IMG/VR virus record: IMGVR_UViG_3300046168_000026
Span: 32,001-96,000 of that record
Reading direction: 5' to 3' (one strand)
Length of the DNA: 64,000 nt
Source: a virus
The position numbers and the translations under genes were made by a program. The notes beneath the pieces were generated by a model. The model worked only from the letters and a program-made list of their open reading frames with translations. It searched no databases and was not told where the DNA came from. Positions 1 to 64,000 of the stretch are shown here, piece by piece. Position 1 is the stretch's first letter. Every line of letters begins with the position of its first letter.

Positions 1-48
1 TTTTTTCTTCCTACCATTTGTCCACCATCTAAATTTGTTATATCCCAT
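1..48 (-). CDS. hypothetical protein, N-terminal part only (MGYNKFRWWTNGRKKK..., runs off window)
   Basis: ATG at 48-46 just after the AAA gene stop; frame open to window edge. Confidence 0.5.
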   Translation of the reverse strand, partial: MGYNKFRWWTNGRKKK

Positions 49-51
49 ATC

Positions 52-1314
52 TTAGTAAGGAGATTCTACTTCATCAGTATTAAACAAATCTTCATTCTCT
101 GGAACCTCACCCAAAAACTTTTGGATGAATTGTTTCATATAAACTCTTTCAGACTGAGCCCCACCACTTTGGTCAAACATTGGGTAGATAGTAATCTCAG
201 CAGCTTCACCTAATTCGAAACCATCGTAGAGTAGAGAACCAATCTCAACTGCCGTTCTCGTAGACAATGCGTTACTAAGTTTTGGATTTTCAGACATCAA
301 GTCACCTCTTGTCATTGAAGTAATCTCAGCAACATTAGACAAAATGTTTTCATCAACCGAAGGATACATCATTTGAAGAAGTTGAGTTTCCTCTTCGTGA
401 GTTAGAGTGTCCATTTCGATAACAGTAAATCTGTCTAACATCGCTCTGTCAAGAGCTCTTGTAGCGGTGTACTCATTACCGATGTTAGCCGATGCGATGA
501 ACGAAACACCATCAGCGACCTTGACAACAGGAGCGTTAGCCGCTTCATCTAATCTCAAGTATCTTTGACCTTGGTCAAGAACCGTCATTAGAATATTGTG
601 AGCCTCAGGGTGAGCTCTCGTCAACTCATCAAGGATGATAACAGTATTTGGTGTTTGAATCGCCTTAACAAAAGGTGAAGTGTTGAACACCGTACCTTGT
701 TTGGAATCGAACTGAGTGTTACCAATCAGAGTTGTTCTTGGGTCTTGAGTAGAACCAAGGTTGATGATGAAGGTGTTGTAACCTTCGAGTGAATTAGCCG
801 CTGCTTTAGCCGCCATAGTTTTACCACAACCGGCAGGGCCAGTCATCATAATGTTTTTACCTCTAAGAATGTTTCTTACTAAGTACTTCCACTTTAGGGA
901 CTGCATGAATAACATCTTAGGTTTTAGACCTTCTGACTTTTCGTGAATGAAACTAAGAACATCAGAAGTCATCGCTTCAGTAGCGACAGAGACAGGTTCA
1001 GGTTTAGAATACTCAAGAGCGACAAGACCGCCATTAGGAGCGGTGAAGTTACCAACTGGCTCAAGGTTTTCTTCTACCTTAGATGCCGGAACTCTTGTGA
1101 AGTCAATCTTACCATCAGTTAGTCTACCACTAACTCTAACTTTGAACCCATACTTGTCGGGTCTTTTGAAGGATTGTCTTACCCTTTTGTAAAGGTTAGT
1201 ACCTTCTTCATTGAACTCAGGAATCAAGAACTGCTTTCCTGCCGAATCTTCAAATAGAAACTTTCCATCTACTTGAACAATCTTTCCGAATACTGATTTT
1301 TGTGCTTTCATCAT
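52..1314 (-). CDS. MoxR/CbbQ/CobS-like AAA+ ATPase
   Basis: Walker A GPAGCGKT, Walker B IILDE, ASAN sensor, LDRAMLDRF arginine finger; adjacent to vWA gene. Confidence 0.9.
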   Translation of the reverse strand: MMKAQKSVFGKIVQVDGKFLFEDSAGKQFLIPEFNEEGTNLYKRVRQSFKRPDKYGFKVRVSGRLTDGKIDFTRVPASKVEENLEPVGNFTAPNGGLVALEYSKPEPVSVATEAMTSDVLSFIHEKSEGLKPKMLFMQSLKWKYLVRNILRGKNIMMTGPAGCGKTMAAKAAANSLEGYNTFIINLGSTQDPRTTLIGNTQFDSKQGTVFNTSPFVKAIQTPNTVIILDELTRAHPEAHNILMTVLDQGQRYLRLDEAANAPVVKVADGVSFIASANIGNEYTATRALDRAMLDRFTVIEMDTLTHEEETQLLQMMYPSVDENILSNVAEITSMTRGDLMSENPKLSNALSTRTAVEIGSLLYDGFELGEAAEITIYPMFDQSGGAQSERVYMKQFIQKFLGEVPENEDLFNTDEVESPY

Positions 1315-1354
1315 TTTTACTTTTTAATTATTAATTACTCTTATTACTTATTAC

Positions 1355-1419
1355 TCTACTAAAGTACGACATTAATTTGACAATTCCAAATTTCTAATGT
1401 TAAGAAATTGTTAAATTTT
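1355..1419 (-). promoter_or_regulatory. repeated extended promoter element, copy 1
   Basis: Minus strand AAAATTTAACAATTTCTTAACATTAGAAATTTGG-N19-TACTTTAG; Bacteroidota-type -33/-7 boxes. Confidence 0.75.
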
Positions 1420-3558
1420 CACCTCGAACTTTTTATTTAATGTTTTGGCTAACTGAGTCATGTTATCAACATTGATAAACTCTGAGTCCTTTCCGTACAT
1501 TTCCTCAAACTGAGTCTTACTACTTCCATAGTATCCATCAGAGATAAAGTAAGATAGGACACCGACACCTGCGTTTCTAACTTTCTTAACTTGGTCAGCC
1601 GTATGTTTTACTGCGTAGTCACCACCATAACTAATTTCTTTGTTGTCAAAGCCAGGCCATCCATCTGAGAAATTGATTAGGTAACTTTCTACGCCATTTT
1701 TTGTATTGGTCAACTCTTTTAGAATCGCTTCAAAACACAACCCTTCAGGAGTAGTTCCACTTGGTGAAATGTATTTAAACAAGTTTACAATTTTAGAAAA
1801 CTTATCTTTTCTTGAATCATATGCAATCATCATTAGAGGTTGACATCCACTTCCACTATTGTAGTAGATACCTCTATAAGAAATCACTACATTCATATTG
1901 TCGGTCATCGATGCCGCCTTTGCAATCGCTACGGCTGCCGTTTGAGTGTTGTACCACTTGTCACCACCCATAGAAGAACTTGCGTCAATCGAGATGTGTA
2001 CTAAACAAGGAGTCGCCGTATTGATATTGATTTGGTCAAAGATTTGGAAGTTACCGAAACCAATCTCGTGTAACATTCTACCATTTAACTTACCACTCTT
2101 CATTCTTGGAGTGTTGTCGATTCTCTCTTCGTTTCTTGTCTTAAGTTTCTTACCTAAGATAGTTCCAAGTGTAATACCTTTTCTAACTGCCGTATCGTTT
2201 GAATCAACTCTCCAACTTCCTAAGTGACCAATCATACCTGAGTCAATCAATGATTGATTTACATTTCTGATTACATAGGTCTGAACACCTTGAGATTGAT
2301 TTCTCCAATAACCTTGGTCAAGTCCTTTGCCTGTAACCTCAGTTTCGATATCAGCTTTATCAAGAACATCGATTTTCTTTTTGTCAGCCTTAGTGATTGT
2401 AGTTTTTTTGATATCACCATCTAAGAACTTCTTTTGTTTCTCGATAGCGTTATCTAACATTTTCTTTTGTTTATCATTCAAAGGTTGGTAGTCACCGCCA
2501 GCACCATTCTTGTTACCGAGGCCAGTTGGTTGAGGACTACCTTCTTCGGTAGAACCATCATCCTTACCATCATCACCCTTAGAGTCTTTACCTTTACCAC
2601 TTCCGTTACCTTCCATTGGTGAACCATCAGAAGTTGGATTGTCATCAGAAGACATCTCAGACTTACCATTAGTATCATTGTCATCACCACCCATTTCTTT
2701 TTCAGATGACTTAGATTCATACTCAGCGTCTTGTACATTTTCGTGGATAATCATATAAATCTGACCTGCCACTTCGAGTGCGTCATTTGATGTTCTTAGT
2801 CTTGAAATATTTTTAAGGTCAAGAAGATTCCAAATCTGTTTCAATCCTTTAAGAGCTTTGAGGTCTCTGTTAGAGTTAGTGATGTTAATCAATCTAAACA
2901 TATAAGAATCCCAAGTCTCGTCTCTATGTTCTGAAGACTTAAGACCTTTGTCCACTACATTAGAGTGGAAGTACTTGTTATACATTGACTCATAGTACCC
3001 TCTATAACCAGGCGCTGATTTGTAAATGTAATTGTCAATTCGTCTGTCCTCAACATAGTTAAGTAAATCTTTTAACTTACTTACAATGTCTCTTCTTTTT
3101 GACCACCATGCGGTAGAATACTCATCACCATCTTCAACCATTTGAATATATGATGATAAAGTTTTTACCCAAGGTAACATAGATTTTGGAAACCCTTGAA
3201 GACCATTGTTGTCCATCAGAGTTTTTAACATTTCGAAGTCAGTAAGTTTGATGTGAGAACCTTCGTGAAGTGCTAACCCAACCACAGGGTCGAATTCTTT
3301 GTCATTCATTTTAGCTGATATAACAACCTCTTTACCATCGGTGTAACTATCATCACCCCTACCATTAAAGGTAACGGGAATAGGTTGGCCTGTAACGATA
3401 CTAACGAAGTTACTGATTGACTTTTTGTATGCCATCAACTTCATTAAGTCATTAGACTTCTTCTCAATTTTGTTAGGTTCATTATCCGTATCCCATATTG
3501 ACTTGTCAAGCCAGAAGGAAGAATAATTCATGTGGTTTGTATTTCGCATAATTCTCAT
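1411..3558 (-). CDS. CobT-like vWA-domain protein with N-terminal HExxH metallopeptidase-like domain
   Basis: HEGSH and downstream VEDRRID; acidic/Gly low-complexity linker; MIDAS DASSS, T in GTTPE, D in FSDG. Confidence 0.85.
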   Translation of the reverse strand: MRIMRNTNHMNYSSFWLDKSIWDTDNEPNKIEKKSNDLMKLMAYKKSISNFVSIVTGQPIPVTFNGRGDDSYTDGKEVVISAKMNDKEFDPVVGLALHEGSHIKLTDFEMLKTLMDNNGLQGFPKSMLPWVKTLSSYIQMVEDGDEYSTAWWSKRRDIVSKLKDLLNYVEDRRIDNYIYKSAPGYRGYYESMYNKYFHSNVVDKGLKSSEHRDETWDSYMFRLINITNSNRDLKALKGLKQIWNLLDLKNISRLRTSNDALEVAGQIYMIIHENVQDAEYESKSSEKEMGGDDNDTNGKSEMSSDDNPTSDGSPMEGNGSGKGKDSKGDDGKDDGSTEEGSPQPTGLGNKNGAGGDYQPLNDKQKKMLDNAIEKQKKFLDGDIKKTTITKADKKKIDVLDKADIETEVTGKGLDQGYWRNQSQGVQTYVIRNVNQSLIDSGMIGHLGSWRVDSNDTAVRKGITLGTILGKKLKTRNEERIDNTPRMKSGKLNGRMLHEIGFGNFQIFDQININTATPCLVHISIDASSSMGGDKWYNTQTAAVAIAKAASMTDNMNVVISYRGIYYNSGSGCQPLMMIAYDSRKDKFSKIVNLFKYISPSGTTPEGLCFEAILKELTNTKNGVESYLINFSDGWPGFDNKEISYGGDYAVKHTADQVKKVRNAGVGVLSYFISDGYYGSSKTQFEEMYGKDSEFINVDNMTQLAKTLNKKFEVKI

Positions 3559-3570
3559 TTTTTAATCTTA

Positions 3571-3636
3571 CAATATAAAGATAAGACATTTTTGTCTAAT
3601 TGCCAAATTTCTAATGTTAAGAAATTGTTAAATTTT
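3571..3636 (-). promoter_or_regulatory. repeated extended promoter element, copy 2
   Basis: CAAAATTTAACAATTTCTTAACATTAGAAATTTGG-N19-TATCTTTA. Confidence 0.75.
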
Positions 3637-3768
3637 GCCTTTATGTTTTTCTTTACGAGTATAGTGTTTCTTGCTTTTATGAGGCATTGGAACCCTGAGT
3701 GAATCTCTCCACTCTTGAAAGGTAAGGGTTACCTTCTCTAATTTGATATTTTTATCTGATTTAGCCAT
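3628..3768 (-). CDS. 46-aa basic peptide, ArfA-like ribosome rescue factor candidate (not in ORF track)
   Basis: Manual translation MAKSDKNIKLEKVTLTFQEWRDSLRVPMPHKSKKHYTRKEKHKGKI; own promoter upstream. Confidence 0.6.
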   Translation of the reverse strand: MAKSDKNIKLEKVTLTFQEWRDSLRVPMPHKSKKHYTRKEKHKGKI

Positions 3769-3789
3769 AATGCCTTATCTCTTTCTTTA

Positions 3790-3856
3790 CTATGTAAAGA
3801 TAGTGAATTAAGTTGGTATTGCCAAACTTTAAATGTTAAAATTTTGTTAAAGTTTT
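3790..3856 (-). promoter_or_regulatory. repeated extended promoter element, copy 3
   Basis: CTTTAACAAAATTTTAACATTTAAAGTTTGG-N19-TATCTTTA. Confidence 0.7.
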
Positions 3857-3878
3857 CAACACTATATGTTAATAACTA

Positions 3879-4229
3879 TTATAGTTTACCTTCGTCTCGT
3901 AGATTTTGACGAATTTTTGTAGCAGATATATCGTGAATATCGCCTGGTGGGATGTGTTCTATTATCTCGTAACCAACACCCCGACCATAGTTTACAGATT
4001 CAATATCAGGTATTATTATTATTCTAACTCTACCATCATGTATAAGGTCTTGAAGTTCTATATGTAGATTCTCGTATACTTCTTGTGGTGTATATGGTTG
4101 GTTCTCATTCGGTTCAACATCACGAATAGCAACACAAACATTCTTACCTTCGTTTAATCGTTGGTCGATTAACCATCGGTGTCCTTTATGCCAAGGTTGC
4201 CATCTACCTATGAATAGTGAGTACTTCAT
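3879..4229 (-). CDS. HIGH-superfamily nucleotidyltransferase (cytidylyl/adenylyltransferase-like)
   Basis: GRWQPWHKGH motif and ISATKIR C-terminal motif. Confidence 0.8.
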   Translation of the reverse strand: MKYSLFIGRWQPWHKGHRWLIDQRLNEGKNVCVAIRDVEPNENQPYTPQEVYENLHIELQDLIHDGRVRIIIIPDIESVNYGRGVGYEIIEHIPPGDIHDISATKIRQNLRDEGKL

Positions 4230-4641
4230 TTAATGTTTGTATTGGTAGTTTATCATCGGTACATAACCATATATCATCTGTACCTATTTCCATTGCGTCT
4301 GTATGGTAGTGTTCTCGTCCTCTAACTTCTTGTGTAAATAAGTAAAACATTTTAGGGTTTAAATCTAATAGTTCATCTCGTACATCTTTGTATGGACCAA
4401 CAACTGATATGACTACATGAAAGTTTTTATGGTGAAGGAATCTGGCAATAGTAGTAACCTTTCTCATATTGTTCTTACGACCCTCTTCACTATAATCAGT
4501 ATTACTAAATACCTCTCTCATAAAATCACCATCGATATGTATTACAGGGTTACCAATGGTCTTATACTCGAAGTGTTCTTTTAAAAGTTTTGCTATTGTT
4601 GTCTTACCTGCGCCGGGCTGACCATAGAACCAATATATCAT
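4204..4641 (-). CDS. cysC: adenylyl-sulfate kinase (CysC)-like P-loop kinase
   Basis: WFYGQPGAGKTT, IDGDFMR, YSEEGRKNN, VVISVVGPY; start MIYWF via ATGA overlap. Confidence 0.75.
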   Translation of the reverse strand: MIYWFYGQPGAGKTTIAKLLKEHFEYKTIGNPVIHIDGDFMREVFSNTDYSEEGRKNNMRKVTTIARFLHHKNFHVVISVVGPYKDVRDELLDLNPKMFYLFTQEVRGREHYHTDAMEIGTDDIWLCTDDKLPIQTLNEVLTIHR

Positions 4642-5267
4642 TCGTACAACCAATTGTCAAGTTCTTCGACTTGAATTAAACCTAAGTCTTCTTCTCGATT
4701 TGCATCCATGATATTAAACTCATAAAATGGATTGTGTCTTTGTACGAGTGGTGTATCCATAAAGAAATTATTTTGAACAATACCAATACCCCAATCAGTA
4801 TCTACTACGCAAACCTTTAAATCTGTTCTACTTGTTCTTAACTCATAGATTGCTTTCCATACCGTACCATTCCATTCTCTATATTCACCATCCACCAAGT
4901 AGTCTTCTCTTGCCATAAAAGAATTTGGTGGATTACAATCGTGTAATAATATGTAACCATTTGGATTTAGATATCTAAGAGAATTGTGAATGTCTTTTTT
5001 TACCTGATAAGATTTGTGTAACCCATCTATGAATACAACATCGAATCTATCATTAGGTCTTCTATCATCCATGAATCTAAAAAACTCATCAGATGTCATC
5101 GTATGGTCAACAGGATTTTCTTCGAACTCAACGCCAGGGTCTACACCCTCTTTGTGTTCACATTGTACTTTGTCAAAACAATGAGTAGGGTCACATACAC
5201 CGATTTCAAGATACTTTTTAAAATCGTTCTCTTTTATTAGTTTGTTTATAATATCAAATCTATACAT
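4638..5267 (-). CDS. class I SAM-dependent methyltransferase (Methyltransf_24-like)
   Basis: YLEIGV, GVDP, FIDGLH, LLHDC; start reassigned to MYRFDII because the longer ORF runs through tRNAs. Confidence 0.8.
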   Translation of the reverse strand: MYRFDIINKLIKENDFKKYLEIGVCDPTHCFDKVQCEHKEGVDPGVEFEENPVDHTMTSDEFFRFMDDRRPNDRFDVVFIDGLHKSYQVKKDIHNSLRYLNPNGYILLHDCNPPNSFMAREDYLVDGEYREWNGTVWKAIYELRTSRTDLKVCVVDTDWGIGIVQNNFFMDTPLVQRHNPFYEFNIMDANREEDLGLIQVEELDNWLYE

Positions 5268-5281
5268 AATAAAATTTATTG

Positions 5282-5353
5282 TAGCCCCTAGGAGAATCGA
5301 ACTCCTCTTTCCAGGATGAAAACCTGGCGTCCTAACCGATAGACGAAGGGGCC
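5282..5353 (-). tRNA. tRNA-Glu(TTC)
   Basis: GGCCCCT/AGGGGCT acceptor, CCAGG-TTTTCAT-CCTGG anticodon arm, GTTCGATTC T-loop. Confidence 0.95.
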
Positions 5354-5363
5354 AGTATATTAG

Positions 5364-5435
5364 AGCGGAAAGGTGGAACTGCCCCACCATCTCCACATTG
5401 GTAATGTGGCGAGTTTCTTTTAACTCTTTTCCCGC
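5364..5435 (-). tRNA. non-canonical tRNA-Gly-like RNA, anticodon ACC
   Basis: GCGGGAA/TTTCCGC-T; D arm GAGT-TAAAAGAA-ACTC; CCACA-TTACCAA-TGTGG; T arm GGTGG-GGCAGTT-CCACC. Confidence 0.85.
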
Positions 5436-5439
5436 TTAG

Positions 5440-5511
5440 AGCGGAAGGTTGGAACTGCCCCAACTCCTTTGTACTGGATGTACAACGACTTTCTTTTAAG
5501 TCTTCTCCCGC
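5440..5511 (-). tRNA. non-canonical tRNA-Gly-like RNA, anticodon TCC (A at position 33)
   Basis: GCGGGAG/CTTCCGC-T; D arm GACT-TAAAAGAA-AGTC; TTGTA-CATCCAG-TACAA; T arm GTTGG-GGCAGTT-CCAAC. Confidence 0.85.
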
Positions 5512-5520
5512 GATTGTTTA

Positions 5521-5556
5521 CACAATATACAAAATAAAATTGACATGGCCAAATTT
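5521..5556 (-). promoter_or_regulatory. Bacteroidota-type promoter driving the tRNA-Gly-like pair
   Basis: TTTGG-N19-TATATTGT ending about 10 nt before the first RNA. Confidence 0.65.
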
Positions 5557-5560
5557 TTAG

Positions 5561-5634
5561 TGGAGAATATCGGAGTCGAACCGATGACCTCTTCGGTGCA
5601 AGCGAAGCGCTCTAGCCATCTGAGCTAATTCCCC
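5561..5634 (-). tRNA. tRNA-Ala(TGC)
   Basis: GGGGAAT/ATTCTCC acceptor with G3.U70, CTTCG-CTTGCAC-CGAAG, GTTCGACTC. Confidence 0.95.
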
Positions 5635-5643
5635 AATAAAGAT

Positions 5644-5913
5644 TTATCCTTTTAACAATTCCTTTTCATCCGATTCGGATACAGGAATGTCGTGACCATA
5701 TTCTTTACCAAAGTTTTTAGTAAGTACCGACAACTTGCCAGTTGCGGATTCTAACTTACCTAATAACTTATCGATTTCTTCTGTGTGTTGTGGATGTTCA
5801 CCTATCGCAACAGGTGATTCAAAGTAGATTGATAATGTCGCCCTTGCGTCCATTATTTCTGCAGTATACTTTGCCTCTAAGGCTTGGTATAATCTTCTTG
5901 ATAATTTACTCAT
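5644..5913 (-). CDS. conserved phage hypothetical protein (IGEHP motif)
   Basis: Clean ORF; motif resembles small proteins of marine T4-like phages. Confidence 0.65.
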   Translation of the reverse strand: MSKLSRRLYQALEAKYTAEIMDARATLSIYFESPVAIGEHPQHTEEIDKLLGKLESATGKLSVLTKNFGKEYGHDIPVSESDEKELLKG

Positions 5914-5961
5914 AACAAATTTGTTTTTAATAGTTAACTTTATATAAATATAATTTTATTT

Positions 5962-6261
5962 TTAATCAACGCTATATAGATTATATTTTAGCGTTATCTC
6001 TTCATCACTTGGGATTGGTCTAAGTGTAAACAACATTAGATTCCCATCGATATCTTGTCTTACTTCACAATTGGGAGTATCACTATGATTTATGAATCCA
6101 CCCAATGGTGTTCTGATATATCCGTTTTCAAACTTATCGTTAGGTATATGAGTGACTCCTATGAATCTTGCGTGTGGTAACGACTCGGTTGAATACAATC
6201 CTAACCCTTCAATTTCAGATTGTTTAATTGTAACTTCTTTTGGTAGTGGTCTATATGTCAT
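5962..6261 (-). CDS. SET-domain protein (putative lysine methyltransferase)
   Basis: GLGLY, FINHSDTPN, EEITLKY SET motifs. Confidence 0.85.
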   Translation of the reverse strand: MTYRPLPKEVTIKQSEIEGLGLYSTESLPHARFIGVTHIPNDKFENGYIRTPLGGFINHSDTPNCEVRQDIDGNLMLFTLRPIPSDEEITLKYNLYSVD

Positions 6262-7009
6262 GTGGTTGGGTTAATGAGTTATTATACATCTCTGTTCTGT
6301 ATTGTACACCGACACATTCATTCAATGCGAATGTAATCAAGTCTTTTTCAAAGATATAGTTGAGGTCTGTTCGTGGTGTTTCACAATATAATGCAGGTAG
6401 GAATTCGTCAATAACAAATATCATTTTTTTATACTTAGCTAAATGATTCTCTACTAACTTTTTAATTCCGTTCTTACTTAACAACAATGCGTGAGTTTGA
6501 TATGAGTAGCCAGGTTTACATATCATATCATCTATTGGAGTATCTTGAACACCTTCAAATCCTGTTTGAAGTAATCTACCTAAATAAAATAAATCATAGT
6601 TCATAGATTTTACTTTATCAAGTTGTGACCAATCCATAGGTTTTTCAAATACAAAGTCATCTTCATATACAAGTATATTATCGTATCCATTCTTATATGC
6701 ATCTTCCCATATAGCGATATGAGATAGTGTACATCCAATCTCACCCAATGTGACATCTCTTTGCCAGTAACGATTAGCATTATCTTTTACATAGACATCA
6801 CTTGTATTTAAGTTCCAATCTTTATATGCTTCAATCCCCATCAATTGCATATGATGAGTTGTCAACTTCCTACCATCAATACCAAGTACTTCAAATGGAA
6901 CTTCATGTGGTAGTCCAACCTTGTCTATCTCTTTTAGAATAGATGCGATGTGTTCATCACTCCAATCTAAACTAACAATGTATATTTTATCTATCGCCTT
7001 TTCGGTCAT
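6251..7009 (-). CDS. glycosyltransferase family 25
   Basis: IDG, GEIGCTLSH, LVYEDD motifs. Confidence 0.85.
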   Translation of the reverse strand: MTEKAIDKIYIVSLDWSDEHIASILKEIDKVGLPHEVPFEVLGIDGRKLTTHHMQLMGIEAYKDWNLNTSDVYVKDNANRYWQRDVTLGEIGCTLSHIAIWEDAYKNGYDNILVYEDDFVFEKPMDWSQLDKVKSMNYDLFYLGRLLQTGFEGVQDTPIDDMICKPGYSYQTHALLLSKNGIKKLVENHLAKYKKMIFVIDEFLPALYCETPRTDLNYIFEKDLITFALNECVGVQYRTEMYNNSLTQPHDI

Positions 7010-7112
7010 GTAACTCCTGTTGTAGTTTCTGAATTTGTAGTTTGTCCTTTTGAGTTTGGGGTCTTTTCATTTTCAACTCAAGAATCTTCGCAATGATTTC
7101 TTTATCACTCAT

Positions 7113-7463
7113 TTAGTTTTTCTTTTTTAATTGTGTTAGTATATCAGTTACAAACTCACCTGCGTAAACCTTAGAACCAACACTCCACTTAGTGTTAAAT
7201 GTTTCAGCCACAGTCAACGCATCCCCACTTCTATATTGTTTGTCGGTTTTAAAATCATAGATGGTAAAACATGCGCCGTCCATTTCTCTTTTAAAGACCC
7301 ATTGTTTTTGAACCTTACCATCAGCACTTGGTTCATTGAATGTCGGTTCACCGAATGCTTGAATTAATTGTTTATAAGACCATCCAATAAGATAATCCTT
7401 TTTACTCGTCCCATCACATAAGGTGGACGCTAGTTGTTTGTCTCGAATTAAATTGTATTTCAT
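7113..7463 (-). CDS. hypothetical protein
   Basis: ORF in gene-dense run; FGEP...DGKV..QW...FTIYDFK pattern. Confidence 0.65.
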   Translation of the reverse strand: MKYNLIRDKQLASTLCDGTSKKDYLIGWSYKQLIQAFGEPTFNEPSADGKVQKQWVFKREMDGACFTIYDFKTDKQYRSGDALTVAETFNTKWSVGSKVYAGEFVTDILTQLKKKN

Positions 7464-7540
7464 AGTGTGTTTTTTTTAATTTTTTCGTGTGAAAAGGAAA
7501 CTTCGTTTCCACCTTGCACCTTTGCACCTTGGCGGCTTAG

Positions 7541-7771
7541 TCACTTTTTCATATTGTCGAACCACGATTTCCAAAAGTTGTACCAAAATATCCATGCCGT
7601 TATCGGCCATAGAAGGAACGACCAAACCCTTTGTTCGTTTGAGGGGTTGTAAGGTTGACTCAATGCTCCCTTTCTATCTGCCCAATCCAATATAAGATTT
7701 ATTATGATTGTACTGATACATCCTACTATGATATACATAGATATATAATCAAATGTTGTTAATGTGTTCAT
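7541..7771 (-). CDS. small membrane protein
   Basis: Two hydrophobic segments, LLWP motif. Confidence 0.6.
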   Translation of the reverse strand: MNTLTTFDYISMYIIVGCISTIIINLILDWADRKGALSQPYNPSNEQRVWSFLLWPITAWIFWYNFWKSWFDNMKK

Positions 7772-8029
7772 ATTATTAATTTAGTTATCTATAATTATCT
7801 GAATCGGATATAGTTGTACATAGGTTCTTTTGGATTACTCGTAGGTACGATACCTTGTCTATACGCTGGAGTATTAGTATCATATCTTTGAATTCACCAA
7901 AATTTATACCATGGTTTCGGTCTCAACTCAATCTCATCTATCAACCACTTCAATCTCTCACCTGCCATCATTGAACAATCCGATTCACATAACTCTGCGA
8001 TTTGTTTCAATTGTTTTACTATCTTACTA

Positions 8030-8536
8030 TTATCCATGTGATGATGAGTATGCCGAGTTCGTTGCTTTCTCTAACAACCAACTTGATGATTGAACTTTAT
8101 CTCCAAGATTCCATACCATATCTACTCCCATAGAATTACAATAGTCCTCTTCTGGTACATTACCTTGTCCTCTATCACCACCATTTCCAAATGCCATAGG
8201 TAGTTTATCACCAATGAATCTATCATTAGTTCTATCTTTATAATCTCTACGGAAGATATTCACCGCAGAATAAATTCCATCACACACAGATTTATCACCT
8301 GCACTTCTTGGATTACATATAATAGTTTTAGTTACTCCCTTTATACGAGACATAATATATTCTCGTTCTTTCTCATCCATAAAAGGTTTCCCTTTCTTTT
8401 GAGTTAACCAATGGTCGTTATTTAGAATCACCCAAACTTCATCTGCCATCTCATGAGCTCTCTCAATCATTTCGAGATGTCCTTTATGTACGGGGTCAAA
8501 ACCACCACTAACTAACATTACTTTAAACTTCTTCAT
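8030..8536 (-). CDS. cytidylyltransferase-like protein (TagD/RfaE type)
   Basis: SGGFDPVHKGH, GNGGDR, KVQSSS. Confidence 0.85.
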   Translation of the reverse strand: MKKFKVMLVSGGFDPVHKGHLEMIERAHEMADEVWVILNNDHWLTQKKGKPFMDEKEREYIMSRIKGVTKTIICNPRSAGDKSVCDGIYSAVNIFRRDYKDRTNDRFIGDKLPMAFGNGGDRGQGNVPEEDYCNSMGVDMVWNLGDKVQSSSWLLEKATNSAYSSSHG

Positions 8537-8705
8537 CTAATGCCTGTTTAATTTGTGTTAATGCTATTTGATATGAGTCAACCTTACCTAAGTCTTTATC
8601 TTCTTCTTGTAACTTACTGGCTAACTGCATTACTTCTAATCGTATACCACATGCGTGTGCTTCGAATAGTATCTCTTCTATATGTTCTTCGTTATTCCAA
8701 CTCAT
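8523..8705 (-). CDS. hypothetical protein
   Basis: ORF overlapping next start. Confidence 0.55.
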   Translation of the reverse strand: MSWNNEEHIEEILFEAHACGIRLEVMQLASKLQEEDKDLGKVDSYQIALTQIKQALDEEV

Positions 8706-8786
8706 AGTGATTCCATGTATTGATGAATTAATATTGATATCCCAACAACTGCCATTACTATTAAAGAAACTTTAATCCCAAAGAAA

Positions 8787-9035
8787 CTACTTTCGTATTG
8801 TTGTCGACTTCTTCCTTGCCTTAGCTCTATATCTTCTCTTGTCATTTCTATTTTTTCTTTTGTCGTGTTCTACAATTTCTTTATCCCAATTGTTATGTCT
8901 GTTATAATAACCTCTCAACTCAGGGTCATTTTCCATATCCCTTCTTTGAGAAGTATGCCCCCATCGTATTGCGTATAACAAACCAAACAAGTATAGTGAG
9001 AATATTACGAATCCTATTATAAACATTCCTACCAT
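8787..9035 (-). CDS. small membrane protein with basic tail
   Basis: N-terminal TM helix; coupled to upstream stop. Confidence 0.55.
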   Translation of the reverse strand: MVGMFIIGFVIFSLYLFGLLYAIRWGHTSQRRDMENDPELRGYYNRHNNWDKEIVEHDKRKNRNDKRRYRAKARKKSTTIRK

Positions 9036-9244
9036 TATCTTCTTCGTTTATAGTTATCGTTTCTTCTCTGTCTAATGGCTACTGATGCTGCTAGTATTGA
9101 TGGTACCCAGATACCAACAAATATCCCTTCTAACTTCAACCCACTAAACCATAGTGATACTGAATATAAGAATGATATGAATGCTAAAACTATTGGATAG
9201 TATACTTCCCAAAAGTCCATAATTAATTTTAATTTCTTTTTCAT
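9035..9244 (-). CDS. small membrane protein (GIFVGIWVPSIL motif)
   Basis: Two TM segments. Confidence 0.6.
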   Translation of the reverse strand: MKKKLKLIMDFWEVYYPIVLAFISFLYSVSLWFSGLKLEGIFVGIWVPSILAASVAIRQRRNDNYKRRR

Positions 9245-9250
9245 ATTCTT

Positions 9251-9655
9251 TTAATTTGAATTTAATGCGTAATCACTTACCTTTGTAAATAGCCATGCTT
9301 GACCTGCCCCACCTGCGGAGTCTGGCTTCATAACTACCATTTTCATTCCCTTTAGAAAGAACATCAATCTATATTCCTCATTTTCTTTTTGGACATATAG
9401 ATACTCTTCTTCTATTGTGAATCTTCCTGTTGCGGTTTCTTTACCATCTTCTGTATGTGATACTCTTACAAAAGTGTCAGCCGAATCCCCATAGTTCATA
9501 TACAGAATACTTGACCCATCCCACGATGACCAAGTTCCATAAATGTTTTCATTCGATGATTGGAAACCCATCTTAGGTTTCTCATTCTGTGCGTGTGTAT
9601 TAAGACAATATGTTAGTGTCAATAATACAATCATAAATGTGTAAATCTTTTTCAT
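9251..9655 (-). CDS. secreted hypothetical protein (lipocalin-like beta protein)
   Basis: Signal peptide ending THA-Q, IYGTW motif. Confidence 0.6.
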   Translation of the reverse strand: MKKIYTFMIVLLTLTYCLNTHAQNEKPKMGFQSSNENIYGTWSSWDGSSILYMNYGDSADTFVRVSHTEDGKETATGRFTIEEEYLYVQKENEEYRLMFFLKGMKMVVMKPDSAGGAGQAWLFTKVSDYALNSN

Positions 9656-9942
9656 TACATTAATGTTTTAATAAAGTGGATGGTCCATGCCATTAGTCCG
9701 TTCAGTTGTAATACAACTAAGTTCCATTGTTTCTTAACAAATACTTGAACTAATACACAAATAAATCCTATTATAAATAATACGGGTTCAACAGTCCATT
9801 GTCCTGCCATCAAGAATCCTGCTCCCATATAACCAACTCTTGATGACATCCTTTCGGATGCCGTAAGCTTTCTTTCTTTAACGAGAGTCTCTAAAAACTT
9901 TCGCCATGCTTTTATCCTTAAGGTTTTCTTTTTAGATTTCAT
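9655..9942 (-). CDS. membrane protein
   Basis: Three hydrophobic segments. Confidence 0.55.
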   Translation of the reverse strand: MKSKKKTLRIKAWRKFLETLVKERKLTASERMSSRVGYMGAGFLMAGQWTVEPVLFIIGFICVLVQVFVKKQWNLVVLQLNGLMAWTIHFIKTLM

Positions 9943-10519
9943 ATCCTAAATCTCTTCTAATATCTTTTTTAACAACTTGTAAATACTTCCATCGTTTCTT
10001 ATCATTCACAAATGGTACAGACCAAAATTGTTTTGTCTTACGCCATCTTGAAAATTTCCATCCAAACACAAATGAGAATACACCTAGCACCAATCTCAAC
10101 TTGACTGAGTTGAGATATAAGGTTCTAACAGGTAGACTTGGTGCTCCATGTGTGATGTAGGTTCTAACTTTCTTATCCTTTAGGAATGGCTTTGGATATG
10201 CATATAGTTTAGTAAAGTTAACAAACTTATATGCGAACCCTGGCGTCAATACTTCGTCAAAAAATATTTCCATTCTTGGAGTTAATCTAAACCACCATAC
10301 AGGTGATATAAAATAAATTCTATCAGACCATGTTATTAAGTCTTGATAACCCTTCATTAATTTAGTTCTTGGTGTACTATAATTGTCACGATATAAATCA
10401 ATGATTTTAAGTTGTTCTTTATCCTTATGCTTTTTCAGTTCTCGTTTAAGAGTTTTGAGAATACCATTGTAACAGAATGACTTCTTGTCAGGATGTCCTA
10501 TAACTATTAGATTCTTCAT
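9932..10519 (-). CDS. NAD(P)H-dependent flavodoxin-like oxidoreductase (Flavodoxin_2/KefF-like)
   Basis: IVIGHPDKKSF, IIDLY, SPVWWF, GFAY. Confidence 0.8.
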   Translation of the reverse strand: MKNLIVIGHPDKKSFCYNGILKTLKRELKKHKDKEQLKIIDLYRDNYSTPRTKLMKGYQDLITWSDRIYFISPVWWFRLTPRMEIFFDEVLTPGFAYKFVNFTKLYAYPKPFLKDKKVRTYITHGAPSLPVRTLYLNSVKLRLVLGVFSFVFGWKFSRWRKTKQFWSVPFVNDKKRWKYLQVVKKDIRRDLGYEI

Positions 10520-11403
10520 TAGTTGTTTAAAGGTGCTTTAATTCTTGGGTGTGACTGATAGTTGATTAATTCATAATCAAACTCCCCATTCATTATATCT
10601 ACATTAGATACCTTTAGTTGTGGTAAGTCATAACCAATTCTTGTTATTTGTTCTTTTGCTTGTTCAATATGATTATTGTATATGTGTACATCACCAAGCG
10701 AACCAATCAGTTGGCCAGGTTTGTATCCAGTTTCTTCACATAGTAATAGTAATAGTGTACCATACGATGCTATGTTGAAAGGTAACCCAAGGAAGACATC
10801 AACGCTTCGCTGATTCCATTTAAGTGATAACTTGTTTTCTGAGTCTACATAACATTGGAATCCATAATGACAGGGAGGTAGTTTCATTAAGGAAAGTTCT
10901 GAGACATTCCATGCGCTGACAAGGTGTCGTCTTCCATGTGGGTCTTCTTTCAATGATTTAATTAAGTTTTTAATTTGGTCATGACCATCCCAATTCTTCC
11001 ATTGTTTACCATAGATAAATCCAAGGTTACCCCATTGTTTTGAGAAGTCATCATCCTCTAATATTTTTTGTTCGAATTCTTTGACATCGTATTCAGGGTC
11101 TTCTAAGTCCCAATGATGTACTCGTTCATATACTTTGTATGCATCGCCAGTCCAGATGTGACAATTGTTTTGTAACAAGTATCTCAAATCAGTCCTACCT
11201 TTTAAGAACCATTTAAGTTCAGTCATCACAGATTTGACTGCCATCTTCTTGGTAGTTAACAAAGGAAACCCGTCACACATACAATGTCTGATTGTGTAAT
11301 CAAATAAAGATTTAGTTCCGTAGCCAGTTCTGTCGGGCTTATCGTAACCGATATCTAAAATTTCGTCTATTAGGTCTATGTATTGACTATCTATTCTATT
11401 CAT
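10519..11403 (-). CDS. thyA: thymidylate synthase
   Basis: DRTGYGT, FPLLTTKK, ELKWF, LPPCH, QRSVDVFLGLPFNIASY, GDVHIY. Confidence 0.97.
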   Translation of the reverse strand: MNRIDSQYIDLIDEILDIGYDKPDRTGYGTKSLFDYTIRHCMCDGFPLLTTKKMAVKSVMTELKWFLKGRTDLRYLLQNNCHIWTGDAYKVYERVHHWDLEDPEYDVKEFEQKILEDDDFSKQWGNLGFIYGKQWKNWDGHDQIKNLIKSLKEDPHGRRHLVSAWNVSELSLMKLPPCHYGFQCYVDSENKLSLKWNQRSVDVFLGLPFNIASYGTLLLLLCEETGYKPGQLIGSLGDVHIYNNHIEQAKEQITRIGYDLPQLKVSNVDIMNGEFDYELINYQSHPRIKAPLNN

Positions 11404-11418
11404 GATTCTATATTACAT

Positions 11419-11453
11419 TGTAATATACAAATTTATTTTGACTTATCCAAATT
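11419..11453 (-). promoter_or_regulatory. Bacteroidota-type promoter (short form) upstream of thyA
   Basis: TTTGG-N19-TATATTAC. Confidence 0.6.
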
Positions 11454-11731
11454 TATTTTTGGTTTTTTGACTTGAATCTTTTTGCTTCGGATGTTTTACT
11501 ATGTTTAGTCTTTCTACCCTTGACTCTTTTACGCCATCTTTCAAACGAACTTCTCTTCAGATTCTCTCTCATAATCTTACGGACATCATTCTCTTTGATT
11601 CCAAACTGATGTTCAATCGCCTCAAAGGGAGTCCTATCTTCCCATGCCATTTCTATGATTCTATCTATATCTAAAGTGTAACTCATAACCGATGATAGTC
11701 CCGAGTAGGAACAATTAAATTTTGATTCCAT
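11453..11731 (-). CDS. TIGR03643/DUF2805 family protein
   Basis: RIIEMAWEDRTPFEAI...WRKRVKGRKTKH. Confidence 0.85.
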   Translation of the reverse strand: MESKFNCSYSGLSSVMSYTLDIDRIIEMAWEDRTPFEAIEHQFGIKENDVRKIMRENLKRSSFERWRKRVKGRKTKHSKTSEAKRFKSKNQK

Positions 11732-11906
11732 GTTTCTTTTTATATTTTTCTAAGAATGATTCACCAACTCCGACATCTAATATCTTACTGCCGATTGGTA
11801 TCTTTGTACTACGAGGAGCCAGTAACTTATCGACATGAACATCGAATGACTCTACTCTAACCTTCCTACCTCGTGGTGGGATGTATGCTACTATTGTTGT
11901 ATTCAT
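11715..11906 (-). CDS. hypothetical protein
   Basis: ORF overlapping next start. Confidence 0.55.
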   Translation of the reverse strand: MNTTIVAYIPPRGRKVRVESFDVHVDKLLAPRSTKIPIGSKILDVGVGESFLEKYKKKHGIKI

Positions 11907-12033
11907 AATGAATTATTTTTATACATAAAGATATCATCTACTATATAGTTTATGTTTAGATGAGCTTGTTTAATGTCACCATTATCAATTAGCTCTTTAA
12001 CTTTTTTTAGTCGTTCTATTATTTCTTGTCCAC

Positions 12034-12339
12034 TCATCTTGCAGAAGGTATTGGGTTGTGTATAATTTTTAAATGTCTATTGTCTAAATGAATTATTTCA
12101 CCTAAGTGAAGTTCCCACTTGTCCGTAAGTTTTTTATCGATACACTCGACTACCATATGTGTGGGGTTCTTGTGATATGCGTACTGAAAGTATATGTACT
12201 TGATGTCTTTATCCTTCAGTCGTTTGGTCCAATAGGGTGTGTTGTCTCTGTACTCTATTGGTTTAGTCCCATTCATGATTCTTTCAAATGGGTCTCTCAT
12301 CAAAACTAAATGTAAAACTTCTTTATCTTTCCAAATCAT
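12034..12339 (-). CDS. ASCH/PUA-like domain protein
   Basis: LHL...FERIMNGTKPIEYR...YW..RL. Confidence 0.7.
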   Translation of the reverse strand: MIWKDKEVLHLVLMRDPFERIMNGTKPIEYRDNTPYWTKRLKDKDIKYIYFQYAYHKNPTHMVVECIDKKLTDKWELHLGEIIHLDNRHLKIIHNPIPSAR

Positions 12340-12500
12340 TTTAACCAGGTTAATAATATGTTAATTGAAATTAGTATGTTAGTAATCACCGCCTGTAATA
12401 TGATTAATGTTCTAAACCTTGCAATTCTATCTGCTTCTTTGTCATCCTCACCAATCTTCTCACCTAAAGCTTTCGCCCATAGTCGCCACAACTTCTTCAT
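12336..12500 (-). CDS. small conserved phage membrane protein (MKKLWRLWAKALGEK...)
   Basis: Manual translation, 54 aa, overlaps neighbours at both ends. Confidence 0.6.
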   Translation of the reverse strand: MKKLWRLWAKALGEKIGEDDKEADRIARFRTLIILQAVITNILISINILLTWLK

Positions 12501-12736
12501 TATTTCCAAGGTAACATTGTTAGTCCTACTTTATTTAGTAGGAACTCCATTATAATAACAAAGGTTAAACCACCTATTATTTGCCATGCCCAAAACTTCC
12601 AACCTGTCAATCCTTCTTGCCACTTACGGAATCGACTTTTCTTAGCCCACTCGTATACTCCTAACTTAGAATTGATTTTGTTTGCCCACCATCCGATATC
12701 AAATAGGTTACCAAACATGATTAGTAGTTTTCTCAT
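12500..12736 (-). CDS. Trp-rich membrane protein
   Basis: C-terminal TM helix. Confidence 0.55.
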   Translation of the reverse strand: MRKLLIMFGNLFDIGWWANKINSKLGVYEWAKKSRFRKWQEGLTGWKFWAWQIIGGLTFVIIMEFLLNKVGLTMLPWK

Positions 12737-12858
12737 TTCTTCTTTTTCTTTTTTGGAATTACATTTCCGTTCTCGTCAACCACAGGTGCGATTTTTATTT
12801 CATAAAAAATCCATAACCAAATAACACCTAATGTTATAAATACTACTTTTGCCATAAT

Positions 12859-13275
12859 CTAATCTTTGTATCTTTTTTTCTTTGGTTGGAATATAGGTAT
12901 CGTTACCGACATACTTACTCCACCAAGAGTTGTAGCGAATATATCTCTTTCATCGAAATCACCACCCCTTATATTATCAAGTAATTCTTTTGCAACTCCT
13001 GCAGCCAATGATGTACATAAGCCAGTTATCATCGCCCTCTTTTTATCTTGATGTTTATTGTAAGACCATGTGTAACCTAATGCTGATGTAACTACCCCTG
13101 CACTAAAGTGTAATTGTTTATCATTTTCTTTTAACAATACAAATGGATTGTATGTTGTTTGACCAAACATTGTGGTCTTAATAAATAATATAAGTGTAAT
13201 TATGAATAATGTTCTCAAGATGATTGCCCCTATTTGTTTGAGATTCACTACAACTTCTTTACTATATATATTCAC
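12859..13275 (-). CDS. YfiM/DUF2279-like membrane protein
   Basis: DKQLHF...GVAKE..D...FD.RD....LGG pattern. Confidence 0.65.
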   Translation of the reverse strand: MNIYSKEVVVNLKQIGAIILRTLFIITLILFIKTTMFGQTTYNPFVLLKENDKQLHFSAGVVTSALGYTWSYNKHQDKKRAMITGLCTSLAAGVAKELLDNIRGGDFDERDIFATTLGGVSMSVTIPIFQPKKKRYKD

Positions 13276-13393
13276 TTTTTGTTATTACTATTTGTTAATA
13301 TAATATTTTTTATATAAAACTCTACCCCCTGCGCGTAGTATCATTTCATCGCCTGTGACGACTTACGGGGTTCGAGTTAAAGTTTGTTTATTC

Positions 13394-13585
13394 TTATAGT
13401 TCGTTTATCTGTCCTTGGCCAGTCCTATCCACATTGAAACCAATAACAGGTTTGTATCCAGTCAACTTGTTTTGATGTTGTTGAATCAGTTGTTTAGTTA
13501 GTACTAACTTCTCAACATCCTTTTCCGTTTCTATCCAATCCATGAATAGTTTAGTTAACATATAATTTTTAATTGTTTTAATCAT
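13394..13585 (-). CDS. hypothetical protein
   Basis: ORF with A-rich leader. Confidence 0.55.
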   Translation of the reverse strand: MIKTIKNYMLTKLFMDWIETEKDVEKLVLTKQLIQQHQNKLTGYKPVIGFNVDRTGQGQINEL

Positions 13586-13688
13586 AATTTTTAATTTTTA
13601 TTTATAGTGTTCGTCTAATAACATCATAGCGACCTCTTCACTAATCATGTTTTCGTTATATAGTTTCCAAATTAATTTTGTCATAATA

Positions 13689-14087
13689 TTAAATAAATAA
13701 TTTGTAATCCTTTTCAGCTTTGGTAGCCGCTACCTCATATGGGTGAGACACATAGTCGTGACCCATATTGTAATATCTCTTAAACCAAATTGGTGATTGT
13801 AGATAATGTTGGTACTCGTGAATCAGAGTCTCGACTATCATCTTTCTACTTTTCATATTAGGATAGTAGATAGTAATCTCATTCATCATTGAACAATACT
13901 CAGCGTGACAACCATCCTCATCACCTTGAGCACCTTCTTCACCACTATACTTTTCGTATATGTTTTTGTGAAGTTCTACATAAGGAGTACATTCTTGAAA
14001 CTTGGAAAAGCCATAATGCTTTTCAATCTTAGGATAAATTTCCTCAATTATCTGTTTTACTTTTTTTTCTGTCATAGACTTAATCAT
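13689..14087 (-). CDS. zincin-like metallopeptidase domain protein
   Basis: TLIHEYQHYLQ plus downstream HPYEVAA. Confidence 0.75.
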   Translation of the reverse strand: MIKSMTEKKVKQIIEEIYPKIEKHYGFSKFQECTPYVELHKNIYEKYSGEEGAQGDEDGCHAEYCSMMNEITIYYPNMKSRKMIVETLIHEYQHYLQSPIWFKRYYNMGHDYVSHPYEVAATKAEKDYKLFI

Positions 14088-14091
14088 TATT

Positions 14092-14158
14092 ACAATATAA
14101 AAGTACGCAAAACATTTGACTTTTCCAAATTTTCAATGTTAAGAAATTGTTAAATTTT
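14092..14158 (-). promoter_or_regulatory. repeated extended promoter element, copy 4
   Basis: AAAATTTAACAATTTCTTAACATTGAAAATTTGG-N19-TACTTTTA. Confidence 0.75.
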
Positions 14159-15550
14159 ACCTACAATCTTTGGACCTGATAGAGCCATCTCTACATAACC
14201 AAACTCTGGATACCTAAGTAGGTGTTCCATCTCGTCATAGTAAACCTTGTCCAAGTGTTGTGGTCTCGTTAACCTCATCCATAACTTAGTCCAGTTCTTC
14301 TGATTCTTAATCGTGTTGTGATATACAACTACTTTGATTCGAGTCTGTACTGACTTCCCACTAGCGATTCTCTGAACTTGTTCACTAATGTACTTGTCCA
14401 TCCATCTATCAAGAGTCGGTGCACCTGATGCGCCATAGATAACAAACACATCATCGTTAGTTAGTCTTGCAACTTTCTTCAAGACTAAATCCTTGTGAGT
14501 GTCTTCGTAATCATAAACCATTTGATTACTATCTTCCAACTTCTTCTTGTCGAGGTTGTCTTGTACTTTGTCAAATACACCATCAACTTGTCCTGATGTT
14601 AATCCCATCAACATGAATCGTTGTCTCATACCAATAGTCTTCCACGAGTGTCCTGCCTTGTGGTGTTCCATACACTCATCAATAGCATCTTGTTTACTGA
14701 ATGACTTACCTACATTAAAGTCTGCGTTGAGGTTATTACCCAACATCTGAACTTCAGTCTCTTGCATCAGAGAGTGAATGTCCTCATCAAGTATGAGACA
14801 CTTTATCATAGTGTTCTCGGTGTGACCGATGTTCTCATCTCTCGTCTTCCAATATGCAGTCCTTGTGTGATTACCACTAATAAGGATTAACTCATAAAAC
14901 TGACCATTGATAGTGACATCCTTTAATAATACAGGCATATCGTAGTTACCGATTTTGTTTCTTAACCTATCAACAATCTTTGATAGATTGTCGTGGTCTA
15001 TCTCAAGTTTACGAACTTGCCACTTATCTGTGTGGTACAAATCCTTGACAGACATTTCAACAATGTGTGTCTCGTTAATGTATTCAAGTTCTGAATCTAA
15101 GATGAGGTTGGTGTGTTTACGAAAGTCATCGAGTTCCACCATCAAGGTGTTTACTAACTTCATGTTCAGTTCCTTCTTACCAGGATGACCATTGTGTTTG
15201 TTGTAGTACTTAGGATTGTTCTTAGCGTCAACCTTTGTCAACAACTCATACTCAACTTGTTTACACTCTTCTACCGAACCCCAATATAGGATATGGTATT
15301 CGAATAAACCAACTGCGTCACTTGCGAGAAGTTCTTTGAACACTTTGTTAGTAGATGATGTACCATAGAGTTTGTTACCTTCTTTGTGGTAACCAATGTA
15401 AATCATCTTGTCTTGTGTATTGACTATCATATACACATAAGAGTTACAACCATTTTTTGTACGAGGCCCTTCAGGTCGTAAGAAGATTTTGGGCCTTGTG
15501 GTATCGTCAAACATTAGTTCGAGATTCCATCCATTAGCTGTTCTAGCCAT
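14150..15550 (-). CDS. GIY-YIG (Seg-like) nuclease domain fused to ParB/Srx-like domain
   Basis: YVYMI...IYIGYH...YGTSS...E..LL...YYN; later QVR...LISGNHTR. Confidence 0.6.
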   Translation of the reverse strand: MARTANGWNLELMFDDTTRPKIFLRPEGPRTKNGCNSYVYMIVNTQDKMIYIGYHKEGNKLYGTSSTNKVFKELLASDAVGLFEYHILYWGSVEECKQVEYELLTKVDAKNNPKYYNKHNGHPGKKELNMKLVNTLMVELDDFRKHTNLILDSELEYINETHIVEMSVKDLYHTDKWQVRKLEIDHDNLSKIVDRLRNKIGNYDMPVLLKDVTINGQFYELILISGNHTRTAYWKTRDENIGHTENTMIKCLILDEDIHSLMQETEVQMLGNNLNADFNVGKSFSKQDAIDECMEHHKAGHSWKTIGMRQRFMLMGLTSGQVDGVFDKVQDNLDKKKLEDSNQMVYDYEDTHKDLVLKKVARLTNDDVFVIYGASGAPTLDRWMDKYISEQVQRIASGKSVQTRIKVVVYHNTIKNQKNWTKLWMRLTRPQHLDKVYYDEMEHLLRYPEFGYVEMALSGPKIVGKI

Positions 15551-15640
15551 AATTTAAGTTTTAAAATTTATAATTAACCGCCTGCCTTTCTGACAAACTT
15601 AGTACTAATATACAACAATAAAATTTAACTGGCAAGCTTT

Positions 15641-15979
15641 TTAGATAAAACTTTTAAATAAAGTTGAGGTGTGACCTTCTTCCCACCCTTTATCTTTATA
15701 AAACTGATGTGTAGTAGGAAGGCAATATGTAATTACTTTATATCCTTTTAGATTTTCTTGACACCATTCCCATCTTACATCCCATAACATTTTGTAAATA
15801 CCATTACCTCGGTACTTCTCTTCTACATATGCGTTTGCGAACTTGATGGTATTGTCAGATAAGAATAATAGAGAGTTCCAACCAATAGCTTGATTGTTAT
15901 ATAACGCAATCCATCCACACTCGTCCTTCGGAGTGGGTACAGACTCGGGCAACTTGTAGGGTACTATCGTTATATTCAT
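15641..15979 (-). CDS. GNAT family acetyltransferase
   Basis: YVEEKYRGNGIYK acetyl-CoA motif, FYKDKGW. Confidence 0.85.
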   Translation of the reverse strand: MNITIVPYKLPESVPTPKDECGWIALYNNQAIGWNSLLFLSDNTIKFANAYVEEKYRGNGIYKMLWDVRWEWCQENLKGYKVITYCLPTTHQFYKDKGWEEGHTSTLFKSFI

Positions 15980-16036
15980 TCTCGTTTCTCATAAAGAAAT
16001 AAATATATGGAAAAGTTATTAACAGGTTATTAACAA

Positions 16037-16903
16037 TTAGTTTCCACCTCGTTTACTTGAAGATACATTTGAACGCCCACCTGATGACCTTGAACTATTA
16101 TTTCTTATAACAGGAGTACTCGTGTTTATCCTTGTTGGATTTTGACGAGGTTTCCAATTGTTGTTCGATGGTGGATTAACTCTGATGTTGTTATTAGTAT
16201 GAGTTGGTTTTACATATCGAGTCCCATCTTGAGGAACTACATAATTGTTTACAGGAATGTTATTGTTCCTACTCCATCTGATAACATTATTGATTTCTCT
16301 ATTTGCATTTGAGTTAGGTCTTACTCTGTTAACTCTATTGGTATCTTGAATGTTTTGGATTCGAGAACCTCTATATCCGTTTATGTATGAGTAGTTATTA
16401 TTACTTGCAATCATAGGGTCGTTATAATGAGAGTATCCGTAGTGATTCCAACCAGAGTACCAACCTTGTGGATATGGATAATACCATTGGTAGTATCGGT
16501 GATGTCTAACATGAAACGGATGATACCATCCAAACCAAGGATAGTTGTACGCCCACTCGTTCCAGTATTGGTGTGAATTAAAATAAAAATCAAAAGATGT
16601 TTGAGGATACCATATACCATTATAACGAGGATGTCTATTATACCAATACATAGAGTAAGGTTGATTACTCATGTACTGAGCAAAGTCCCATCTAAAGTTA
16701 AAATCAGTTCTTAGTTTTCTTCTCAGTTGAAATAGATTAGATATAGTATCTATCTTTGTTGAATCAGGAACTACAATAGTATAATCGTTAGTTCTGTAAA
16801 TACCATCAATGTTACCAGCGGTGTTAAGAGTACTATATTGAAATTGTAATCCACAACCACTTAGTAACAAGACGATAAAAATAAGTTGAATAAGTTTTCT
16901 CAT
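16037..16903 (-). CDS. lipoprotein with Tyr/Trp-rich middle and Asn/Arg/Ser-rich tail
   Basis: LLLSGC lipobox; architecture common in Bacteroidota lipoproteins. Confidence 0.7.
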   Translation of the reverse strand: MRKLIQLIFIVLLLSGCGLQFQYSTLNTAGNIDGIYRTNDYTIVVPDSTKIDTISNLFQLRRKLRTDFNFRWDFAQYMSNQPYSMYWYNRHPRYNGIWYPQTSFDFYFNSHQYWNEWAYNYPWFGWYHPFHVRHHRYYQWYYPYPQGWYSGWNHYGYSHYNDPMIASNNNYSYINGYRGSRIQNIQDTNRVNRVRPNSNANREINNVIRWSRNNNIPVNNYVVPQDGTRYVKPTHTNNNIRVNPPSNNNWKPRQNPTRINTSTPVIRNNSSRSSGGRSNVSSSKRGGN

Positions 16904-16931
16904 ATAATGATAAATATGAGAATTTTATTAA

Positions 16932-17111
16932 TTACATCTTAAAGGTAAGAATGTTAGACTTTAAACTATAAGACTTAGCAGGTACACCGAATCGCCAGAA
17001 ACAATACTTTGTTGCCTCATCCACTTCGGACTTTGTTATGTTACCTACCTTCTTATACATTACCACCTTTTTAGACTTCGGTTTCCAAGTTACATTTACA
17101 CCTTTTAGCAT
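16932..17111 (-). CDS. hypothetical 59-aa protein (MLKGVNVTWKPK...)
   Basis: Manual translation; fills the gap downstream of the tRNAs. Confidence 0.5.
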   Translation of the reverse strand: MLKGVNVTWKPKSKKVVMYKKVGNITKSEVDEATKYCFWRFGVPAKSYSLKSNILTFKM

Positions 17112-17162
17112 ATTATTGATTTATTAATTGACATCTCATTATGGGGAGATGAATACCCTTAG

Positions 17163-17248
17163 TACCGATGGGCGGATTCGAACCGCCACGAACATTACTG
17201 CTCAAAGGATTTTAAGTCCTTCGTGTCTACCAGTTTCACCACATCGGC
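17163..17248 (-). tRNA. tRNA-Leu(TAA)
   Basis: GCCGATG acceptor, AAGGA-CTTAAAA-TCCTT, long variable arm, GTTCGAATC. Confidence 0.95.
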
Positions 17249-17256
17249 ATCTCGTG

Positions 17257-17330
17257 TGTTCCCAATAGGACTCGAACCTATGACCTAATCATTATGAGTG
17301 ATTTGCTCTAACCAACTGAGCTATGAGAAC
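17257..17330 (-). tRNA. tRNA with CAT anticodon (Ile2 or elongator Met)
   Basis: GTTCTCA/TGGGAAC, AATCA-CTCATAA-TGATT, GTTCGAGTC; lacks initiator features. Confidence 0.9.
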
Positions 17331-17341
17331 GACAACGATAG

Positions 17342-17415
17342 TGAACGAGACAGGATTCGAACCTGTGACCGTCTGCTTAGAAGGCAGATGCTCTATCCAA
17401 CTGAGCTACTCGTCC
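17342..17415 (-). tRNA. tRNA-Arg(TCT)
   Basis: GGACGAG acceptor, TCTGC-CTTCTAA-GCAGA, GTTCGAATC. Confidence 0.95.
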
Positions 17416-17431
17416 ATGATTTCAAAGAACA

Positions 17432-17467
17432 TTACTAATATACGGCAGGAATGTTAAAAATCCAAAT
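17432..17467 (-). promoter_or_regulatory. promoter for the tRNA cluster
   Basis: TTTGG-N19-TATATTAG. Confidence 0.6.
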
Positions 17468-17569
17468 GGGAGATGTTAAAATTTTCGTGGACATCAAAGA
17501 TACTAATACTACTACATAGGTATAGACTAATAATAATCCAGCTAACAATTATAAGGTATAGTATATAGA

Positions 17570-17797
17570 CTAATAAAACATTCTATTCCAAGTTAACCAA
17601 GAAGGTTCACTAACCAACTTAGTAGAAAGAACATTCGAAGGAGCAAGTACTACATTTCTCTGAACAACACATCTATTACCATCCTTACTCACACTAACCA
17701 ACTTATTGTCTCCACAATAGTCTTGACCGATAGCTGACCTTAACTCGCCAATCTTATCAAACCCATCAATAGGGTCACTTATACTTAAGTTTATCAT
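17570..17797 (-). CDS. hypothetical protein
   Basis: ORF with A-rich leader downstream of a strong promoter copy. Confidence 0.55.
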   Translation of the reverse strand: MINLSISDPIDGFDKIGELRSAIGQDYCGDNKLVSVSKDGNRCVVQRNVVLAPSNVLSTKLVSEPSWLTWNRMFY

Positions 17798-17936
17798 AAT
17801 TTTTAATTTTTACTTTTTTAAACACTCAATCGTATCGAGAAGCAATTCCCCCATTGAGCTTGGATATCCTTTTCATATCTCAGGGGAGCTTAATCCCTCA
17901 ACTACTTCGGACCTTCATTGAGCTCTCACTCAATTA

Positions 17937-18003
17937 CAATACTAAGATACGCAAACAATATTGAATTTCCAAACTTTTAATGTTAAATAATTGTTAAGTT
18001 TTC
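17937..18003 (-). promoter_or_regulatory. repeated extended promoter element, copy 5
   Basis: AAAACTTAACAATTATTTAACATTAAAAGTTTGG-N19-TATCTTAG. Confidence 0.7.
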
Positions 18004-19180
18004 AACAAAGTTATTAACATTATACAGAATGAGCTAGGAATAAGTGGGCTAATTCAGTAGAATACTGGCTCAGAGGGGACTTTCCTATGGACTAAAAAAC
18101 CGACCCCGGTATAAGAACGGCTCACAGGCGACTGTAACTTGCTGATTACCAGTGGATTACACGAAAATACCCGCCCCCCTCGCTCAGTCACATGCGTTCC
18201 TTCGCTCCGTAGGCCTGTGATTTCCTCGTCCACTTCCCCTACCTCATCTGGCTCAGAGGCCTGAATAGGGTTAAATAAGGTTAAATTCTGCCTTGGGTGT
18301 CTCTCCCTATACCTATGTATCCGTATATACTCCCCTTTTTAGCTACTTTTTTTTTATATCACTTTTGCTTTTAGTGTCACCGCAGGGTTTTTTAAACCAG
18401 GCCCCCCCATAAAGATACGAAAAATATTTTAAATGGCCAAATAAAAAGTGTTAAATCGGCAATAAAGTTATCAACATGACACGATGTCAGTTGCGTTGAG
18501 GGCAAAGTTATTAACAATTTTATTAACAATTTAAAGTTATTAACAATTAAATGCTAACAGTATGACATAATGTCCGACTTATCAGGCGGTGACATAACCC
18601 CTTGAGCGTCAACGCTTTAGACCCCTTTAGTTAAAGTAACCCTCGAACATGACATAATGACCGAATTTTTATGGCTAAAAAGGGCAAAATACCCCCTAAA
18701 AATACTTTTCCCTCAGGAAATTTTGGTTTGCCGCGAGAAACGGACTTGTGCCTGTCTATAATTGTGGTAAATTTAGACCCATAGGGGTTATCTAAGTAGA
18801 GTTTAACAGAATTGTGGGAAATGTTAATGATTTAGCGCTGAAATCCCTTTACCTCATCTTATCCCTCATCTTCCAATAAAGAAATAGACGCATTAAATAA
18901 GGTTAAAATTATATGGTGTTTACCATAAAGTGGGAAAAAGTGGTAGAAAAGGGTGGAAAAGTCCACATTTATTTGTCGAGATAATGGAATAGTCGGTTCA
19001 TTACGAAATAGAACGCTAAAAGGATTCCGATAAACTTAAGTAGTAGAATCATACTGATATAAGTAGGTAGAAGAGCATAAAAAAAGTCCTCAAAGACTTG
19101 TCTGAGAACTTGTTTCGATGACTTATATGAGTAAATATTAGGGAATTTTACCCTTGTTAAAAGTTCGTGGGTAATTAAGG
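18004..19180. other. long non-coding region; candidate replication origin and/or packaging/terminus region
   Basis: No ORF of 60 aa or more; clustered TTATYAACA boxes, TGACA-N3-TGTC repeats, homopolymer runs, locally raised GC. Confidence 0.5.
18468..18545 (+). repeat. four DnaA-box-like 9-mers (TTATCAACA/TTATTAACA)
   Basis: At 18468, 18508, 18520, 18537, same orientation. Confidence 0.6.
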
Positions 19181-19183
19181 ACT

Positions 19184-19399
19184 CTACCCTACGATAATTG
19201 TCTTACCTTGATTCCAGCTCTCTATATGGTATCTGAAGTCGTGTAGGTCGAGAAACTCGTGAACTATTCTCCTCATCTCAGGGGAATTACCATGAATGAT
19301 TTGTGTGTCAAGATAAGGTTTGTCGTACCCTAAAAGGTTTTGCTCTAAAATAGAACTAGCGTCCTTATGTCTTATACCATGTAAATCTATTATCTTCAT
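19184..19399 (-). CDS. stand-alone Smr-domain protein
   Basis: IDLHG, IIHG, NQG motifs in 71 aa. Confidence 0.75.
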   Translation of the reverse strand: MKIIDLHGIRHKDASSILEQNLLGYDKPYLDTQIIHGNSPEMRRIVHEFLDLHDFRYHIESWNQGKTIIVG

Positions 19400-19425
19400 A
19401 GTTTCCTAACATTCACACCCTACAA

Positions 19426-19695
19426 TTATTTATTCCATTCATCATTGAAATAAGTGTCCCTTGGGCGTTTAACCTCATCTCTATTGTCTATGATATCATC
19501 ACTAAAAAGAGATTTAGGCGCCTGATAGAATTTAGACTTCTTATCGTCAAATGTGTAAGCTTGAAAAGAAATTGTTTCCAATTGGGTACGATACGCTTGA
19601 TAAAATGGATTGTGATATTGTATTGTCTTTATACCCTTATCCGTATGTATCGTTATAATACCCTCGTTATCTATTGTGATTGATTTAAGTTCCAT
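19426..19695 (-). CDS. hypothetical protein
   Basis: ORF track. Confidence 0.55.
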   Translation of the reverse strand: MELKSITIDNEGIITIHTDKGIKTIQYHNPFYQAYRTQLETISFQAYTFDDKKSKFYQAPKSLFSDDIIDNRDEVKRPRDTYFNDEWNK

Positions 19696-19872
19696 AATTA
19701 GCTATATTTACTTTATCGTGTTTTGAGTCACCGCAAGGTTGTCGTGGGTTGGGATATCCATCAAAGCCAGAAGAGATTAACCAACATCGCATATAAGAAA
19801 CATTTTGGATTCATTCAAAATTTTCTTTCGACACACGATATCGTCCCATCTCGGAAGGTCGATGTACCCTTA

Positions 19873-20067
19873 TTATTCTTGGTTAGTTTGTAAGTCTTTA
19901 TATATATCGTCTTCGGAAATGTCGATTGACATATCGAATCCTATATGGGGTCTTTGGGCGTTTTGTGCAAACCACATTCCTACATCACATAGAGAATCTA
20001 CGATTGACCCTGATACTACTTCTTTAACTTCTTTCTTGCTCTTGTTTCCTACTTGTTTAAATGACAC
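19873..20067 (-). CDS. hypothetical protein
   Basis: ORF track. Confidence 0.45.
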   Translation of the reverse strand: MSFKQVGNKSKKEVKEVVSGSIVDSLCDVGMWFAQNAQRPHIGFDMSIDISEDDIYKDLQTNQE

Positions 20068-20072
20068 TTCTT

Positions 20073-20474
20073 TTACTCCGATTTCTTGTTTAAAAATAAT
20101 TGATAACTTCCTCTAATAATATATAGTATTTTTTTTGTTATTGGCGTAAAGTCATAATCACTTATTTCATCTAAAGTAATCCACTTGACTTTTTGGTGTT
20201 CATTTAGTCTTGGTTTACCACTCTTGTATTTGATTAAATACGGATATACCATTAACCCATGGAGTTCTCTTTCTGGAATGAGATAATATGTTTTTATCTC
20301 TATATCCAACTCCTCTTTCCACTCTCTTACGATTGCGTCATCGGGAGATTCACCTTCTTCTACTTTTCCACCAGGCAGTTCCCATTTATTGGGAAATTTT
20401 GGGTTTGATTCTAATCTCTGACCTATAAGGAATTTATCCTCGTCCAGTAAAGTCCCACATACTATCTTCATCAT
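20073..20474 (-). CDS. Nudix hydrolase (MutT-like)
   Basis: WELPGGKVEEGESPDDAIVREWKEELDI Nudix box. Confidence 0.9.
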   Translation of the reverse strand: MMKIVCGTLLDEDKFLIGQRLESNPKFPNKWELPGGKVEEGESPDDAIVREWKEELDIEIKTYYLIPERELHGLMVYPYLIKYKSGKPRLNEHQKVKWITLDEISDYDFTPITKKILYIIRGSYQLFLNKKSE

Positions 20475-20631
20475 TGTCCTTACTATCTTGTCGGATTATT
20501 CCGAGGTCCTTATAGTTGAATGGTAGGTCGTATTTCTTACACATGACAATCATTACTTCTACTGCTTTTATCATCTTTTTCGTTCTTGTATTCCACAAAA
20601 ATGATTGCATTATATTGTCATCCATAATCAC
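20434..20631 (-). CDS. hypothetical protein
   Basis: ORF coupled to upstream stop. Confidence 0.5.
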   Translation of the reverse strand: MIMDDNIMQSFLWNTRTKKMIKAVEVMIVMCKKYDLPFNYKDLGIIRQDSKDNDEDSMWDFTGRG

Positions 20632-21260
20632 TATCTTCTTATATTAGGTATTTGAAAGTCTGACCAATCTCTACCTTTTAGGTTTTTATTATCGAAGTAG
20701 AATGTCCACTCGTGTTGTCCTGCCCATATTTGTTTTGTGAATCCACTTGGTATAAGTGCTCCACCCTCAACATATTCGGGTTCATTATCAAAGTGTATTG
20801 TTACATTCACTTTCACCTCTTCAAATACCTTGGATAAGTCTCGTTCAAATCTTTCGAGTTCTTTCCATGGTCCTCTGTTTAGTGATTCGTGTTGTAATGC
20901 ACAATTTAGATAATTAAATGTTTCTCTGAGTGTTTCCCTATCATAACAATTGAATGCTGCTGCGGGTGCCATATGACCTTTGTCATATACATTTGCTTTA
21001 TAGTCATTATTGTCTGAAGTTATATATCCCTTTGGTTTCCAAAAATCCATCCCACTTCTACTGATTTCTCCTGTTGGACACATTATCTTATATGTGACTT
21101 GAAGTGGTTGTTGATAATCTTCACTATATACAACATCGTAGAGTTCACCATCATAATGTTTGATTTGTGCATTTAATGTTGTTGCGAAACCGATAAAAGT
21201 AAAATATACCAATGCGAAATACATTAGTACATTTATAGAGTCAAATTTGTTGTTTTTCAT
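20631..21260 (-). CDS. secreted DNA/RNA non-specific endonuclease (NucA/EndoG family)
   Basis: YDKGHMAP, TF.YLN..LQ...LNRGPW..LE; N-terminal signal. Confidence 0.9.
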   Translation of the reverse strand: MKNNKFDSINVLMYFALVYFTFIGFATTLNAQIKHYDGELYDVVYSEDYQQPLQVTYKIMCPTGEISRSGMDFWKPKGYITSDNNDYKANVYDKGHMAPAAAFNCYDRETLRETFNYLNCALQHESLNRGPWKELERFERDLSKVFEEVKVNVTIHFDNEPEYVEGGALIPSGFTKQIWAGQHEWTFYFDNKNLKGRDWSDFQIPNIRR

Positions 21261-21410
21261 TTCCTTGCTAAAACTTTATACTTAAGTGGTGGTCTGTTTC
21301 TCTGATATTGATTCATAGTCCACCTAAGTCTATCTGTCTTTACTATGAATACATTATCTTCACCCTCTTCTGGGTTAATGTAGGTTATTTGTACTTTGTA
21401 TGATATTTTT

Positions 21411-21929
21411 CTAGCCATCGAATTCTAATTTTCGTTCAAAATATTGGGCAGCGTCCTGTATTTCAGGATTCTGTTTGATTGTTTGCATCGCAATCATATC
21501 TTTCATTTTAGTCGTTGACCATCCATGAGCTCTTGTTGTATACACAACTCTCGGTGGTAGGTCATCACCTGTAAAAGACTTGTTGATATAATCCTCACCT
21601 AAGATTCTTACATCGGGTTTAAAGAACTTAATTAAGTCATAAAGTTCTTCTTCTGTTTGATATACATATACTTCATCGATATATTGTATTGCCATCAATG
21701 TTCTATATCTTTCGTATAGTGGTATAACTGGTTTGTACTTTGATTTCCTATGAAGACTTGGGTCTTTCTGAAGAAATACTATAAAGTGGTCACAATGTCT
21801 TTTTGCTTCTTGAAAGGTATAAATATATCCAGGATGTATTAAATCAAAGTTACCTGCCACACATCCTACTATTTTTCGTTTACCTCTCATAGCTACATTG
21901 AATCTTTCTTTTTCTAAATCTTTATCCAT
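21411..21929 (-). CDS. glycerol-3-phosphate cytidylyltransferase-like protein
   Basis: GNFDLIHPGY, LGEDY, RAHGWSTT. Confidence 0.85.
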   Translation of the reverse strand: MDKDLEKERFNVAMRGKRKIVGCVAGNFDLIHPGYIYTFQEAKRHCDHFIVFLQKDPSLHRKSKYKPVIPLYERYRTLMAIQYIDEVYVYQTEEELYDLIKFFKPDVRILGEDYINKSFTGDDLPPRVVYTTRAHGWSTTKMKDMIAMQTIKQNPEIQDAAQYFERKLEFDG

Positions 21930-22263
21930 AAGTGTTTAATTGAGCATTAATTTTATCTACTAACTTTTGATGTTTATTCAATCCATCATCTGTTAGTGTA
22001 GTTTTTAATTGTTCTAACAACTCAACAACTCTTCGTTTACCTCTGACTTTGGCGAACCCTCTGTTTTCTCTTTCTACTTGATATAAAAGAAATGCGATTT
22101 CGTCAGTTTGTCTCAACTTAGTTTCATATTTACTGATTCTTGAGTCTACCATTCTATTATCCGTTGAACTCCAATGTGGAACATATCCTTTGTACAACTC
22201 GTCCAATCTACCCTTGAGATATTGAATCTCCATCAGTTTGTTTAGTGTCTTTCTTTCCATCAC
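21922..22263 (-). CDS. hypothetical protein
   Basis: ORF track, overlaps neighbours. Confidence 0.6.
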   Translation of the reverse strand: MMERKTLNKLMEIQYLKGRLDELYKGYVPHWSSTDNRMVDSRISKYETKLRQTDEIAFLLYQVERENRGFAKVRGKRRVVELLEQLKTTLTDDGLNKHQKLVDKINAQLNTYG

Positions 22264-22899
22264 TTAATAGTTTTGCTTCTTCTTTTTGTAAATCCTTTGG
22301 TAAATCTTTATTCTTTACCTTTAGTTTAGTTTCTTCTTCTACTCGGTTAACACAATATAGTCGTTGTTCTTTGTTTCCTTTACCCCATAACCATCCAATA
22401 GTCCCTTTGATTTCTTCAATCTCAGTTGAAATCCTATTTGTGTTGTTATTGAGTATTTTTTCATCATTTTTATCTAATTTGTAATTCACATCGAATTTAC
22501 CTGCCAATTCTAACATCGTTGCCAAATCTTGTTTTTCATATGCGTCTTTTACTGACTGAAAAATCTCATGTCCATCTTCTAATTTATCAGGATGAGTTTT
22601 GGCAGCAAGTCTCTTATAGAGATTCTTTACCTTTGTTGGCGCATTTTTGAGAAGCTCCTTTTGTCTGTCAAGTTCTTTTTGTCGTTCTTCTTGCTCTCTC
22701 TTTGCGTTTTCAAAGTGGGTTGCTGGGTTTTCGAAATTCGTCTGATTATTATCATTATTAGTTTTTACTGCTTTATCGTAGTACTTCTTAAAATAAGAAT
22801 CAAAATCTTCTGTATACTTTTCAAAATCATCCTTGACATCTTCAAGTTCTAATTTTAAGTAATCTAATTTTAATTTTAATATCTTAAGTTTTCGGCTCA

Positions 22900-22900
<1 letters not shown>
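22208..22900 (-). CDS. J-domain (DnaJ-like) protein
   Basis: LYKRLAAKTHPDK...FQSVKDAYE; adjacent to groEL. Confidence 0.8.
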
Positions 22901-24501
<1,601 letters not shown>

Positions 24502-25110
24502 TTATTTACCTTTTTTTTGTTTTTCTCTTGCTTGTTTGATTTGTTCTGCTCTCCATTGTGGTTGTTTACCTCTAAGATTACCTCTTAGATTATGAAAACA
24601 GTTATAACATAAAAATCTGATATTATCTTTTTTGTGATTTGTCCAATCATCGTCCATATGGTCAAGAATCAGAGGAATTGTTCCATCTGTAACTCTTTTC
24701 TCATTGTAACCACAATTGTGACATTCATGCGGAAATTCTAATTCAGGTTTATGTGCATTATTAATTAGTCTCTTCTTTAGTAAGAAAACAGGATACTTAG
24801 GATGTTTACCATCTAATATGTCATTCAATGCGTATTTACCTTGAGTTACATTATATGGTTTCTTAACACCCTTACCTCTTTGATTCTTGTGTAAGTCCCA
24901 AAGATTTTTACCTGATTCTTCGTCTTTGTATAATTTAGAATATTTTTGATATGTAGTCAACGACACATTTAAGAATCTCGCTGCGCCTGAATTTGACTTG
25001 GAGTTCTTCATCGCATACCGAATCTGTGCTTCAGTTAGGTTCAAAGGAGTTCGTCCTTTTCCTAATACATAACCATTTGGCAATTTAGTACCCTTTTTCA
25101 TATCCTTCAT
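24502..25110 (-). CDS. HNH endonuclease-like protein with N-terminal HTH
   Basis: CHNCG...LILDH.D...TNH...NIRFLCYNC. Confidence 0.75.
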   Translation of the reverse strand: MKDMKKGTKLPNGYVLGKGRTPLNLTEAQIRYAMKNSKSNSGAARFLNVSLTTYQKYSKLYKDEESGKNLWDLHKNQRGKGVKKPYNVTQGKYALNDILDGKHPKYPVFLLKKRLINNAHKPELEFPHECHNCGYNEKRVTDGTIPLILDHMDDDWTNHKKDNIRFLCYNCFHNLRGNLRGKQPQWRAEQIKQAREKQKKGK

Positions 25111-25127
25111 TTATATATAAATATGGT

Positions 25128-25352
25128 CTACCCATATTTTTCTACTATACTCTCTAAAAATTGGAATTCTCTGAAAGTTAGCGTTTGTTGATTCTTTTGA
25201 ATCTTTTCTTTTAAATCGTGTAATCTTTTCTTGTCTCTATATGCAAATAATCCTTTTATATGTTTTGGATTTGAGTAGACTATATCTTCTGCAACCCTAA
25301 CAAAGTGAAAGTGTCTGTATAATTCTCTTTTAATTATTTTCATTGTTTCCAA
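25128..25352 (-). CDS. hypothetical protein
   Basis: ORF track. Confidence 0.55.
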   Translation of the reverse strand: METMKIIKRELYRHFHFVRVAEDIVYSNPKHIKGLFAYRDKKRLHDLKEKIQKNQQTLTFREFQFLESIVEKYG

Positions 25353-25687
25353 AATAATTGTACTGCTAATAAAGTAGATGCCAATACCAATGATACTGCC
25401 ACCTTTGGTGTTATTCCTTGTTTAAAGAAATATGCGACTCCGAATGCGTATACTACCATTCCGATTGAAAATCCTAAAAACCTTGCTGGCCATAGTTGTC
25501 CATCAAACCCCTCTACTGCGTATTTAGTTCCCCATATATATAAAAATGATATAGGTACACCACATATTGCCAGTAGAAGTGTATTATCTTTGAACCAATC
25601 CCATTTGAATTGTCCGTTTAACTGAAAGAACACTGCGATGTGTCCTAACAGAAACCAAACTATACTCATCAATACACTCTTATTCAT
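25340..25687 (-). CDS. four-TM membrane protein (DMT/SMR-like size)
   Basis: Four hydrophobic helices in 115 aa. Confidence 0.65.
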   Translation of the reverse strand: MNKSVLMSIVWFLLGHIAVFFQLNGQFKWDWFKDNTLLLAICGVPISFLYIWGTKYAVEGFDGQLWPARFLGFSIGMVVYAFGVAYFFKQGITPKVAVSLVLASTLLAVQLFWKQ

Positions 25688-26001
25688 TATGCATTGATTT
25701 TCATTAAGATTTCTTGCTCTCTATATAGATTTAGCTTTTCACCATCTAATTTTAGTTGAACACCTGTATTTGGTACGATAACATTATCACCTACTTGTAG
25801 TTTCATAGGTATTTTTGTACCTGTTGTAGTATGTATACCACTACCAACTGCGAGTACCTCACCCTTCATTTGTTCTTTATTAGACTCGGGCTTGTACAAC
25901 CCACCTTTGGTCTTTTCGTCTTCTTTAATAACTCTGACTAATACATAGTCATTTAATGGTTGGTATGTTTTCCACCATAGTTTTTTTTCTGTTTTCGCCA
26001 T
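25687..26001 (-). CDS. groS: co-chaperonin GroES
   Basis: PLNDYVLV, KTKGGL, GEVLAVGSG, VGDNV. Confidence 0.93.
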   Translation of the reverse strand: MAKTEKKLWWKTYQPLNDYVLVRVIKEDEKTKGGLYKPESNKEQMKGEVLAVGSGIHTTTGTKIPMKLQVGDNVIVPNTGVQLKLDGEKLNLYREQEILMKINA

Positions 26002-26062
26002 AACTTCTTTCTAATTTGATTACAATATACAACATTTATTTGATATTGCAAAATGTTTTTAA

Positions 26063-26329
26063 CTATTTTTCGTTTCTTCTCAAGATTTCCACAAGCAGTC
26101 TTAAATCCTCTAAGTCATTAAAAACTATTGATGTGTCTACAATCTCTACTTCTAATTCGTCTTCCCATTCGTCTTCTCGGTTTGATTGGAGTTCAATCTC
26201 ACCAACCACCAAGGTATAAAAGGTTGGACTTTCTACATTCTGAAATATACCTTCTACATTAACATTTTCATGAGAAGGTTCTTCACGCTCAAACCCTAAA
26301 TCAATTAGGTCTTGCTCTGTCATTGTCAT
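26063..26329 (-). CDS. hypothetical acidic protein
   Basis: MTEQDLIDLGF start motif. Confidence 0.6.
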   Translation of the reverse strand: MTMTEQDLIDLGFEREEPSHENVNVEGIFQNVESPTFYTLVVGEIELQSNREDEWEDELEVEIVDTSIVFNDLEDLRLLVEILRRNEK

Positions 26330-26338
26330 ATTTTCCCC

Positions 26339-26539
26339 TTATCTAACTATATCAAAAGATACTACGCCATCACAATCCATACAGAACTCTGTGTCTATTC
26401 TTCCTCTAACACATGAATCATGCTCCCAAAGATATACTGGATTCTGAGAATCACATTCACATTTAGGACCTGTACAACTTAGTTGACTAAATCTTTTGAG
26501 TCTTGGATGTTTAATCCATTCGTCTTTTAAATATACCAT
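26339..26539 (-). CDS. small Cys-rich protein
   Basis: CEC and CMDC motifs. Confidence 0.55.
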   Translation of the reverse strand: MVYLKDEWIKHPRLKRFSQLSCTGPKCECDSQNPVYLWEHDSCVRGRIDTEFCMDCDGVVSFDIVR

Positions 26540-26541
26540 AA

Positions 26542-26907
26542 CTATATGTTTACATCACCAAAACCACCATTTTTATTAACGATGATTCCTTTGGCTCTTA
26601 CCTCATCAGGATTTTTATCACTACTATTGTTGATTAGAATTCTCTCAGCTCTACCGATTCCCATAACTAATTGGTGGAATGGTATCCCTAATATATCCAT
26701 CTCTTGAATAGTCTCGTGTCTTAGTGACTCAGGTCTTGCCGTAGTCAATACAATATGATGACCTTCTTTGAACCACTTTACCATCTTGTCTACCACACCT
26801 GGCAGAGCAACAGACTTGAAAGGGTCAAGGTCTTCGAAATTTACTTGATGTACTAAAGTCCCATCTATATCACTAAAAATTGTTTTTGTTTTTATCATAG
26901 GTTTCAA
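26542..26907 (-). CDS. HAD-superfamily phosphatase-like protein
   Basis: DIDGT, TTAR motifs. Confidence 0.8.
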   Translation of the reverse strand: MKPMIKTKTIFSDIDGTLVHQVNFEDLDPFKSVALPGVVDKMVKWFKEGHHIVLTTARPESLRHETIQEMDILGIPFHQLVMGIGRAERILINNSSDKNPDEVRAKGIIVNKNGGFGDVNI

Positions 26908-26915
26908 ACTTTTAC

Positions 26916-26980
26916 ATTATAAATGTACGACAATTTTTGTTAATTGCCAAACTTTTAATGTTAAGAAATTGTTAAATTTT
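26916..26980 (-). promoter_or_regulatory. repeated extended promoter element, copy 6
   Basis: AAAATTTAACAATTTCTTAACATTAAAAGTTTGG-N19-TACATTTA. Confidence 0.75.
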
Positions 26981-27620
26981 ACCAATTTTCTCTTCTAAAG
27001 TGTTCATCATCCCAAGCCCAACTTAATAGTCGAGTCTCTTCGACATCGTGTAGTACGATGGTTTTATCTGTCATTTTATCATCATAGAAATATTCATAAC
27101 CAAAACAACCTACATCTGCGTCAATTACTTGTATGATTCTATCTGAAAATATTTTACACCCATTTGCCCATTGAATGTCGGAATAAGTAGTTAATAATTC
27201 TTTTATCATTCTTGAGTTAGGTGCTGACCCATATACTGCACAATCAAACAAAGTATTATTTTGTTGTGTTGGTTTTAATCCTGTAAAGAATGTTATATTT
27301 TCACCAAGTTGATTCATACATAAATCAAAATTTTGAACTGGCTTTGCATCTGCATCAACATAAATTCCACCAATTTCATTTAGTAGTAAACATCTAATCC
27401 TATCACAAATGAATGCCCATTTATATAACTCTGGGTTTTTTAAGTAGTTTGTTAGGAATGGGTCATCGCTATATTTTTCAAAAACTTCATTGCCCCAAAG
27501 TTTACATTCGTAATTTGGATTTACTATTGGCATCGCATCCGTAAACTCTTTGATATGTTCGGGTATGGGGTTATCACCAACCCATAGTTGATGTATTATT
27601 TTTGGTATTTTTGTATTCAT
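26979..27620 (-). CDS. glycosyltransferase family 32 (DXD, OCH1-like)
   Basis: IPKIIHQLW, DRIR, GGIYVDAD. Confidence 0.88.
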   Translation of the reverse strand: MNTKIPKIIHQLWVGDNPIPEHIKEFTDAMPIVNPNYECKLWGNEVFEKYSDDPFLTNYLKNPELYKWAFICDRIRCLLLNEIGGIYVDADAKPVQNFDLCMNQLGENITFFTGLKPTQQNNTLFDCAVYGSAPNSRMIKELLTTYSDIQWANGCKIFSDRIIQVIDADVGCFGYEYFYDDKMTDKTIVLHDVEETRLLSWAWDDEHFRRENW

Positions 27621-27805
27621 ATTTCTAAATGTCCTAATTTTTCGTGTAATCTTTTCATATGTTTACAAGGTGAATATGGTCTAAACTCCCTTGCTTTACA
27701 TTCACAATCTGTTATTCGGTAATCAGTTACAGTTACATTGTAGTAAGACAATTTACCTGTCTTCTTGTTACGACTACCCATTTCTCTATACTGCCACTTC
27801 CTCAT
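27617..27805 (-). CDS. SWIM zinc-finger protein
   Basis: CEC...PCKH. Confidence 0.75.
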   Translation of the reverse strand: MRKWQYREMGSRNKKTGKLSYYNVTVTDYRITDCECKAREFRPYSPCKHMKRLHEKLGHLEI

Positions 27806-28073
27806 TGTCTATTTTTTTCATTAGTAAATCATACGACAATTCAGTTGGTTCTTGAAATAGAACCTCATGGTCACGATACTCAAACTTTTCCAAGTCATTG
27901 GATTGTTCCTTAACTATCTCAGTTAATTTACCTTCCAAGTCATCAGTATACATTACAACATCCGTTGCCACTTCCATTGTGAACTGATGTCCACCTTTTG
28001 GTTTCCAATGAGTTCGTCCCTCATGGAATCCATAATTCTCATAATACTGAGTATCAATTACAATCTTTGCCAT
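27786..28073 (-). CDS. conserved phage hypothetical protein
   Basis: TQYYENY...HWKPKGG motif. Confidence 0.65.
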   Translation of the reverse strand: MAKIVIDTQYYENYGFHEGRTHWKPKGGHQFTMEVATDVVMYTDDLEGKLTEIVKEQSNDLEKFEYRDHEVLFQEPTELSYDLLMKKIDNEEVAV

Positions 28074-28075
28074 AT

Positions 28076-28264
28076 CTAATAAACTATAAAATCTGTTAAC
28101 TCTTCACCGATACCGACTCCATTTTTAGTTATCTCATAACTGGGGTCCATACCTGAACTAATTACTGAATCAACTAATTGTTGAATCGTGTCAAAACTTT
28201 TATCATAATAAGAACAATCTAAACTATACATATCTTTTATTTTTAACATGGACATACTATCCAT
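28076..28264 (-). CDS. hypothetical protein
   Basis: ORF track. Confidence 0.55.
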   Translation of the reverse strand: MDSMSMLKIKDMYSLDCSYYDKSFDTIQQLVDSVISSGMDPSYEITKNGVGIGEELTDFIVY

Positions 28265-28395
28265 AGTGAAACATATAACAAACCAAACATACCACCCAAA
28301 AAAAGGACAGATAAAATTGCGTCTATTGGATTTTCTTTTATAGCTTCGATAGCTTCTTTATTGAATTCGTACCACTCTTTCATATTTCTTATTTT

Positions 28396-28623
28396 TTATG
28401 CGAATGAACCGCTATTGATAAAAGGACTAACAACTCCATATTCTTGGTGACTCAAAGCGTCATACCAATCTGATGCCACTTCGTCTTCTTTCAAAGATAT
28501 TGGACAATCAAAGTCTGGCTTGTTGTTAACAAACGCCGGATAAACAATTCCTGTGTTGGTATCAACCCAACTTCCTACTGATTTTAATTCTACTAAATTC
28601 ATAATTTTTAATTTATTTTTCAT
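28396..28623 (-). CDS. hypothetical protein
   Basis: First gene after a promoter copy. Confidence 0.6.
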   Translation of the reverse strand: MKNKLKIMNLVELKSVGSWVDTNTGIVYPAFVNNKPDFDCPISLKEDEVASDWYDALSHQEYGVVSPFINSGSFA

Positions 28624-28646
28624 TTATTATTAACTCTTAATCTTAC

Positions 28647-28712
28647 ACTACTAATATACAACATTTATTTGATATCGCCAAACTTTTAATGTTAAGAAAT
28701 TGTTAAATTTTG
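28647..28712 (-). promoter_or_regulatory. repeated extended promoter element, copy 7
   Basis: CAAAATTTAACAATTTCTTAACATTAAAAGTTTGG-N19-TATATTAG. Confidence 0.75.
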
Positions 28713-29282
28713 AAACGCTTTCTCAACCTTAACATACTCTTTATCGGTCATGTAAGTCTTATTGTGGGATAAAAATCCTTCGATTGTACTCCAAACTTGA
28801 TTTACTGCTTGAGATTCTTCGTTCCAAGAGTTTATCCAATATTCAACTGAACCCCACTTTGGTTTGTTATTACAGAAAACATAAGATGGAAAATACTTCA
28901 ATTCAGTTCCATTGTCAGTACAAGTATCATAGTCATTGTATTCGTACATATCAATCATACCATTGAAAGAACCACCTTTAAATATCTGAGAGAAGTTCTC
29001 TATTTGTTCGTAAATATTTTCATCAACCGATGAACCATCTGCGTTAGATACATTCACATCAACTGATGAACCACCACTATAAGTTTTGGAGTTACTCCAC
29101 ACTTTTATTTCAGGGAAGTTTTTCTTGACATATTGTTTGATAACTGATGCTGAATTCTTAGCATTCATATGGATGTAATCTTTTTCTTCAGAATACCAAT
29201 TGTCTTGGTTCTTTTTGATTAATGCTGATTGTGGTAACTCGTAGTTCACACCTTGGATTGTTAATTTGATTTTTTTACTCAT
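28692..29282 (-). CDS. LPD29-like (large polyvalent protein-associated) domain protein
   Basis: IKQYVKKNFP..K..S...YSGGSSVDV...F.GGSFNGMIDMY. Confidence 0.6.
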   Translation of the reverse strand: MSKKIKLTIQGVNYELPQSALIKKNQDNWYSEEKDYIHMNAKNSASVIKQYVKKNFPEIKVWSNSKTYSGGSSVDVNVSNADGSSVDENIYEQIENFSQIFKGGSFNGMIDMYEYNDYDTCTDNGTELKYFPSYVFCNNKPKWGSVEYWINSWNEESQAVNQVWSTIEGFLSHNKTYMTDKEYVKVEKAFQNLTIS

Positions 29283-29320
29283 TTTTTATTTATTTAATTA
29301 TTACTCTTATCACTTATTAC

Positions 29321-29386
29321 ACTACTAAAGTACGACAATTAAATGAGAAATCCAAATTTTTAATGTTAAGAAATTGTTAAATTTTG
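29321..29386 (-). promoter_or_regulatory. repeated extended promoter element, copy 8
   Basis: CAAAATTTAACAATTTCTTAACATTAAAAATTTGG-N19-TACTTTAG. Confidence 0.75.
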
Positions 29387-30010
29387 CTTTATTTTGAATT
29401 TTTTTAGTGGTTTTTCCCAAAAATCATAGATTTCATCCTTTTTATACCCAAATTTGATGTAATCGTTGTTGAATCGTTCCCAACATACTTGCCTTAAATG
29501 AGTTTCGTCAAAATAAATGGGTGGATATTCAGTTTTACCAACAAATGGTACTTGAAAATCATCTGGCATAAACCACAATTCTTTTAAATCTTCTTTAATA
29601 TTTTCTGCTCTGATAAGTAAATCTATCTGTTTTGATGTATTATTTATTAAATCCCAAAGATTCCAACCATTAACCCAATCTTCTGTCATAGATTGTAGAC
29701 ATTCTATTGGTCCATTTGATGGGTCAATCATTTCGTGTCGTTCACCACCATACCCATACTTCCAATAACTTAACCATCTATAATATGGGTGTCTAATACT
29801 TGCAATATGAATGTAATCATCACCTGCTTCTTCAGGCCAATTGTTTACATGAGTAAAATCGGATGGATGTTCATCAGAAGGCCAATCAGGATTCAAATCA
29901 CAATATTCTAAGAAAATATCTCGAACAGACCTTGACGCTACCTTAGCGGGAGCAGTCCATACGAATTTATACTTGTGACTTATGTTTGCACCTCTGTTTT
30001 TAAAATCCAT
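29366..30010 (-). CDS. sulfotransferase family 2-like protein
   Basis: 5'-PSB-like PAKVASRSV, 3'-PB-like IRHPYYRWLSYW, D...FGY end motif. Confidence 0.75.
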   Translation of the reverse strand: MDFKNRGANISHKYKFVWTAPAKVASRSVRDIFLEYCDLNPDWPSDEHPSDFTHVNNWPEEAGDDYIHIASIRHPYYRWLSYWKYGYGGERHEMIDPSNGPIECLQSMTEDWVNGWNLWDLINNTSKQIDLLIRAENIKEDLKELWFMPDDFQVPFVGKTEYPPIYFDETHLRQVCWERFNNDYIKFGYKKDEIYDFWEKPLKKFKIKQNLTIS

Positions 30011-30592
30011 TTACATTTCCGTATTGAAGAAGAAAGTCTGAAATAGTCTACCATCGTATTGGTCTCTACCAAAGTAGTCTAATGAAGCGTGAAAGTAATC
30101 ACCTCTATAAATTACTAATCGATTGTATACATTTGCCAATCTATCAGTCATTTCCCATTTTGTATAGTCTTGAGAATCTTTGTATATTTCATTCATCAAT
30201 TCATTGTCAGGAGTTCCGTCTGCCTTATATGGATGACTGGTCAACCCAGTTGCCTTGTGTTTAAATAAACCCGTTCCTGCGCTTAATGGGGCGTTTGGTG
30301 TTAAATAACAAACACCTGCCCACCTTGTAGTGTTGTCTGCATGAATCCAAGTTCTGTCACCTTGTGTTGTATATTGATATGCTCCTGTGTATTCGTCTCC
30401 CCAATCTGTAACTCTACCCCATTGTGGTGATATAACAGATTCGATAGTATCTGTTATTGATTCATTTAAAAATGGTATTGTTCTTTGACCTGGGTAATTA
30501 CCTCGTACTCCGAAGTCTTGTGATAATGCGAATTGTCTTACTTCGTCAGGATTTGAGTAGAAGTTTTCAATAATGAATGCGTTTACTTCCAT
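30011..30592 (-). CDS. 2OG-Fe(II) oxygenase-like protein (DUF6445 type)
   Basis: NYPGQRT, IHAD, YNRLVIY...FH, RLFQTFF. Confidence 0.75.
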   Translation of the reverse strand: MEVNAFIIENFYSNPDEVRQFALSQDFGVRGNYPGQRTIPFLNESITDTIESVISPQWGRVTDWGDEYTGAYQYTTQGDRTWIHADNTTRWAGVCYLTPNAPLSAGTGLFKHKATGLTSHPYKADGTPDNELMNEIYKDSQDYTKWEMTDRLANVYNRLVIYRGDYFHASLDYFGRDQYDGRLFQTFFFNTEM

Positions 30593-30608
30593 AACTTATT
30601 TATTAAAT

Positions 30609-31517
30609 TTATTTCATGTTTTTAGTTATACTATCGGGAGCGTTCTGAGACACCCAATTAAATAACTTTGATTTCCATACTTTTTCAGGTAATATTCCTT
30701 TACCTTCTCTCTTTACTGGTAATGATAAGAATCCTTTTGCAATACCTTCAATATTATTTCCATCAGCATCTTTGTAAAATACCGTATGTTGTGGATTATT
30801 TAATATCACATCAACCCTACCATTTAGTCCATTTGGCATTGCCTTTGTTACAAGACCCCAAACAGTATTTGATGCACCTTCATGAGTTTTTAATAGAATA
30901 TCCTCAGGCACCATTCGTTCTCTTTGTCTATTATTATCAAGTGCGGTTACATAATTAGTAAGAACCCATGTTAAGTGTACATTTTTAGATTCATATCCAG
31001 CTTTTTTTAACATAGGAATTATACTTGTAATATCTGTAACATCCTTTGCCGTAATATCAAACATAATATTAGGAAGTGTTTCAGGATTATCTTTACCTAC
31101 TAATAGTTTTTCTAATGAATTATCTTTGATACCTGTTGCTTTTACTAACTGATGTAATGCTCTAACATGGTCAGGTTTCTTTAATTGTAAGTTTCTTAAC
31201 TGAAATCCTTGTGATTGAATGTTCCTAATGATTTCTATTTCTTTTGCTGGTATATTTTTACCATACTTTTTCAATATAGAATCAATATCTAATTTACCCA
31301 TTCTATTTAGAATCTGAAGTTGTTTTTTCATTTTATCAACATCACGAACTTTGAATGCGGTATTATCTATAAAATGTGAACCTGAGAATCCTTTACCACT
31401 ACCTGCACCACCTGCCAAGAATACAACTTGACCATATGGTTTTCTTTGATTATATACAATTAACTTTTCGTCTAATTGTTCTTCTGTTAGTATCTCTAAA
31501 ATAAAGTCTTTAATCAT
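30609..31517 (-). CDS. P-loop kinase (zeta-toxin/PNK-like)
   Basis: FLAGGAGSGKG, MFDIT, ALDNNRQRER lid motif. Confidence 0.7.
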   Translation of the reverse strand: MIKDFILEILTEEQLDEKLIVYNQRKPYGQVVFLAGGAGSGKGFSGSHFIDNTAFKVRDVDKMKKQLQILNRMGKLDIDSILKKYGKNIPAKEIEIIRNIQSQGFQLRNLQLKKPDHVRALHQLVKATGIKDNSLEKLLVGKDNPETLPNIMFDITAKDVTDITSIIPMLKKAGYESKNVHLTWVLTNYVTALDNNRQRERMVPEDILLKTHEGASNTVWGLVTKAMPNGLNGRVDVILNNPQHTVFYKDADGNNIEGIAKGFLSLPVKREGKGILPEKVWKSKLFNWVSQNAPDSITKNMK

Positions 31518-31740
31518 TTTTTCCCCTTAATGGAAATCGTTTACTACGATTATCGTAATTTTCTTTTTGGTATGGAAACATACGATTCAATCTATCTTGG
31601 CGTTTTTTACACCCACAATCTTCTTTACCTGCGACCTCGGCAATCTTTTCAGCCAACTTGTCTAATTTAGTTGCTGATGTGATTTTCTTGATTGTATCAC
31701 CTACACCTTTTGATTTTTCATTCCACTTCATAAGTTTCAT
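31510..31740 (-). CDS. conserved phage protein (GVGDT...CGC..R...LN)
   Basis: Recognisable small phage motif. Confidence 0.65.
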   Translation of the reverse strand: MKLMKWNEKSKGVGDTIKKITSATKLDKLAEKIAEVAGKEDCGCKKRQDRLNRMFPYQKENYDNRSKRFPLRGKND

Positions 31741-31954
31741 CTATCTCTACGCTGAATCCATCTTTACGAAACAACTCGTATAAGTCTTCAACCATTATTA
31801 TGTCCCCAGTATAAATATCACACTTTCCATTATTATGTACAATGTTTGCAACTGATTGCCCTTGCGTCATTGGAAAGGACAAGTATTTTCTCAAAACACT
31901 CACAACTTCGTCAAATGTATGAATGTCATCATCTAACAAATATAATTTAGCCAT
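31718..31954 (-). CDS. clpS: ClpS-like protease adaptor
   Basis: LYLLDDDIHTFDEVV..L, IVHNNGKC. Confidence 0.8.
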   Translation of the reverse strand: MAKLYLLDDDIHTFDEVVSVLRKYLSFPMTQGQSVANIVHNNGKCDIYTGDIIMVEDLYELFRKDGFSVEIDETYEVE

Positions 31955-32110
31955 GATTAAAGTTCATATTGAATAACTTGTTTAATATCATACTTTTGTT
32001 TAAATTTTTCAACATAAATTGGTACTTCTATTTCTGCTCCAATTGATGCTTCAACATTTACATCATCTTCAGTTTTTACATAAACTATACACTCTTCCTT
32101 AAACAAAGGG

Positions 32111-32311
32111 TCAAGTTTTTTTATTACTATTTTCATTGGGTCTCTCCAACATCTCTATAAGGTCTTTAATATGTTGACATTTCATATAGTCCTCTTCGGC
32201 AATATAAAACGACATCATCTTGTCTAACAATCGTTTTTTAGTAGATAAATCGATAAAAGTAGGGTTATACAACATAATGTCGTAAACCTCATCCATCGCT
32301 TTTAACTTCAT
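32111..32311 (-). CDS. hypothetical protein (UVR-like EDY.KC..IKD)
   Basis: ORF track. Confidence 0.55.
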   Translation of the reverse strand: MKLKAMDEVYDIMLYNPTFIDLSTKKRLLDKMMSFYIAEEDYMKCQHIKDLIEMLERPNENSNKKT

Positions 32312-32350
32312 ATTCTTCTGCCATAAATATAGTTTGGAAAGTTAATAAAA

Positions 32351-32734
32351 CTAAAATTTGGACATAGCTTCGGAGAAAATCCACCCCAAAACACCAATAA
32401 GACCACTAAATAGTACCCAAAGTGCCTTAACTACACCACTTTTCCAATCTTGAAGTTTAGATAATTCTAACTTTAATTCAAGAAGTTCTTCAGGAGTTGT
32501 CTCTGAATCTCGTCTAAATGCCGTATTCTTATTGACCCTAACAATTACACCATTTTCAGGATTAAGTAAAGTATACTTAATATCGGAAAAATCTTCCTTT
32601 AGTTCATGTTGAAAGTCTTTCATCTCTTGAAAGTTCTGTTCCATTCTCTTTAGCTCCCCGTTAGGTAACTTTTTTTTCATAGTACCTAACTCGGATAGAA
32701 TGTTTTCTAATAAGTTTTTTTGTGTAGATGCCAT
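32351..32734 (-). CDS. coiled-coil protein with C-terminal TM helix
   Basis: Sequence composition. Confidence 0.65.
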   Translation of the reverse strand: MASTQKNLLENILSELGTMKKKLPNGELKRMEQNFQEMKDFQHELKEDFSDIKYTLLNPENGVIVRVNKNTAFRRDSETTPEELLELKLELSKLQDWKSGVVKALWVLFSGLIGVLGWIFSEAMSKF

Positions 32735-32755
32735 ATTACAAATCCCAAGTTTTGA

Positions 32756-33484
32756 TTATAAATATGGAGTCTTGTACCAAATCGCAGACTTACTATTTGA
32801 TTTTTCGTGTTCAGGTCTATCTTTTGTAAAATAGTACAATGCGAATGAGTATCTTGATATATCATCTGGACAAACTAATGGTGTTGGGTGTCCATGGATT
32901 GAGTCATCTGTTGTGTTAAATATCACCGCTCTATTGAATGTTGGGAGTATAGATTTTACTTTAACCAATCCCTCTTTTTCACATAAATCTAAGTGACCAT
33001 TATAATTCCAGTTTGGAGTAAGATATAGTAGTAAGTTAATTCTTCGCCACATATCTTGAGTTGGGTGTTTGTTGTAATCTGAATGTAGTTCTAATCTACC
33101 ACCATTTTTAATTCTATGAATACCACCACCCTCATAGTCTACATCTGCGATTAATCCATCTATACCTGTTAACTTTTCTAAGAACATTAAAAATTGTCTT
33201 GAGTTAAAGTATTCAAGACACTTCCACACTGCGGGCATATCCGTTTCTAATCGATTCTTAGACTCTGTATCATACGGAGTCCAAAACTTACTTACTTGTG
33301 AGTTTCTTTCGTCTTCAGGGTACCCCATCATATCATCCCACTGCCAATCTGTATGATTTGACATTTCATTGTAACATTGAAGTGCCATATCAGTTGGTAA
33401 GAAATCGTCAAATATAATATGTGGAAATGGATTTGCTAATGAATAATTTGATTTACATCCATCAGCTAATGATGTGTTTATCAT
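32756..33484 (-). CDS. 2OG-Fe(II) oxygenase (prolyl-hydroxylase-like)
   Basis: PFPH, GGGIH, LHSD, FNRAVIF, HGHP, RYS. Confidence 0.88.
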   Translation of the reverse strand: MINTSLADGCKSNYSLANPFPHIIFDDFLPTDMALQCYNEMSNHTDWQWDDMMGYPEDERNSQVSKFWTPYDTESKNRLETDMPAVWKCLEYFNSRQFLMFLEKLTGIDGLIADVDYEGGGIHRIKNGGRLELHSDYNKHPTQDMWRRINLLLYLTPNWNYNGHLDLCEKEGLVKVKSILPTFNRAVIFNTTDDSIHGHPTPLVCPDDISRYSFALYYFTKDRPEHEKSNSKSAIWYKTPYL

Positions 33485-34050
33485 AACATAGTTTTAAATT
33501 GGTCTTCTATATATTCTTCTATGACCTCTTTCTTTTGGTCTGAAGATAAATGTTCTACTGCAAGTACTGATTTGATTCTAACATCAGGATACTTTCTTTG
33601 AAGTCTTTGTACTGCCTTTACATTCTTAAGTGAGTCATCCATGAATGCGATATCAGTATATCCTTTTTCTATGTGTTTTTCAATCCAATCTGCCTTGTCT
33701 TTAGGATTATTACTCCCCAATGTTACAGGATACACATTCATTCCATATGTATCTTTGAAAAACTTTCTGATTGGGAATCCTAACTTTCTTGCAGTTAATA
33801 TTGTTACCTTTTTGTTTGGATTCGATAACATTTGTTGTAATAATTTGAAGTTCTTTCTAATCACTTTAGGATTATTCAACATACTATTGAAATCTCTAAA
33901 ATCAAATGTATCACCACTCTTTTCGTTATATTTTGCGTATTCGGCAGGACTCAATGTAGTTTCTGTACCATCTTTATGTGTAACATAAATGTATGCGGTA
34001 CTCTTTGCGAGTGTGTCGTCAAAGTCAAAAACTCTTAAAATTCTTCCCAT
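33481..34050 (-). CDS. HAD-superfamily phosphatase
   Basis: FDFDDTL, ILTAR, K, FMDDS..N. Confidence 0.82.
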   Translation of the reverse strand: MGRILRVFDFDDTLAKSTAYIYVTHKDGTETTLSPAEYAKYNEKSGDTFDFRDFNSMLNNPKVIRKNFKLLQQMLSNPNKKVTILTARKLGFPIRKFFKDTYGMNVYPVTLGSNNPKDKADWIEKHIEKGYTDIAFMDDSLKNVKAVQRLQRKYPDVRIKSVLAVEHLSSDQKKEVIEEYIEDQFKTML

Positions 34051-34089
34051 AATTTTACCTTTTACACCAATATACGAAAAATATACGAC

Positions 34090-34416
34090 TTATCCAAGTT
34101 TTTTAGCGATAAAATTCATGTCCACTTGAATTGCGTATCCAGCACCTTCATAATTATCAAATGGTACAAACTTTAAAGGTCTTAGTTTTTTCATAGCAAA
34201 TATTGCTAATTGTTTACAGATATCTCTCTTTGATGTATCACCGAGTTTATCTATCTTATCTAAGTCCTTAGATGTCTTGGCCATAAAGACAATAGTATTA
34301 GCACCACTTACAGGCGTCATTACCTTAAATTCAGGATATTCACTTGGTAAATCTGAATTTTTATCAGTAGATGTTAATACTACTTTACCTTCGTCTAATA
34401 AATCTTTTAATTTCAT
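34090..34416 (-). CDS. hypothetical protein, possible virion-internal protein
   Basis: MKLKDLLDE N-terminus. Confidence 0.6.
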   Translation of the reverse strand: MKLKDLLDEGKVVLTSTDKNSDLPSEYPEFKVMTPVSGANTIVFMAKTSKDLDKIDKLGDTSKRDICKQLAIFAMKKLRPLKFVPFDNYEGAGYAIQVDMNFIAKKLG

Positions 34417-34425
34417 AATTTCCGT

Positions 34426-34614
34426 TTATTTTGTTGCAAGTATTTGAATTGCGTATATAATCAATGCAGATACCAATAATTTCATTACTGGGTCTTTACT
34501 TGTAACTTTTTCTACTGCAGTTTCTTGACAACAATTATCTGATACAGGTTTTGTACTACCACACCCAACTAATAATATTGAACTTAAAGCTATTCCTATC
34601 ATCTTCTTTTTCAT
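34426..34614 (-). CDS. small lipoprotein with C-terminal TM helix
   Basis: LLVGC lipobox; hydrophobic C-terminus. Confidence 0.6.
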   Translation of the reverse strand: MKKKMIGIALSSILLVGCGSTKPVSDNCCQETAVEKVTSKDPVMKLLVSALIIYAIQILATK

Positions 34615-34622
34615 TTGTATCC

Positions 34623-35399
34623 CTATTTTATTCTAAATGGTATATCGTGCTCTTTCCAAAACTTATTAAGTGTAGTTTTTAAATCCTTAACTAACTTTAC
34701 TGACTTCTTTTTATTCTCAGGTGTATTTGTATCTAATCTTCCTTGTGGAATAATTCCGCTGATATAGTTAGTTACAGGAAATACACCTACTTCATTAATT
34801 TCAGTTTCTTCTAATGGTCTATCATCAACTTCATCTGCAATACATCTACCATCCATTGTTACATTTCCAGAACATGGATTCCCAAGGTTATCATAAAAGA
34901 TTTCTTGGAGTTTAGTAATTTTATTGGTTTTTTTCCAATTGTCTCTATCAAAAACTAAATTGTCTTTGACCATCATAACCATTAATGCTCTACCAAACTT
35001 CTTAGTATCTGTAATTCGTGTAAACGATGGTGCGTTCTTTTTTGCCCAATTGTACCATAATCCTGATAATATCTTGAACATTTTACTTGAATCACCATTT
35101 GCTTTTAAAAGTTCTTTTTTGAATAACCCTCGTTTTCTATATGCATACTTCTTAAAATCCATATAGGTAAACTCATTTGGAGTATCCATAGGGAATGGTA
35201 CACCTTCTTGTAAATCTACTTGAACCATCTCGTCAACTACCATTCTATATTTAAGTAATGGTCTTCCGTTGATAGTGATGTCTCCCTTTTCATTTTTACC
35301 AATAGATTTTACTACGATTCGTTTGTTTTTAAACTTACCGCCTAATACTGTATCACCTACTTTAATTGGTATTACTATATTTTCAAAAAGTGAACTCAT
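34623..35399 (-). CDS. hypothetical multi-segment phage protein
   Basis: VGDTVLGGKFKNK N-terminal module; Glu-containing linkers. Confidence 0.65.
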   Translation of the reverse strand: MSSLFENIVIPIKVGDTVLGGKFKNKRIVVKSIGKNEKGDITINGRPLLKYRMVVDEMVQVDLQEGVPFPMDTPNEFTYMDFKKYAYRKRGLFKKELLKANGDSSKMFKILSGLWYNWAKKNAPSFTRITDTKKFGRALMVMMVKDNLVFDRDNWKKTNKITKLQEIFYDNLGNPCSGNVTMDGRCIADEVDDRPLEETEINEVGVFPVTNYISGIIPQGRLDTNTPENKKKSVKLVKDLKTTLNKFWKEHDIPFRIK

Positions 35400-36043
35400 A
35401 TTCTATTTGTTTTTTTTAAATAATTAAACATTTCATAACCCAATTTCATTCCAAACTTCGAATCACTTGGATAATGCGCTCTTGCTACATTTCTACTTTT
35501 AGATATGTCTCTACCCAAACTCATCAAATTAAATTGATGTTGAGGGTACATATCTGATAGTAGTTTCCCTATAAGTATTCCTTGTGTTGAATGCCCACTT
35601 GGATACGATGGTGTCTTCATAGAGTCCATCATAGATTCTTTTCCAATATTTACATTTACTAATGGATGGTCAACTACTTGATATGGTCTTGGTCTATTAT
35701 AATGATATTTAAGCTTCATAATAATAATAGAACTATCATCTAATAGTTTTTCCACCAAAGCTTCTGGAAAATCTAATCCTACTGTTTTTAAATACTTTTT
35801 AAATACTTTATCCACATCATCCATTTCTTTTACAAATTCAGGATTCTGTGGTAATTTTGCTAATTCTTCTAATTCTATTCGAGTGTTTGATGACGCATTA
35901 CAATGAGGTGGATTTCCCATATAGTTTTTAGTTGGAAAATCTTGGAGTAAGGATGGGGTTCTTTTCATTTTATCCAGATGTTTTGGTTTTATCTCATCTG
36001 TATAACCCATTTGTTTTAAACTGAGTATATCTGATAGTTTCAT
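35396..36043 (-). CDS. PAP2/vanadium-haloperoxidase family phosphatase
   Basis: K..YNRPRP, PSYPSGH, SR..ARAHYPSD. Confidence 0.88.
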   Translation of the reverse strand: MKLSDILSLKQMGYTDEIKPKHLDKMKRTPSLLQDFPTKNYMGNPPHCNASSNTRIELEELAKLPQNPEFVKEMDDVDKVFKKYLKTVGLDFPEALVEKLLDDSSIIIMKLKYHYNRPRPYQVVDHPLVNVNIGKESMMDSMKTPSYPSGHSTQGILIGKLLSDMYPQHQFNLMSLGRDISKSRNVARAHYPSDSKFGMKLGYEMFNYLKKTNRI

Positions 36044-36174
36044 TTTCCTTGTCCGCGGTATTTCTTTTTATAATGCTTACTCCCCTTACTTCTTGAATTC
36101 TTGGTCTTGGAATGTACTCCAGGTCTCTTCTTACGATGACTTGTTGTATAATTACTAACTAATGCTCGTGCCAT
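36040..36174 (-). CDS. 44-aa basic peptide ending YRGQGK (not in ORF track)
   Basis: Manual translation; ATGA overlap with PAP2 gene. Confidence 0.7.
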   Translation of the reverse strand: MARALVSNYTTSHRKKRPGVHSKTKNSRSKGSKHYKKKYRGQGK

Positions 36175-36186
36175 TTTATAACCCTA

Positions 36187-36594
36187 TTAAAACTGAGATG
36201 ACTTTTTAAGTTCATCAATAGTTTCTTGTAACTCATCTAAATCAACAGGACATACTAAATCCAATCCTGCTTTGAATGTCGATTCTTTTATACCATCTTT
36301 AAAAATAAAGATAGTTGGCGCCATTCTTACTCTATAATCTTTTTTTGCGTTTGGTGCTTTTGCAATATCAACTCTGTAATAATGAGTGATACCTTTAACT
36401 TTATCCCAATCTTGGAATGCGTTTGCTTCGTTAAACTTTGCCCAAAACTCGACAACTATTATTGAGGTCTCATCATCACCAAATGCTGATTTTTCGTGTA
36501 TTGCTTCATCGAACTTTGCATCATCTATATAATCTTGACCGAAAACACTACTATAACCTAATAATAATATTGTCAAAAACAAATATTTTTTCAT
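36187..36594 (-). CDS. secreted thioredoxin-fold protein lacking CxxC
   Basis: VVEFWAKFN, VDI, cis-Pro MAPT..FKDG; signal peptide. Confidence 0.7.
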   Translation of the reverse strand: MKKYLFLTILLLGYSSVFGQDYIDDAKFDEAIHEKSAFGDDETSIIVVEFWAKFNEANAFQDWDKVKGITHYYRVDIAKAPNAKKDYRVRMAPTIFIFKDGIKESTFKAGLDLVCPVDLDELQETIDELKKSSQF

Positions 36595-36609
36595 AATTAC
36601 CTATTTTTA

Positions 36610-37170
36610 TTAATCTATTAAATAGCCATAAGGTGTATCGTCAACATCCAAACCTATTGGAAAGTTTTCTAACCTCATAGAAACAGTCATATTAGCTTGT
36701 ATGTAAGGGTTGTAAAACTCCCCCTCAGCGGTTAAACATATTAAACCACTATGTTGACCACCTAATTGTCCTGCGTCTTGAACTATTACCTCATTCCAAA
36801 CAACATACTCTTGGTCACCTGGTATTTCAACACCTGCGAATTTATCATCAGGGTTTAACCAAGTGTAAGTACCAATATCTAATAACTCACCATCATCAAT
36901 TGCATCTGAATCTAAACAATATAATGCAAAGTGTTGTCTGTCTAATCTAATTTCCCCATCATCTACTTGTAGGTAAAGGATAAATATCTTTCTTAATTTA
37001 CCATCTACCCATTTTGAACCACCATATGATTTTACTTGAGCGTATCTCTCATAAGGGTCAAATGAATCACCATCTAAACTAATTTCAAAAACAGGAACTA
37101 AAGGTTCAACCTCTTCCTTTTCACATCCTAAAATTAAAAATAAACTTAAAAATAATAATATCTTTTTCAT
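36610..37170 (-). CDS. lipoprotein
   Basis: MKKILLF...LILGC-EKEE lipobox followed by an acidic Bacteroidota-type export signal. Confidence 0.7.
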   Translation of the reverse strand: MKKILLFLSLFLILGCEKEEVEPLVPVFEISLDGDSFDPYERYAQVKSYGGSKWVDGKLRKIFILYLQVDDGEIRLDRQHFALYCLDSDAIDDGELLDIGTYTWLNPDDKFAGVEIPGDQEYVVWNEVIVQDAGQLGGQHSGLICLTAEGEFYNPYIQANMTVSMRLENFPIGLDVDDTPYGYLID

Positions 37171-37174
37171 AATC

Positions 37175-37459
37175 TTATCTACCTTTTTGTATCTCGTACA
37201 ATCTTTCGTCAATTTTATCAAGTTGGTCTCTTATCGCATCCACATCGTCTTGAGTGTCCATGATTGTCTGGCGAATTAATTCGTCCTTTAAATCATACTC
37301 AATTCGGTCTATCTCAGGTAAAGGTAATTCCTTTGCTTCCTGAATATCCCCTTGTAATGTGAACCACATTCCTATTACTGTTGCGAGTGTGAATATTACT
37401 ACACCGATTGTCTTTAAATCAAGTGTGATTTTCGTTTCTTCTGATACCTGCTTTGCCAT
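37175..37459 (-). CDS. membrane-anchored coiled-coil protein
   Basis: N-terminal TM helix, heptad C-terminus. Confidence 0.65.
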   Translation of the reverse strand: MAKQVSEETKITLDLKTIGVVIFTLATVIGMWFTLQGDIQEAKELPLPEIDRIEYDLKDELIRQTIMDTQDDVDAIRDQLDKIDERLYEIQKGR

Positions 37460-37473
37460 GACTCCCTTTTGTC

Positions 37474-38709
37474 TTATCTAAATGTGTAATTAAAACCGAA
37501 TGTACTATTAAAGAATTCACTAGCCCACATCTTAGTATATTCACCTTCGACAAATATACCGAAACTTTTGCTCAACTTCCAACCAATGCTTCCGCCGAAC
37601 TGATAGTCATCCCATTGTTCAAATTCAGAATCTTGTCTCAATCCACCTTTACCCCAGTTGTTCCTGTTACCATAGTTGAAATCACCATCACCCATTACAT
37701 ATGAGTGGTAAGGTAATAACCAATTTGCGTATGCATGAGCCCAAAACTTTGGAGTGTAGTGATAGAAATCAACTCCAACGATTGGTGATACTAAACCAAA
37801 TTCTCCGATTCCATCCCATATTTCATTGTTGTAATCGTTAATAAGGTCTCTAAATACACCATCTCTAAATTCTAAATCCGAATCTGCTACTCTGTTACCA
37901 TCTGGGTCTAACCAAAAATAATCAAAGCTACTTTGGTCATTACCATCTTGGTCTGTCCATGTAGACTCATACCATTGGTCTGTATATCCTCTGTCATACC
38001 CTAAAGTATACCAATAGTTTGCAATAGTACCATCTGGATTAGTTTCATTCACCCAAATTTCAAACGGGTTATATCCATATGCTCTCTGATGAGTTCTGAA
38101 GATTGCACCTGCTGATAATGAGAATTTCTTACCGATTGGTAATCTTGCTCTTACTTCTGCTGATTTGTATTCAAAATCAAATGCACCTTGTTTTCTACTT
38201 TCGATTTTTGCTATATGATATTTACCTGTATGTCTAAGGAAGTATCTACTATTTGTCCATACTTCACCTCTTTGGCGTTCTTTTTCCCAATGAAATAAGT
38301 ATTCGAATCCTTTTACTGCCGAAGTTGGTGCGGATAATGCAATTTGTCTTTCTCTATCTGCATTACCTGTCCAAAAGTTACCTGGCTTTCTTTCGTAATC
38401 AAATCTTGCAAGTTTTCTGATACCTACTCCGATTCTGTAATCAAATGGATTATACTCAGTAACTTCTACGATTTGTGGAATATCGAATATGTTTCCACTT
38501 TGGTTTGTTCTTACAAAATACTCTCTACGAGATGGTTCGTATGAATTACGAATGTCACCTGCTGCGTAAACAGTACCATATTTTAAGAAATCTTGGTAAA
38601 ATTCCTTAATAATATTTGTTTTTTTCTTTTCTTTCTTCTCTTCTTGTGCATTTACACTCATTGGTGCAAACATTAAGAAAATCATGAATAATGATAATAA
38701 ATTTTTCAT
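37474..38709 (-). CDS. putative outer-membrane beta-barrel protein
   Basis: Signal peptide ending VNA-Q; alternating aromatic strands; C-terminal FGFNYTF beta-signal. Confidence 0.6.
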   Translation of the reverse strand: MKNLLSLFMIFLMFAPMSVNAQEEKKEKKKTNIIKEFYQDFLKYGTVYAAGDIRNSYEPSRREYFVRTNQSGNIFDIPQIVEVTEYNPFDYRIGVGIRKLARFDYERKPGNFWTGNADRERQIALSAPTSAVKGFEYLFHWEKERQRGEVWTNSRYFLRHTGKYHIAKIESRKQGAFDFEYKSAEVRARLPIGKKFSLSAGAIFRTHQRAYGYNPFEIWVNETNPDGTIANYWYTLGYDRGYTDQWYESTWTDQDGNDQSSFDYFWLDPDGNRVADSDLEFRDGVFRDLINDYNNEIWDGIGEFGLVSPIVGVDFYHYTPKFWAHAYANWLLPYHSYVMGDGDFNYGNRNNWGKGGLRQDSEFEQWDDYQFGGSIGWKLSKSFGIFVEGEYTKMWASEFFNSTFGFNYTFR

Positions 38710-38728
38710 TGTGGTATGTTTCCCCTCT

Positions 38729-38977
38729 TTACTTTTTAGCAAATTTTTCTATCCCTGCGATACCAAAACAACCAAGAGTTATATATACGAATGAGTTGTA
38801 TATAAATTCATTAATTATTAAGTCTTTTCCAAAGTATCCAGTTCCTAAGTCAACGATTGCAAATAGTGTCATGACTGCAAAACTCATAAACCCTATAACA
38901 TTTTTTTCGTTAATGTCGTTGTTGTCCTTAAATATGTTTTTAAATGCCATCCATTTTCTCCCAATATATTTAAACAT
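38729..38977 (-). CDS. two-TM membrane protein, holin candidate
   Basis: Two TM helices, basic tail, directly downstream of amidase. Confidence 0.55.
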   Translation of the reverse strand: MFKYIGRKWMAFKNIFKDNNDINEKNVIGFMSFAVMTLFAIVDLGTGYFGKDLIINEFIYNSFVYITLGCFGIAGIEKFAKK

Positions 38978-39027
38978 AACTTCTAATCCTTTTCGTTAAC
39001 TGATTACTCATATAAATAGTTTATTTC

Positions 39028-39909
39028 CTACAAATCCACTAACATATCTAACAATTCCGCCTGTGGGAACATATCAAACTTATCCTTACGAGTATTTGTA
39101 TGTGTCCACATACCTTTTACTCGCCCATAATATGCATCTTCATTGAACTCAAATCCGTCAGCACCTTTTGCTTTTACCTCTTCTACAAGACCTTTTCTTA
39201 CATCAATACTATCTCTCTCTGCAATCCACAAAATCCACAATCTTAATGCTTCAATTTGTTTATCAGAGTATCTGTGCCAATGTTTAAATCCTCTGAATGG
39301 TTTATCCAATGTAACGATTTGTGATTCATGTGCAGTTGTTCCTGCATATGTTTTTCCGTCTTTAAGATATCCAAAGTTATTTACTTCGATACCAACCGAA
39401 TGTGTATGCATATGTTGTGAACCATTCTTTCCTAAATGCCATCCATAATGACCTTCAGGAAACGCCTGAACCATTACCCCATCATATGTTTCATCATTAC
39501 CTTTGATGGATTGTCCACCTAATACAAACTCAGTTGCGACTGCTCCTCTACTATCTCTACCCCAATGGTCAACAGTTCTGTATGGATTCTGCCATCCTGC
39601 GGTGTGATGTAAGAAACAATATTCTTTTTTTGTGATTCCACTTTTGTATTCACCAACTGGAAGATAGTGTCTATTAACCGCTAATCCGTTTTCTGTTGTG
39701 AATGTTTTTTCAGTATCATCAGTAGTAGCAATACCCATAGTATCCCAAGTGGAAGGACCAACAATCCCATCAGCAACCAAACCATTGGTTTTCTGAAACT
39801 CTTGAACTGCTTTTTTAGTTCCTTCACCGAATATACCATCCGCACCTATTTCTAAAAATTCTTGTAAATCTTTTACTTGTTGTCCTTTTGAACCTACTTT
39901 AAGTAACAT
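39028..39909 (-). CDS. endolysin: peptidoglycan-binding domain plus N-acetylmuramoyl-L-alanine amidase (Amidase_2)
   Basis: ADGIFG..T..AV..FQ...GLVADGIVGPST; LHHTAG, SVGIE, THTN..KDK.D. Confidence 0.9.
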   Translation of the reverse strand: MLLKVGSKGQQVKDLQEFLEIGADGIFGEGTKKAVQEFQKTNGLVADGIVGPSTWDTMGIATTDDTEKTFTTENGLAVNRHYLPVGEYKSGITKKEYCFLHHTAGWQNPYRTVDHWGRDSRGAVATEFVLGGQSIKGNDETYDGVMVQAFPEGHYGWHLGKNGSQHMHTHSVGIEVNNFGYLKDGKTYAGTTAHESQIVTLDKPFRGFKHWHRYSDKQIEALRLWILWIAERDSIDVRKGLVEEVKAKGADGFEFNEDAYYGRVKGMWTHTNTRKDKFDMFPQAELLDMLVDL

Positions 39910-40002
39910 TTTAATTCCTTGTGTTATATTGTTTATATTAACAATAAATATTAAGTATGAATAAATTTAAAAGGAATCATCCAATGAATATCAAAAGGGT
40001 CA

Positions 40003-40194
40003 CTAACCTCTGCTTCTTCCTTTTGTTCGTTGAGTGATATAAGAGTCACCTTTTCGCCCTCTACCAGACTTCCCCTGTGATTGCTGAAGGTCTCCCTCAT
40101 CAATATCTTTTCTCCTATTTTTTCTTGTAATTTTTTCATATGTTTCAAAATATTCATCCTCGAAGTCTATACTTCGCACATCAATTTTAGCCAT
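40003..40194 (-). CDS. hypothetical protein
   Basis: ORF overlapping upstream stop. Confidence 0.5.
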   Translation of the reverse strand: MAKIDVRSIDFEDEYFETYEKITRKNRRKDIDEGDLQQSQGKSGRGRKGDSYITQRTKGRSRG

Positions 40195-40432
40195 TTTTAA
40201 TTATCCTTAAATTCTCTATTTTTTTGAGAAATTGTTCAACTGAATAGTCTTTGTTTTTTTCGTCTTTGATTTTTACTTCTGTAAGTGTATCAGGGTATTT
40301 GTTAACCAGCCTTTCAAGAATTTCGAAACCTTGGTCTGTCCAAAAATTCTTAAAGGATGTTTCACCTAAGATGTTTGTAGAATAGTCTACATCATCCTCA
40401 TTATCGTCTGGTAACAAAATGTAGTATATCAT
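40187..40432 (-). CDS. hypothetical protein
   Basis: ATGA-coupled to GT gene. Confidence 0.6.
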   Translation of the reverse strand: MIYYILLPDDNEDDVDYSTNILGETSFKNFWTDQGFEILERLVNKYPDTLTEVKIKDEKNKDYSVEQFLKKIENLRIIKNG

Positions 40433-41613
40433 AGATTTATCAAACTTTTTTCGTAGTATTTTACTTTATTAACCTTTATATTAAATATGTCCAATTCGAA
40501 CTCACCGCATTGAATTCCATTAGAATCGAAGATTTCTGACCACTTTTGTATATAAGAATATGATGTATTTGATAGTCTATTTGCATCAAAACTTATTTCA
40601 ATATCAGCTTCTTTTTGTACATTTATTCTTGTACTTAAATCAAACTTAGTATTTGGTTGTTCCAATTTTATATAACTCTCGATAACATCTTCGTCTATAT
40701 CAATTGTTATTGAATCACACCAAGGTTCTAAAATGTTTAATATTTGAGAATTACCATTTTCTACATTAAATTTAATATCATATTTATGTGGAACTTCTGG
40801 CATCATCATTGCGTCATGTTTTACAAAATGACCCCATTTTCTAATAAAATTCCTTGTTGACCTCATATTTTGTTTCAACCATTCATCTGATTCTTTACCA
40901 ACTTCAGTTAATGTTGGGTTAAATCTCGAACCTCTACAAGTCATATGATATACACACCCATCCCAAGTTTGAATCAAATCATATCCATTCAAGAGAAATC
41001 TGTTGAATATGTCTGAATCTTCTTTGGATTGGGGTGCGTATAATGGGTCATGTCCACCAATTGAGGTGAAGTCTTCTTTGAATAAAAACCAAGGTGCAAA
41101 TATACCTTTAGTAGTTTTTCCATGTTTATATCTTTCATCACCTGTATTAAACCATTCTAAGAATCCATCTTCATCAAAGTCCTCAGGTTCAGTTTTCCAA
41201 TCCTTGAGTACTTTTTCAGGCCCATCTGGGTGAAGTGGTGGTTCAATTCGTGTCAATGAAACAACACTCAATGGTTTAATATGTTCTAATACAGATTCTA
41301 ATGCGCCAGGACAGAGATACATATCTGCGTGGTATATTCCTACAATCGGAGTATCTGCTATCTCTACTAACTCATCATATAGGATTGTATGTCCTACTCT
41401 TGTTGGTCCTTCGTTTCTAATTGCCTTGAAGTTTGGGTCGTGTACCATCATATCCTCACACCATTCCCAAGTCCCATCGGAACTGAAATCATCTGCTACA
41501 CATATTGTTGGTTCAGGACCTGCATTCTTTCTAATTGATTCGTAAGACCACTTGAGATACTTTAAATTATCTCTTGATGGTTGAATAAAACTAATATCTT
41601 TTTTACTTAACAT
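40429..41613 (-). CDS. glycosyltransferase family 2
   Basis: ISFIQP, VADDFSSDGT, HADM, GGHD, EDSD. Confidence 0.88.
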   Translation of the reverse strand: MLSKKDISFIQPSRDNLKYLKWSYESIRKNAGPEPTICVADDFSSDGTWEWCEDMMVHDPNFKAIRNEGPTRVGHTILYDELVEIADTPIVGIYHADMYLCPGALESVLEHIKPLSVVSLTRIEPPLHPDGPEKVLKDWKTEPEDFDEDGFLEWFNTGDERYKHGKTTKGIFAPWFLFKEDFTSIGGHDPLYAPQSKEDSDIFNRFLLNGYDLIQTWDGCVYHMTCRGSRFNPTLTEVGKESDEWLKQNMRSTRNFIRKWGHFVKHDAMMMPEVPHKYDIKFNVENGNSQILNILEPWCDSITIDIDEDVIESYIKLEQPNTKFDLSTRINVQKEADIEISFDANRLSNTSYSYIQKWSEIFDSNGIQCGEFELDIFNIKVNKVKYYEKSLINL

Positions 41614-42466
41614 AACTTTTTACCTTTTTAATTAAATCATCGTATGATTCTACATGATATATTTTTTGACCTGATAGTTTAGGGAAGAATGTTTCATATG
41701 CTTTATGTTTTACTTCATACCCCTTTACTCCATATATAATATTTTCACCACCGAAATATGCAGCCAATGCTGAATTACCACCTTGTGTTGATATTTGATG
41801 TTCGGTTAGACTTAAAACTGCCATCTGTGCTTCATTATATGATAGGTTGTATTCATTTGCTATATCTTGTACTGTTTGTACATTATATTTACTTATCAGT
41901 TCTTTATCACCAAAATCAAGTGGTGGGCTACCATCTTGTGTAATATCATCTACATCAGGTCTGTTATAGATTATATGAAACTTATCAGAACATAATTCAA
42001 ATATTGTTTTTAATGAGTCTAAATTAATATAATTTACAGGGTCAGAGTCCCACTCCGTTTGATACTTATTTGATATTACTAATAAAGGTTTATCAAAATT
42101 TAATCCCATCCAATTGTAAACTCCCTTGTAGTGACCATTCAAATCAGGCGGTGACCACCTGTCTTCCCAAACATTACAATCTCCTGCATCTTTTGCATCA
42201 GGCCAAAGTTCGTTTATCTTTTTACCAAAGAATCCTGCAACATGATTGTGTTGTCTATAATATTGTACATCGTTTATTTTCAGTTGCATATACTGAATTC
42301 TATTTGGATAGACTTCTGTCACATCTAAATTTGGATATAAGATATGACCACCCTTTGAAGTTCTTACTTTTACATCAACCCCTTGTTCTTTTGCATAATT
42401 TATTAAAGGTAGTGCTGCAAATAGTTCGTAACCAAACTCACCATGTATATCAAAGGTTGTTGTCAT
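41603..42466 (-). CDS. putative glycosyltransferase (GT-B-like) / glycan-modifying enzyme
   Basis: GEFGYEL start and QGGNS motif; cluster context. Confidence 0.55.
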   Translation of the reverse strand: MTTTFDIHGEFGYELFAALPLINYAKEQGVDVKVRTSKGGHILYPNLDVTEVYPNRIQYMQLKINDVQYYRQHNHVAGFFGKKINELWPDAKDAGDCNVWEDRWSPPDLNGHYKGVYNWMGLNFDKPLLVISNKYQTEWDSDPVNYINLDSLKTIFELCSDKFHIIYNRPDVDDITQDGSPPLDFGDKELISKYNVQTVQDIANEYNLSYNEAQMAVLSLTEHQISTQGGNSALAAYFGGENIIYGVKGYEVKHKAYETFFPKLSGQKIYHVESYDDLIKKVKSYVK

Positions 42467-43353
42467 TAAAAATCAAATTTCAATTGTCTACTACTAAACA
42501 AAGATTTAATATACTCTTCTAATCTATCTTGAGGTTCCCAGTCAAGAAACTCGATTGCCTCATCTGATTCTCTTAGAGTTTCTTTGTAATTACCTTGTTG
42601 GTTTGGAATGTACTTTCTTTTACACCCACTATATTTTTCGAACATATCTGCCACTTGGTTAATTGAATAGTTTGTACCTGTTCCAAGTTCCCAAGCGTCA
42701 AATGTTGGTTTAGTATCATGAGCATTTAACTTTAGTAATGCGTCTACTATATCGTGTACATGGGTAAAGTCTCTTTTTTGTTCACCATCACCGACAATTG
42801 TAATTGGTTGGTTATCTCTGATTTGTCTTCTCCAGATACCAATTACTGCTGCCCAATCACCATCAATAACTTCATGTGGTCCATATACATTATAGAACCT
42901 ACAAATCTCTATACTCATTCCGTAAGTCTTTTTGTATAACTTACATAATTCCTCACCAAGATATTTACAAGCCGCATATGGTGATTGATATGGGTCGTGG
43001 TGTTTAGAAGATGAACCTGCGTAAATAACTTTAATACCTTTTTTTCTTGCAAAGTCTAAAACCCTCTGAGTTCCTAAAGTGTTAACATCAAATGTTTCTG
43101 ATGGATTTTCAAATGAAGGTTGTATTCTTGACAATCCTGCCAAGTGATATATCAAGTCTATGTCCTCAGTAAATGAAAACCAACTACTAATCCACTTAAC
43201 ATCATCTTCATAATATGTTGCACCCTTTACATGATTACTTTTTGTACCTGTTGAGTAATCATCAAGTACAACTACTTCATGTCCATTTGTAACTAATCTT
43301 TTAACTAAATTTGTGCCAACAAAACCGGCACCTCCTGTAACTAATATTTTCAT
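42466..43353 (-). CDS. NAD-dependent nucleotide-sugar epimerase/dehydratase
   Basis: GGAGFVG, YAACK, RFYNVYGP, RDFTHV. Confidence 0.92.
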   Translation of the reverse strand: MKILVTGGAGFVGTNLVKRLVTNGHEVVVLDDYSTGTKSNHVKGATYYEDDVKWISSWFSFTEDIDLIYHLAGLSRIQPSFENPSETFDVNTLGTQRVLDFARKKGIKVIYAGSSSKHHDPYQSPYAACKYLGEELCKLYKKTYGMSIEICRFYNVYGPHEVIDGDWAAVIGIWRRQIRDNQPITIVGDGEQKRDFTHVHDIVDALLKLNAHDTKPTFDAWELGTGTNYSINQVADMFEKYSGCKRKYIPNQQGNYKETLRESDEAIEFLDWEPQDRLEEYIKSLFSSRQLKFDF

Positions 43354-44258
43354 AATAATGGTATTCTATTTGGATTATCTGTTCCTTTTATTTGTTTTAC
43401 AAAAGTTTGGTCATCGTGTTCAGGCAATCTGCCCCATTTTTTAATAAACTTTTGTGCATTTGTTGATTCTGATTCTTGTTGTCTTTTAGATTTAGAATTC
43501 AGTTTATCCTTTGCTTCATCTCTGAAATGAGAACCTCTTGCTGAAAAGTGGTATACAATTGACTTGGATGACATAATAAATTTATATCCTTCTAATTGCA
43601 TTCTAATAAACAAATCCATATCGTCAAATGAAGCGGGTGCGAATAGTGGGTCGTTACCACCAATCCAAACATAATCGTCTTTTTTACAGAAGAATCCGGC
43701 ACCACCACCTTTTCTTACACGCGTTTCATCCATTGCGGAAAGTTTTTGAGACCATTCATCAAACCAATCTTTATCGAAGTTGTGATGGAACTCCCCAAAC
43801 TCATCAGTTGATACAAATACAGTACCAGGTCGGTAATCAGGGTCATTAGGAAATATTTTAGGTTGAATTCTAAATGATGAAGCGATTATTCTTTTACCTT
43901 GAATAGTCCACTCTGCATTCTCTTCTACAATTTTTTGTAATTCTATATCTTGATTTGGAGCAATCCACATATCTGAGTGAATTATATTTACATACTCTGT
44001 TTGTGCTTTGTCAACACAAAAATCCATACCACCACCGATTCCTCTTGGTGTATCATTATGTTCTACAAACCCTTTTAGATTCTTGTCTGTTTGCATTTGA
44101 TTCATTAACCACTCATCTGTACCATCAGTACAATTCTCTGCGTGAATCACAATCGGTTGGTCTTTGTAATATGCATTCTTTCTTACAGACTCGTAAGCAA
44201 GTTTTACATAGTCAAGATTATTATTTGTTGAAATACAAGTTGTTATTGGACTTTCCAT
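43350..44258 (-). CDS. glycosyltransferase family 2
   Basis: CTDGT, HSDM, GGND..F, DDMD. Confidence 0.85.
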   Translation of the reverse strand: MESPITTCISTNNNLDYVKLAYESVRKNAYYKDQPIVIHAENCTDGTDEWLMNQMQTDKNLKGFVEHNDTPRGIGGGMDFCVDKAQTEYVNIIHSDMWIAPNQDIELQKIVEENAEWTIQGKRIIASSFRIQPKIFPNDPDYRPGTVFVSTDEFGEFHHNFDKDWFDEWSQKLSAMDETRVRKGGGAGFFCKKDDYVWIGGNDPLFAPASFDDMDLFIRMQLEGYKFIMSSKSIVYHFSARGSHFRDEAKDKLNSKSKRQQESESTNAQKFIKKWGRLPEHDDQTFVKQIKGTDNPNRIPLL

Positions 44259-45190
44259 ACATCTTCCCATTTATATGTTTTTGTTTGTTTCATAAAGTTG
44301 TAAGCATTATATTTAGAATACTCACTTGCTTTAGGATACCAATCATTTGACTTTCTTTGTTCGTTTATATCTTTACCATCCTCACTAACAACATATTTTC
44401 TTTTTCTTGGATGTTCTCTGTTATGTACTAATAAAATATTCTTTACAATATACAAAGGAATTTGGTTATTTCCAAATATTGTTAACATTTTATTCATAAA
44501 AGCAGTATCTTCGTGGGTAAAGAATACTGATTTTGGTATGTTTACTCCACTTTTTATTATCTCTGATGACATTACCAACCCACAACCATTAAATTTATAG
44601 TTGTATGTAGATTCTATATGTGGTGATTCAACATCTGAGTTTATCTCTTCCATTTTATCATAATCCATATAACACCTCGTCCCATACCATGCGTGTGGGT
44701 CTCTTGGTAAATCAGTTAGTTTTGGGTGTTCTAATGGTTTCCACGAATCATCCCACATTTTACAAGTTGAAAAGAACCCAACCCACTTTGGTGTTTGTTC
44801 TTTAACTGCCTCGTGTAATGATAATATCGTTTCCATCGCCTGTGATGGAACTAACATATCGGATTCACCCCAAAACAGGATGTCTGCAAGTTCACAATAC
44901 TTTTCGTTAAAATCTCTTCTGTAATCTGCGATTGTATATAAATCATCTCTGACTTCGTATTTGATTTGATAACCTTGTAGTTTATATTGATTACAAACTC
45001 TAACATACTTTTCCATAATGTATGTTAACATATCAACCTCATCAGAAACTTTTTCTAAGTCTTGATTTGTGACTAAACACATATCAATCAAAACTTTTTC
45101 TTTTGTTACTATTGATTTAGTTAAGGAATCTAAATACTCCTCAAACATATCAACTTCGTACCATTGTACTAAACAACCTGCCGCTACCAT
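44243..45190 (-). CDS. putative GT-A glycosyltransferase
   Basis: GESDML, HEDT motifs; cluster context. Confidence 0.6.
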   Translation of the reverse strand: MVAAGCLVQWYEVDMFEEYLDSLTKSIVTKEKVLIDMCLVTNQDLEKVSDEVDMLTYIMEKYVRVCNQYKLQGYQIKYEVRDDLYTIADYRRDFNEKYCELADILFWGESDMLVPSQAMETILSLHEAVKEQTPKWVGFFSTCKMWDDSWKPLEHPKLTDLPRDPHAWYGTRCYMDYDKMEEINSDVESPHIESTYNYKFNGCGLVMSSEIIKSGVNIPKSVFFTHEDTAFMNKMLTIFGNNQIPLYIVKNILLVHNREHPRKRKYVVSEDGKDINEQRKSNDWYPKASEYSKYNAYNFMKQTKTYKWEDVWKVQ

Positions 45191-46008
45191 AATGTATCTC
45201 TTGGAATCCCTTCCCAACCAGGATTAGTTTCTGAATCGATTACCCACGAAACATTTTGTTTCTGTAACCATTGGTAGATACCTTTAGTTGCGTTTGCTAC
45301 TGACTTGATTTCTCTTGGCCCCATTGATGTTTTTGCATAAACAATCTTTTCGTGTTCATTACCATAGAAGTGTTCTTGGAATACTCTTTGTGTATCGTCT
45401 TCTGTTCCATTTTCAAATGATGATAAATCACCAATGTCCCATCCAACCGTAACAATTTTTCTACACCCCAAGTACAATGCCAATGGAATTGCCATCTCAT
45501 ACATAATACCAGGCCCCCAAGGTTGTTGAAATCCTATTTCGGGGTGGTCTAACTTCATAGTATCCCAATCTTCTTTTTCTGATAGAGAGTGAATCATTTT
45601 GTTAGGTCCAACTCCACCACCTGTATTTGGGTTGTTTCTAAATATAGGAATGAATAGGTCTGATTCTAAATTATTATCAAAAATCATTTGAGGATGAAAT
45701 TGTTCAAATATTGCCCATGTTATGATTGATTTATTATCTGACCAATCGTATGGTGCGAAGTTACAAAAGTTTAGTAAGTGAAAGTCAGTAACATCTTTTA
45801 CTAAATTATATGATTGTTTGATTGGCATACATAATTTATCTGCCATAAACTCATTAAGGAATTCTTTATCATACTTTTTAAGTGAAGGACCACCTGCGAT
45901 TATATATGCAGTCTCATCTTTGTACTGATTTTTTAATACCTTTAACCTATCTTCAGGTTCTTCTAATTTTAGAAGTTCTTCTCGTAACTTACTTGTCTGT
46001 AATTTCAT
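45184..46008 (-). CDS. Maf/DUF115-like (MptE-like) CMP-ulosonate transferase candidate
   Basis: LKNQYKDETAYIIAGGPSL, ALYLGCRKI..VGWD, HFY. Confidence 0.7.
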   Translation of the reverse strand: MKLQTSKLREELLKLEEPEDRLKVLKNQYKDETAYIIAGGPSLKKYDKEFLNEFMADKLCMPIKQSYNLVKDVTDFHLLNFCNFAPYDWSDNKSIITWAIFEQFHPQMIFDNNLESDLFIPIFRNNPNTGGGVGPNKMIHSLSEKEDWDTMKLDHPEIGFQQPWGPGIMYEMAIPLALYLGCRKIVTVGWDIGDLSSFENGTEDDTQRVFQEHFYGNEHEKIVYAKTSMGPREIKSVANATKGIYQWLQKQNVSWVIDSETNPGWEGIPRDTLW

Positions 46009-46414
46009 CGAATTGTTTAAGTGTTTGTTCCCACGATTCAAACCTAATACCTCTGTCATCTATGTAACAGACTGCTCTTGGTTTTTCACAAGTTATTTCT
46101 TTTATATAAGTATCAATCTTATATTTGGCTAACCACTCCCATATTAGTTCTTCACCTGTCTTACCATTTACAAGTGGTCTATCAGGTTTTACTTTAGCGG
46201 TAAATAAAACTATATCATAACCCTTTTCATCGAACCATTTGATTGCGTCTATTGAACCCTCAATCGGTGGGTCATATACAGTTCCATCATGAAACCCTTT
46301 TGAATTACCATGGACAACACCATCAAAGTCTATTGCAACTTGATGATTGTTTTCATGCCATTGTAGTGCATCGTAGTCTTCTATTTCTTTTTTAAGGGTG
46401 TCTTCTGTTTTCAT
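45989..46414 (-). CDS. HAD-superfamily phosphatase
   Basis: IDFDGV, FTA, KP....IDDR. Confidence 0.8.
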   Translation of the reverse strand: MKTEDTLKKEIEDYDALQWHENNHQVAIDFDGVVHGNSKGFHDGTVYDPPIEGSIDAIKWFDEKGYDIVLFTAKVKPDRPLVNGKTGEELIWEWLAKYKIDTYIKEITCEKPRAVCYIDDRGIRFESWEQTLKQFDEITDK

Positions 46415-47129
46415 AATTACTGAATACTGGTGTTGATTTATTTCTACTTGAATATGCCCCATAAATAAACTTTCTAAACTCTTTAGTCTCGTGTTGTTTA
46501 CTTACAGAGTGTAATGAGTTTGGTGACGATAAAAAGAATACTGCTCTATTTGCTTTTGCTGGTATAACTGAGTGAATAAGTACTGGCTCTTTTTTGTATA
46601 AGTTAGGTGCACCACCCCTTGGTTGTTGATAAGTTTCTACTCCATCACTTGAATGTATTACAAAGTCACCACCACTCCAATCCTTATCATTAAAGAATAT
46701 TAAGAAGTTCAAAAATCTCTTCTGAGAATCTGCGTGTACTTCTCTAATATAACCATCACCTGCCTCTGACCAATCTATATGAGTAAACATTTTTTGATTT
46801 GATATTAACTCATCTGTTAAAGTACATCCCCAATGTTCCATAGAAGCTTGGAATTTCTGTTTAAAGTAGTTTAACATTTCATCTGAATCTATGTAATTGT
46901 GAAACTCATTCCATGTTGTTGTAGATTCTAACCACTTCCAAGTATCTGGTTGACTTGCACTATTTGCGATTTGTCTACGACCACCCATAACAGTATTTGC
47001 CTTTTCTTCTATGAGTTTACCTGGCCATTCCTTAACCAAATTATTAAAGATGTCTTGTTCAAAACAATCATCAATGACTATATAGTCATATGGATAATTG
47101 TATACTCTTGCATTATTAAAGTTAATCAT
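46392..47129 (-). CDS. 2OG-Fe(II) oxygenase
   Basis: HAD, NRAVFF, LHSV, RKF. Confidence 0.8.
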   Translation of the reverse strand: MINFNNARVYNYPYDYIVIDDCFEQDIFNNLVKEWPGKLIEEKANTVMGGRRQIANSASQPDTWKWLESTTTWNEFHNYIDSDEMLNYFKQKFQASMEHWGCTLTDELISNQKMFTHIDWSEAGDGYIREVHADSQKRFLNFLIFFNDKDWSGGDFVIHSSDGVETYQQPRGGAPNLYKKEPVLIHSVIPAKANRAVFFLSSPNSLHSVSKQHETKEFRKFIYGAYSSRNKSTPVFSNYENRRHP

Positions 47130-47514
47130 ATTTCTCGTATATTTTCTCTTCGAAAAATTCTGAGTTTAACAAGTGATTAATTTCTTTCTTTTCTGCTGCC
47201 CTTCTATCATTAGTATAATATACTGCTCTTGCCAACTCAATAAACTCTTCATCAAATTTATTGTCTCGTTCTTTTAGTCTAACTGAGTCTTCGATGACCC
47301 ACATTTCACCATTAGTTTTTAATAACCTTTGGTAAACTTCTTTAAGTTCATCACCACCTGCTTCCCAAAATGGTTTCAACTTATCTTGTAAATAATTTAG
47401 TTCATTTGTAATATTAGTTTTTTGAACTGAATCATTAACATTTTTTAATTTTATTTCAAGGATTGATAACTTATCAAATGCGTCACCAATCGGTGTTTTA
47501 ATCTCTATTGCCAT
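47122..47514 (-). CDS. DUF6165-like protein
   Basis: GDAFDKLSILEIK...W.IED..R...ARAVY.TND.R...K..IN. Confidence 0.75.
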   Translation of the reverse strand: MAIEIKTPIGDAFDKLSILEIKLKNVNDSVQKTNITNELNYLQDKLKPFWEAGGDELKEVYQRLLKTNGEMWVIEDSVRLKERDNKFDEEFIELARAVYYTNDRRAAEKKEINHLLNSEFFEEKIYEKYD

Positions 47515-48460
47515 AGTTCTTTATTTTTTTAGCACCTTCTTCTATTAACATTTTTTTAATACCATCTTCTAAATATACAAAATTTTTATGAGATACACAA
47601 CTTTTTAGTTTAGAAAGTGATGGTCGTCTCCATTTAGTATCGTTACCCCATGCTTCCTTGTATTTCTTTTTATATTTTTTACCCATGATTCTGTGAATAG
47701 TTTTAGCTAAATCTTTGATTCTAACTTCTTCATCAAATCCAATGTTTATGATTTCGTTATCAACTTTTTCAATAATCTGAGATGCCATTTCTGCGTGGTC
47801 TGTTACATAACAAAAAGACCTTGTTTGATTACCATCACCATGTAGATAAAACTCTTCGCCTGATTGTACTCTTTCTATAAATTCAGGTATTACTTGACCA
47901 TACCCATTTGTTGCCATTCTCGGGCCGTAAGTATTAAATGGTCTAAGAATCACAAAACTCTTTCTTTTCTCATTTGCCCACAACCTTGTCAAGAACTCAC
48001 CCATACCTTTTGAGGATGCGTATGAATCTCTATCTGCCAATGGATGTAGAATCATTGCGTCATCTTCTTTTGTTGGTATCGATGGAGTTGGTCCATAAAT
48101 TTCAGATGATGATGCGTATACTACTTTTGTTACTGAAGGTGTACATGCGTTCAATACATTCTGAGTCATTAAGATATTATTGTTACATACTTTAAATGGT
48201 ATATCATAAAAATACCTTGTACCATTTATTGCAGCGTAGTGAACAACTATTTCAAATTGTTGTTCTTCCATAAACTTTTTAATTGGTTCTTGGTAAACCA
48301 AATCCATCTCATAAAATTTAAAGTTTTCATGACTTGGTAAGTTATCTATTTTGCCTCTAAAAAAGTTGTCTACTCCAACAACCTCGTGACCTTTATCTAA
48401 TAAACTATCACAAAGATGTGAACCTAAAAATCCTGCTGCACCTGTAACTAATATCTTCAT
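47498..48460 (-). CDS. UDP-glucuronate decarboxylase-like NAD-dependent epimerase
   Basis: GAAGFLGSHL, ASSSEIYG, YASSK, RPFNTYGPRM, QTRSFCYV. Confidence 0.88.
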   Translation of the reverse strand: MKILVTGAAGFLGSHLCDSLLDKGHEVVGVDNFFRGKIDNLPSHENFKFYEMDLVYQEPIKKFMEEQQFEIVVHYAAINGTRYFYDIPFKVCNNNILMTQNVLNACTPSVTKVVYASSSEIYGPTPSIPTKEDDAMILHPLADRDSYASSKGMGEFLTRLWANEKRKSFVILRPFNTYGPRMATNGYGQVIPEFIERVQSGEEFYLHGDGNQTRSFCYVTDHAEMASQIIEKVDNEIINIGFDEEVRIKDLAKTIHRIMGKKYKKKYKEAWGNDTKWRRPSLSKLKSCVSHKNFVYLEDGIKKMLIEEGAKKIKNYGNRD

Positions 48461-49263
48461 TATATTTCGTATCTCATTCCTTTAGGAACTTTTTTAACAA
48501 ATTTGTCGTTTTCTTCGTCAATGAATCTGAATATGTCTACATCAATATCGTATTTTTTACATAGAACTTTCATTGCCTTTGTGTCTTTAGGTAAACACAT
48601 ACCACCATAACCACCAAACTCTTTATTTACATTTAGATAGTGACCTTCACCAACTCCATGGAATAAAAATGCGTCTTTGATTGCATCATAGTTTGCACCA
48701 AAATGTTGTGCTACTTTATGGAATGAGTTTGCAAATGTGATTCTCATCGCTTTGTAAGTGTTTGAGAAGTACTTCATAAGTTCGGCATCAATGATTTTGA
48801 CTTTTACTTTGTGAAATGGTAGTGAACCATGACTCTTTACAATCAAATCATAGTTTTCATCACTATCAGTACCAACAACTAAAATGTTATTGTTGTATAC
48901 AAAGTCTTCGTATGCACATCTTTCTCTTAAGAATTCAGGCACAAAACACATATTAAGATTTGGATATTCTTTTCTTAATCTATTTGTTGTACCAGGTTCA
49001 ATTGTACTTTTCAATGCTACAAGACCTTTATACTCCAAGTCATTTAATTGTTTTATTACACTATTAACTGCCGTTAAATCACATTCATCATTTGCACCTG
49101 TTGGAGTACCAACGGTAATAAAGTTGATTTCTGTATCTAATGTATCTTCTATTGAAGTCTCAGGTATTTTGATATCGTAACCAACCACCTCGTGTCCGAT
49201 GTATTCAAATCCTTTTGATATTGCAGAACCTACTGCTCCGATTCCGATTACTCCTAATTTCAT
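48460..49263 (-). CDS. UDP-glucose/GDP-mannose 6-dehydrogenase (lacks C-terminal domain)
   Basis: GIGAVG, VGTP, KST..PG, PEFLRE, AELMK, GYGGMCLPKD. Confidence 0.88.
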   Translation of the reverse strand: MKLGVIGIGAVGSAISKGFEYIGHEVVGYDIKIPETSIEDTLDTEINFITVGTPTGANDECDLTAVNSVIKQLNDLEYKGLVALKSTIEPGTTNRLRKEYPNLNMCFVPEFLRERCAYEDFVYNNNILVVGTDSDENYDLIVKSHGSLPFHKVKVKIIDAELMKYFSNTYKAMRITFANSFHKVAQHFGANYDAIKDAFLFHGVGEGHYLNVNKEFGGYGGMCLPKDTKAMKVLCKKYDIDVDIFRFIDEENDKFVKKVPKGMRYEI

Positions 49264-49922
49264 TCCCATATGTAATTCCATTTTTGTTTATGCCACTTAT
49301 TTTCTTTAATGTATTTTATAATATCATGATGTACCATCTTTGTATCAAAATAGTGTGGCTTACAATATAAATGACCAAAGAGTGGAACTCCACTCGTTAC
49401 TGAATCTGCCATATTCATAAAACTTCCTTCATAAACATGGATTTCTTTTGCGTTCTGTAATACTTTTCTGTAATCCAATATATGTCCTGCTCTACCATCA
49501 AGGTTTATCACAGGTAAATTTGGATTCATAAAATGTTTTCTGTTAATACCAATCATTGGACGATTCATATTATCAAGTGGTCTTTCATGTACGATTATGT
49601 AATCTTTACCATGCGTTTGAACCAACTCATTATATAATCTATCCTCTTCATTTACATCATAATCCCAAGTTAAATCTCGCCAACTACTATGTTCAACACC
49701 ATCTTGAAATTTTAATCCTATATGTGGTGCGTGATATTCATGAGGACAAGTGCCTGTTGATAGGTTTGGTGTCTCATTGTATAGTTTTTCAAATAACCAA
49801 TTTAGTCTTGGTACTTGTATGTATACTCTATCGTATTCTTTACAATACTTTTCTTTAATTACTGATGAGAACATTAAGCCATCACCAACTCCACCTGCGT
49901 GTCCTATTGTTATTGCTTCCAT
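49260..49922 (-). CDS. putative glycosyltransferase (GT9/GT-B-like)
   Basis: HAGGVGD start motif; cluster context. Confidence 0.5.
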   Translation of the reverse strand: MEAITIGHAGGVGDGLMFSSVIKEKYCKEYDRVYIQVPRLNWLFEKLYNETPNLSTGTCPHEYHAPHIGLKFQDGVEHSSWRDLTWDYDVNEEDRLYNELVQTHGKDYIIVHERPLDNMNRPMIGINRKHFMNPNLPVINLDGRAGHILDYRKVLQNAKEIHVYEGSFMNMADSVTSGVPLFGHLYCKPHYFDTKMVHHDIIKYIKENKWHKQKWNYIWE

Positions 49923-51646
49923 TAACTTAACATTTTTTCAACGATTTCGATATCTGATGGATAGTCAACTGCGTGTGATACATTGTCCACCATTACCATT
50001 TTTACTTTATGTCCCATCTCTATAAATCTATCAATCTCAATGTCTTCCTCAAATTCGAGTGGTGTCTTTTTACCATAATCGGCAAAGTCTTTTAGATGTT
50101 CTCTATTGAATCCGTAGATACAAACTTGTTTCATTGGATTACTGGTCTTACCCTGTTTTGTTCCTGGGAGTGGACTCCTTGAACACCAAATTAACTCATC
50201 ATTTAGATTTGTAATTACTTTTGGTATCTTTGGGTCTTCAATCTTTTCGTGAGGATTCAAATATGCCATACAATTTATAATATGGTCAGGGTTATCAATC
50301 TTAGCTTGAATAACTTTATCAATATCGTTTGCTGATAACATAGGTTCGTCACCTTGGACATTGATGATAAAGTCTGCGTCTATTTCCATTGCCGCTTCTG
50401 CTACTCTATCTGTACCCGTTGGACATTCGTCTGAAGTTAAGATTACTTTTAAACCATTGTTTTTTGCAACATCAACAATTTCTTCGTTTTCTGTTGCGAT
50501 GTAAACATTATCTTTACCCACCATCGAGTTTTGACATAGTTCAGCAACCCAAAGAATCATTTCTTTTCCATTAATCATCGCAAGAGGTTTTCCAGGGAAT
50601 CTTGATGATTTGTATCTTGCGGGGATAACTATCGCAACCTTTGGGTCTAAGACCCCATCAAGTTTTTTATTATCAAATGACTTCGATTCAGGTATGTCAA
50701 GTAATACATCTTCTATCCTATTAGGATGTAAGAACGATTGTTGTAAGTTCTGAGGATACAATGGGTGAATGTGTTTCAATCCACTAACCATATAGTTGTG
50801 TGTAAAACCCCATTTGTATTTTTCCATCAAAGGATTCATCCAATCAGAAATAACTTTTTGTAAGGGTTTACAATTGTATTGTGTCTTATCACCCCAAAGA
50901 AATTTTGTTTGGTCTTTTGCGTATTGTAGGTAAGTTACAAGTTGTTCTGTTTTAACATTTCCGACACCTCTACCCATTCCAAGTAAAGTACCATCTAACC
51001 AAAGTGCCCCTTCGGATTCTGCGGCAAGACAATTGGCGAATGCAAGTCCAAGGTTATCGTGTGTATGAATCCCAATCTTCGAATCACCTTCGAATAGTTC
51101 TACAATCTCTTTTGTTCTATCAGGAGTCAATGCTCCATATGAATCAGCAAAGTATAATGATAGTGGTTTTAATTCACCCATATCATTTACGAAAGTATTT
51201 ATTTCACTATCATCCAATAAAGATATACCCATCAGATTTACTATCAATTCGTAATCCTTTGATTGGATATATTTACCGATTTCGATTGCGAGGTCTAACT
51301 CCGAATACTTTATCGCGAGACGACAAATATCGAATGGTGAATTTTCCCCATCATGGATAACATCATCAATCAATGAGAAATCTACTTCATTACCTTTTAT
51401 GAAATCCTTTGCGTCAATCATAAACGCAAGTTTGAGGTTTACTGGCTTTCTATTGTCCAATACATCCCAAATGAACCTATCGTTACACTTACGATATTTA
51501 CCACCCTTAACAGGCGATTTGTAACCCATCTCCATTACTCCGACTCCCGAAAGGTCAAGGGCTTGTACTAAGTCTCTGACCATCTGAGTGTCAAAGTTCC
51601 AATTGGTGTAGTACCCACCATCTCTTAATGTACAATCTAATATCAT
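49922..51646 (-). CDS. fusion: DRE-TIM (HMGL-like) pyruvate aldolase plus CMP-Kdo synthetase (KdsB)
   Basis: LDCTLRDGG, ADSYG, HTHDN, GMGRGVGN; then IPARYKSSRFPGKPL, GTDR, NVQGDEP, AVD. Confidence 0.88.
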   Translation of the reverse strand: MILDCTLRDGGYYTNWNFDTQMVRDLVQALDLSGVGVMEMGYKSPVKGGKYRKCNDRFIWDVLDNRKPVNLKLAFMIDAKDFIKGNEVDFSLIDDVIHDGENSPFDICRLAIKYSELDLAIEIGKYIQSKDYELIVNLMGISLLDDSEINTFVNDMGELKPLSLYFADSYGALTPDRTKEIVELFEGDSKIGIHTHDNLGLAFANCLAAESEGALWLDGTLLGMGRGVGNVKTEQLVTYLQYAKDQTKFLWGDKTQYNCKPLQKVISDWMNPLMEKYKWGFTHNYMVSGLKHIHPLYPQNLQQSFLHPNRIEDVLLDIPESKSFDNKKLDGVLDPKVAIVIPARYKSSRFPGKPLAMINGKEMILWVAELCQNSMVGKDNVYIATENEEIVDVAKNNGLKVILTSDECPTGTDRVAEAAMEIDADFIINVQGDEPMLSANDIDKVIQAKIDNPDHIINCMAYLNPHEKIEDPKIPKVITNLNDELIWCSRSPLPGTKQGKTSNPMKQVCIYGFNREHLKDFADYGKKTPLEFEEDIEIDRFIEMGHKVKMVMVDNVSHAVDYPSDIEIVEKMLS

Positions 51647-51699
51647 AGGAAATTTGTTAAAATTTTCTTTCGACACACGAATCGTTCCCAAAATGTGGG

Positions 51700-52323
51700 T
51701 TACACGAGGGTGTCATAATAGTCGTTTTGTTTTACTTGTTTTTCTATATCTTTGTGATGGAACAATGATAGTTCCTCAACCCAAGGTAAATTAGAAATCG
51801 TGTCATATCCATCGAGTTTCTCGTGTACCTTATTTATCCAACGAATGGAGTCTGATTTTTTATAAACTCTCCATTGTGGGTCTGGCCAATTTACTCGACC
51901 CTTATCATCAACCTTCCACCCCCACTTCTGAATGTACTCATCGGTTAACCCATCTACCAAATTTACTCTTGGTACAAGAATCACATCAACACCATTCATT
52001 TCAAGGATTGCTGGAAGGTTTTCAATCAATTCATTATTAGGGATTTCATCTGCGTCAATCTGAAAGATGTAATCACCATTACATAAATCTGTTAATTTGT
52101 TTTTCCAATTTGCGAAGTGTCCATCGAACTCACCACTATGCCATGAGTAAGTCGGATTTACTGATTTTGCTCTGAGGTATTCTTCTACTTTTGTATCACC
52201 ATTCTTAGAATCGTATAGAACTACGATTTCATCTTCGTCTCTGATATTGTCTAATAGGTAAGGTATTAGTTTTTGAATTTCTACCAACTCATTACAAACT
52301 GTAATTGCGTAACTTATTTTCAT
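51700..52323 (-). CDS. glycosyltransferase family 2
   Basis: ISYAITVCNE, IDADE, W..KVHE. Confidence 0.88.
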   Translation of the reverse strand: MKISYAITVCNELVEIQKLIPYLLDNIRDEDEIVVLYDSKNGDTKVEEYLRAKSVNPTYSWHSGEFDGHFANWKNKLTDLCNGDYIFQIDADEIPNNELIENLPAILEMNGVDVILVPRVNLVDGLTDEYIQKWGWKVDDKGRVNWPDPQWRVYKKSDSIRWINKVHEKLDGYDTISNLPWVEELSLFHHKDIEKQVKQNDYYDTLV

Positions 52324-52332
52324 ACTTTATTT

Positions 52333-52848
52333 TTATAATCCTACGGGTGGAGTATCTTGTGTGGTCTCCAAATCCGTATCGTCCTTTCGAACTTGTTCTT
52401 GTTGTCTTCGTTCTGACCTTGATGCTACTTTATCAAATACACCATAGTCATAGTTATAAATTGTTATCTGACCTACATTCTTTTCAACCAAAGTTCTATA
52501 ACCATTTTGAAGGTCTTTGTTCTTTAGTTTAGAAGTGTAGAATTGTTTAGAGTTAACTTCTACTCTCAATTTACTCAAATCTAACTTTTTAATTTGAGGA
52601 GTAGTACTTGTTACCTCATTCAAATCCTCTGCAAGTTTAGTAAACTTGTCGGGTGCACAATCTTTTAAATCTAAACAATGAAAGTAATTCTTGAATTTAG
52701 GTTGTAAGATAAAGACAAACATATCTCTCTGAGAGTTGTCTCGTTTCTTATACCTAATCTTTGCAACCATACCTCTTTCTAATTTAGTCTTAGAAACTCT
52801 TGTAGGGTCTGTTAATTTACTTCTATGTCTACTTGTAAAATCTGGCAT
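52333..52848 (-). CDS. hypothetical protein
   Basis: ORF coupled to upstream stop. Confidence 0.65.
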   Translation of the reverse strand: MPDFTSRHRSKLTDPTRVSKTKLERGMVAKIRYKKRDNSQRDMFVFILQPKFKNYFHCLDLKDCAPDKFTKLAEDLNEVTSTTPQIKKLDLSKLRVEVNSKQFYTSKLKNKDLQNGYRTLVEKNVGQITIYNYDYGVFDKVASRSERRQQEQVRKDDTDLETTQDTPPVGL

Positions 52849-54128
52849 TACTTTTTCTTCAATTTAGGTAGTTTCAATCCAACTTGAGTAGGACCTTCAC
52901 CAACTTTATATTGTGTTAACAACTCACCTAACTTCTCTGTCATCTTATCTTGAGTAAAGTTAGTTTTTACATAATGTCTGTTTTTACGAGACATTACCAC
53001 TGCTTTTTTGTAATTGTTATAAACTGTTTTTAGAACACCACCTGCTTGTTGATGGTCAATCTTGAACCATTTTGCTTGTTCAAGAATCCATTTGTTTGCA
53101 GCTGATTTATGGACATTCTCTAATTTACCACCCACTAAAAAGTTATATTCTTTATTTAAGAAATCTACATGACCACTCCAAGCTGATGCTATAATTGGTT
53201 TACCACTAACACATGCCTCAAGTAATGGTCTACCGAATCCTTCACCATGAGTAAATGATACATGAGATTTTACTTTTGGATGGTTGTATACTGAATTCAT
53301 TTCTTCATCAGTCAAATCACCATCTAAAATATAAATATTAGGAAAGTTAGTTCCACCAATTCTATTTTTACATCTTTCAATTGTTTTTCTTAGTCGATGT
53401 ATATTTGATATTGATGGTTGTCCATTATTAGTTTTTAGAACCAACGCAGGTTTAGTTTTGTTTTTAAAAGATGTTCCCTTAAATGTATTCAAAAATACTT
53501 TTACTAATGAATATATGTTTTTTCTATCTTGACCATCTGCGCCTGGTAACCAATGACCCACAAATAAGAAACAAAAGTTTTCTGGTATTTTGTCAAATAC
53601 TTTTTTAACAGTATTGTTTATAGGTGCTTTATTGTCAAAAACCTTTGTGTCAAATCCCTCGAATAAAACTTCAACAGGTTTTTCTAATTTCAACTCACCC
53701 ATTTTTTGTTTTGTCTGGTCATTGAGTTTATCATAAACTGCCGATAAAGTTCTTGCTGAATGTTCTGACGAAACCATAGTTAAGTCCATTCTATTACACC
53801 CATCGATAAATTCTGCAGGCGCATCTGATGTTTCGATAACTGCTGATACACCAATATTAAAATGACCTACTGGTTGAAACTCTGATGGAATTGTCATTTG
53901 AATCCAAATATCTGGCTTCGATTCCATTTTAGGACTGATTCTTGAAGTCAAATCCGAATCATCAGGTGTCAATGCGTTGATAGGAGTTTGTCCCCATCGT
54001 TGAGACAATATTCTAATGTCCCACTCATCACCCTTTAACTGAATTAATGACCTTACGAAATCTCTACTTCTTGCACCATAACCACTTCTTGTAGCTATTG
54101 GACAACTAATTACACATACTTTTTTCAT
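52848..54128 (-). CDS. glycosyltransferase family 4 (GT-B)
   Basis: SGYG, RKN, EGFGRPLLEA. Confidence 0.9.
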   Translation of the reverse strand: MKKVCVISCPIATRSGYGARSRDFVRSLIQLKGDEWDIRILSQRWGQTPINALTPDDSDLTSRISPKMESKPDIWIQMTIPSEFQPVGHFNIGVSAVIETSDAPAEFIDGCNRMDLTMVSSEHSARTLSAVYDKLNDQTKQKMGELKLEKPVEVLFEGFDTKVFDNKAPINNTVKKVFDKIPENFCFLFVGHWLPGADGQDRKNIYSLVKVFLNTFKGTSFKNKTKPALVLKTNNGQPSISNIHRLRKTIERCKNRIGGTNFPNIYILDGDLTDEEMNSVYNHPKVKSHVSFTHGEGFGRPLLEACVSGKPIIASAWSGHVDFLNKEYNFLVGGKLENVHKSAANKWILEQAKWFKIDHQQAGGVLKTVYNNYKKAVVMSRKNRHYVKTNFTQDKMTEKLGELLTQYKVGEGPTQVGLKLPKLKKK

Positions 54129-55537
54129 ATCTTGTAAATATCAAATCTTTGTCTTGGTTTCCAATTTTCAAAACAAGTATCAATTGCTTCAATAAATTTC
54201 TCACCCATTGTTTCGGCTGCCATATCACCTGCACCCATAATAAATTCATGTCCTTTCATACCTGCGGATGTACACTCATCCCTACCCTTACTATACCATT
54301 TATCTATTGCCGAACCGATGTCTTTATAAGAACATCTATCATCAAATATATAAGGAGTAACGGGTGACCCTTGTAGTGAACGATTAGAAGGCCAGATTGG
54401 TTCAACCCATTCACCCCAAGTCAGTTCGTCTATAATTGGATTATCTTTATCGTGTAAAGAACCAATCTCAACATAATCATCTCCAGTTAAGAACTCACCA
54501 TTTAGTTTAAATCCACATTGGTCTTGCAATCCACCTGTAACATTTACAATGATAGGAGTACCTGCTCGTAATGCTTCACAAGAACCTAAACCAAACCCTT
54601 CGTTTGATGCGACATTTAATACCACATCACATGAGTTATAAAACATATTTAATGCTTCCGTACTTAGTTTTCCATCTGAAAACTTTACATCACAATTTTT
54701 TACATTCATTTTTACCAATTCAGGAAGGTCTGTACCATTATCATCAATTGGATTTGTATGCATGAACAATAGTACTTTTTTGTTTGGATGTTTCTTTGCA
54801 AACTCTTCTACTCCTAAAACAACATCACCTGGAACTTTTCTACGAATGTTTCTGTTACACCATCCGAGAATAAAGTCATAATCATTAATACCACATTCTT
54901 CTTTGTATGCTATTAAATTAGTATCTGTATCTGATAGTGGTTTGAATAAGTTAGTTACTCCATGTGGAATATACTTGAAAGACCAATCTCCTCTGTCTTC
55001 ACCATACCAATCCATTACTCTTTTGTTAATACCATATGTTTGTTTGGATATACCTAACAACAAGTCACAACTTGCGTAAAATGGTGCATTCCAATGTGGG
55101 TCAGGTAATGAGTCCCATATATTGTAATACATGATTGGACAAATCTGTCTAACCTCATTTTCCATATCATACAACCATCCCCAAAATCTTGGGTCAGTAA
55201 AGTGTAGTATTGCGTCTGGTTTTTCTACATTCAATAATTCTCTTAAAACTTCAGGATTACCATAACTTGTATGGGCGTATATCTTTACAGATGCGTCTTC
55301 TATGCCTGTAAGTTTTCTAACATCATCATCTAAAATGAATTGTTTACCATGGTCGGGATGCTTTAATGCAGCCCCCAATTGTACCCAATCATATTTGTGT
55401 ACTGTTGATAGTACGATTTCTTTTGATTGTGTTGCAATCCCACTATGTAATCGTAAATCATCGGAAAGTAAAAGTATCTTTGGTTTCTTAACCTTATTCT
55501 TAGATACCTTCTTTAGTTTTGGTAGTTCTATGCTCAT
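54125..55537 (-). CDS. glycosyltransferase family 4 (GT-B)
   Basis: IPHG, RNIRRK, NEGFGLGSCEA, TGGLQD. Confidence 0.9.
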   Translation of the reverse strand: MSIELPKLKKVSKNKVKKPKILLLSDDLRLHSGIATQSKEIVLSTVHKYDWVQLGAALKHPDHGKQFILDDDVRKLTGIEDASVKIYAHTSYGNPEVLRELLNVEKPDAILHFTDPRFWGWLYDMENEVRQICPIMYYNIWDSLPDPHWNAPFYASCDLLLGISKQTYGINKRVMDWYGEDRGDWSFKYIPHGVTNLFKPLSDTDTNLIAYKEECGINDYDFILGWCNRNIRRKVPGDVVLGVEEFAKKHPNKKVLLFMHTNPIDDNGTDLPELVKMNVKNCDVKFSDGKLSTEALNMFYNSCDVVLNVASNEGFGLGSCEALRAGTPIIVNVTGGLQDQCGFKLNGEFLTGDDYVEIGSLHDKDNPIIDELTWGEWVEPIWPSNRSLQGSPVTPYIFDDRCSYKDIGSAIDKWYSKGRDECTSAGMKGHEFIMGAGDMAAETMGEKFIEAIDTCFENWKPRQRFDIYKI

Positions 55538-55588
55538 TCTATAACTTCTTCTTAATTTATTTAACTATAAATATACAAAAAATATTTA

Positions 55589-55972
55589 TTAAATCCTATT
55601 ATAATCATCATTAATTCTAACGATATCATCTTCACCGAAATAGGTTCCAGTTTGAACCTCTATAAACTCAACGGGTTCATCCGTTTCATTCCATGCTCTG
55701 TGTTTTGCACCTAATGGTATTCTGATAGTTTCACCATATTTTCTGAATACCTTTTCATCATCCAAAACAATTGTTAACTCACCTTTTATAATTGTCCAAC
55801 ATTCTTGTCTTTTGTGGTGATACTGATAAGATAGTTTTTGATTTGGATTTACTGTAATTCTTTTTACTTTTGTTGTAGGGTCATCTAATAATACTTCATA
55901 CTTTCCCCATGGTCGAGTTTCAGTTAAGATTCCTCTAGCAGCTATTGATTGGTTTGATTCTAATTTACTCAT
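55589..55972 (-). CDS. mannose-6-phosphate isomerase type II cupin domain
   Basis: RPWG, LSYQYHHKRQECW, HR..N, EVQTG.Y.GEDDIVR. Confidence 0.92.
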   Translation of the reverse strand: MSKLESNQSIAARGILTETRPWGKYEVLLDDPTTKVKRITVNPNQKLSYQYHHKRQECWTIIKGELTIVLDDEKVFRKYGETIRIPLGAKHRAWNETDEPVEFIEVQTGTYFGEDDIVRINDDYNRI

Positions 55973-56364
55973 TGTACAAAACTTGCTTTTTTACTCCATC
56001 TATTTAGTAACCTACTAAAATGGTTAAAGTCTTTTCTTGTTATTTCACCAAAGTATATTATTCTATCTGAATTATGTACTATACAATCGTACTGATGAAG
56101 TGGTTGTGTTGGATGATATGGTTTATCATAGTAATCATCGTCCATTCCACTATATAAAGTACTTGATGTATGTGCTGCGTTATATTCGATATACTTTAGA
56201 TTCATTTCTAACGCATATTTTCTAACCCACTTCTCTACACCATTCTTTTTACCTCTCGTGATAATTGTTAAATCCTCACCAAATTTTTGTTTGAGTTTAA
56301 AGATTGCTTCTTTAAGTTCACCTCTATTTTCGTACTTCTCATCCCCTATCAGAGCTACCTTCAT
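55969..56364 (-). CDS. SLOG/YspA-like (DUF2493) protein
   Basis: MKVALIG...IITRG...GVE.....YA; start reassigned. Confidence 0.6.
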   Translation of the reverse strand: MKVALIGDEKYENRGELKEAIFKLKQKFGEDLTIITRGKKNGVEKWVRKYALEMNLKYIEYNAAHTSSTLYSGMDDDYYDKPYHPTQPLHQYDCIVHNSDRIIYFGEITRKDFNHFSRLLNRWSKKASFVQ

Positions 56365-56851
56365 TTTTATTAAGTGTGTTTCGTACCTTTTTCCAATACC
56401 TTTTAGTTTGTTTCTTTTGTAATCCCTTCGGACCACCATTCCAACACCTTGCGATTTTCTCATATGAACTTTCTTTGTGATAATAATCTACAAATACATA
56501 AAACATTTCAATAGACTTTTCTCTATTCCATCTGTCATCAAGTGTATAAAATCTATTATCATCATTTTTGTTTAAAATTCGATTTACATCATTCACCATT
56601 ATGGGTCTAATCTGTAATACTCCTGCAGCGTTTTCTTTTTTTGCATATGCAGTTGGATTACCCTCTGATTCTACCCACACCATTGCCTCTACCAAATCAT
56701 CTAAATTTCTTACAATGGGTTTTATTTCATTTTCTACTTTTTCAATTTTAATTTCCTTAATAGGAATCGTGTCAATTTGTTCTATTGGTTGTTCGTTGTT
56801 ATTTACCGAAGAACATAGTAATCCGACTAATACTATTGAAAGATTTCTCAT
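56339..56851 (-). CDS. lysozyme-like / lytic transglycosylase protein
   Basis: VES, GVLQI, ARCWNGGP, YW.KV; N-terminal signal. Confidence 0.8.
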   Translation of the reverse strand: MRNLSIVLVGLLCSSVNNNEQPIEQIDTIPIKEIKIEKVENEIKPIVRNLDDLVEAMVWVESEGNPTAYAKKENAAGVLQIRPIMVNDVNRILNKNDDNRFYTLDDRWNREKSIEMFYVFVDYYHKESSYEKIARCWNGGPKGLQKKQTKRYWKKVRNTLNKNEGSSDRG

Positions 56852-57798
56852 ACAAATTTTATTCGTTCAACTTTGGGACATAATTCACTATCCTTAAAAG
56901 GACAATACTTACAACTTTTCTTGTTTTTACCCATCGTAGCGGGAAAGTCCCCTTCTGTGTTGTAAGAACCATCATCGTTAAAAGCGTTGTCGATAAACTC
57001 ATCAAAACTTTTTACAATCTTATTTAATGTTGGTTTTCCATGTGATGGTACAAATTCTTGTACTCGTTTCTGAGCAAACATAGCTTCTTCCCATAACTTC
57101 CTCTTAACTATAAAGTATCTAACCTGTATCTTGTCTAAAGGATATCCATATTGTTCAGCGAAAAACTTCTTGTACAATACTAATTGAGCAGTTTTTGTTT
57201 TATCTGCTTTTTGCCATTTGTTCCAACCTTTTGTTGAGGTTTTGATATCCCAAATTTCTATTGTATTATCTGCAAGATTCTCAAATACTAAGTCAAGGAA
57301 TCCCTTCATCATAATATTTTCATTAGAATCGGATGCTGGGTAGTATATTGGTAACTCAACTCCAACTAATTTCATAGTCCTTGTTGAGAAGTATGATGCT
57401 CTATTCTTACGAAGGAAATCCAATATCTGAACACCATCATCGTAGAATTCATTCATTTGGTCTTTTGTGGTGAACTTGACACCATAGACTGCCATCATCT
57501 TTTTGTACTCCTTAGCCATCTCTTCTAATAGTAGAGATTCTAAGTCCATTTCATTTGCTTTAACTGCCGACTCGTTGTACATTACTTGTAACCACGATTG
57601 AATTGTCTCGTGCATCGCAGTACCAAATACAAGGTGAATAGATGGGTCAAAGTCTTTGTGACCATCCATATAGGTCAATTTCCATTGTTTTGGACAATTA
57701 GCCCACATCGTATATTGAGAATACGAAACTTTAACATCACCCTTCTTTTCTTCATGAACAGGAAAGTTAAAGATATTTGATACCATAGATTTTTTCAT
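56848..57798 (-). CDS. PD-(D/E)XK nuclease (AddB/Cas4-like)
   Basis: SYSQ...CP, GTAMH, E...GFLD...DIKT, QL..Y, CKYCPF..C. Confidence 0.88.
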   Translation of the reverse strand: MKKSMVSNIFNFPVHEEKKGDVKVSYSQYTMWANCPKQWKLTYMDGHKDFDPSIHLVFGTAMHETIQSWLQVMYNESAVKANEMDLESLLLEEMAKEYKKMMAVYGVKFTTKDQMNEFYDDGVQILDFLRKNRASYFSTRTMKLVGVELPIYYPASDSNENIMMKGFLDLVFENLADNTIEIWDIKTSTKGWNKWQKADKTKTAQLVLYKKFFAEQYGYPLDKIQVRYFIVKRKLWEEAMFAQKRVQEFVPSHGKPTLNKIVKSFDEFIDNAFNDDGSYNTEGDFPATMGKNKKSCKYCPFKDSELCPKVERIKFV

Positions 57799-57801
57799 AC
57801 A

Positions 57802-57864
57802 CTCTAATATACGACAATTTGACGAGAATGCCAAATTTTAATGTTATTAAATTGTTAAGTTTTT
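57802..57864 (-). promoter_or_regulatory. repeated extended promoter element, copy 9
   Basis: AAAACTTAACAATTTAATAACATTAAAATTTGG-N19-TATATTAG. Confidence 0.7.
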
Positions 57865-58273
57865 ACTTAGCCCACTTCTTTCTTTGGACTATCTGAGAGA
57901 TAATTCCATATACACTCAAATCTTCGTAAGTGTCTTGGATATTCTCACCAACCTCATCGGGTTGACCTAATACAACTAATTGCTTTAGTCTTTGGATTTT
58001 ATCGTTTTTTCTAAACCATAAACCAACTAATGATAGTTTGATATCTTCGTCTGATTCTAAATTAGTTCCAACCGATATATTACCTGGCCCATAGTTTCTT
58101 TGTTTTTTACAAAATGTTTCATACATTTCATCTAAAATCTTTTGGAACTCTGATGTAGTTTCTGGGTATAATCTTTCACAATATTCTACTGCGTTTTCTT
58201 CTACATTTCTTTTTTCAGTTCTCTCACCCTTCCACTCTACTTTATTTTTTCTGTCTTTTATTACTTTAGCCAT
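57863..58273 (-). CDS. nucleotide modification-associated domain 1 (DUF1599) protein
   Basis: KKQRNYG..NI, R..DKIQRL, E.I.DT..DL..YGII. Confidence 0.75.
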   Translation of the reverse strand: MAKVIKDRKNKVEWKGERTEKRNVEENAVEYCERLYPETTSEFQKILDEMYETFCKKQRNYGPGNISVGTNLESDEDIKLSLVGLWFRKNDKIQRLKQLVVLGQPDEVGENIQDTYEDLSVYGIISQIVQRKKWAK

Positions 58274-58704
58274 TTTTTTATTTCTTTTTTATCTAACCCA
58301 TATTTTAACAATATTTCAGTAATATTGTCTTTACTAAGTATTTCAAGATAGTCTCTGACTTCTCTTTGTGATACTGAGTAGTACTTTGCAAGATACTCCA
58401 ACACATTGGAATTATACTTGTCATCTTTTTTACCTTTTATGTATTTGTCAAAAGACCTTTTCTTTGGTAAAAAATCAAGATACATTTTATAAACATCTCT
58501 TGGACTGAGTTGACCAATAGTAAACTTTTGTAGCTCGTTAACCAACTCCAATAATCCCATATTCATAGACAAAAACCTATTGACCATAAATGGTTCAAAG
58601 GTTTTTTTATCCATAACTGACAGACTATCCCAAGAAGTTTTTGACTCCTTAAGTCCAGATAGATGTTGAAATAATGTCTTAGCCTTCTTGGTTGTCGCCA
58701 TCAA
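58261..58704 (-). CDS. clamp loader small subunit (T4 gp62-like)
   Basis: PFMVNRFLS, YY.VS.RE...YL; next to RFC gene. Confidence 0.75.
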   Translation of the reverse strand: MMATTKKAKTLFQHLSGLKESKTSWDSLSVMDKKTFEPFMVNRFLSMNMGLLELVNELQKFTIGQLSPRDVYKMYLDFLPKKRSFDKYIKGKKDDKYNSNVLEYLAKYYSVSQREVRDYLEILSKDNITEILLKYGLDKKEIKKWLK

Positions 58705-58969
58705 TTAGTTCTTTCGGTGTAAATTTAGGATGAACAGTTCCACAATTGTTACACAATACAACAGGTATTGGTAACATTGATGCTACACCATTTGGTGATT
58801 GTACTGCTGGTACTTCTTTATACATTGTTACTTCGTCAAAAAATATCCCACCACACTCAGGACAACTTACTGTCTCTAATTTTCTTGGGTCAAGTTTTAA
58901 TTGAGGTTGTTGTTGTGGGTTTTGTTGACCACCCAAGTTAACAACTTTACCTTTTCCTTTTTTTGCCAT
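58679..58969 (-). CDS. zinc-ribbon protein
   Basis: CPECG and CNNCG. Confidence 0.7.
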   Translation of the reverse strand: MAKKGKGKVVNLGGQQNPQQQPQLKLDPRKLETVSCPECGGIFFDEVTMYKEVPAVQSPNGVASMLPIPVVLCNNCGTVHPKFTPKELIDGDNQEG

Positions 58970-58972
58970 AAT

Positions 58973-59893
58973 TTATTTTCCTAATGTCATTAAAATAGTT
59001 AATACCATAGCCATCACATTGATTTCTTTATCAACTACCATAGAGTCTTTGTACTGACCCTCGGCTATATTTAAAATAGTGTGTCCGACTTTACCATTTG
59101 CATATGAATCTACTTCATCATAAAGTGCTCTATACAATGGTGTAAAGTCTTTCACTTTTGAATCTGCAATAATTTGTCTGATTGTGTTGAACTTTGTTTT
59201 CATTTCACCACTATCTTGTAAAACTTTTATTACATCTTCAGTATAGTTCGCCTGAATTGTAGAGGTTGTATCTATTTGTAATTCACCTTTGACAACTTGT
59301 CTTTGTGCTGAATTTAGAACTCTACGAATGTCAGGATAACCACTATTGACCAAAATTGCCAACTCTTCTTTTTCAAACTTAACTGATTCCTCATTTAATA
59401 TATCAAACAATCTTTTTGCCACTTCTTTTTTAGAAGGTGGTGTTATTGCGAATGTTTGACAACGAGATTGAATCGGGTCAATAATTTTCTCTACATAGTT
59501 ACAAGTTAAAATGAACCTTGTAGATTTACTAAAAGTTTCCATAAGATTACGAAGTGCTGCTTGTGCATTTGGTGTCAAATAGTCAGCTTCGTCTAATATG
59601 ATAACTTTCCACTTTCTGAAACCCATTGATGATGCAAATCCACGAATCTTGTCACGAACTGCGTCAACTGAGTTTTCATCAGAAGCGTTAATATACATCA
59701 AATCACAATCAATCTGATTTGTGATTATCTTTGCGAGGGTAGTCTTACCAGTTCCTGCAACTCCATAGAGTAACAAGTGAGGTACATCCTCATTTTCAAT
59801 GTATATTTTTACTTTGTCTAATATATGTTGATTACCAACATATCCATCTAATGTATCGGGTCTGTATTTTTCAACCCATAGTGAATTGCTCAT
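58973..59893 (-). CDS. clamp loader ATPase subunit (RFC / T4 gp44-like)
   Basis: WVEKYRP, GVAGTGKT, NASD, DEAD, SRC. Confidence 0.95.
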   Translation of the reverse strand: MSNSLWVEKYRPDTLDGYVGNQHILDKVKIYIENEDVPHLLLYGVAGTGKTTLAKIITNQIDCDLMYINASDENSVDAVRDKIRGFASSMGFRKWKVIILDEADYLTPNAQAALRNLMETFSKSTRFILTCNYVEKIIDPIQSRCQTFAITPPSKKEVAKRLFDILNEESVKFEKEELAILVNSGYPDIRRVLNSAQRQVVKGELQIDTTSTIQANYTEDVIKVLQDSGEMKTKFNTIRQIIADSKVKDFTPLYRALYDEVDSYANGKVGHTILNIAEGQYKDSMVVDKEINVMAMVLTILMTLGK

Positions 59894-61080
59894 CTACCTA
59901 CTTCTTTTAAATATGTTTCTTTTGCGTTTTCCCAAGTCATCCCAATAATATCCATGTAATACAATGTATCTGGTTTCAACCTATTCTCATCATGTAACTT
60001 AGTGTATCTTCTAATAGCTTTCTTCTTCCACCATCTGATTGTGTAATCATCACCTTCTTCGAACTTCTTTTTCATCTTCAACTGACTTTCATCAATCTCG
60101 TTTCTTAGAAACTCATTACCATTATCATACATCATTGCGAAGTATACACCTCGTTTAAATCCATGTTGATATTGTGTACTTTTGATTCCCAACTCTTTGA
60201 AAATCATAGACAATATTCTTTGTTTGATACCAGATACAGGTCCTTGGATACCTTCCTTTTGGGTTGTAACTCTTTTGTATTCATCAGCATTATGTTCTTT
60301 CATCCATTGATGCCAGATATCGTAAAATTGATTATCAGGTTTAGTAGAAACTTTACCTGTCGATTCACCTAATGTTTTGAAATGTGGTATTCCATTATAT
60401 TGTGAATGGATTCCATAAAGAGAAGTTGTACCAACTGCGATTAGAGTTTGTCCATACTTTTCTTTCCACAAATCTCTGAATGTAGGTGAAGTGGTCAATG
60501 CCGAAACAAGTTTACCACCTAAGAAATTATATCCCAAAGGTTGTGTTGCGATGATAGATGTACCAATTGTAGTATGATTTAACTTACCATCTTTAAACTT
60601 GTTATCTTTATCCCACCCAATGTATTTATCACGAACACCTAAAGATGTTACATCAGAACCAAGTGAAATTACACCAAGTACTTTACCACTCTTTCGGTCT
60701 TTAGCAAATGCTTTTATATTACGACCTGGATTAGCGGTAAATTCCATTGATGAAATACACTTACGAATATCAGTCCACTTTGCCGTTCCTGCAGAATCTA
60801 CGATTAGTTCAACATAAGGTTCTAACTCTTCAATTTCTTTAATAGTTTGTTCCTTATTTTGAATGTCAGTTGGAGTCCAAATCATATCATAAGACCTTGC
60901 AAGACTTGGTTTTCTTGACATAGACTTAGGTAGGTCTGAGTTCCACTCCTGCCACTTTTTATAAAGAGTTTGTTCCTCAACTGGCATACCTGATAGGTAT
61001 TCCATATTGTCGATGAATCGTTTTCTCTCTACATCATAGTCAAAGACTGGTGCCGCTGGTTCTGTGTCCCAAAATTGCAT
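59890..61080 (-). CDS. DUF4338 / DruA-like protein (probable Mom-related GNAT fold)
   Basis: PGR, GKVLGVISLGS, RDKYIGW, QPLGYNFLGGKL, TTSLYG.HSQYN, LG.S.G. Confidence 0.7.
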   Translation of the reverse strand: MQFWDTEPAAPVFDYDVERKRFIDNMEYLSGMPVEEQTLYKKWQEWNSDLPKSMSRKPSLARSYDMIWTPTDIQNKEQTIKEIEELEPYVELIVDSAGTAKWTDIRKCISSMEFTANPGRNIKAFAKDRKSGKVLGVISLGSDVTSLGVRDKYIGWDKDNKFKDGKLNHTTIGTSIIATQPLGYNFLGGKLVSALTTSPTFRDLWKEKYGQTLIAVGTTSLYGIHSQYNGIPHFKTLGESTGKVSTKPDNQFYDIWHQWMKEHNADEYKRVTTQKEGIQGPVSGIKQRILSMIFKELGIKSTQYQHGFKRGVYFAMMYDNGNEFLRNEIDESQLKMKKKFEEGDDYTIRWWKKKAIRRYTKLHDENRLKPDTLYYMDIIGMTWENAKETYLKEVGR

Positions 61081-61775
61081 TACTTAATCTCCACTAAATA
61101 ATAGTTAGACTTAAATCCATCATTTTCAAATGAAACATGAGCTAATCCATTTGGTGAAATCTTCAATGAAGATGATTTTGCACCCTTGTTAGCATTAAGG
61201 ATTTCCTTTAAGTACTTAGCTGAGAATGATATTGGTTCTACATCACCATCACACTCACATTCTACATTGATTGAGATTCTGTTAGAGTTAATCTTTGAAT
61301 AACCTAAGATTACTTCACCTTTGTTACTTTTACAACTAAATGTAAATGTATCTGAATCAGATAATGCACCTTTAGACTTTACGAATTTGTTTACGAAGTC
61401 ATTGTCCATTTTGATAGTAGATGTAAAATCAGGTAATTGTTTCAAATCTGGAACAACAGGTATTACAGAAAGGTCAGCCAACATATAGTTTACTGAAGTA
61501 CCTTTATCTGAGAACACAAGTGCTGCGTCACCTTCTTTTACACTAATATCTGAATCTAATACAGATAATAGTCCTTTTAATTGAGAAGTAGTGTAAACAC
61601 CATACTCTCCAGTTGGAAAGTCTTTGTTATCACTACTTACATTTCCTAATAGGGTCTTATCATCAGAAATGAATTTTACTGACAACCCTGCATCTGTTGA
61701 ATCAATCTTTACTGATTCTACCTCACCACCCAAATTATATCGAGTAATGAACCCTTCAAACGAGCTTTTTTTCAT
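61080..61775 (-). CDS. sliding clamp (T4 gp45/PCNA-like)
   Basis: 231 aa, FP..E.GVY...L...L and FSAKYL...YYLV patterns; between polymerase and clamp loader. Confidence 0.8.
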   Translation of the reverse strand: MKKSSFEGFITRYNLGGEVESVKIDSTDAGLSVKFISDDKTLLGNVSSDNKDFPTGEYGVYTTSQLKGLLSVLDSDISVKEGDAALVFSDKGTSVNYMLADLSVIPVVPDLKQLPDFTSTIKMDNDFVNKFVKSKGALSDSDTFTFSCKSNKGEVILGYSKINSNRISINVECECDGDVEPISFSAKYLKEILNANKGAKSSSLKISPNGLAHVSFENDGFKSNYYLVEIK

Positions 61776-61805
61776 AATTTACTTTTTACTATTGATTTAT
61801 TATTA

Positions 61806-61840
61806 TACTAATATACGAAATTTATTTTTAAAATCCAAAA
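61806..61840 (-). promoter_or_regulatory. Bacteroidota-type promoter for the clamp operon
   Basis: TTTGG-N19-TATATTAG overlapping the polymerase stop. Confidence 0.6.
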
Positions 61841-63999
61841 AATTCTGCAGCTTTATTTAGATTTGGGTTTGGTTTTTCCCAATTCATAGCTTTATAGAAG
61901 TCATCAAGTTTATTTTCTAACTCCTTTTCCCAAATTCTATCGTAGTCAATATATTGTTCAACGAGTTTTAGAATCTGAGGTGGGTCGTTGTGACCTTTTA
62001 GTCCTGTTGTATCCAATCCAAGAGGATTTGTTTTCAAATATACCCATTTAATCTTATCACCATCTTTCATTGGTTCGTACTTATATGGTACTTTATAAAA
62101 AGCAAGTAATTGATTATATGTTATTGCTGCCTTCACATGCGCTGGTGAACCTTTTACAAATTCACCTAATACTTGAGTCTTTGTTGTGTACTTACTCATA
62201 CCTTTGACTGCCGAGTTCTTTGCTATATCAATGAATGGGCGTTCTTCCATATCTTTTTTGTAGTCAAGAATCTTAGTGTCAATTTCTTTTTTATCAACTG
62301 ACCTTAGTATATCTAATAATACAGTTTTCATTACTTCTTTAAAATATGTTGGGAATGAACTTCGTTTTACATCCAATCCTTTTACATCCAACTTATCACA
62401 ATCAACTTCATTATCATTAATAATCCATTGTGCGTATCGTTTCTTTGAGACCCAAAACCCACCCTTAGCGATTGTTTCTTGTTTTATATCAAATTTATGA
62501 GTATCGATATTAAATAACTTTTTTGACATCGTGTCATAAACTTTATTGATATGACCTTCGACTTCTTTTGCTGCGGATATAATCGCAGGAATCATTTCTT
62601 CATCCGACTCTTCATTAAGTTCTGGATTACGAGCTTTTACTAATGGTGCTGCTTGATAAAAAACAGAATCAGTATCGGTATAAACATTGTAGTCATCTTC
62701 TTTTCCTATTACTTTTGAATAATATTGATTTGCAATTAATTCGGTTGTTTTAATTACAGTTTGACCTGTAATCGTAGTTGCTTCTGCATTATCTACATCG
62801 TAGAATCTGAATGATGGTAATCCCAACACTCCATATAAAGAGTTCAACATAATCTTTTGTACTAATTGTCGTTTACCATAAAACTTATATTGTGCATCGT
62901 TACCCTCTTTACCATATTTTTTCATCAAGTCTTTGTATTCAACTCGTTTGTCAAACCAAACACTTAATATTTCAGGTATAACTCCAACTTTATCTGTTCT
63001 ATATAAAACACCATTTGCAGCAACAGAGTATCTATTCTTTTCAATAAACTTTAGAAATTTATCTTTAGGTAGTGGTGGAAACTCATTACCCTCATCATCC
63101 AAAATAGAGTAAGTATCAATCTTACCTCTCATATGGTCTTCTGCTACATAATTCTTAAGTTTACCAATCTTAGTTTCAGGTGAGATATTGATACTCATAA
63201 TGATTGATGGATATAGTGATGTTAAATCCAAATCATAAACCCATTTGTAAAGACCAGGTTTTGGTTCTTTTACATATGCGCCTGTAAACTTCCCTTCACC
63301 ATCAGACCCATCTGCGTTTCGTTTCTTTCTCCATGGTTTATTGGGTGCTACCCTACCACTCCTTCTAAGGAATGTAAGAATAGCTCCCTCTAACCATTTA
63401 GATGAAAACAGAAAGTCTTCGTAGAACACATGACCTGTATGACATATTGCCCTTGCTAAGTCAATGAATTGTAATTTCTTATCCAAGTCAACTACCAACT
63501 CAACATCAACTAAGTTATACTCAATAAACTTTTCAATATCATCTCTGAATAGTTGGTCTAAGTTTCCTTCATACTCAATCTTACCTCGACCTAACTCAAT
63601 TGTTGCAACAGTATCTAATCGATAGTTGGGTAGTTCTGTAAAGTTATAACACTTATATAAAGCGAGATAATCTAATGCAGATACTCCTGCAATAATATAT
63701 CTGTTTCTGTACTTGTTGTATGATACTTTACCAATTGGTGATAATTGATTTGCATATTGTTGACCGAATAGTAGTTTATATCTATTGTAAAGATATGTAA
63801 CATCAAAGAAATCAATATTCCACCCCGTTACAATAGTTGGATTTATCTCTCTCCACTTGGACATAAACGCTGATAATAATCCCTCTTCAGTATCAAATGA
63901 TTCTACCTTTGCACCTTTGATTGTTTTATCAATCTTTTCACCTTTGTTAACTACATAGACAAAATAGTCATTTGTAATTGAGTCATGTGCTGCGATTGA
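61828..63999 (-). CDS. family B DNA polymerase (5' end beyond window)
   Basis: GWNIDFFD exoII, YNLVD exoIII, DLTSLYPS, KIMLNSLYG, YTDTDS, KKRY; frame stays open to window edge. Confidence 0.97.
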   Translation of the reverse strand, partial: SIAAHDSITNDYFVYVVNKGEKIDKTIKGAKVESFDTEEGLLSAFMSKWREINPTIVTGWNIDFFDVTYLYNRYKLLFGQQYANQLSPIGKVSYNKYRNRYIIAGVSALDYLALYKCYNFTELPNYRLDTVATIELGRGKIEYEGNLDQLFRDDIEKFIEYNLVDVELVVDLDKKLQFIDLARAICHTGHVFYEDFLFSSKWLEGAILTFLRRSGRVAPNKPWRKKRNADGSDGEGKFTGAYVKEPKPGLYKWVYDLDLTSLYPSIIMSINISPETKIGKLKNYVAEDHMRGKIDTYSILDDEGNEFPPLPKDKFLKFIEKNRYSVAANGVLYRTDKVGVIPEILSVWFDKRVEYKDLMKKYGKEGNDAQYKFYGKRQLVQKIMLNSLYGVLGLPSFRFYDVDNAEATTITGQTVIKTTELIANQYYSKVIGKEDDYNVYTDTDSVFYQAAPLVKARNPELNEESDEEMIPAIISAAKEVEGHINKVYDTMSKKLFNIDTHKFDIKQETIAKGGFWVSKKRYAQWIINDNEVDCDKLDVKGLDVKRSSFPTYFKEVMKTVLLDILRSVDKKEIDTKILDYKKDMEERPFIDIAKNSAVKGMSKYTTKTQVLGEFVKGSPAHVKAAITYNQLLAFYKVPYKYEPMKDGDKIKWVYLKTNPLGLDTTGLKGHNDPPQILKLVEQYIDYDRIWEKELENKLDDFYKAMNWEKPNPNLNKAAEFFGF

Positions 64000-64000
64000 A

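Follow-up and report, generated by a model that had tools for sequence, protein, structure and literature searches.

The stretch analysed in this study (the window) comprises 64,000 nt, positions 32,001-96,000 of the IMG/VR virus record IMGVR_UViG_3300046168_000026, a T4-like phage record of 176 kb and 34% GC that is 97% complete. Two tRNA-Gly-like RNAs of 72 nt each lie in tandem on its minus strand, separated by a 4-nt spacer. Copy A (5440..5511; 96 bits with model R1) has the anticodon UCC, A33, A8, A18, the T loop GGCAGUU, U51-A63 and U73. Copy B (5364..5435; 91 bits with R1) has the anticodon ACC, U33 and U73, and its D and T loops are those of copy A. The pair is flanked on the same strand by canonical tRNA genes, tRNA-Ala(UGC) (5560..5634) on the upstream side and tRNA-Glu(UUC) (5281..5353) 10 nt downstream of copy B. 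CCA is encoded in neither copy, both 3' ends being U73-CUA, and the neighbouring tRNA-Ala (CUA) and tRNA-Glu (CAA) likewise lack it. No terminator was found between copy B and tRNA-Glu, and the three RNAs are probably on one transcript. An ORF (4638-5396) overlaps copy B, which we ascribe to an upstream GTG mistaken for the start; its protein probably starts after tRNA-Glu. Outside the window, at 138818-138892 and 139178-139252 of the genome, ARAGORN made two weak calls of identical length with an 8-nt loop, 360 nt apart, at relaxed score, which are probably a repeat inside a structural gene. In two distant large relatives, the tRNA cluster with the odd tRNA-Gly also contains a tmRNA gene (L067:90-475 and L068:1073-1478).

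At the far end of the window, a DNA polymerase B gene (polB, PF00136; 61828..64000, minus strand) runs past the border to 64344. Two mom genes lie upstream of it, outside the window: momB (genome 96373-97161, window-equivalent 64373-65161), directly upstream of polB, and momA (genome 97148-97900, window-equivalent 65148-65900). Their products match PF25680 with E values of 2.9e-47 (MomB) and 1.8e-45 (MomA). When aligned to the Mu Mom structure 8BV8, both keep H58, Y59, R111, S124, D149, Y159 and W181, seven of the eight key residues. At the eighth, R151, an essential residue of Mu Mom, MomA has K and MomB has E; this position is variable among other homologues as well. Four large relatives (L040, G015, G054 and G057) have a third, more distant mom gene.

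A gene at 59890..61080 (minus strand), between likely sliding clamp and clamp loader genes, encodes a DruA/DUF4338-like protein (PF14236, E 1.6e-18). The best PDB match of its predicted structure (pLDDT 77) is Mu Mom 8BV8 (Foldseek E 3e-4; Z 9.6, rmsd 4.0, 174 aligned), with other GNATs reaching 8.7, within about 1 Z. This model makes the protein a candidate for a third glycine acceptor enzyme with a Mom-like GNAT fold. The preliminary description had proposed a phage aminoacyl-transferase as partner of the RNAs. Mom-family GNATs can now be named in this role, and the FemXAB type can be dropped from it: FemAB (PF02388), the MprF/DUF2156 LPG-synthase domain (PF09924) and the BioF2-like Acetyltransf_6 domain (PF13480) had no match in this phage and four relatives, with positive controls for each search. 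Between the RNAs and these genes, a long gene run at 40429-55537 resembles, by eye, glycosyltransferases and nucleotide-sugar enzymes, which suggests glycosylation of the virion or the DNA. In the 176-kb genome (G000), GATC does not occur, ACGT occurs once, and CTAG, CGCG and CCGG are strongly depleted too. These depletions point to heavy restriction pressure on the phage.

The RNAs had been described as having their own promoter. A promoter-like motif, TTG-N20-TATATTG (5523..5552, minus strand), is indeed present 11 nt upstream of copy A and downstream of tRNA-Ala, and is presumably active. The motif has 14 matches on the minus (coding) strand, nine of them intergenic against a background of about 10%, and one of them before polB. 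The HTH-momA-momB operon is preceded by a one-base variant with equal spacing, and many relatives have a similar motif upstream of the RNA element. A sigma-70 scan gave 8 sites versus 6.3 expected. The motif resembles the -7 box TAnnTTTG of the Bacteroidota, known from Flavobacterium and Bacteroides (PMC7641319), which suggests a Bacteroidota host and co-expression of the RNAs with the replication genes.

Each copy folds into a perfect cloverleaf with 21 of 21 stem pairs. The same structure has the lowest predicted energy (z -3.8 and -4.4); none of 200 shuffles folded equally well. The copies differ at 20 positions, of which 14 make up the seven compensatory pair changes reported earlier (7-66, 12-23, 27-43, 28-42, 29-41, 30-40 and 50-64). 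Their odd loops had been called identical; this is true of the D and T loops, but the anticodon loop has four differences and the variable loop two. One relative (L004) carries a mixed copy, with the anticodon stem of A and the D and T stems of B. The tandem arrangement is not essential, since close relatives have a single copy.

Both copies retain the features by which a tRNA-Gly would be recognized for charging, namely the cloverleaf and the GlyRS identity set (G1-C72, C2-G71, G3-C70, U73, C35 and C36), together with G10-Y25:G45. On the other hand, several invariants of canonical tRNA are missing, with A8, A18, G54, G55 and G58 in both copies and A33 in copy A. The loss of U8, the loss of TTC from the T loop and the presence of U51-A63 in place of G51-C63 were all borne out, as were the two anticodons. 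The D-loop GG, which had been described as lost, is only half gone: G18 is replaced by A, while G19 and its partner C56 are retained. The elbow of the molecule looks rebuilt rather than lost, with putative A8-U14, A18-G55 and G54-G58 pairings beside the kept G19-C56.

The wider family was collected with two exact sequence patterns, the first of them without the T loop, which gave 26 viral loci, and with a looser pattern, which gave at least 114 stretches; three of the matches (L095, L128 and L129) were rejected as chance. In the 26-sequence alignment (A1), pairing is 100%, and 11 pairs show double changes. The 56-member alignment (A3) is 98.2% paired, with double changes in 14 pairs and a covariation of 0.74 versus at most 0.14 in slid controls. 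Under patterns that fixed part of the identity set and left the acceptor 5' strand and the D arm free, the family keeps G1-C72, C2-G71, G3-C70, G10, G45, C35, C36 and U73, and these positions are those of the published glycine identity (PMC9976931). Some members retain U8, which links the family to ordinary tRNA-Gly. A blastn search with the RNA pair against 50,697 cultured phage records returned chance matches only. A 68-nt tRNA-Gly-like RNA with a shrunken D loop (L386:1501-1568) was seen in a genome without a Mom match.

As the preliminary description had expected, standard tools score the copies poorly. ARAGORN calls neither at its default setting and B alone at a relaxed score, and an Rfam search of both, including RF00005, gave no match at E<=1. 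Such misses would be natural for decayed pseudogenes or chance structure. However, the perfect pairing, the seven compensatory changes and the conservation across genomes of 30-69% GC all argue for selected structures, as had been claimed at the outset, and the covariation refutes decay or chance, to which we give practically no weight.

It is very improbable that the RNAs are unusual but working decoders, with copy B (ACC) reading GGU. The idea draws on codon usage, since GGU is the main glycine codon of the phage (2378 of 3758 Gly codons), on the retention of U33 in copy B and on the absence of a canonical tRNA-Gly from this genome. Yet position 33 varies among the 82 members compared (A 37, U 32, G 8, C 5), so that U33 is absent in 50; A34 is often accompanied by A33, and some members have 8-nt anticodon loops. 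G51-C63 occurs in 0 of the 82, and in many relatives a canonical tRNA-Gly stands beside the odd copies. Position 34 drifts as well (U 40, A 12, C 30 of 82), and for this reason the ACC anticodon of copy B, once singled out as a noteworthy rarity, is not special.

A family search with a check of gene co-occurrence had been suggested earlier; here, a search by RNA pattern tied the element to mom in both viral and cellular loci. The RNA pattern contains no Mom information, so the DNA search was blind to Mom. Among 88 new viral loci, 51 have a mom domain at most 100 nt away on the same strand, as confirmed by whole-record Pfam searches; the rest are mostly low-GC large-phage loci, with three chance matches and contig ends. 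In GTDB, many of whose hits are Planctomycetota MAGs, a mom domain directly precedes the element in 20 of 23 real cloverleaves versus 0 of 97 chance matches. We also sampled evenly 150 genomes of the class to which a Phycisphaerae MAG belongs: mom was present in six of the seven element-bearing genomes and in 3 of the 143 others. Searching from the Mom side, we found a tRNA-Gly-like RNA of another subtype adjoining mom in 15 of 22 Dehalococcoidia loci. These counts are inflated by relatedness, and those within a branch of the midpoint-rooted Mom tree are not independent; the linked Mom genes are spread over about five deep branches of it, which indicates that the linkage is not one inherited block.

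In the phage studied here, about 59 kb separates the mom genes from the tRNA cluster in which the free-standing RNAs lie, and at this distance their link to Mom rests on co-occurrence in a few, related genomes. All seven element-bearing records of the large-phage clade that are at least 70% complete have two or three mom genes. Among five capsid-selected genomes at least 90% complete, three have both element and mom, and two, which are circular and complete, have neither; one of the latter still has 24 ordinary tRNAs. An element-bearing record without mom that is listed as 96% complete (G055) was rejected as an exception, because it lacks polB too and shares an identical element with a 271-kb genome. 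A scheme of one RNA per Mom paralogue was likewise rejected, since the counts across relatives are 2/2, 1/3, 2/3, 1/1 and 1/2.

The link is one-sided: mom occurs without the element. Model R2 found the element in none of eight cultured mom phages, including P12002L, whose Mom is sister to MomA and MomB. A private tRNA is evidently not required, as these phages do without the element and Mu Mom works with all host isoacceptors. Conversely, three real elements have no nearby mom and no clear excuse. One is at L135:489-560 in a high-GC phage contig; another is at L193:5603-5672, near the end of the fetched stretch of a delta-proteobacterial MAG; the third, in a Dehalococcoidia MAG (L205:1769-1840), is at the end of a ParB-like ORF that is followed by terminase-like genes.

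The linkage also bears on the proposal that the RNAs are decoys for tRNA-Gly-targeting toxins. In its broader form, they would be decoys or a resistant reserve against host defences acting on tRNA-Gly, such as TacT-type acetylases and anticodon nucleases, independently of Mom. The TacT determinants U73 and G71 are kept (PMC9976931), and nuclease resistance could follow from the changed anticodon loop and the lack of modification motifs. This proposal leaves unexplained the overlap with mom in unrelated phages and the absence of the element from mom-less relatives. We consider it highly unlikely as the main function; resistance to tRNA-targeting defences could be a side benefit of a donor role.

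Small phages and prophage-like contigs have the element embedded within the 3' end of the mom ORF itself (L069, L070, L073, L167 and about 60 similar loci). All embedded elements are in the same reading frame, and the lengths of their spacers differ in steps of 3. The ORF reads through the element in high-GC members and stops after 4 codons in low-GC ones. RNA processing would cut the mom mRNA ahead of its stop codon. A 197-kb phage of 28% GC has a divergent mom gene with an RNA of the same subtype immediately upstream (L097:10263-10335). An 18-kb viral contig with an element at 4589-4662 (L063) has about six Mom-like ORFs and another odd tRNA-Gly, which lacks U8 and has a 9-nt anticodon loop and a canonical T loop.

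Tight control of Mom is needed in phage Mu, and it is conceivable that the RNAs regulate Mom, either as uncharged mimics that restrain a toxic enzyme or through processing of the embedded RNA, which cuts the mom mRNA. Such regulation would account for the linkage equally well, and the constant reading frame of the embedded elements is in its favor. However, there is no variation at C35/C36 and U73, positions important for GlyRS, and CCA is encoded in 18 of 30 embedded copies. Cutting of the mom mRNA cannot apply in the phage studied here, because its RNAs are free-standing. On balance, regulation of Mom is unlikely.

The DruA/DUF4338-like GNAT (59890-61080), rather than MomA or MomB, might be the main recipient of the glycine in this phage, acting on DNA or another target. 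Besides the match of its model to Mu Mom, its gene tracks the element as well as mom does in the large-phage clade: every element-bearing large relative that was tested has it, and the two without the element do not. In small phages, by contrast, the same RNA subtype overlaps mom, and eight of the nine small records of this kind have no DruA match; model R2 found no element beside the DruA-like gene in four loci. We also know of no activity for the DruA/DUF4338 family. A main role for this protein is accordingly quite unlikely in our estimation.

Taken together, these results indicate that copies A and B are probably private, ribosome-excluded glycine donors for a Mom-type DNA hypermodification that protects the phage DNA. 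The earlier idea of selected, non-proteinogenic glycine carriers serving an aminoacyl-transferase is upheld by the covariation, the invariant GlyRS set and the free position 33; that they can be charged and are excluded from EF-Tu is what these sequences would predict. The copies would be transcribed from a promoter of the class found before the mom operon and polB, and matured by host RNase P, 3' trimming and the CCA-adding enzyme. Host GlyRS would then glycylate them via the intact identity set, and the weak 51-63 pair, the free position 33 and the rebuilt elbow may allow them largely to avoid EF-Tu and the ribosome, for which staphylococci offer a precedent. MomA and MomB, and perhaps also the DruA-like protein, would transfer the glycine to the N6 of adenine in new phage DNA. 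The predicted product is a base like the 6-NcmdA known from the chemistry of Mu Mom, which would block restriction. The gain would be an unsequestered donor pool for modifying an AT-rich genome of 176 kb without draining translation.

With less than even confidence, we further propose that the RNAs and the enzymes form an orthogonal pair, in which a phage tRNA-Gly with a rebuilt elbow is ignored by EF-Tu and the ribosome and preferred over host tRNA-Gly by the Mom-fold enzymes. It might be a virus-encoded tRNA dedicated to DNA chemistry and recruited several times across Mom lineages. To our knowledge, tRNAs dedicated to non-ribosomal tasks have been demonstrated in only a handful of systems, chiefly staphylococcal cell-wall synthesis. 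If private glycine donation is correct, phage tRNA genes that escape standard annotation would have a new use, and this would explain how Mom gains access to glycine otherwise sequestered by EF-Tu. DruA/DUF4338 proteins likewise emerge as possible tRNA-dependent modifiers.

Our literature search found no paper joining a phage-encoded tRNA-Gly to Mom, the supplements of PMC13219725 aside. The closest known enzyme is Mu Mom (PF25680, 8BV8; Silva et al. 2026, PMC13219725). According to the article itself, it is a GNAT that moves glycine from Gly-tRNA(Gly) to the N6 of adenine in dsDNA; all E. coli isoacceptors serve as donors, and mischarged tRNA-Ala is rejected. The phage studied here resembles Mu in its Mom-family GNATs with most of the key residues. 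In Mu, however, host isoacceptors are used, and the article reports no phage-encoded donor tRNA; here we find two Mom paralogues in which R151 is not kept, a DruA-like protein of Mom fold and two dedicated-looking tRNAs.

The closest functional parallel is the set of staphylococcal tRNA-Gly species NP1-3 used by FmhB, FemA and FemB (PMC7826273). In that system, EF-Tu sequesters ordinary Gly-tRNA and inhibits the transferase, and it does so far less with the non-proteinogenic tRNAs (PMC7826273). Like NP1-3, the phage RNAs keep GlyRS identity, have lost the T-loop TTC and carry a weak A/U pair at 51-63. By analogy, they may be a donor pool like the staphylococcal one, withheld from EF-Tu and reserved for a GNAT-fold transferase. 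The differences are that NP1-3 are limited to staphylococci and serve peptidoglycan, whereas the phage lineage, which is viral or mobile, lacks U8 and frequently also U33, has the T loop GGCAG with G49 kept, and is without a FemAB gene.

The physical tie to mom has its own precedent in the ssrA islands of Dehalococcoides, where a 76-bp tRNA-Gly-like "pseudo-tRNA" (anticodon DCC) lies inside a mom homologue (McMurdie et al. 2011, PMC3146451). It shares with the phage RNAs the tRNA-Gly-like fold, a degenerate N34 with fixed CC and the association with mom, and model R2 scores loci of this type at 23-55 bits. Because it lies at the 5' end of mom (first 150 bp) and has other D and T loops, it represents a different structural subtype; members of the window subtype elsewhere overlap the 3' end of mom, and the window copies themselves belong to a large T4-like phage, where they stand free as a tandem pair behind a promoter motif of their own. 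No function was proposed for the pseudo-tRNA in 2011 (PMC3146451), and glycine donation to Mom, if true, would provide one.

What the first reader, a model, noticed from the sequence alone, without database searches (positions are those of the whole stretch)
57863..61775. DUF4338/DruA-like (Mom-related) enzyme embedded in the replisome operon: candidate Gly-tRNA-dependent, replication-coupled DNA modification system
Seen: the 396-aa gene 59890-61080 overlaps both the sliding clamp stop and the clamp loader start, with an Nmad1/DUF1599 gene further down the same run. No other Druantia gene is in the window. Its motif order (G.LGVI.LG ... P..N..GKL ... TTSLYG.HSQY...F..LG.S.G) parallels, by eye, the GNAT-fold phage Mu Mom family. 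Established: Mom makes N6-carbamoylmethyladenine, whose side chain is a glycinamide, and its activity is linked to replicating DNA. From memory (needs verification), Gly-tRNA-Gly has been reported as its donor. Inference: this phage pairs a clamp-associated base-modifying transferase with dedicated non-ribosomal tRNA-Gly donors (5364-5511) to protect its DNA from restriction. The two loci are about 54 kb apart, so the link rests on chemistry, not synteny.
Basis: inference. Interest (0 to 1): 0.82.

Follow-up and report, generated by a model that had tools for sequence, protein, structure and literature searches.

The report
Phage DNA-glycylating enzymes with private tRNAs
This uncultured T4-like phage places three relatives of the phage Mu DNA-disguising enzyme Mom among its replication genes and carries two glycine tRNAs that look unfit for the ribosome; enzymes and tRNAs occur together across phages and are missing together in a close relative, so the phage probably brings its own activated glycine to modify its DNA, though no experiment shows this yet.

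Summary
Observation confirmed. The 396-aa gene is a DruA/DUF4338 protein. Its confident model has a GNAT fold, and the top match among 48,161 chains is Mu Mom (Z 10.1). Mom's catalytic residues are replaced, so it is Mom-like, not a Mom member. The two tRNA-Gly look-alikes are real and covary. They keep GlyRS identity elements but lack D-loop GG, T-loop TTC and the strong EF-Tu pair. Nine of ten long relatives carry tRNA, DruA-like and Mom genes. A 94%-complete relative lacks all three but keeps the flanking tRNAs; other relatives put a DNA glycosyltransferase in the same slot. In pelagiphage-like viruses the tRNA lies 20-79 nt behind DruA-like or Mom genes. Cultured HTVC008M has it as its only tRNA, with two DruA-like genes and no Mom. 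Best reading: Gly-tRNA-dependent DNA base modification with private donors (0.6). The base, the adduct and clamp binding are inferred. DUF1599 is not part of the system. The scan noted this pairing before on other genomes; I found no paper on it.

The parts
59890..61080 (-). DruA/DUF4338-family, Mom-like GNAT protein (396 aa); candidate Gly-tRNA-dependent DNA base transferase with a conserved, disordered N-terminal FW tail
5440..5511 (-). Non-canonical tRNA-Gly, anticodon TCC, A at position 33, degenerate D and T loops, U51-A63; CCA not encoded
5364..5435 (-). Second non-canonical tRNA-Gly, anticodon ACC, same degenerate loops and U51-A63; CCA not encoded
61080..61775 (-). Sliding clamp (context; inferred docking site for terminal aromatic motifs)
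   Evidence: phrog_223 E 3.4e-8; synteny
61828..64000 (-). Family B DNA polymerase, 838 aa, runs off the window, C-terminal FFxF motif (context). Directly upstream of it, OUTSIDE the window, lie two true Mom genes that belong to the system: MomB (262 aa, genome C1:96373-97161, L001:8374-9162) and MomA (250 aa, genome C1:97148-97900, L001:9149-9901)
   Evidence: polymerase; MomA and MomB: PDB 8BV8 E 3.4e-11 and 6.3e-9, PF25680 E 1.8e-45 and 2.9e-47, catalytic residues
58973..59893 (-). Clamp loader large subunit (context)
58261..58704 (-). Clamp loader small subunit (context)
   Evidence: PF16790 E 1.5e-6

Best explanation
The phage encodes a glycyl-tRNA-dependent DNA-modification module. (1) It transcribes two tRNA-Gly variants, and host enzymes add CCA and charge them with glycine (inferred from intact G1-C72, C2-G71, G3-C70, C35/C36 and U73). 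(2) With no D-loop GG, no T-loop TTC, the weak U51-A63 pair and often no U33, they mostly escape EF-Tu and the ribosome and form a protected Gly-tRNA pool (sequence shown; escape inferred by analogy to staphylococcal non-proteogenic tRNA-Gly). (3) Mom-superfamily GNATs in the replisome operon use this pool. MomA and MomB most likely glycylate adenine N6 in particular sequence contexts, as Mu Mom does (family membership shown, activity inferred). The DruA-like protein shares the fold but has its own active site, and most likely transfers glycine to a different base, position or context (inferred). (4) The enzymes probably reach new DNA through the sliding clamp via short terminal FW/FF tails (inferred). 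(5) The purpose is partial, sequence-specific protection from host nucleases (inferred).
For: Fold: model pLDDT 94.4; best structural match of 48,161 chains is Mom 8BV8, Z 10.1, rmsd 4.0, 171 aligned, next GNAT Z 8.7. A short DUF4338 family bridges the two by profile (87%, E 4e-6 to Mom; 99.3% to the target). Mom uses Gly-tRNA-Gly on dsDNA (PMC13219725). Slot: the DruA-like gene follows the clamp in 71 of 79 clamp-anchored loci. In the other 8 a TET-associated DNA glycosyltransferase (PF20691 E 9e-36; phrog_842) or a 496-aa putative glycosyltransferase takes the place. Nine of 10 cyanophages inspected also have it between clamp-loader genes. tRNA: 43 distinct clade sequences have U73 43/43, U51-A63 43/43, the Gly acceptor pairs 42/43, no TTC loop, and A33 in 27; compare S. 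aureus NP tRNAs (PMC13443448). Co-occurrence: 9 of 10 long relatives carry tRNA, DruA-like and at least two Mom genes. G070 (180.8 kb, 94% complete, polymerase 87% identical) has no DruA-like gene, no Mom and no odd tRNA, yet keeps the flanking tRNA-Ala, tRNA-Glu and flanking genes. Of 120 loci picked by a second odd-tRNA pattern alone, 27 hold a DruA-like gene and 5 a Mom gene; controls gave 0/113 and 4/120. In eight the tRNA lies 20-79 nt behind the enzyme's stop. 15 of 17 such contigs of 20 kb or more that were searched whole carry DruA-like genes, 1 carries Mom. HTVC008M and Mosig carry the odd tRNA and DruA-like genes with no Mom hit. Terminal FW: 119/120 DruA-like homologues, 21/21 MomB; only 5 of 209 genome ORFs have such termini, three of them in this operon.
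Against: No biochemical or DNA-modification data exist for this phage. Mom's essential residues are not kept in the DruA-like protein (R111 to T174, S124 to G188, D149 to L221; only Y159 about Y228, invariant in 102/102, a transitive profile mapping), and the direct profile match is negligible (3%, E 0.013). The Mom paper itself warns that GNAT co-substrates cannot be read from the fold, and Mu Mom works with all host tRNA-Gly isoacceptors, so a private tRNA is not required. DruA-positive cyanophages carry only canonical tRNA-Gly in the regions examined. A complete 135-kb phage (G027) has a similar odd tRNA-Gly, with C51-G63, and no DruA or Mom hit. The 120 loci are not independent: 2 DruA and 2 Mom clusters at 50% identity. 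The co-loss rests on one near-complete genome. The tRNA-adjacent DruA-like proteins are only 28-29% identical to the target. The genome still avoids GATC (0 against 1292 expected) and ACGT (2 against 472), so protection is not global.
Confidence: 0.6

Rival explanations
1. In this phage the odd tRNAs feed only MomA/MomB. The DruA-like protein is a DNA-modifying GNAT with another donor (acyl-CoA or another aminoacyl-tRNA), or acts in a second step on an already modified base.
For: MomA/B keep the Mu catalytic set and the DruA-like protein does not. In G070 Mom and DruA-like genes are missing together, so the co-loss cannot tell them apart. Four tRNA-adjacent genes elsewhere are Mom genes.
Against: HTVC008M and Mosig keep the odd tRNA with DruA-like genes and no Mom hit. 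15 of 17 long odd-tRNA contigs have DruA-like genes but only 1 has Mom. Four loci place the tRNA 45-58 nt behind a DruA-like gene, and two control loci place a canonical tRNA-Gly directly in front of one.
Confidence: 0.2
2. The DruA-like protein uses the private Gly-tRNA but glycylates a non-DNA target, such as a replisome or virion protein, an RNA, a glycan or the host envelope, in the manner of Fem or L/F transferases.
For: Its active site differs from Mom's. Aminoacyl-tRNA-dependent GNATs act on peptides, lipids and proteins. The genome has many glycosyltransferase-like genes near this operon. FemA appears among the fold matches, Z 7.7.
Against: The nearest fold is Mom, 2.4 Z above FemA. 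The slot is exchanged with a TET-associated DNA glycosyltransferase. Homologues are fused to ParB-like and uracil-DNA-glycosylase domains.
Confidence: 0.12
3. The tRNAs serve translation (extra Gly supply for glycine-rich tail proteins, or resistance to host tRNA nucleases), and their association with the enzymes reflects shared ancestry.
For: Anticodons ACC and TCC match the two commonest Gly codons (GGT 2461, GGA 1007), though my search patterns favoured them. Two collagen-like genes are 26-27% Gly. This genome has no canonical tRNA-Gly. G027 has an odd tRNA-Gly without the enzymes.
Against: Loss of GG, TTC, the strong 51-63 pair and often U33. G002 keeps a canonical tRNA-Gly beside two odd ones. 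The tRNAs lie directly behind enzyme genes in eight loci and are missing, with flanks intact, in G070.
Confidence: 0.08

Closest known systems
Phage Mu Mom (Pfam PF25680, PDB 8BV8; PMC13219725)
   Same: GNAT fold and nearest solved structure of the DruA-like protein. MomA and MomB are sequence members with the catalytic set largely intact. Donor class Gly-tRNA-Gly.
   Different: Mu has one enzyme, uses host tRNAs and expresses it after replication. Here two Mom paralogues and a DruA-like enzyme with another active site sit in the replisome operon, with phage-encoded degenerate tRNA-Gly.
Druantia type I DruA (DUF4338, PF14236)
   Same: Pfam and PADLOC family match. DruA-like proteins in six Synechococcus phages were noted structurally in the Phold preprint (10.1101/2025.08.05.668817).
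   Different: Stand-alone in a phage replication operon, with none of the tested neighbours being Druantia genes. No function for DruA was found in the papers searched.
Staphylococcus aureus non-proteogenic tRNA-Gly NP1-3 with FemX/A/B (PMC13443448)
   Same: tRNA-Gly lacking G18-G19, U55 and strong EF-Tu determinants, serving an aminoacyl transferase.
   Different: Phage-encoded, with different loop sequences and no match in 185,579 prokaryote genomes by pattern. The inferred acceptor is DNA, not peptidoglycan.
T4-type replisome-linked base-modifying enzymes (e.g. DNA glucosyltransferases; TAGT PF20691)
   Same: Encoded among clamp, loader and polymerase genes; a TAGT occupies the very same slot in relatives.
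   Different: They transfer sugar from NDP-sugars to hydroxymethyl-pyrimidines (own knowledge), not an amino acid from tRNA.

Membership tests
Mom family (DruA-like 396-aa protein) | Sequence match to PF25680 / 8BV8 | tested here: not met
   No PF25680 hit, no PDB sequence hit, direct profile match 3%
Mom family (DruA-like 396-aa protein) | GNAT fold resembling Mom | tested here: met
   8BV8 top of 48,161 chains, Z 10.1, rmsd 4.0, 171 aligned
Mom family (DruA-like 396-aa protein) | Essential R111, S124, D149, R151 | tested here: not met
   Transitive profile mapping gives T174, G188, L221, about G223; only Y159 about Y228 is kept; no residue-level structural alignment was available
Mom family (MomA, MomB outside the window) | PF25680 match and catalytic residues H58, Y59, R111, S124, D149, Y159 | tested here: met
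Mom family (MomA, MomB outside the window) | R151 (essential in Mu) | tested here: inconclusive
   K in 15/15 MomA; E, G or F in MomB; also not R in most other homologues
Mom family (any of the three) | Gly transfer from Gly-tRNA to adenine N6 of dsDNA | not testable with these tools
   needs LC-MS or an in vitro assay
DruA / DUF4338 protein family | PF14236 above the gathering score | tested here: met
   67 bits against 27
Druantia type I defence system | Operon with DruB-E | tested here: not met
   Neighbours are clamp, loader, polymerase and nuclease genes; a genome-wide DruE search was not run
Non-proteogenic tRNA-Gly | Cloverleaf with GlyRS identity elements | tested here: met
Non-proteogenic tRNA-Gly | Loss of G18-G19, U55 and strong EF-Tu pair | tested here: met
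   No TTC loop and U51-A63 in 43/43; D-loop GG absent at the usual place in nearly all (criteria)
Non-proteogenic tRNA-Gly | Charged but excluded from translation | not testable with these tools
   needs aminoacylation and EF-Tu assays

The most novel reading that the evidence does not exclude
DUF4338/DruA proteins are a second, widespread family of aminoacyl-tRNA-dependent DNA base transferases with an active site unlike Mom's, making an undescribed glycine-derived DNA base. Abundant aquatic T4-like phages supply it with dedicated non-ribosomal tRNA-Gly and dock it on the sliding clamp, so several base modifications are written during replication. Bacterial Druantia DruA would then be a self-marking or DNA-modifying enzyme of the same chemistry.
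Probability: 0.4. Interest if true: 0.9.

Novelty: new variant of a known kind. Interest (0 to 1): 0.76.

Why it matters
Mom was only recently shown to use charged tRNA on DNA, and it borrows host tRNA. Phage-encoded, ribosome-evading tRNAs devoted to DNA chemistry, and a second enzyme family with a different active site, would extend that chemistry to a widespread group of T4-like phages. It would give DUF4338/DruA, an uncharacterised defence-system component, a testable function. It would also explain a class of phage tRNA genes that standard annotation misses. Two cultured pelagiphages (HTVC008M, Mosig) carry the DruA-only version, so the question can be tested now.

Tried and rejected
Complex prediction of the clamp trimer with DruA-like residues 1-32 gave no answer (score 0.28, mark 0.32); it is not used as evidence either way. 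Foldseek against PDB gave only weak GNAT/p300 rows, none at E <= 0.001. Sequence and profile searches of PDB with the DruA-like protein found nothing. Direct hhalign to Mom was uninformative; an intermediate family was needed. My first tRNA pattern was too loose (113 of 119 not this RNA) and served as a background control. The Fisher value printed used a wrong control count and is not used. blastn of the odd tRNAs against cultured phages found only Mosig itself. The 143-nt gaps behind DruA-like genes in S-PRM1 and S-CAM9 showed no tRNA by eye or with model R2. Five DruA-less contigs had no odd tRNA, but they are fragments, and the two longest end before the tRNA region, so they are not counted. 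DUF1599 was rejected as a member of the system. Iyer et al. 2013 (NAR gkt573), which from memory discusses Mom-like phage families, was not held, so prior prediction there cannot be excluded. Paper searches combining DruA/DUF4338 with Mom/GNAT or odd phage tRNA-Gly found no description.
Full report
Observation. The window is C1:32001-96000 of a 176,264-bp phage genome, 34.5% G+C and about 97% complete. The 396-aa ORF at 59890-61080 (-) overlaps the clamp stop by one base and the clamp-loader start by four. It is a PF14236 DruA member (E 1.6e-18) and the only one in the genome. The run on the minus strand reads: polymerase B, clamp, DruA-like, loader large subunit, zinc ribbon, loader small subunit, weak DUF1599, PD-(D/E)XK nuclease. 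The family is large: 2724 clusters at 90% identity and 1037 at 50%, some fused to ParB-like or uracil-DNA-glycosylase domains.

What the window hid. Directly upstream of the polymerase, beyond the window's end, lie two tandem Mom genes (genome 97148-97900 and 96373-97161). They match the Mu Mom structure 8BV8 at E 3e-11 and 6e-9 and PF25680 at 2e-45 and 3e-47. Both keep H58, Y59, R111, S124, D149, Y159 and W181; MomA has K and MomB has E at R151. The polymerase and clamp are thus bracketed by three Mom-superfamily genes. Relatives add further Mom genes, short DUF4338 genes and glycosyltransferase-like genes between them.

Fold and active site. A model from 102 sequences has pLDDT 94.4, with residues 1-5 disordered. 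Of 48,161 solved chains the best match is Mom (Z 10.1, rmsd 4.0, 171 residues), ahead of ordinary GNATs at 8.7 and FemA at 7.7. A short DUF4338 family aligns to Mom at 87% (E 4e-6) and to the target at 99.3%. Through that bridge Mom R111, S124 and D149 fall on T174, G188 and L221, and Y159 falls near the invariant Y228. The family has its own near-invariant set: R150, Q180-P181, G188-G189-K190, T218-T219-S220-L221 and R310. It is therefore built like Mom but is not a Mom member, and its acceptor or chemistry probably differs. This mapping is indirect.

The donor chemistry. PMC13219725 shows that Mom transfers glycine from Gly-tRNA-Gly to adenine N6 of dsDNA, followed by rearrangement. It accepts all E. 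coli isoacceptors and acts post-replicatively. The paper does not mention DruA or DUF4338 and warns that GNAT co-substrates cannot be read from structure.

The RNAs. Two 72-nt cloverleaves at 5440-5511 (TCC) and 5364-5435 (ACC) lie between tRNA-Ala and tRNA-Glu. Rfam misses both. The stems covary (11 of 21 pairs with changes on both sides; slid controls 1-4). Among 43 distinct clade sequences U73 and U51-A63 are invariant, the Gly acceptor pairs hold in 42, no T loop has TTC, and 27 have A33. S. aureus non-proteogenic tRNA-Gly are defined by similar losses (PMC13443448). The genome has no canonical tRNA-Gly, while relative G002 has one beside two odd ones. A pattern scan of GTDB genomes found none.

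Co-occurrence within the clade. Nine of ten long relatives carry the odd tRNA, a DruA-like gene and two to four Mom genes; the exception is 66% complete. Anchoring on the clamp instead, 71 of 79 loci have the DruA-like gene next. In the other eight the slot holds a TET-associated glycosyltransferase (PF20691 E 9e-36, phrog_842) or a 496-aa protein that looks like a glycosyltransferase by eye only; six of the eight also lack MomA and MomB there. One genome with the 496-aa gene is near-complete (G070, 180.8 kb, 94%; clamp 79%, polymerase 87%, loader 89% identical). It has no DruA-like gene, no Mom and no odd tRNA, while a positive control rang in each search. It keeps tRNA-Ala, tRNA-Glu and both flanking genes in the same order, and keeps DUF1599. 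This is a single co-loss event, but a clean one.

Co-occurrence in another lineage. A pattern for a second form of the RNA (7-nt D loop) returned 120 viral loci. Of these, 27 contain a DruA-like gene and 5 a Mom gene, against 0 of 113 background loci and 4 of 120 loci picked by canonical tRNA-Gly. In two of those four the tRNA-Gly sits right before the DruA-like gene. In eight loci the odd tRNA starts 20-79 nt after the stop of a DruA-like (4) or Mom (4) gene. Of 17 contigs of 20 kb or more searched whole, 15 carry DruA-like genes and 1 carries Mom. In cultured HTVC008M the only tRNA gene found is this RNA, with two DruA-like genes, one directly after the polymerase, and no Mom hit. Mosig is similar. 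Caveats: these loci are mostly kin; the adjacent enzymes are a paralogous type 28-29% identical to the target; DruA-positive cyanophages showed only canonical tRNA-Gly; and a complete 135-kb unrelated phage has a similar RNA, with C51-G63, and no enzyme hit.

Replisome link. Nine of ten cyanophages inspected also place the gene between clamp-loader subunits. The disordered N-terminus carries FW in 119 of 120 close homologues, MomB ends in FW in 21 of 21, and most polymerases end in FFxF. Only 5 of 209 genome ORFs have such termini, and several slot-replacing genes also end in FF or FW. From my own knowledge, this resembles PIP-box and T4 gp45-binding tails. Clamp docking is an inference from these motifs and from gene position.

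Function. The genome lacks GATC entirely and nearly lacks ACGT, and GATC loss is shared by relatives without the enzymes. Any protection is therefore probably sequence-specific and partial, as Mom's is in Mu.

Verdict. The components, fold, RNA anatomy and co-distribution are shown. Glycyl transfer, target base and clamp binding are inferred. I put 0.6 on the DruA-like protein being a Gly-tRNA-dependent DNA modifier in this module, and about 0.8 on the tRNAs being donors for DNA modification by at least one of the three enzymes (best explanation plus first rival). It is a new variant of the Mom and Fem principles that I did not find in the searchable literature. Earlier notes of this scan reached the same pairing on other genomes and saw the Mom pair and the tRNAs here; they are not independent support. 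What I tested here myself: the Mom pair beside the DruA-like gene, the exchangeable modification slot, the co-loss in G070 and the terminal motifs.

Noticed in passing
L547:10706-12196 and L547:9329-9952; L550:10699-11952 and L550:6210-7391: Relatives without DruA-like and Mom genes carry alternative modification candidates in the same slots: a 496-aa protein with no family hit, a methyltransferase-like gene, a TAGT glycosyltransferase and an ABC-ATPase-GNAT fusion (phrog_11143), most with terminal FF/FW.
   Followed up: partly
L012:5613-6731, L017:5600-6733, L012:3815-5611: 372-379-aa glycosyltransferase-like genes directly upstream of the polymerase in many relatives (absent here), and a 598-aa protein with no Pfam hit beside them.
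   Followed up: partly
L029:4063-4782, L035:8663-9256, L002:8639-9253, L042:2224-2931: Additional variable short DUF4338 and Mom paralogues inserted around the polymerase; the short DUF4338 type keeps Mom-like H and R residues.
   Followed up: partly
whole genome: GATC occurs 0 times (1292 expected, both strands), ACGT 2 (472), CTAG 68 (718); GATC absence is shared across most of the clade.
   Followed up: partly
L319:8577-8651 (G027, complete 135 kb) and L140:4327-4401: Odd tRNA-Gly(TCC) with C51-G63 in unrelated phages with no Mom or DruA hit; another use or an undetected transferase.
   Followed up: partly
genome C1:134678-141159: Two collagen-like genes with 26-27% glycine, mostly GGT codons.
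   Followed up: partly
genome C1:97897-100902 (L001:9898-12903): HTH gene, 2OG-Fe(II) oxygenase, a flavoprotein resembling UDP-galactopyranose mutase (by eye) and a glycosyltransferase between ribonucleotide reductase and the Mom pair; the HTH gene is kept even when the Mom genes are lost.
   Followed up: no
KC465899.1:91140-91214; MT647606.1:7778-7852: Odd tRNA-Gly(ACC) in cultured pelagiphages HTVC008M (not annotated in the region shown) and Mosig (under a hypothetical CDS, missed by Rfam).
   Followed up: yes
window 40429-55537: Long run of glycosyltransferase and sugar-nucleotide-like genes (by eye) downstream of the replisome operon.
   Followed up: no
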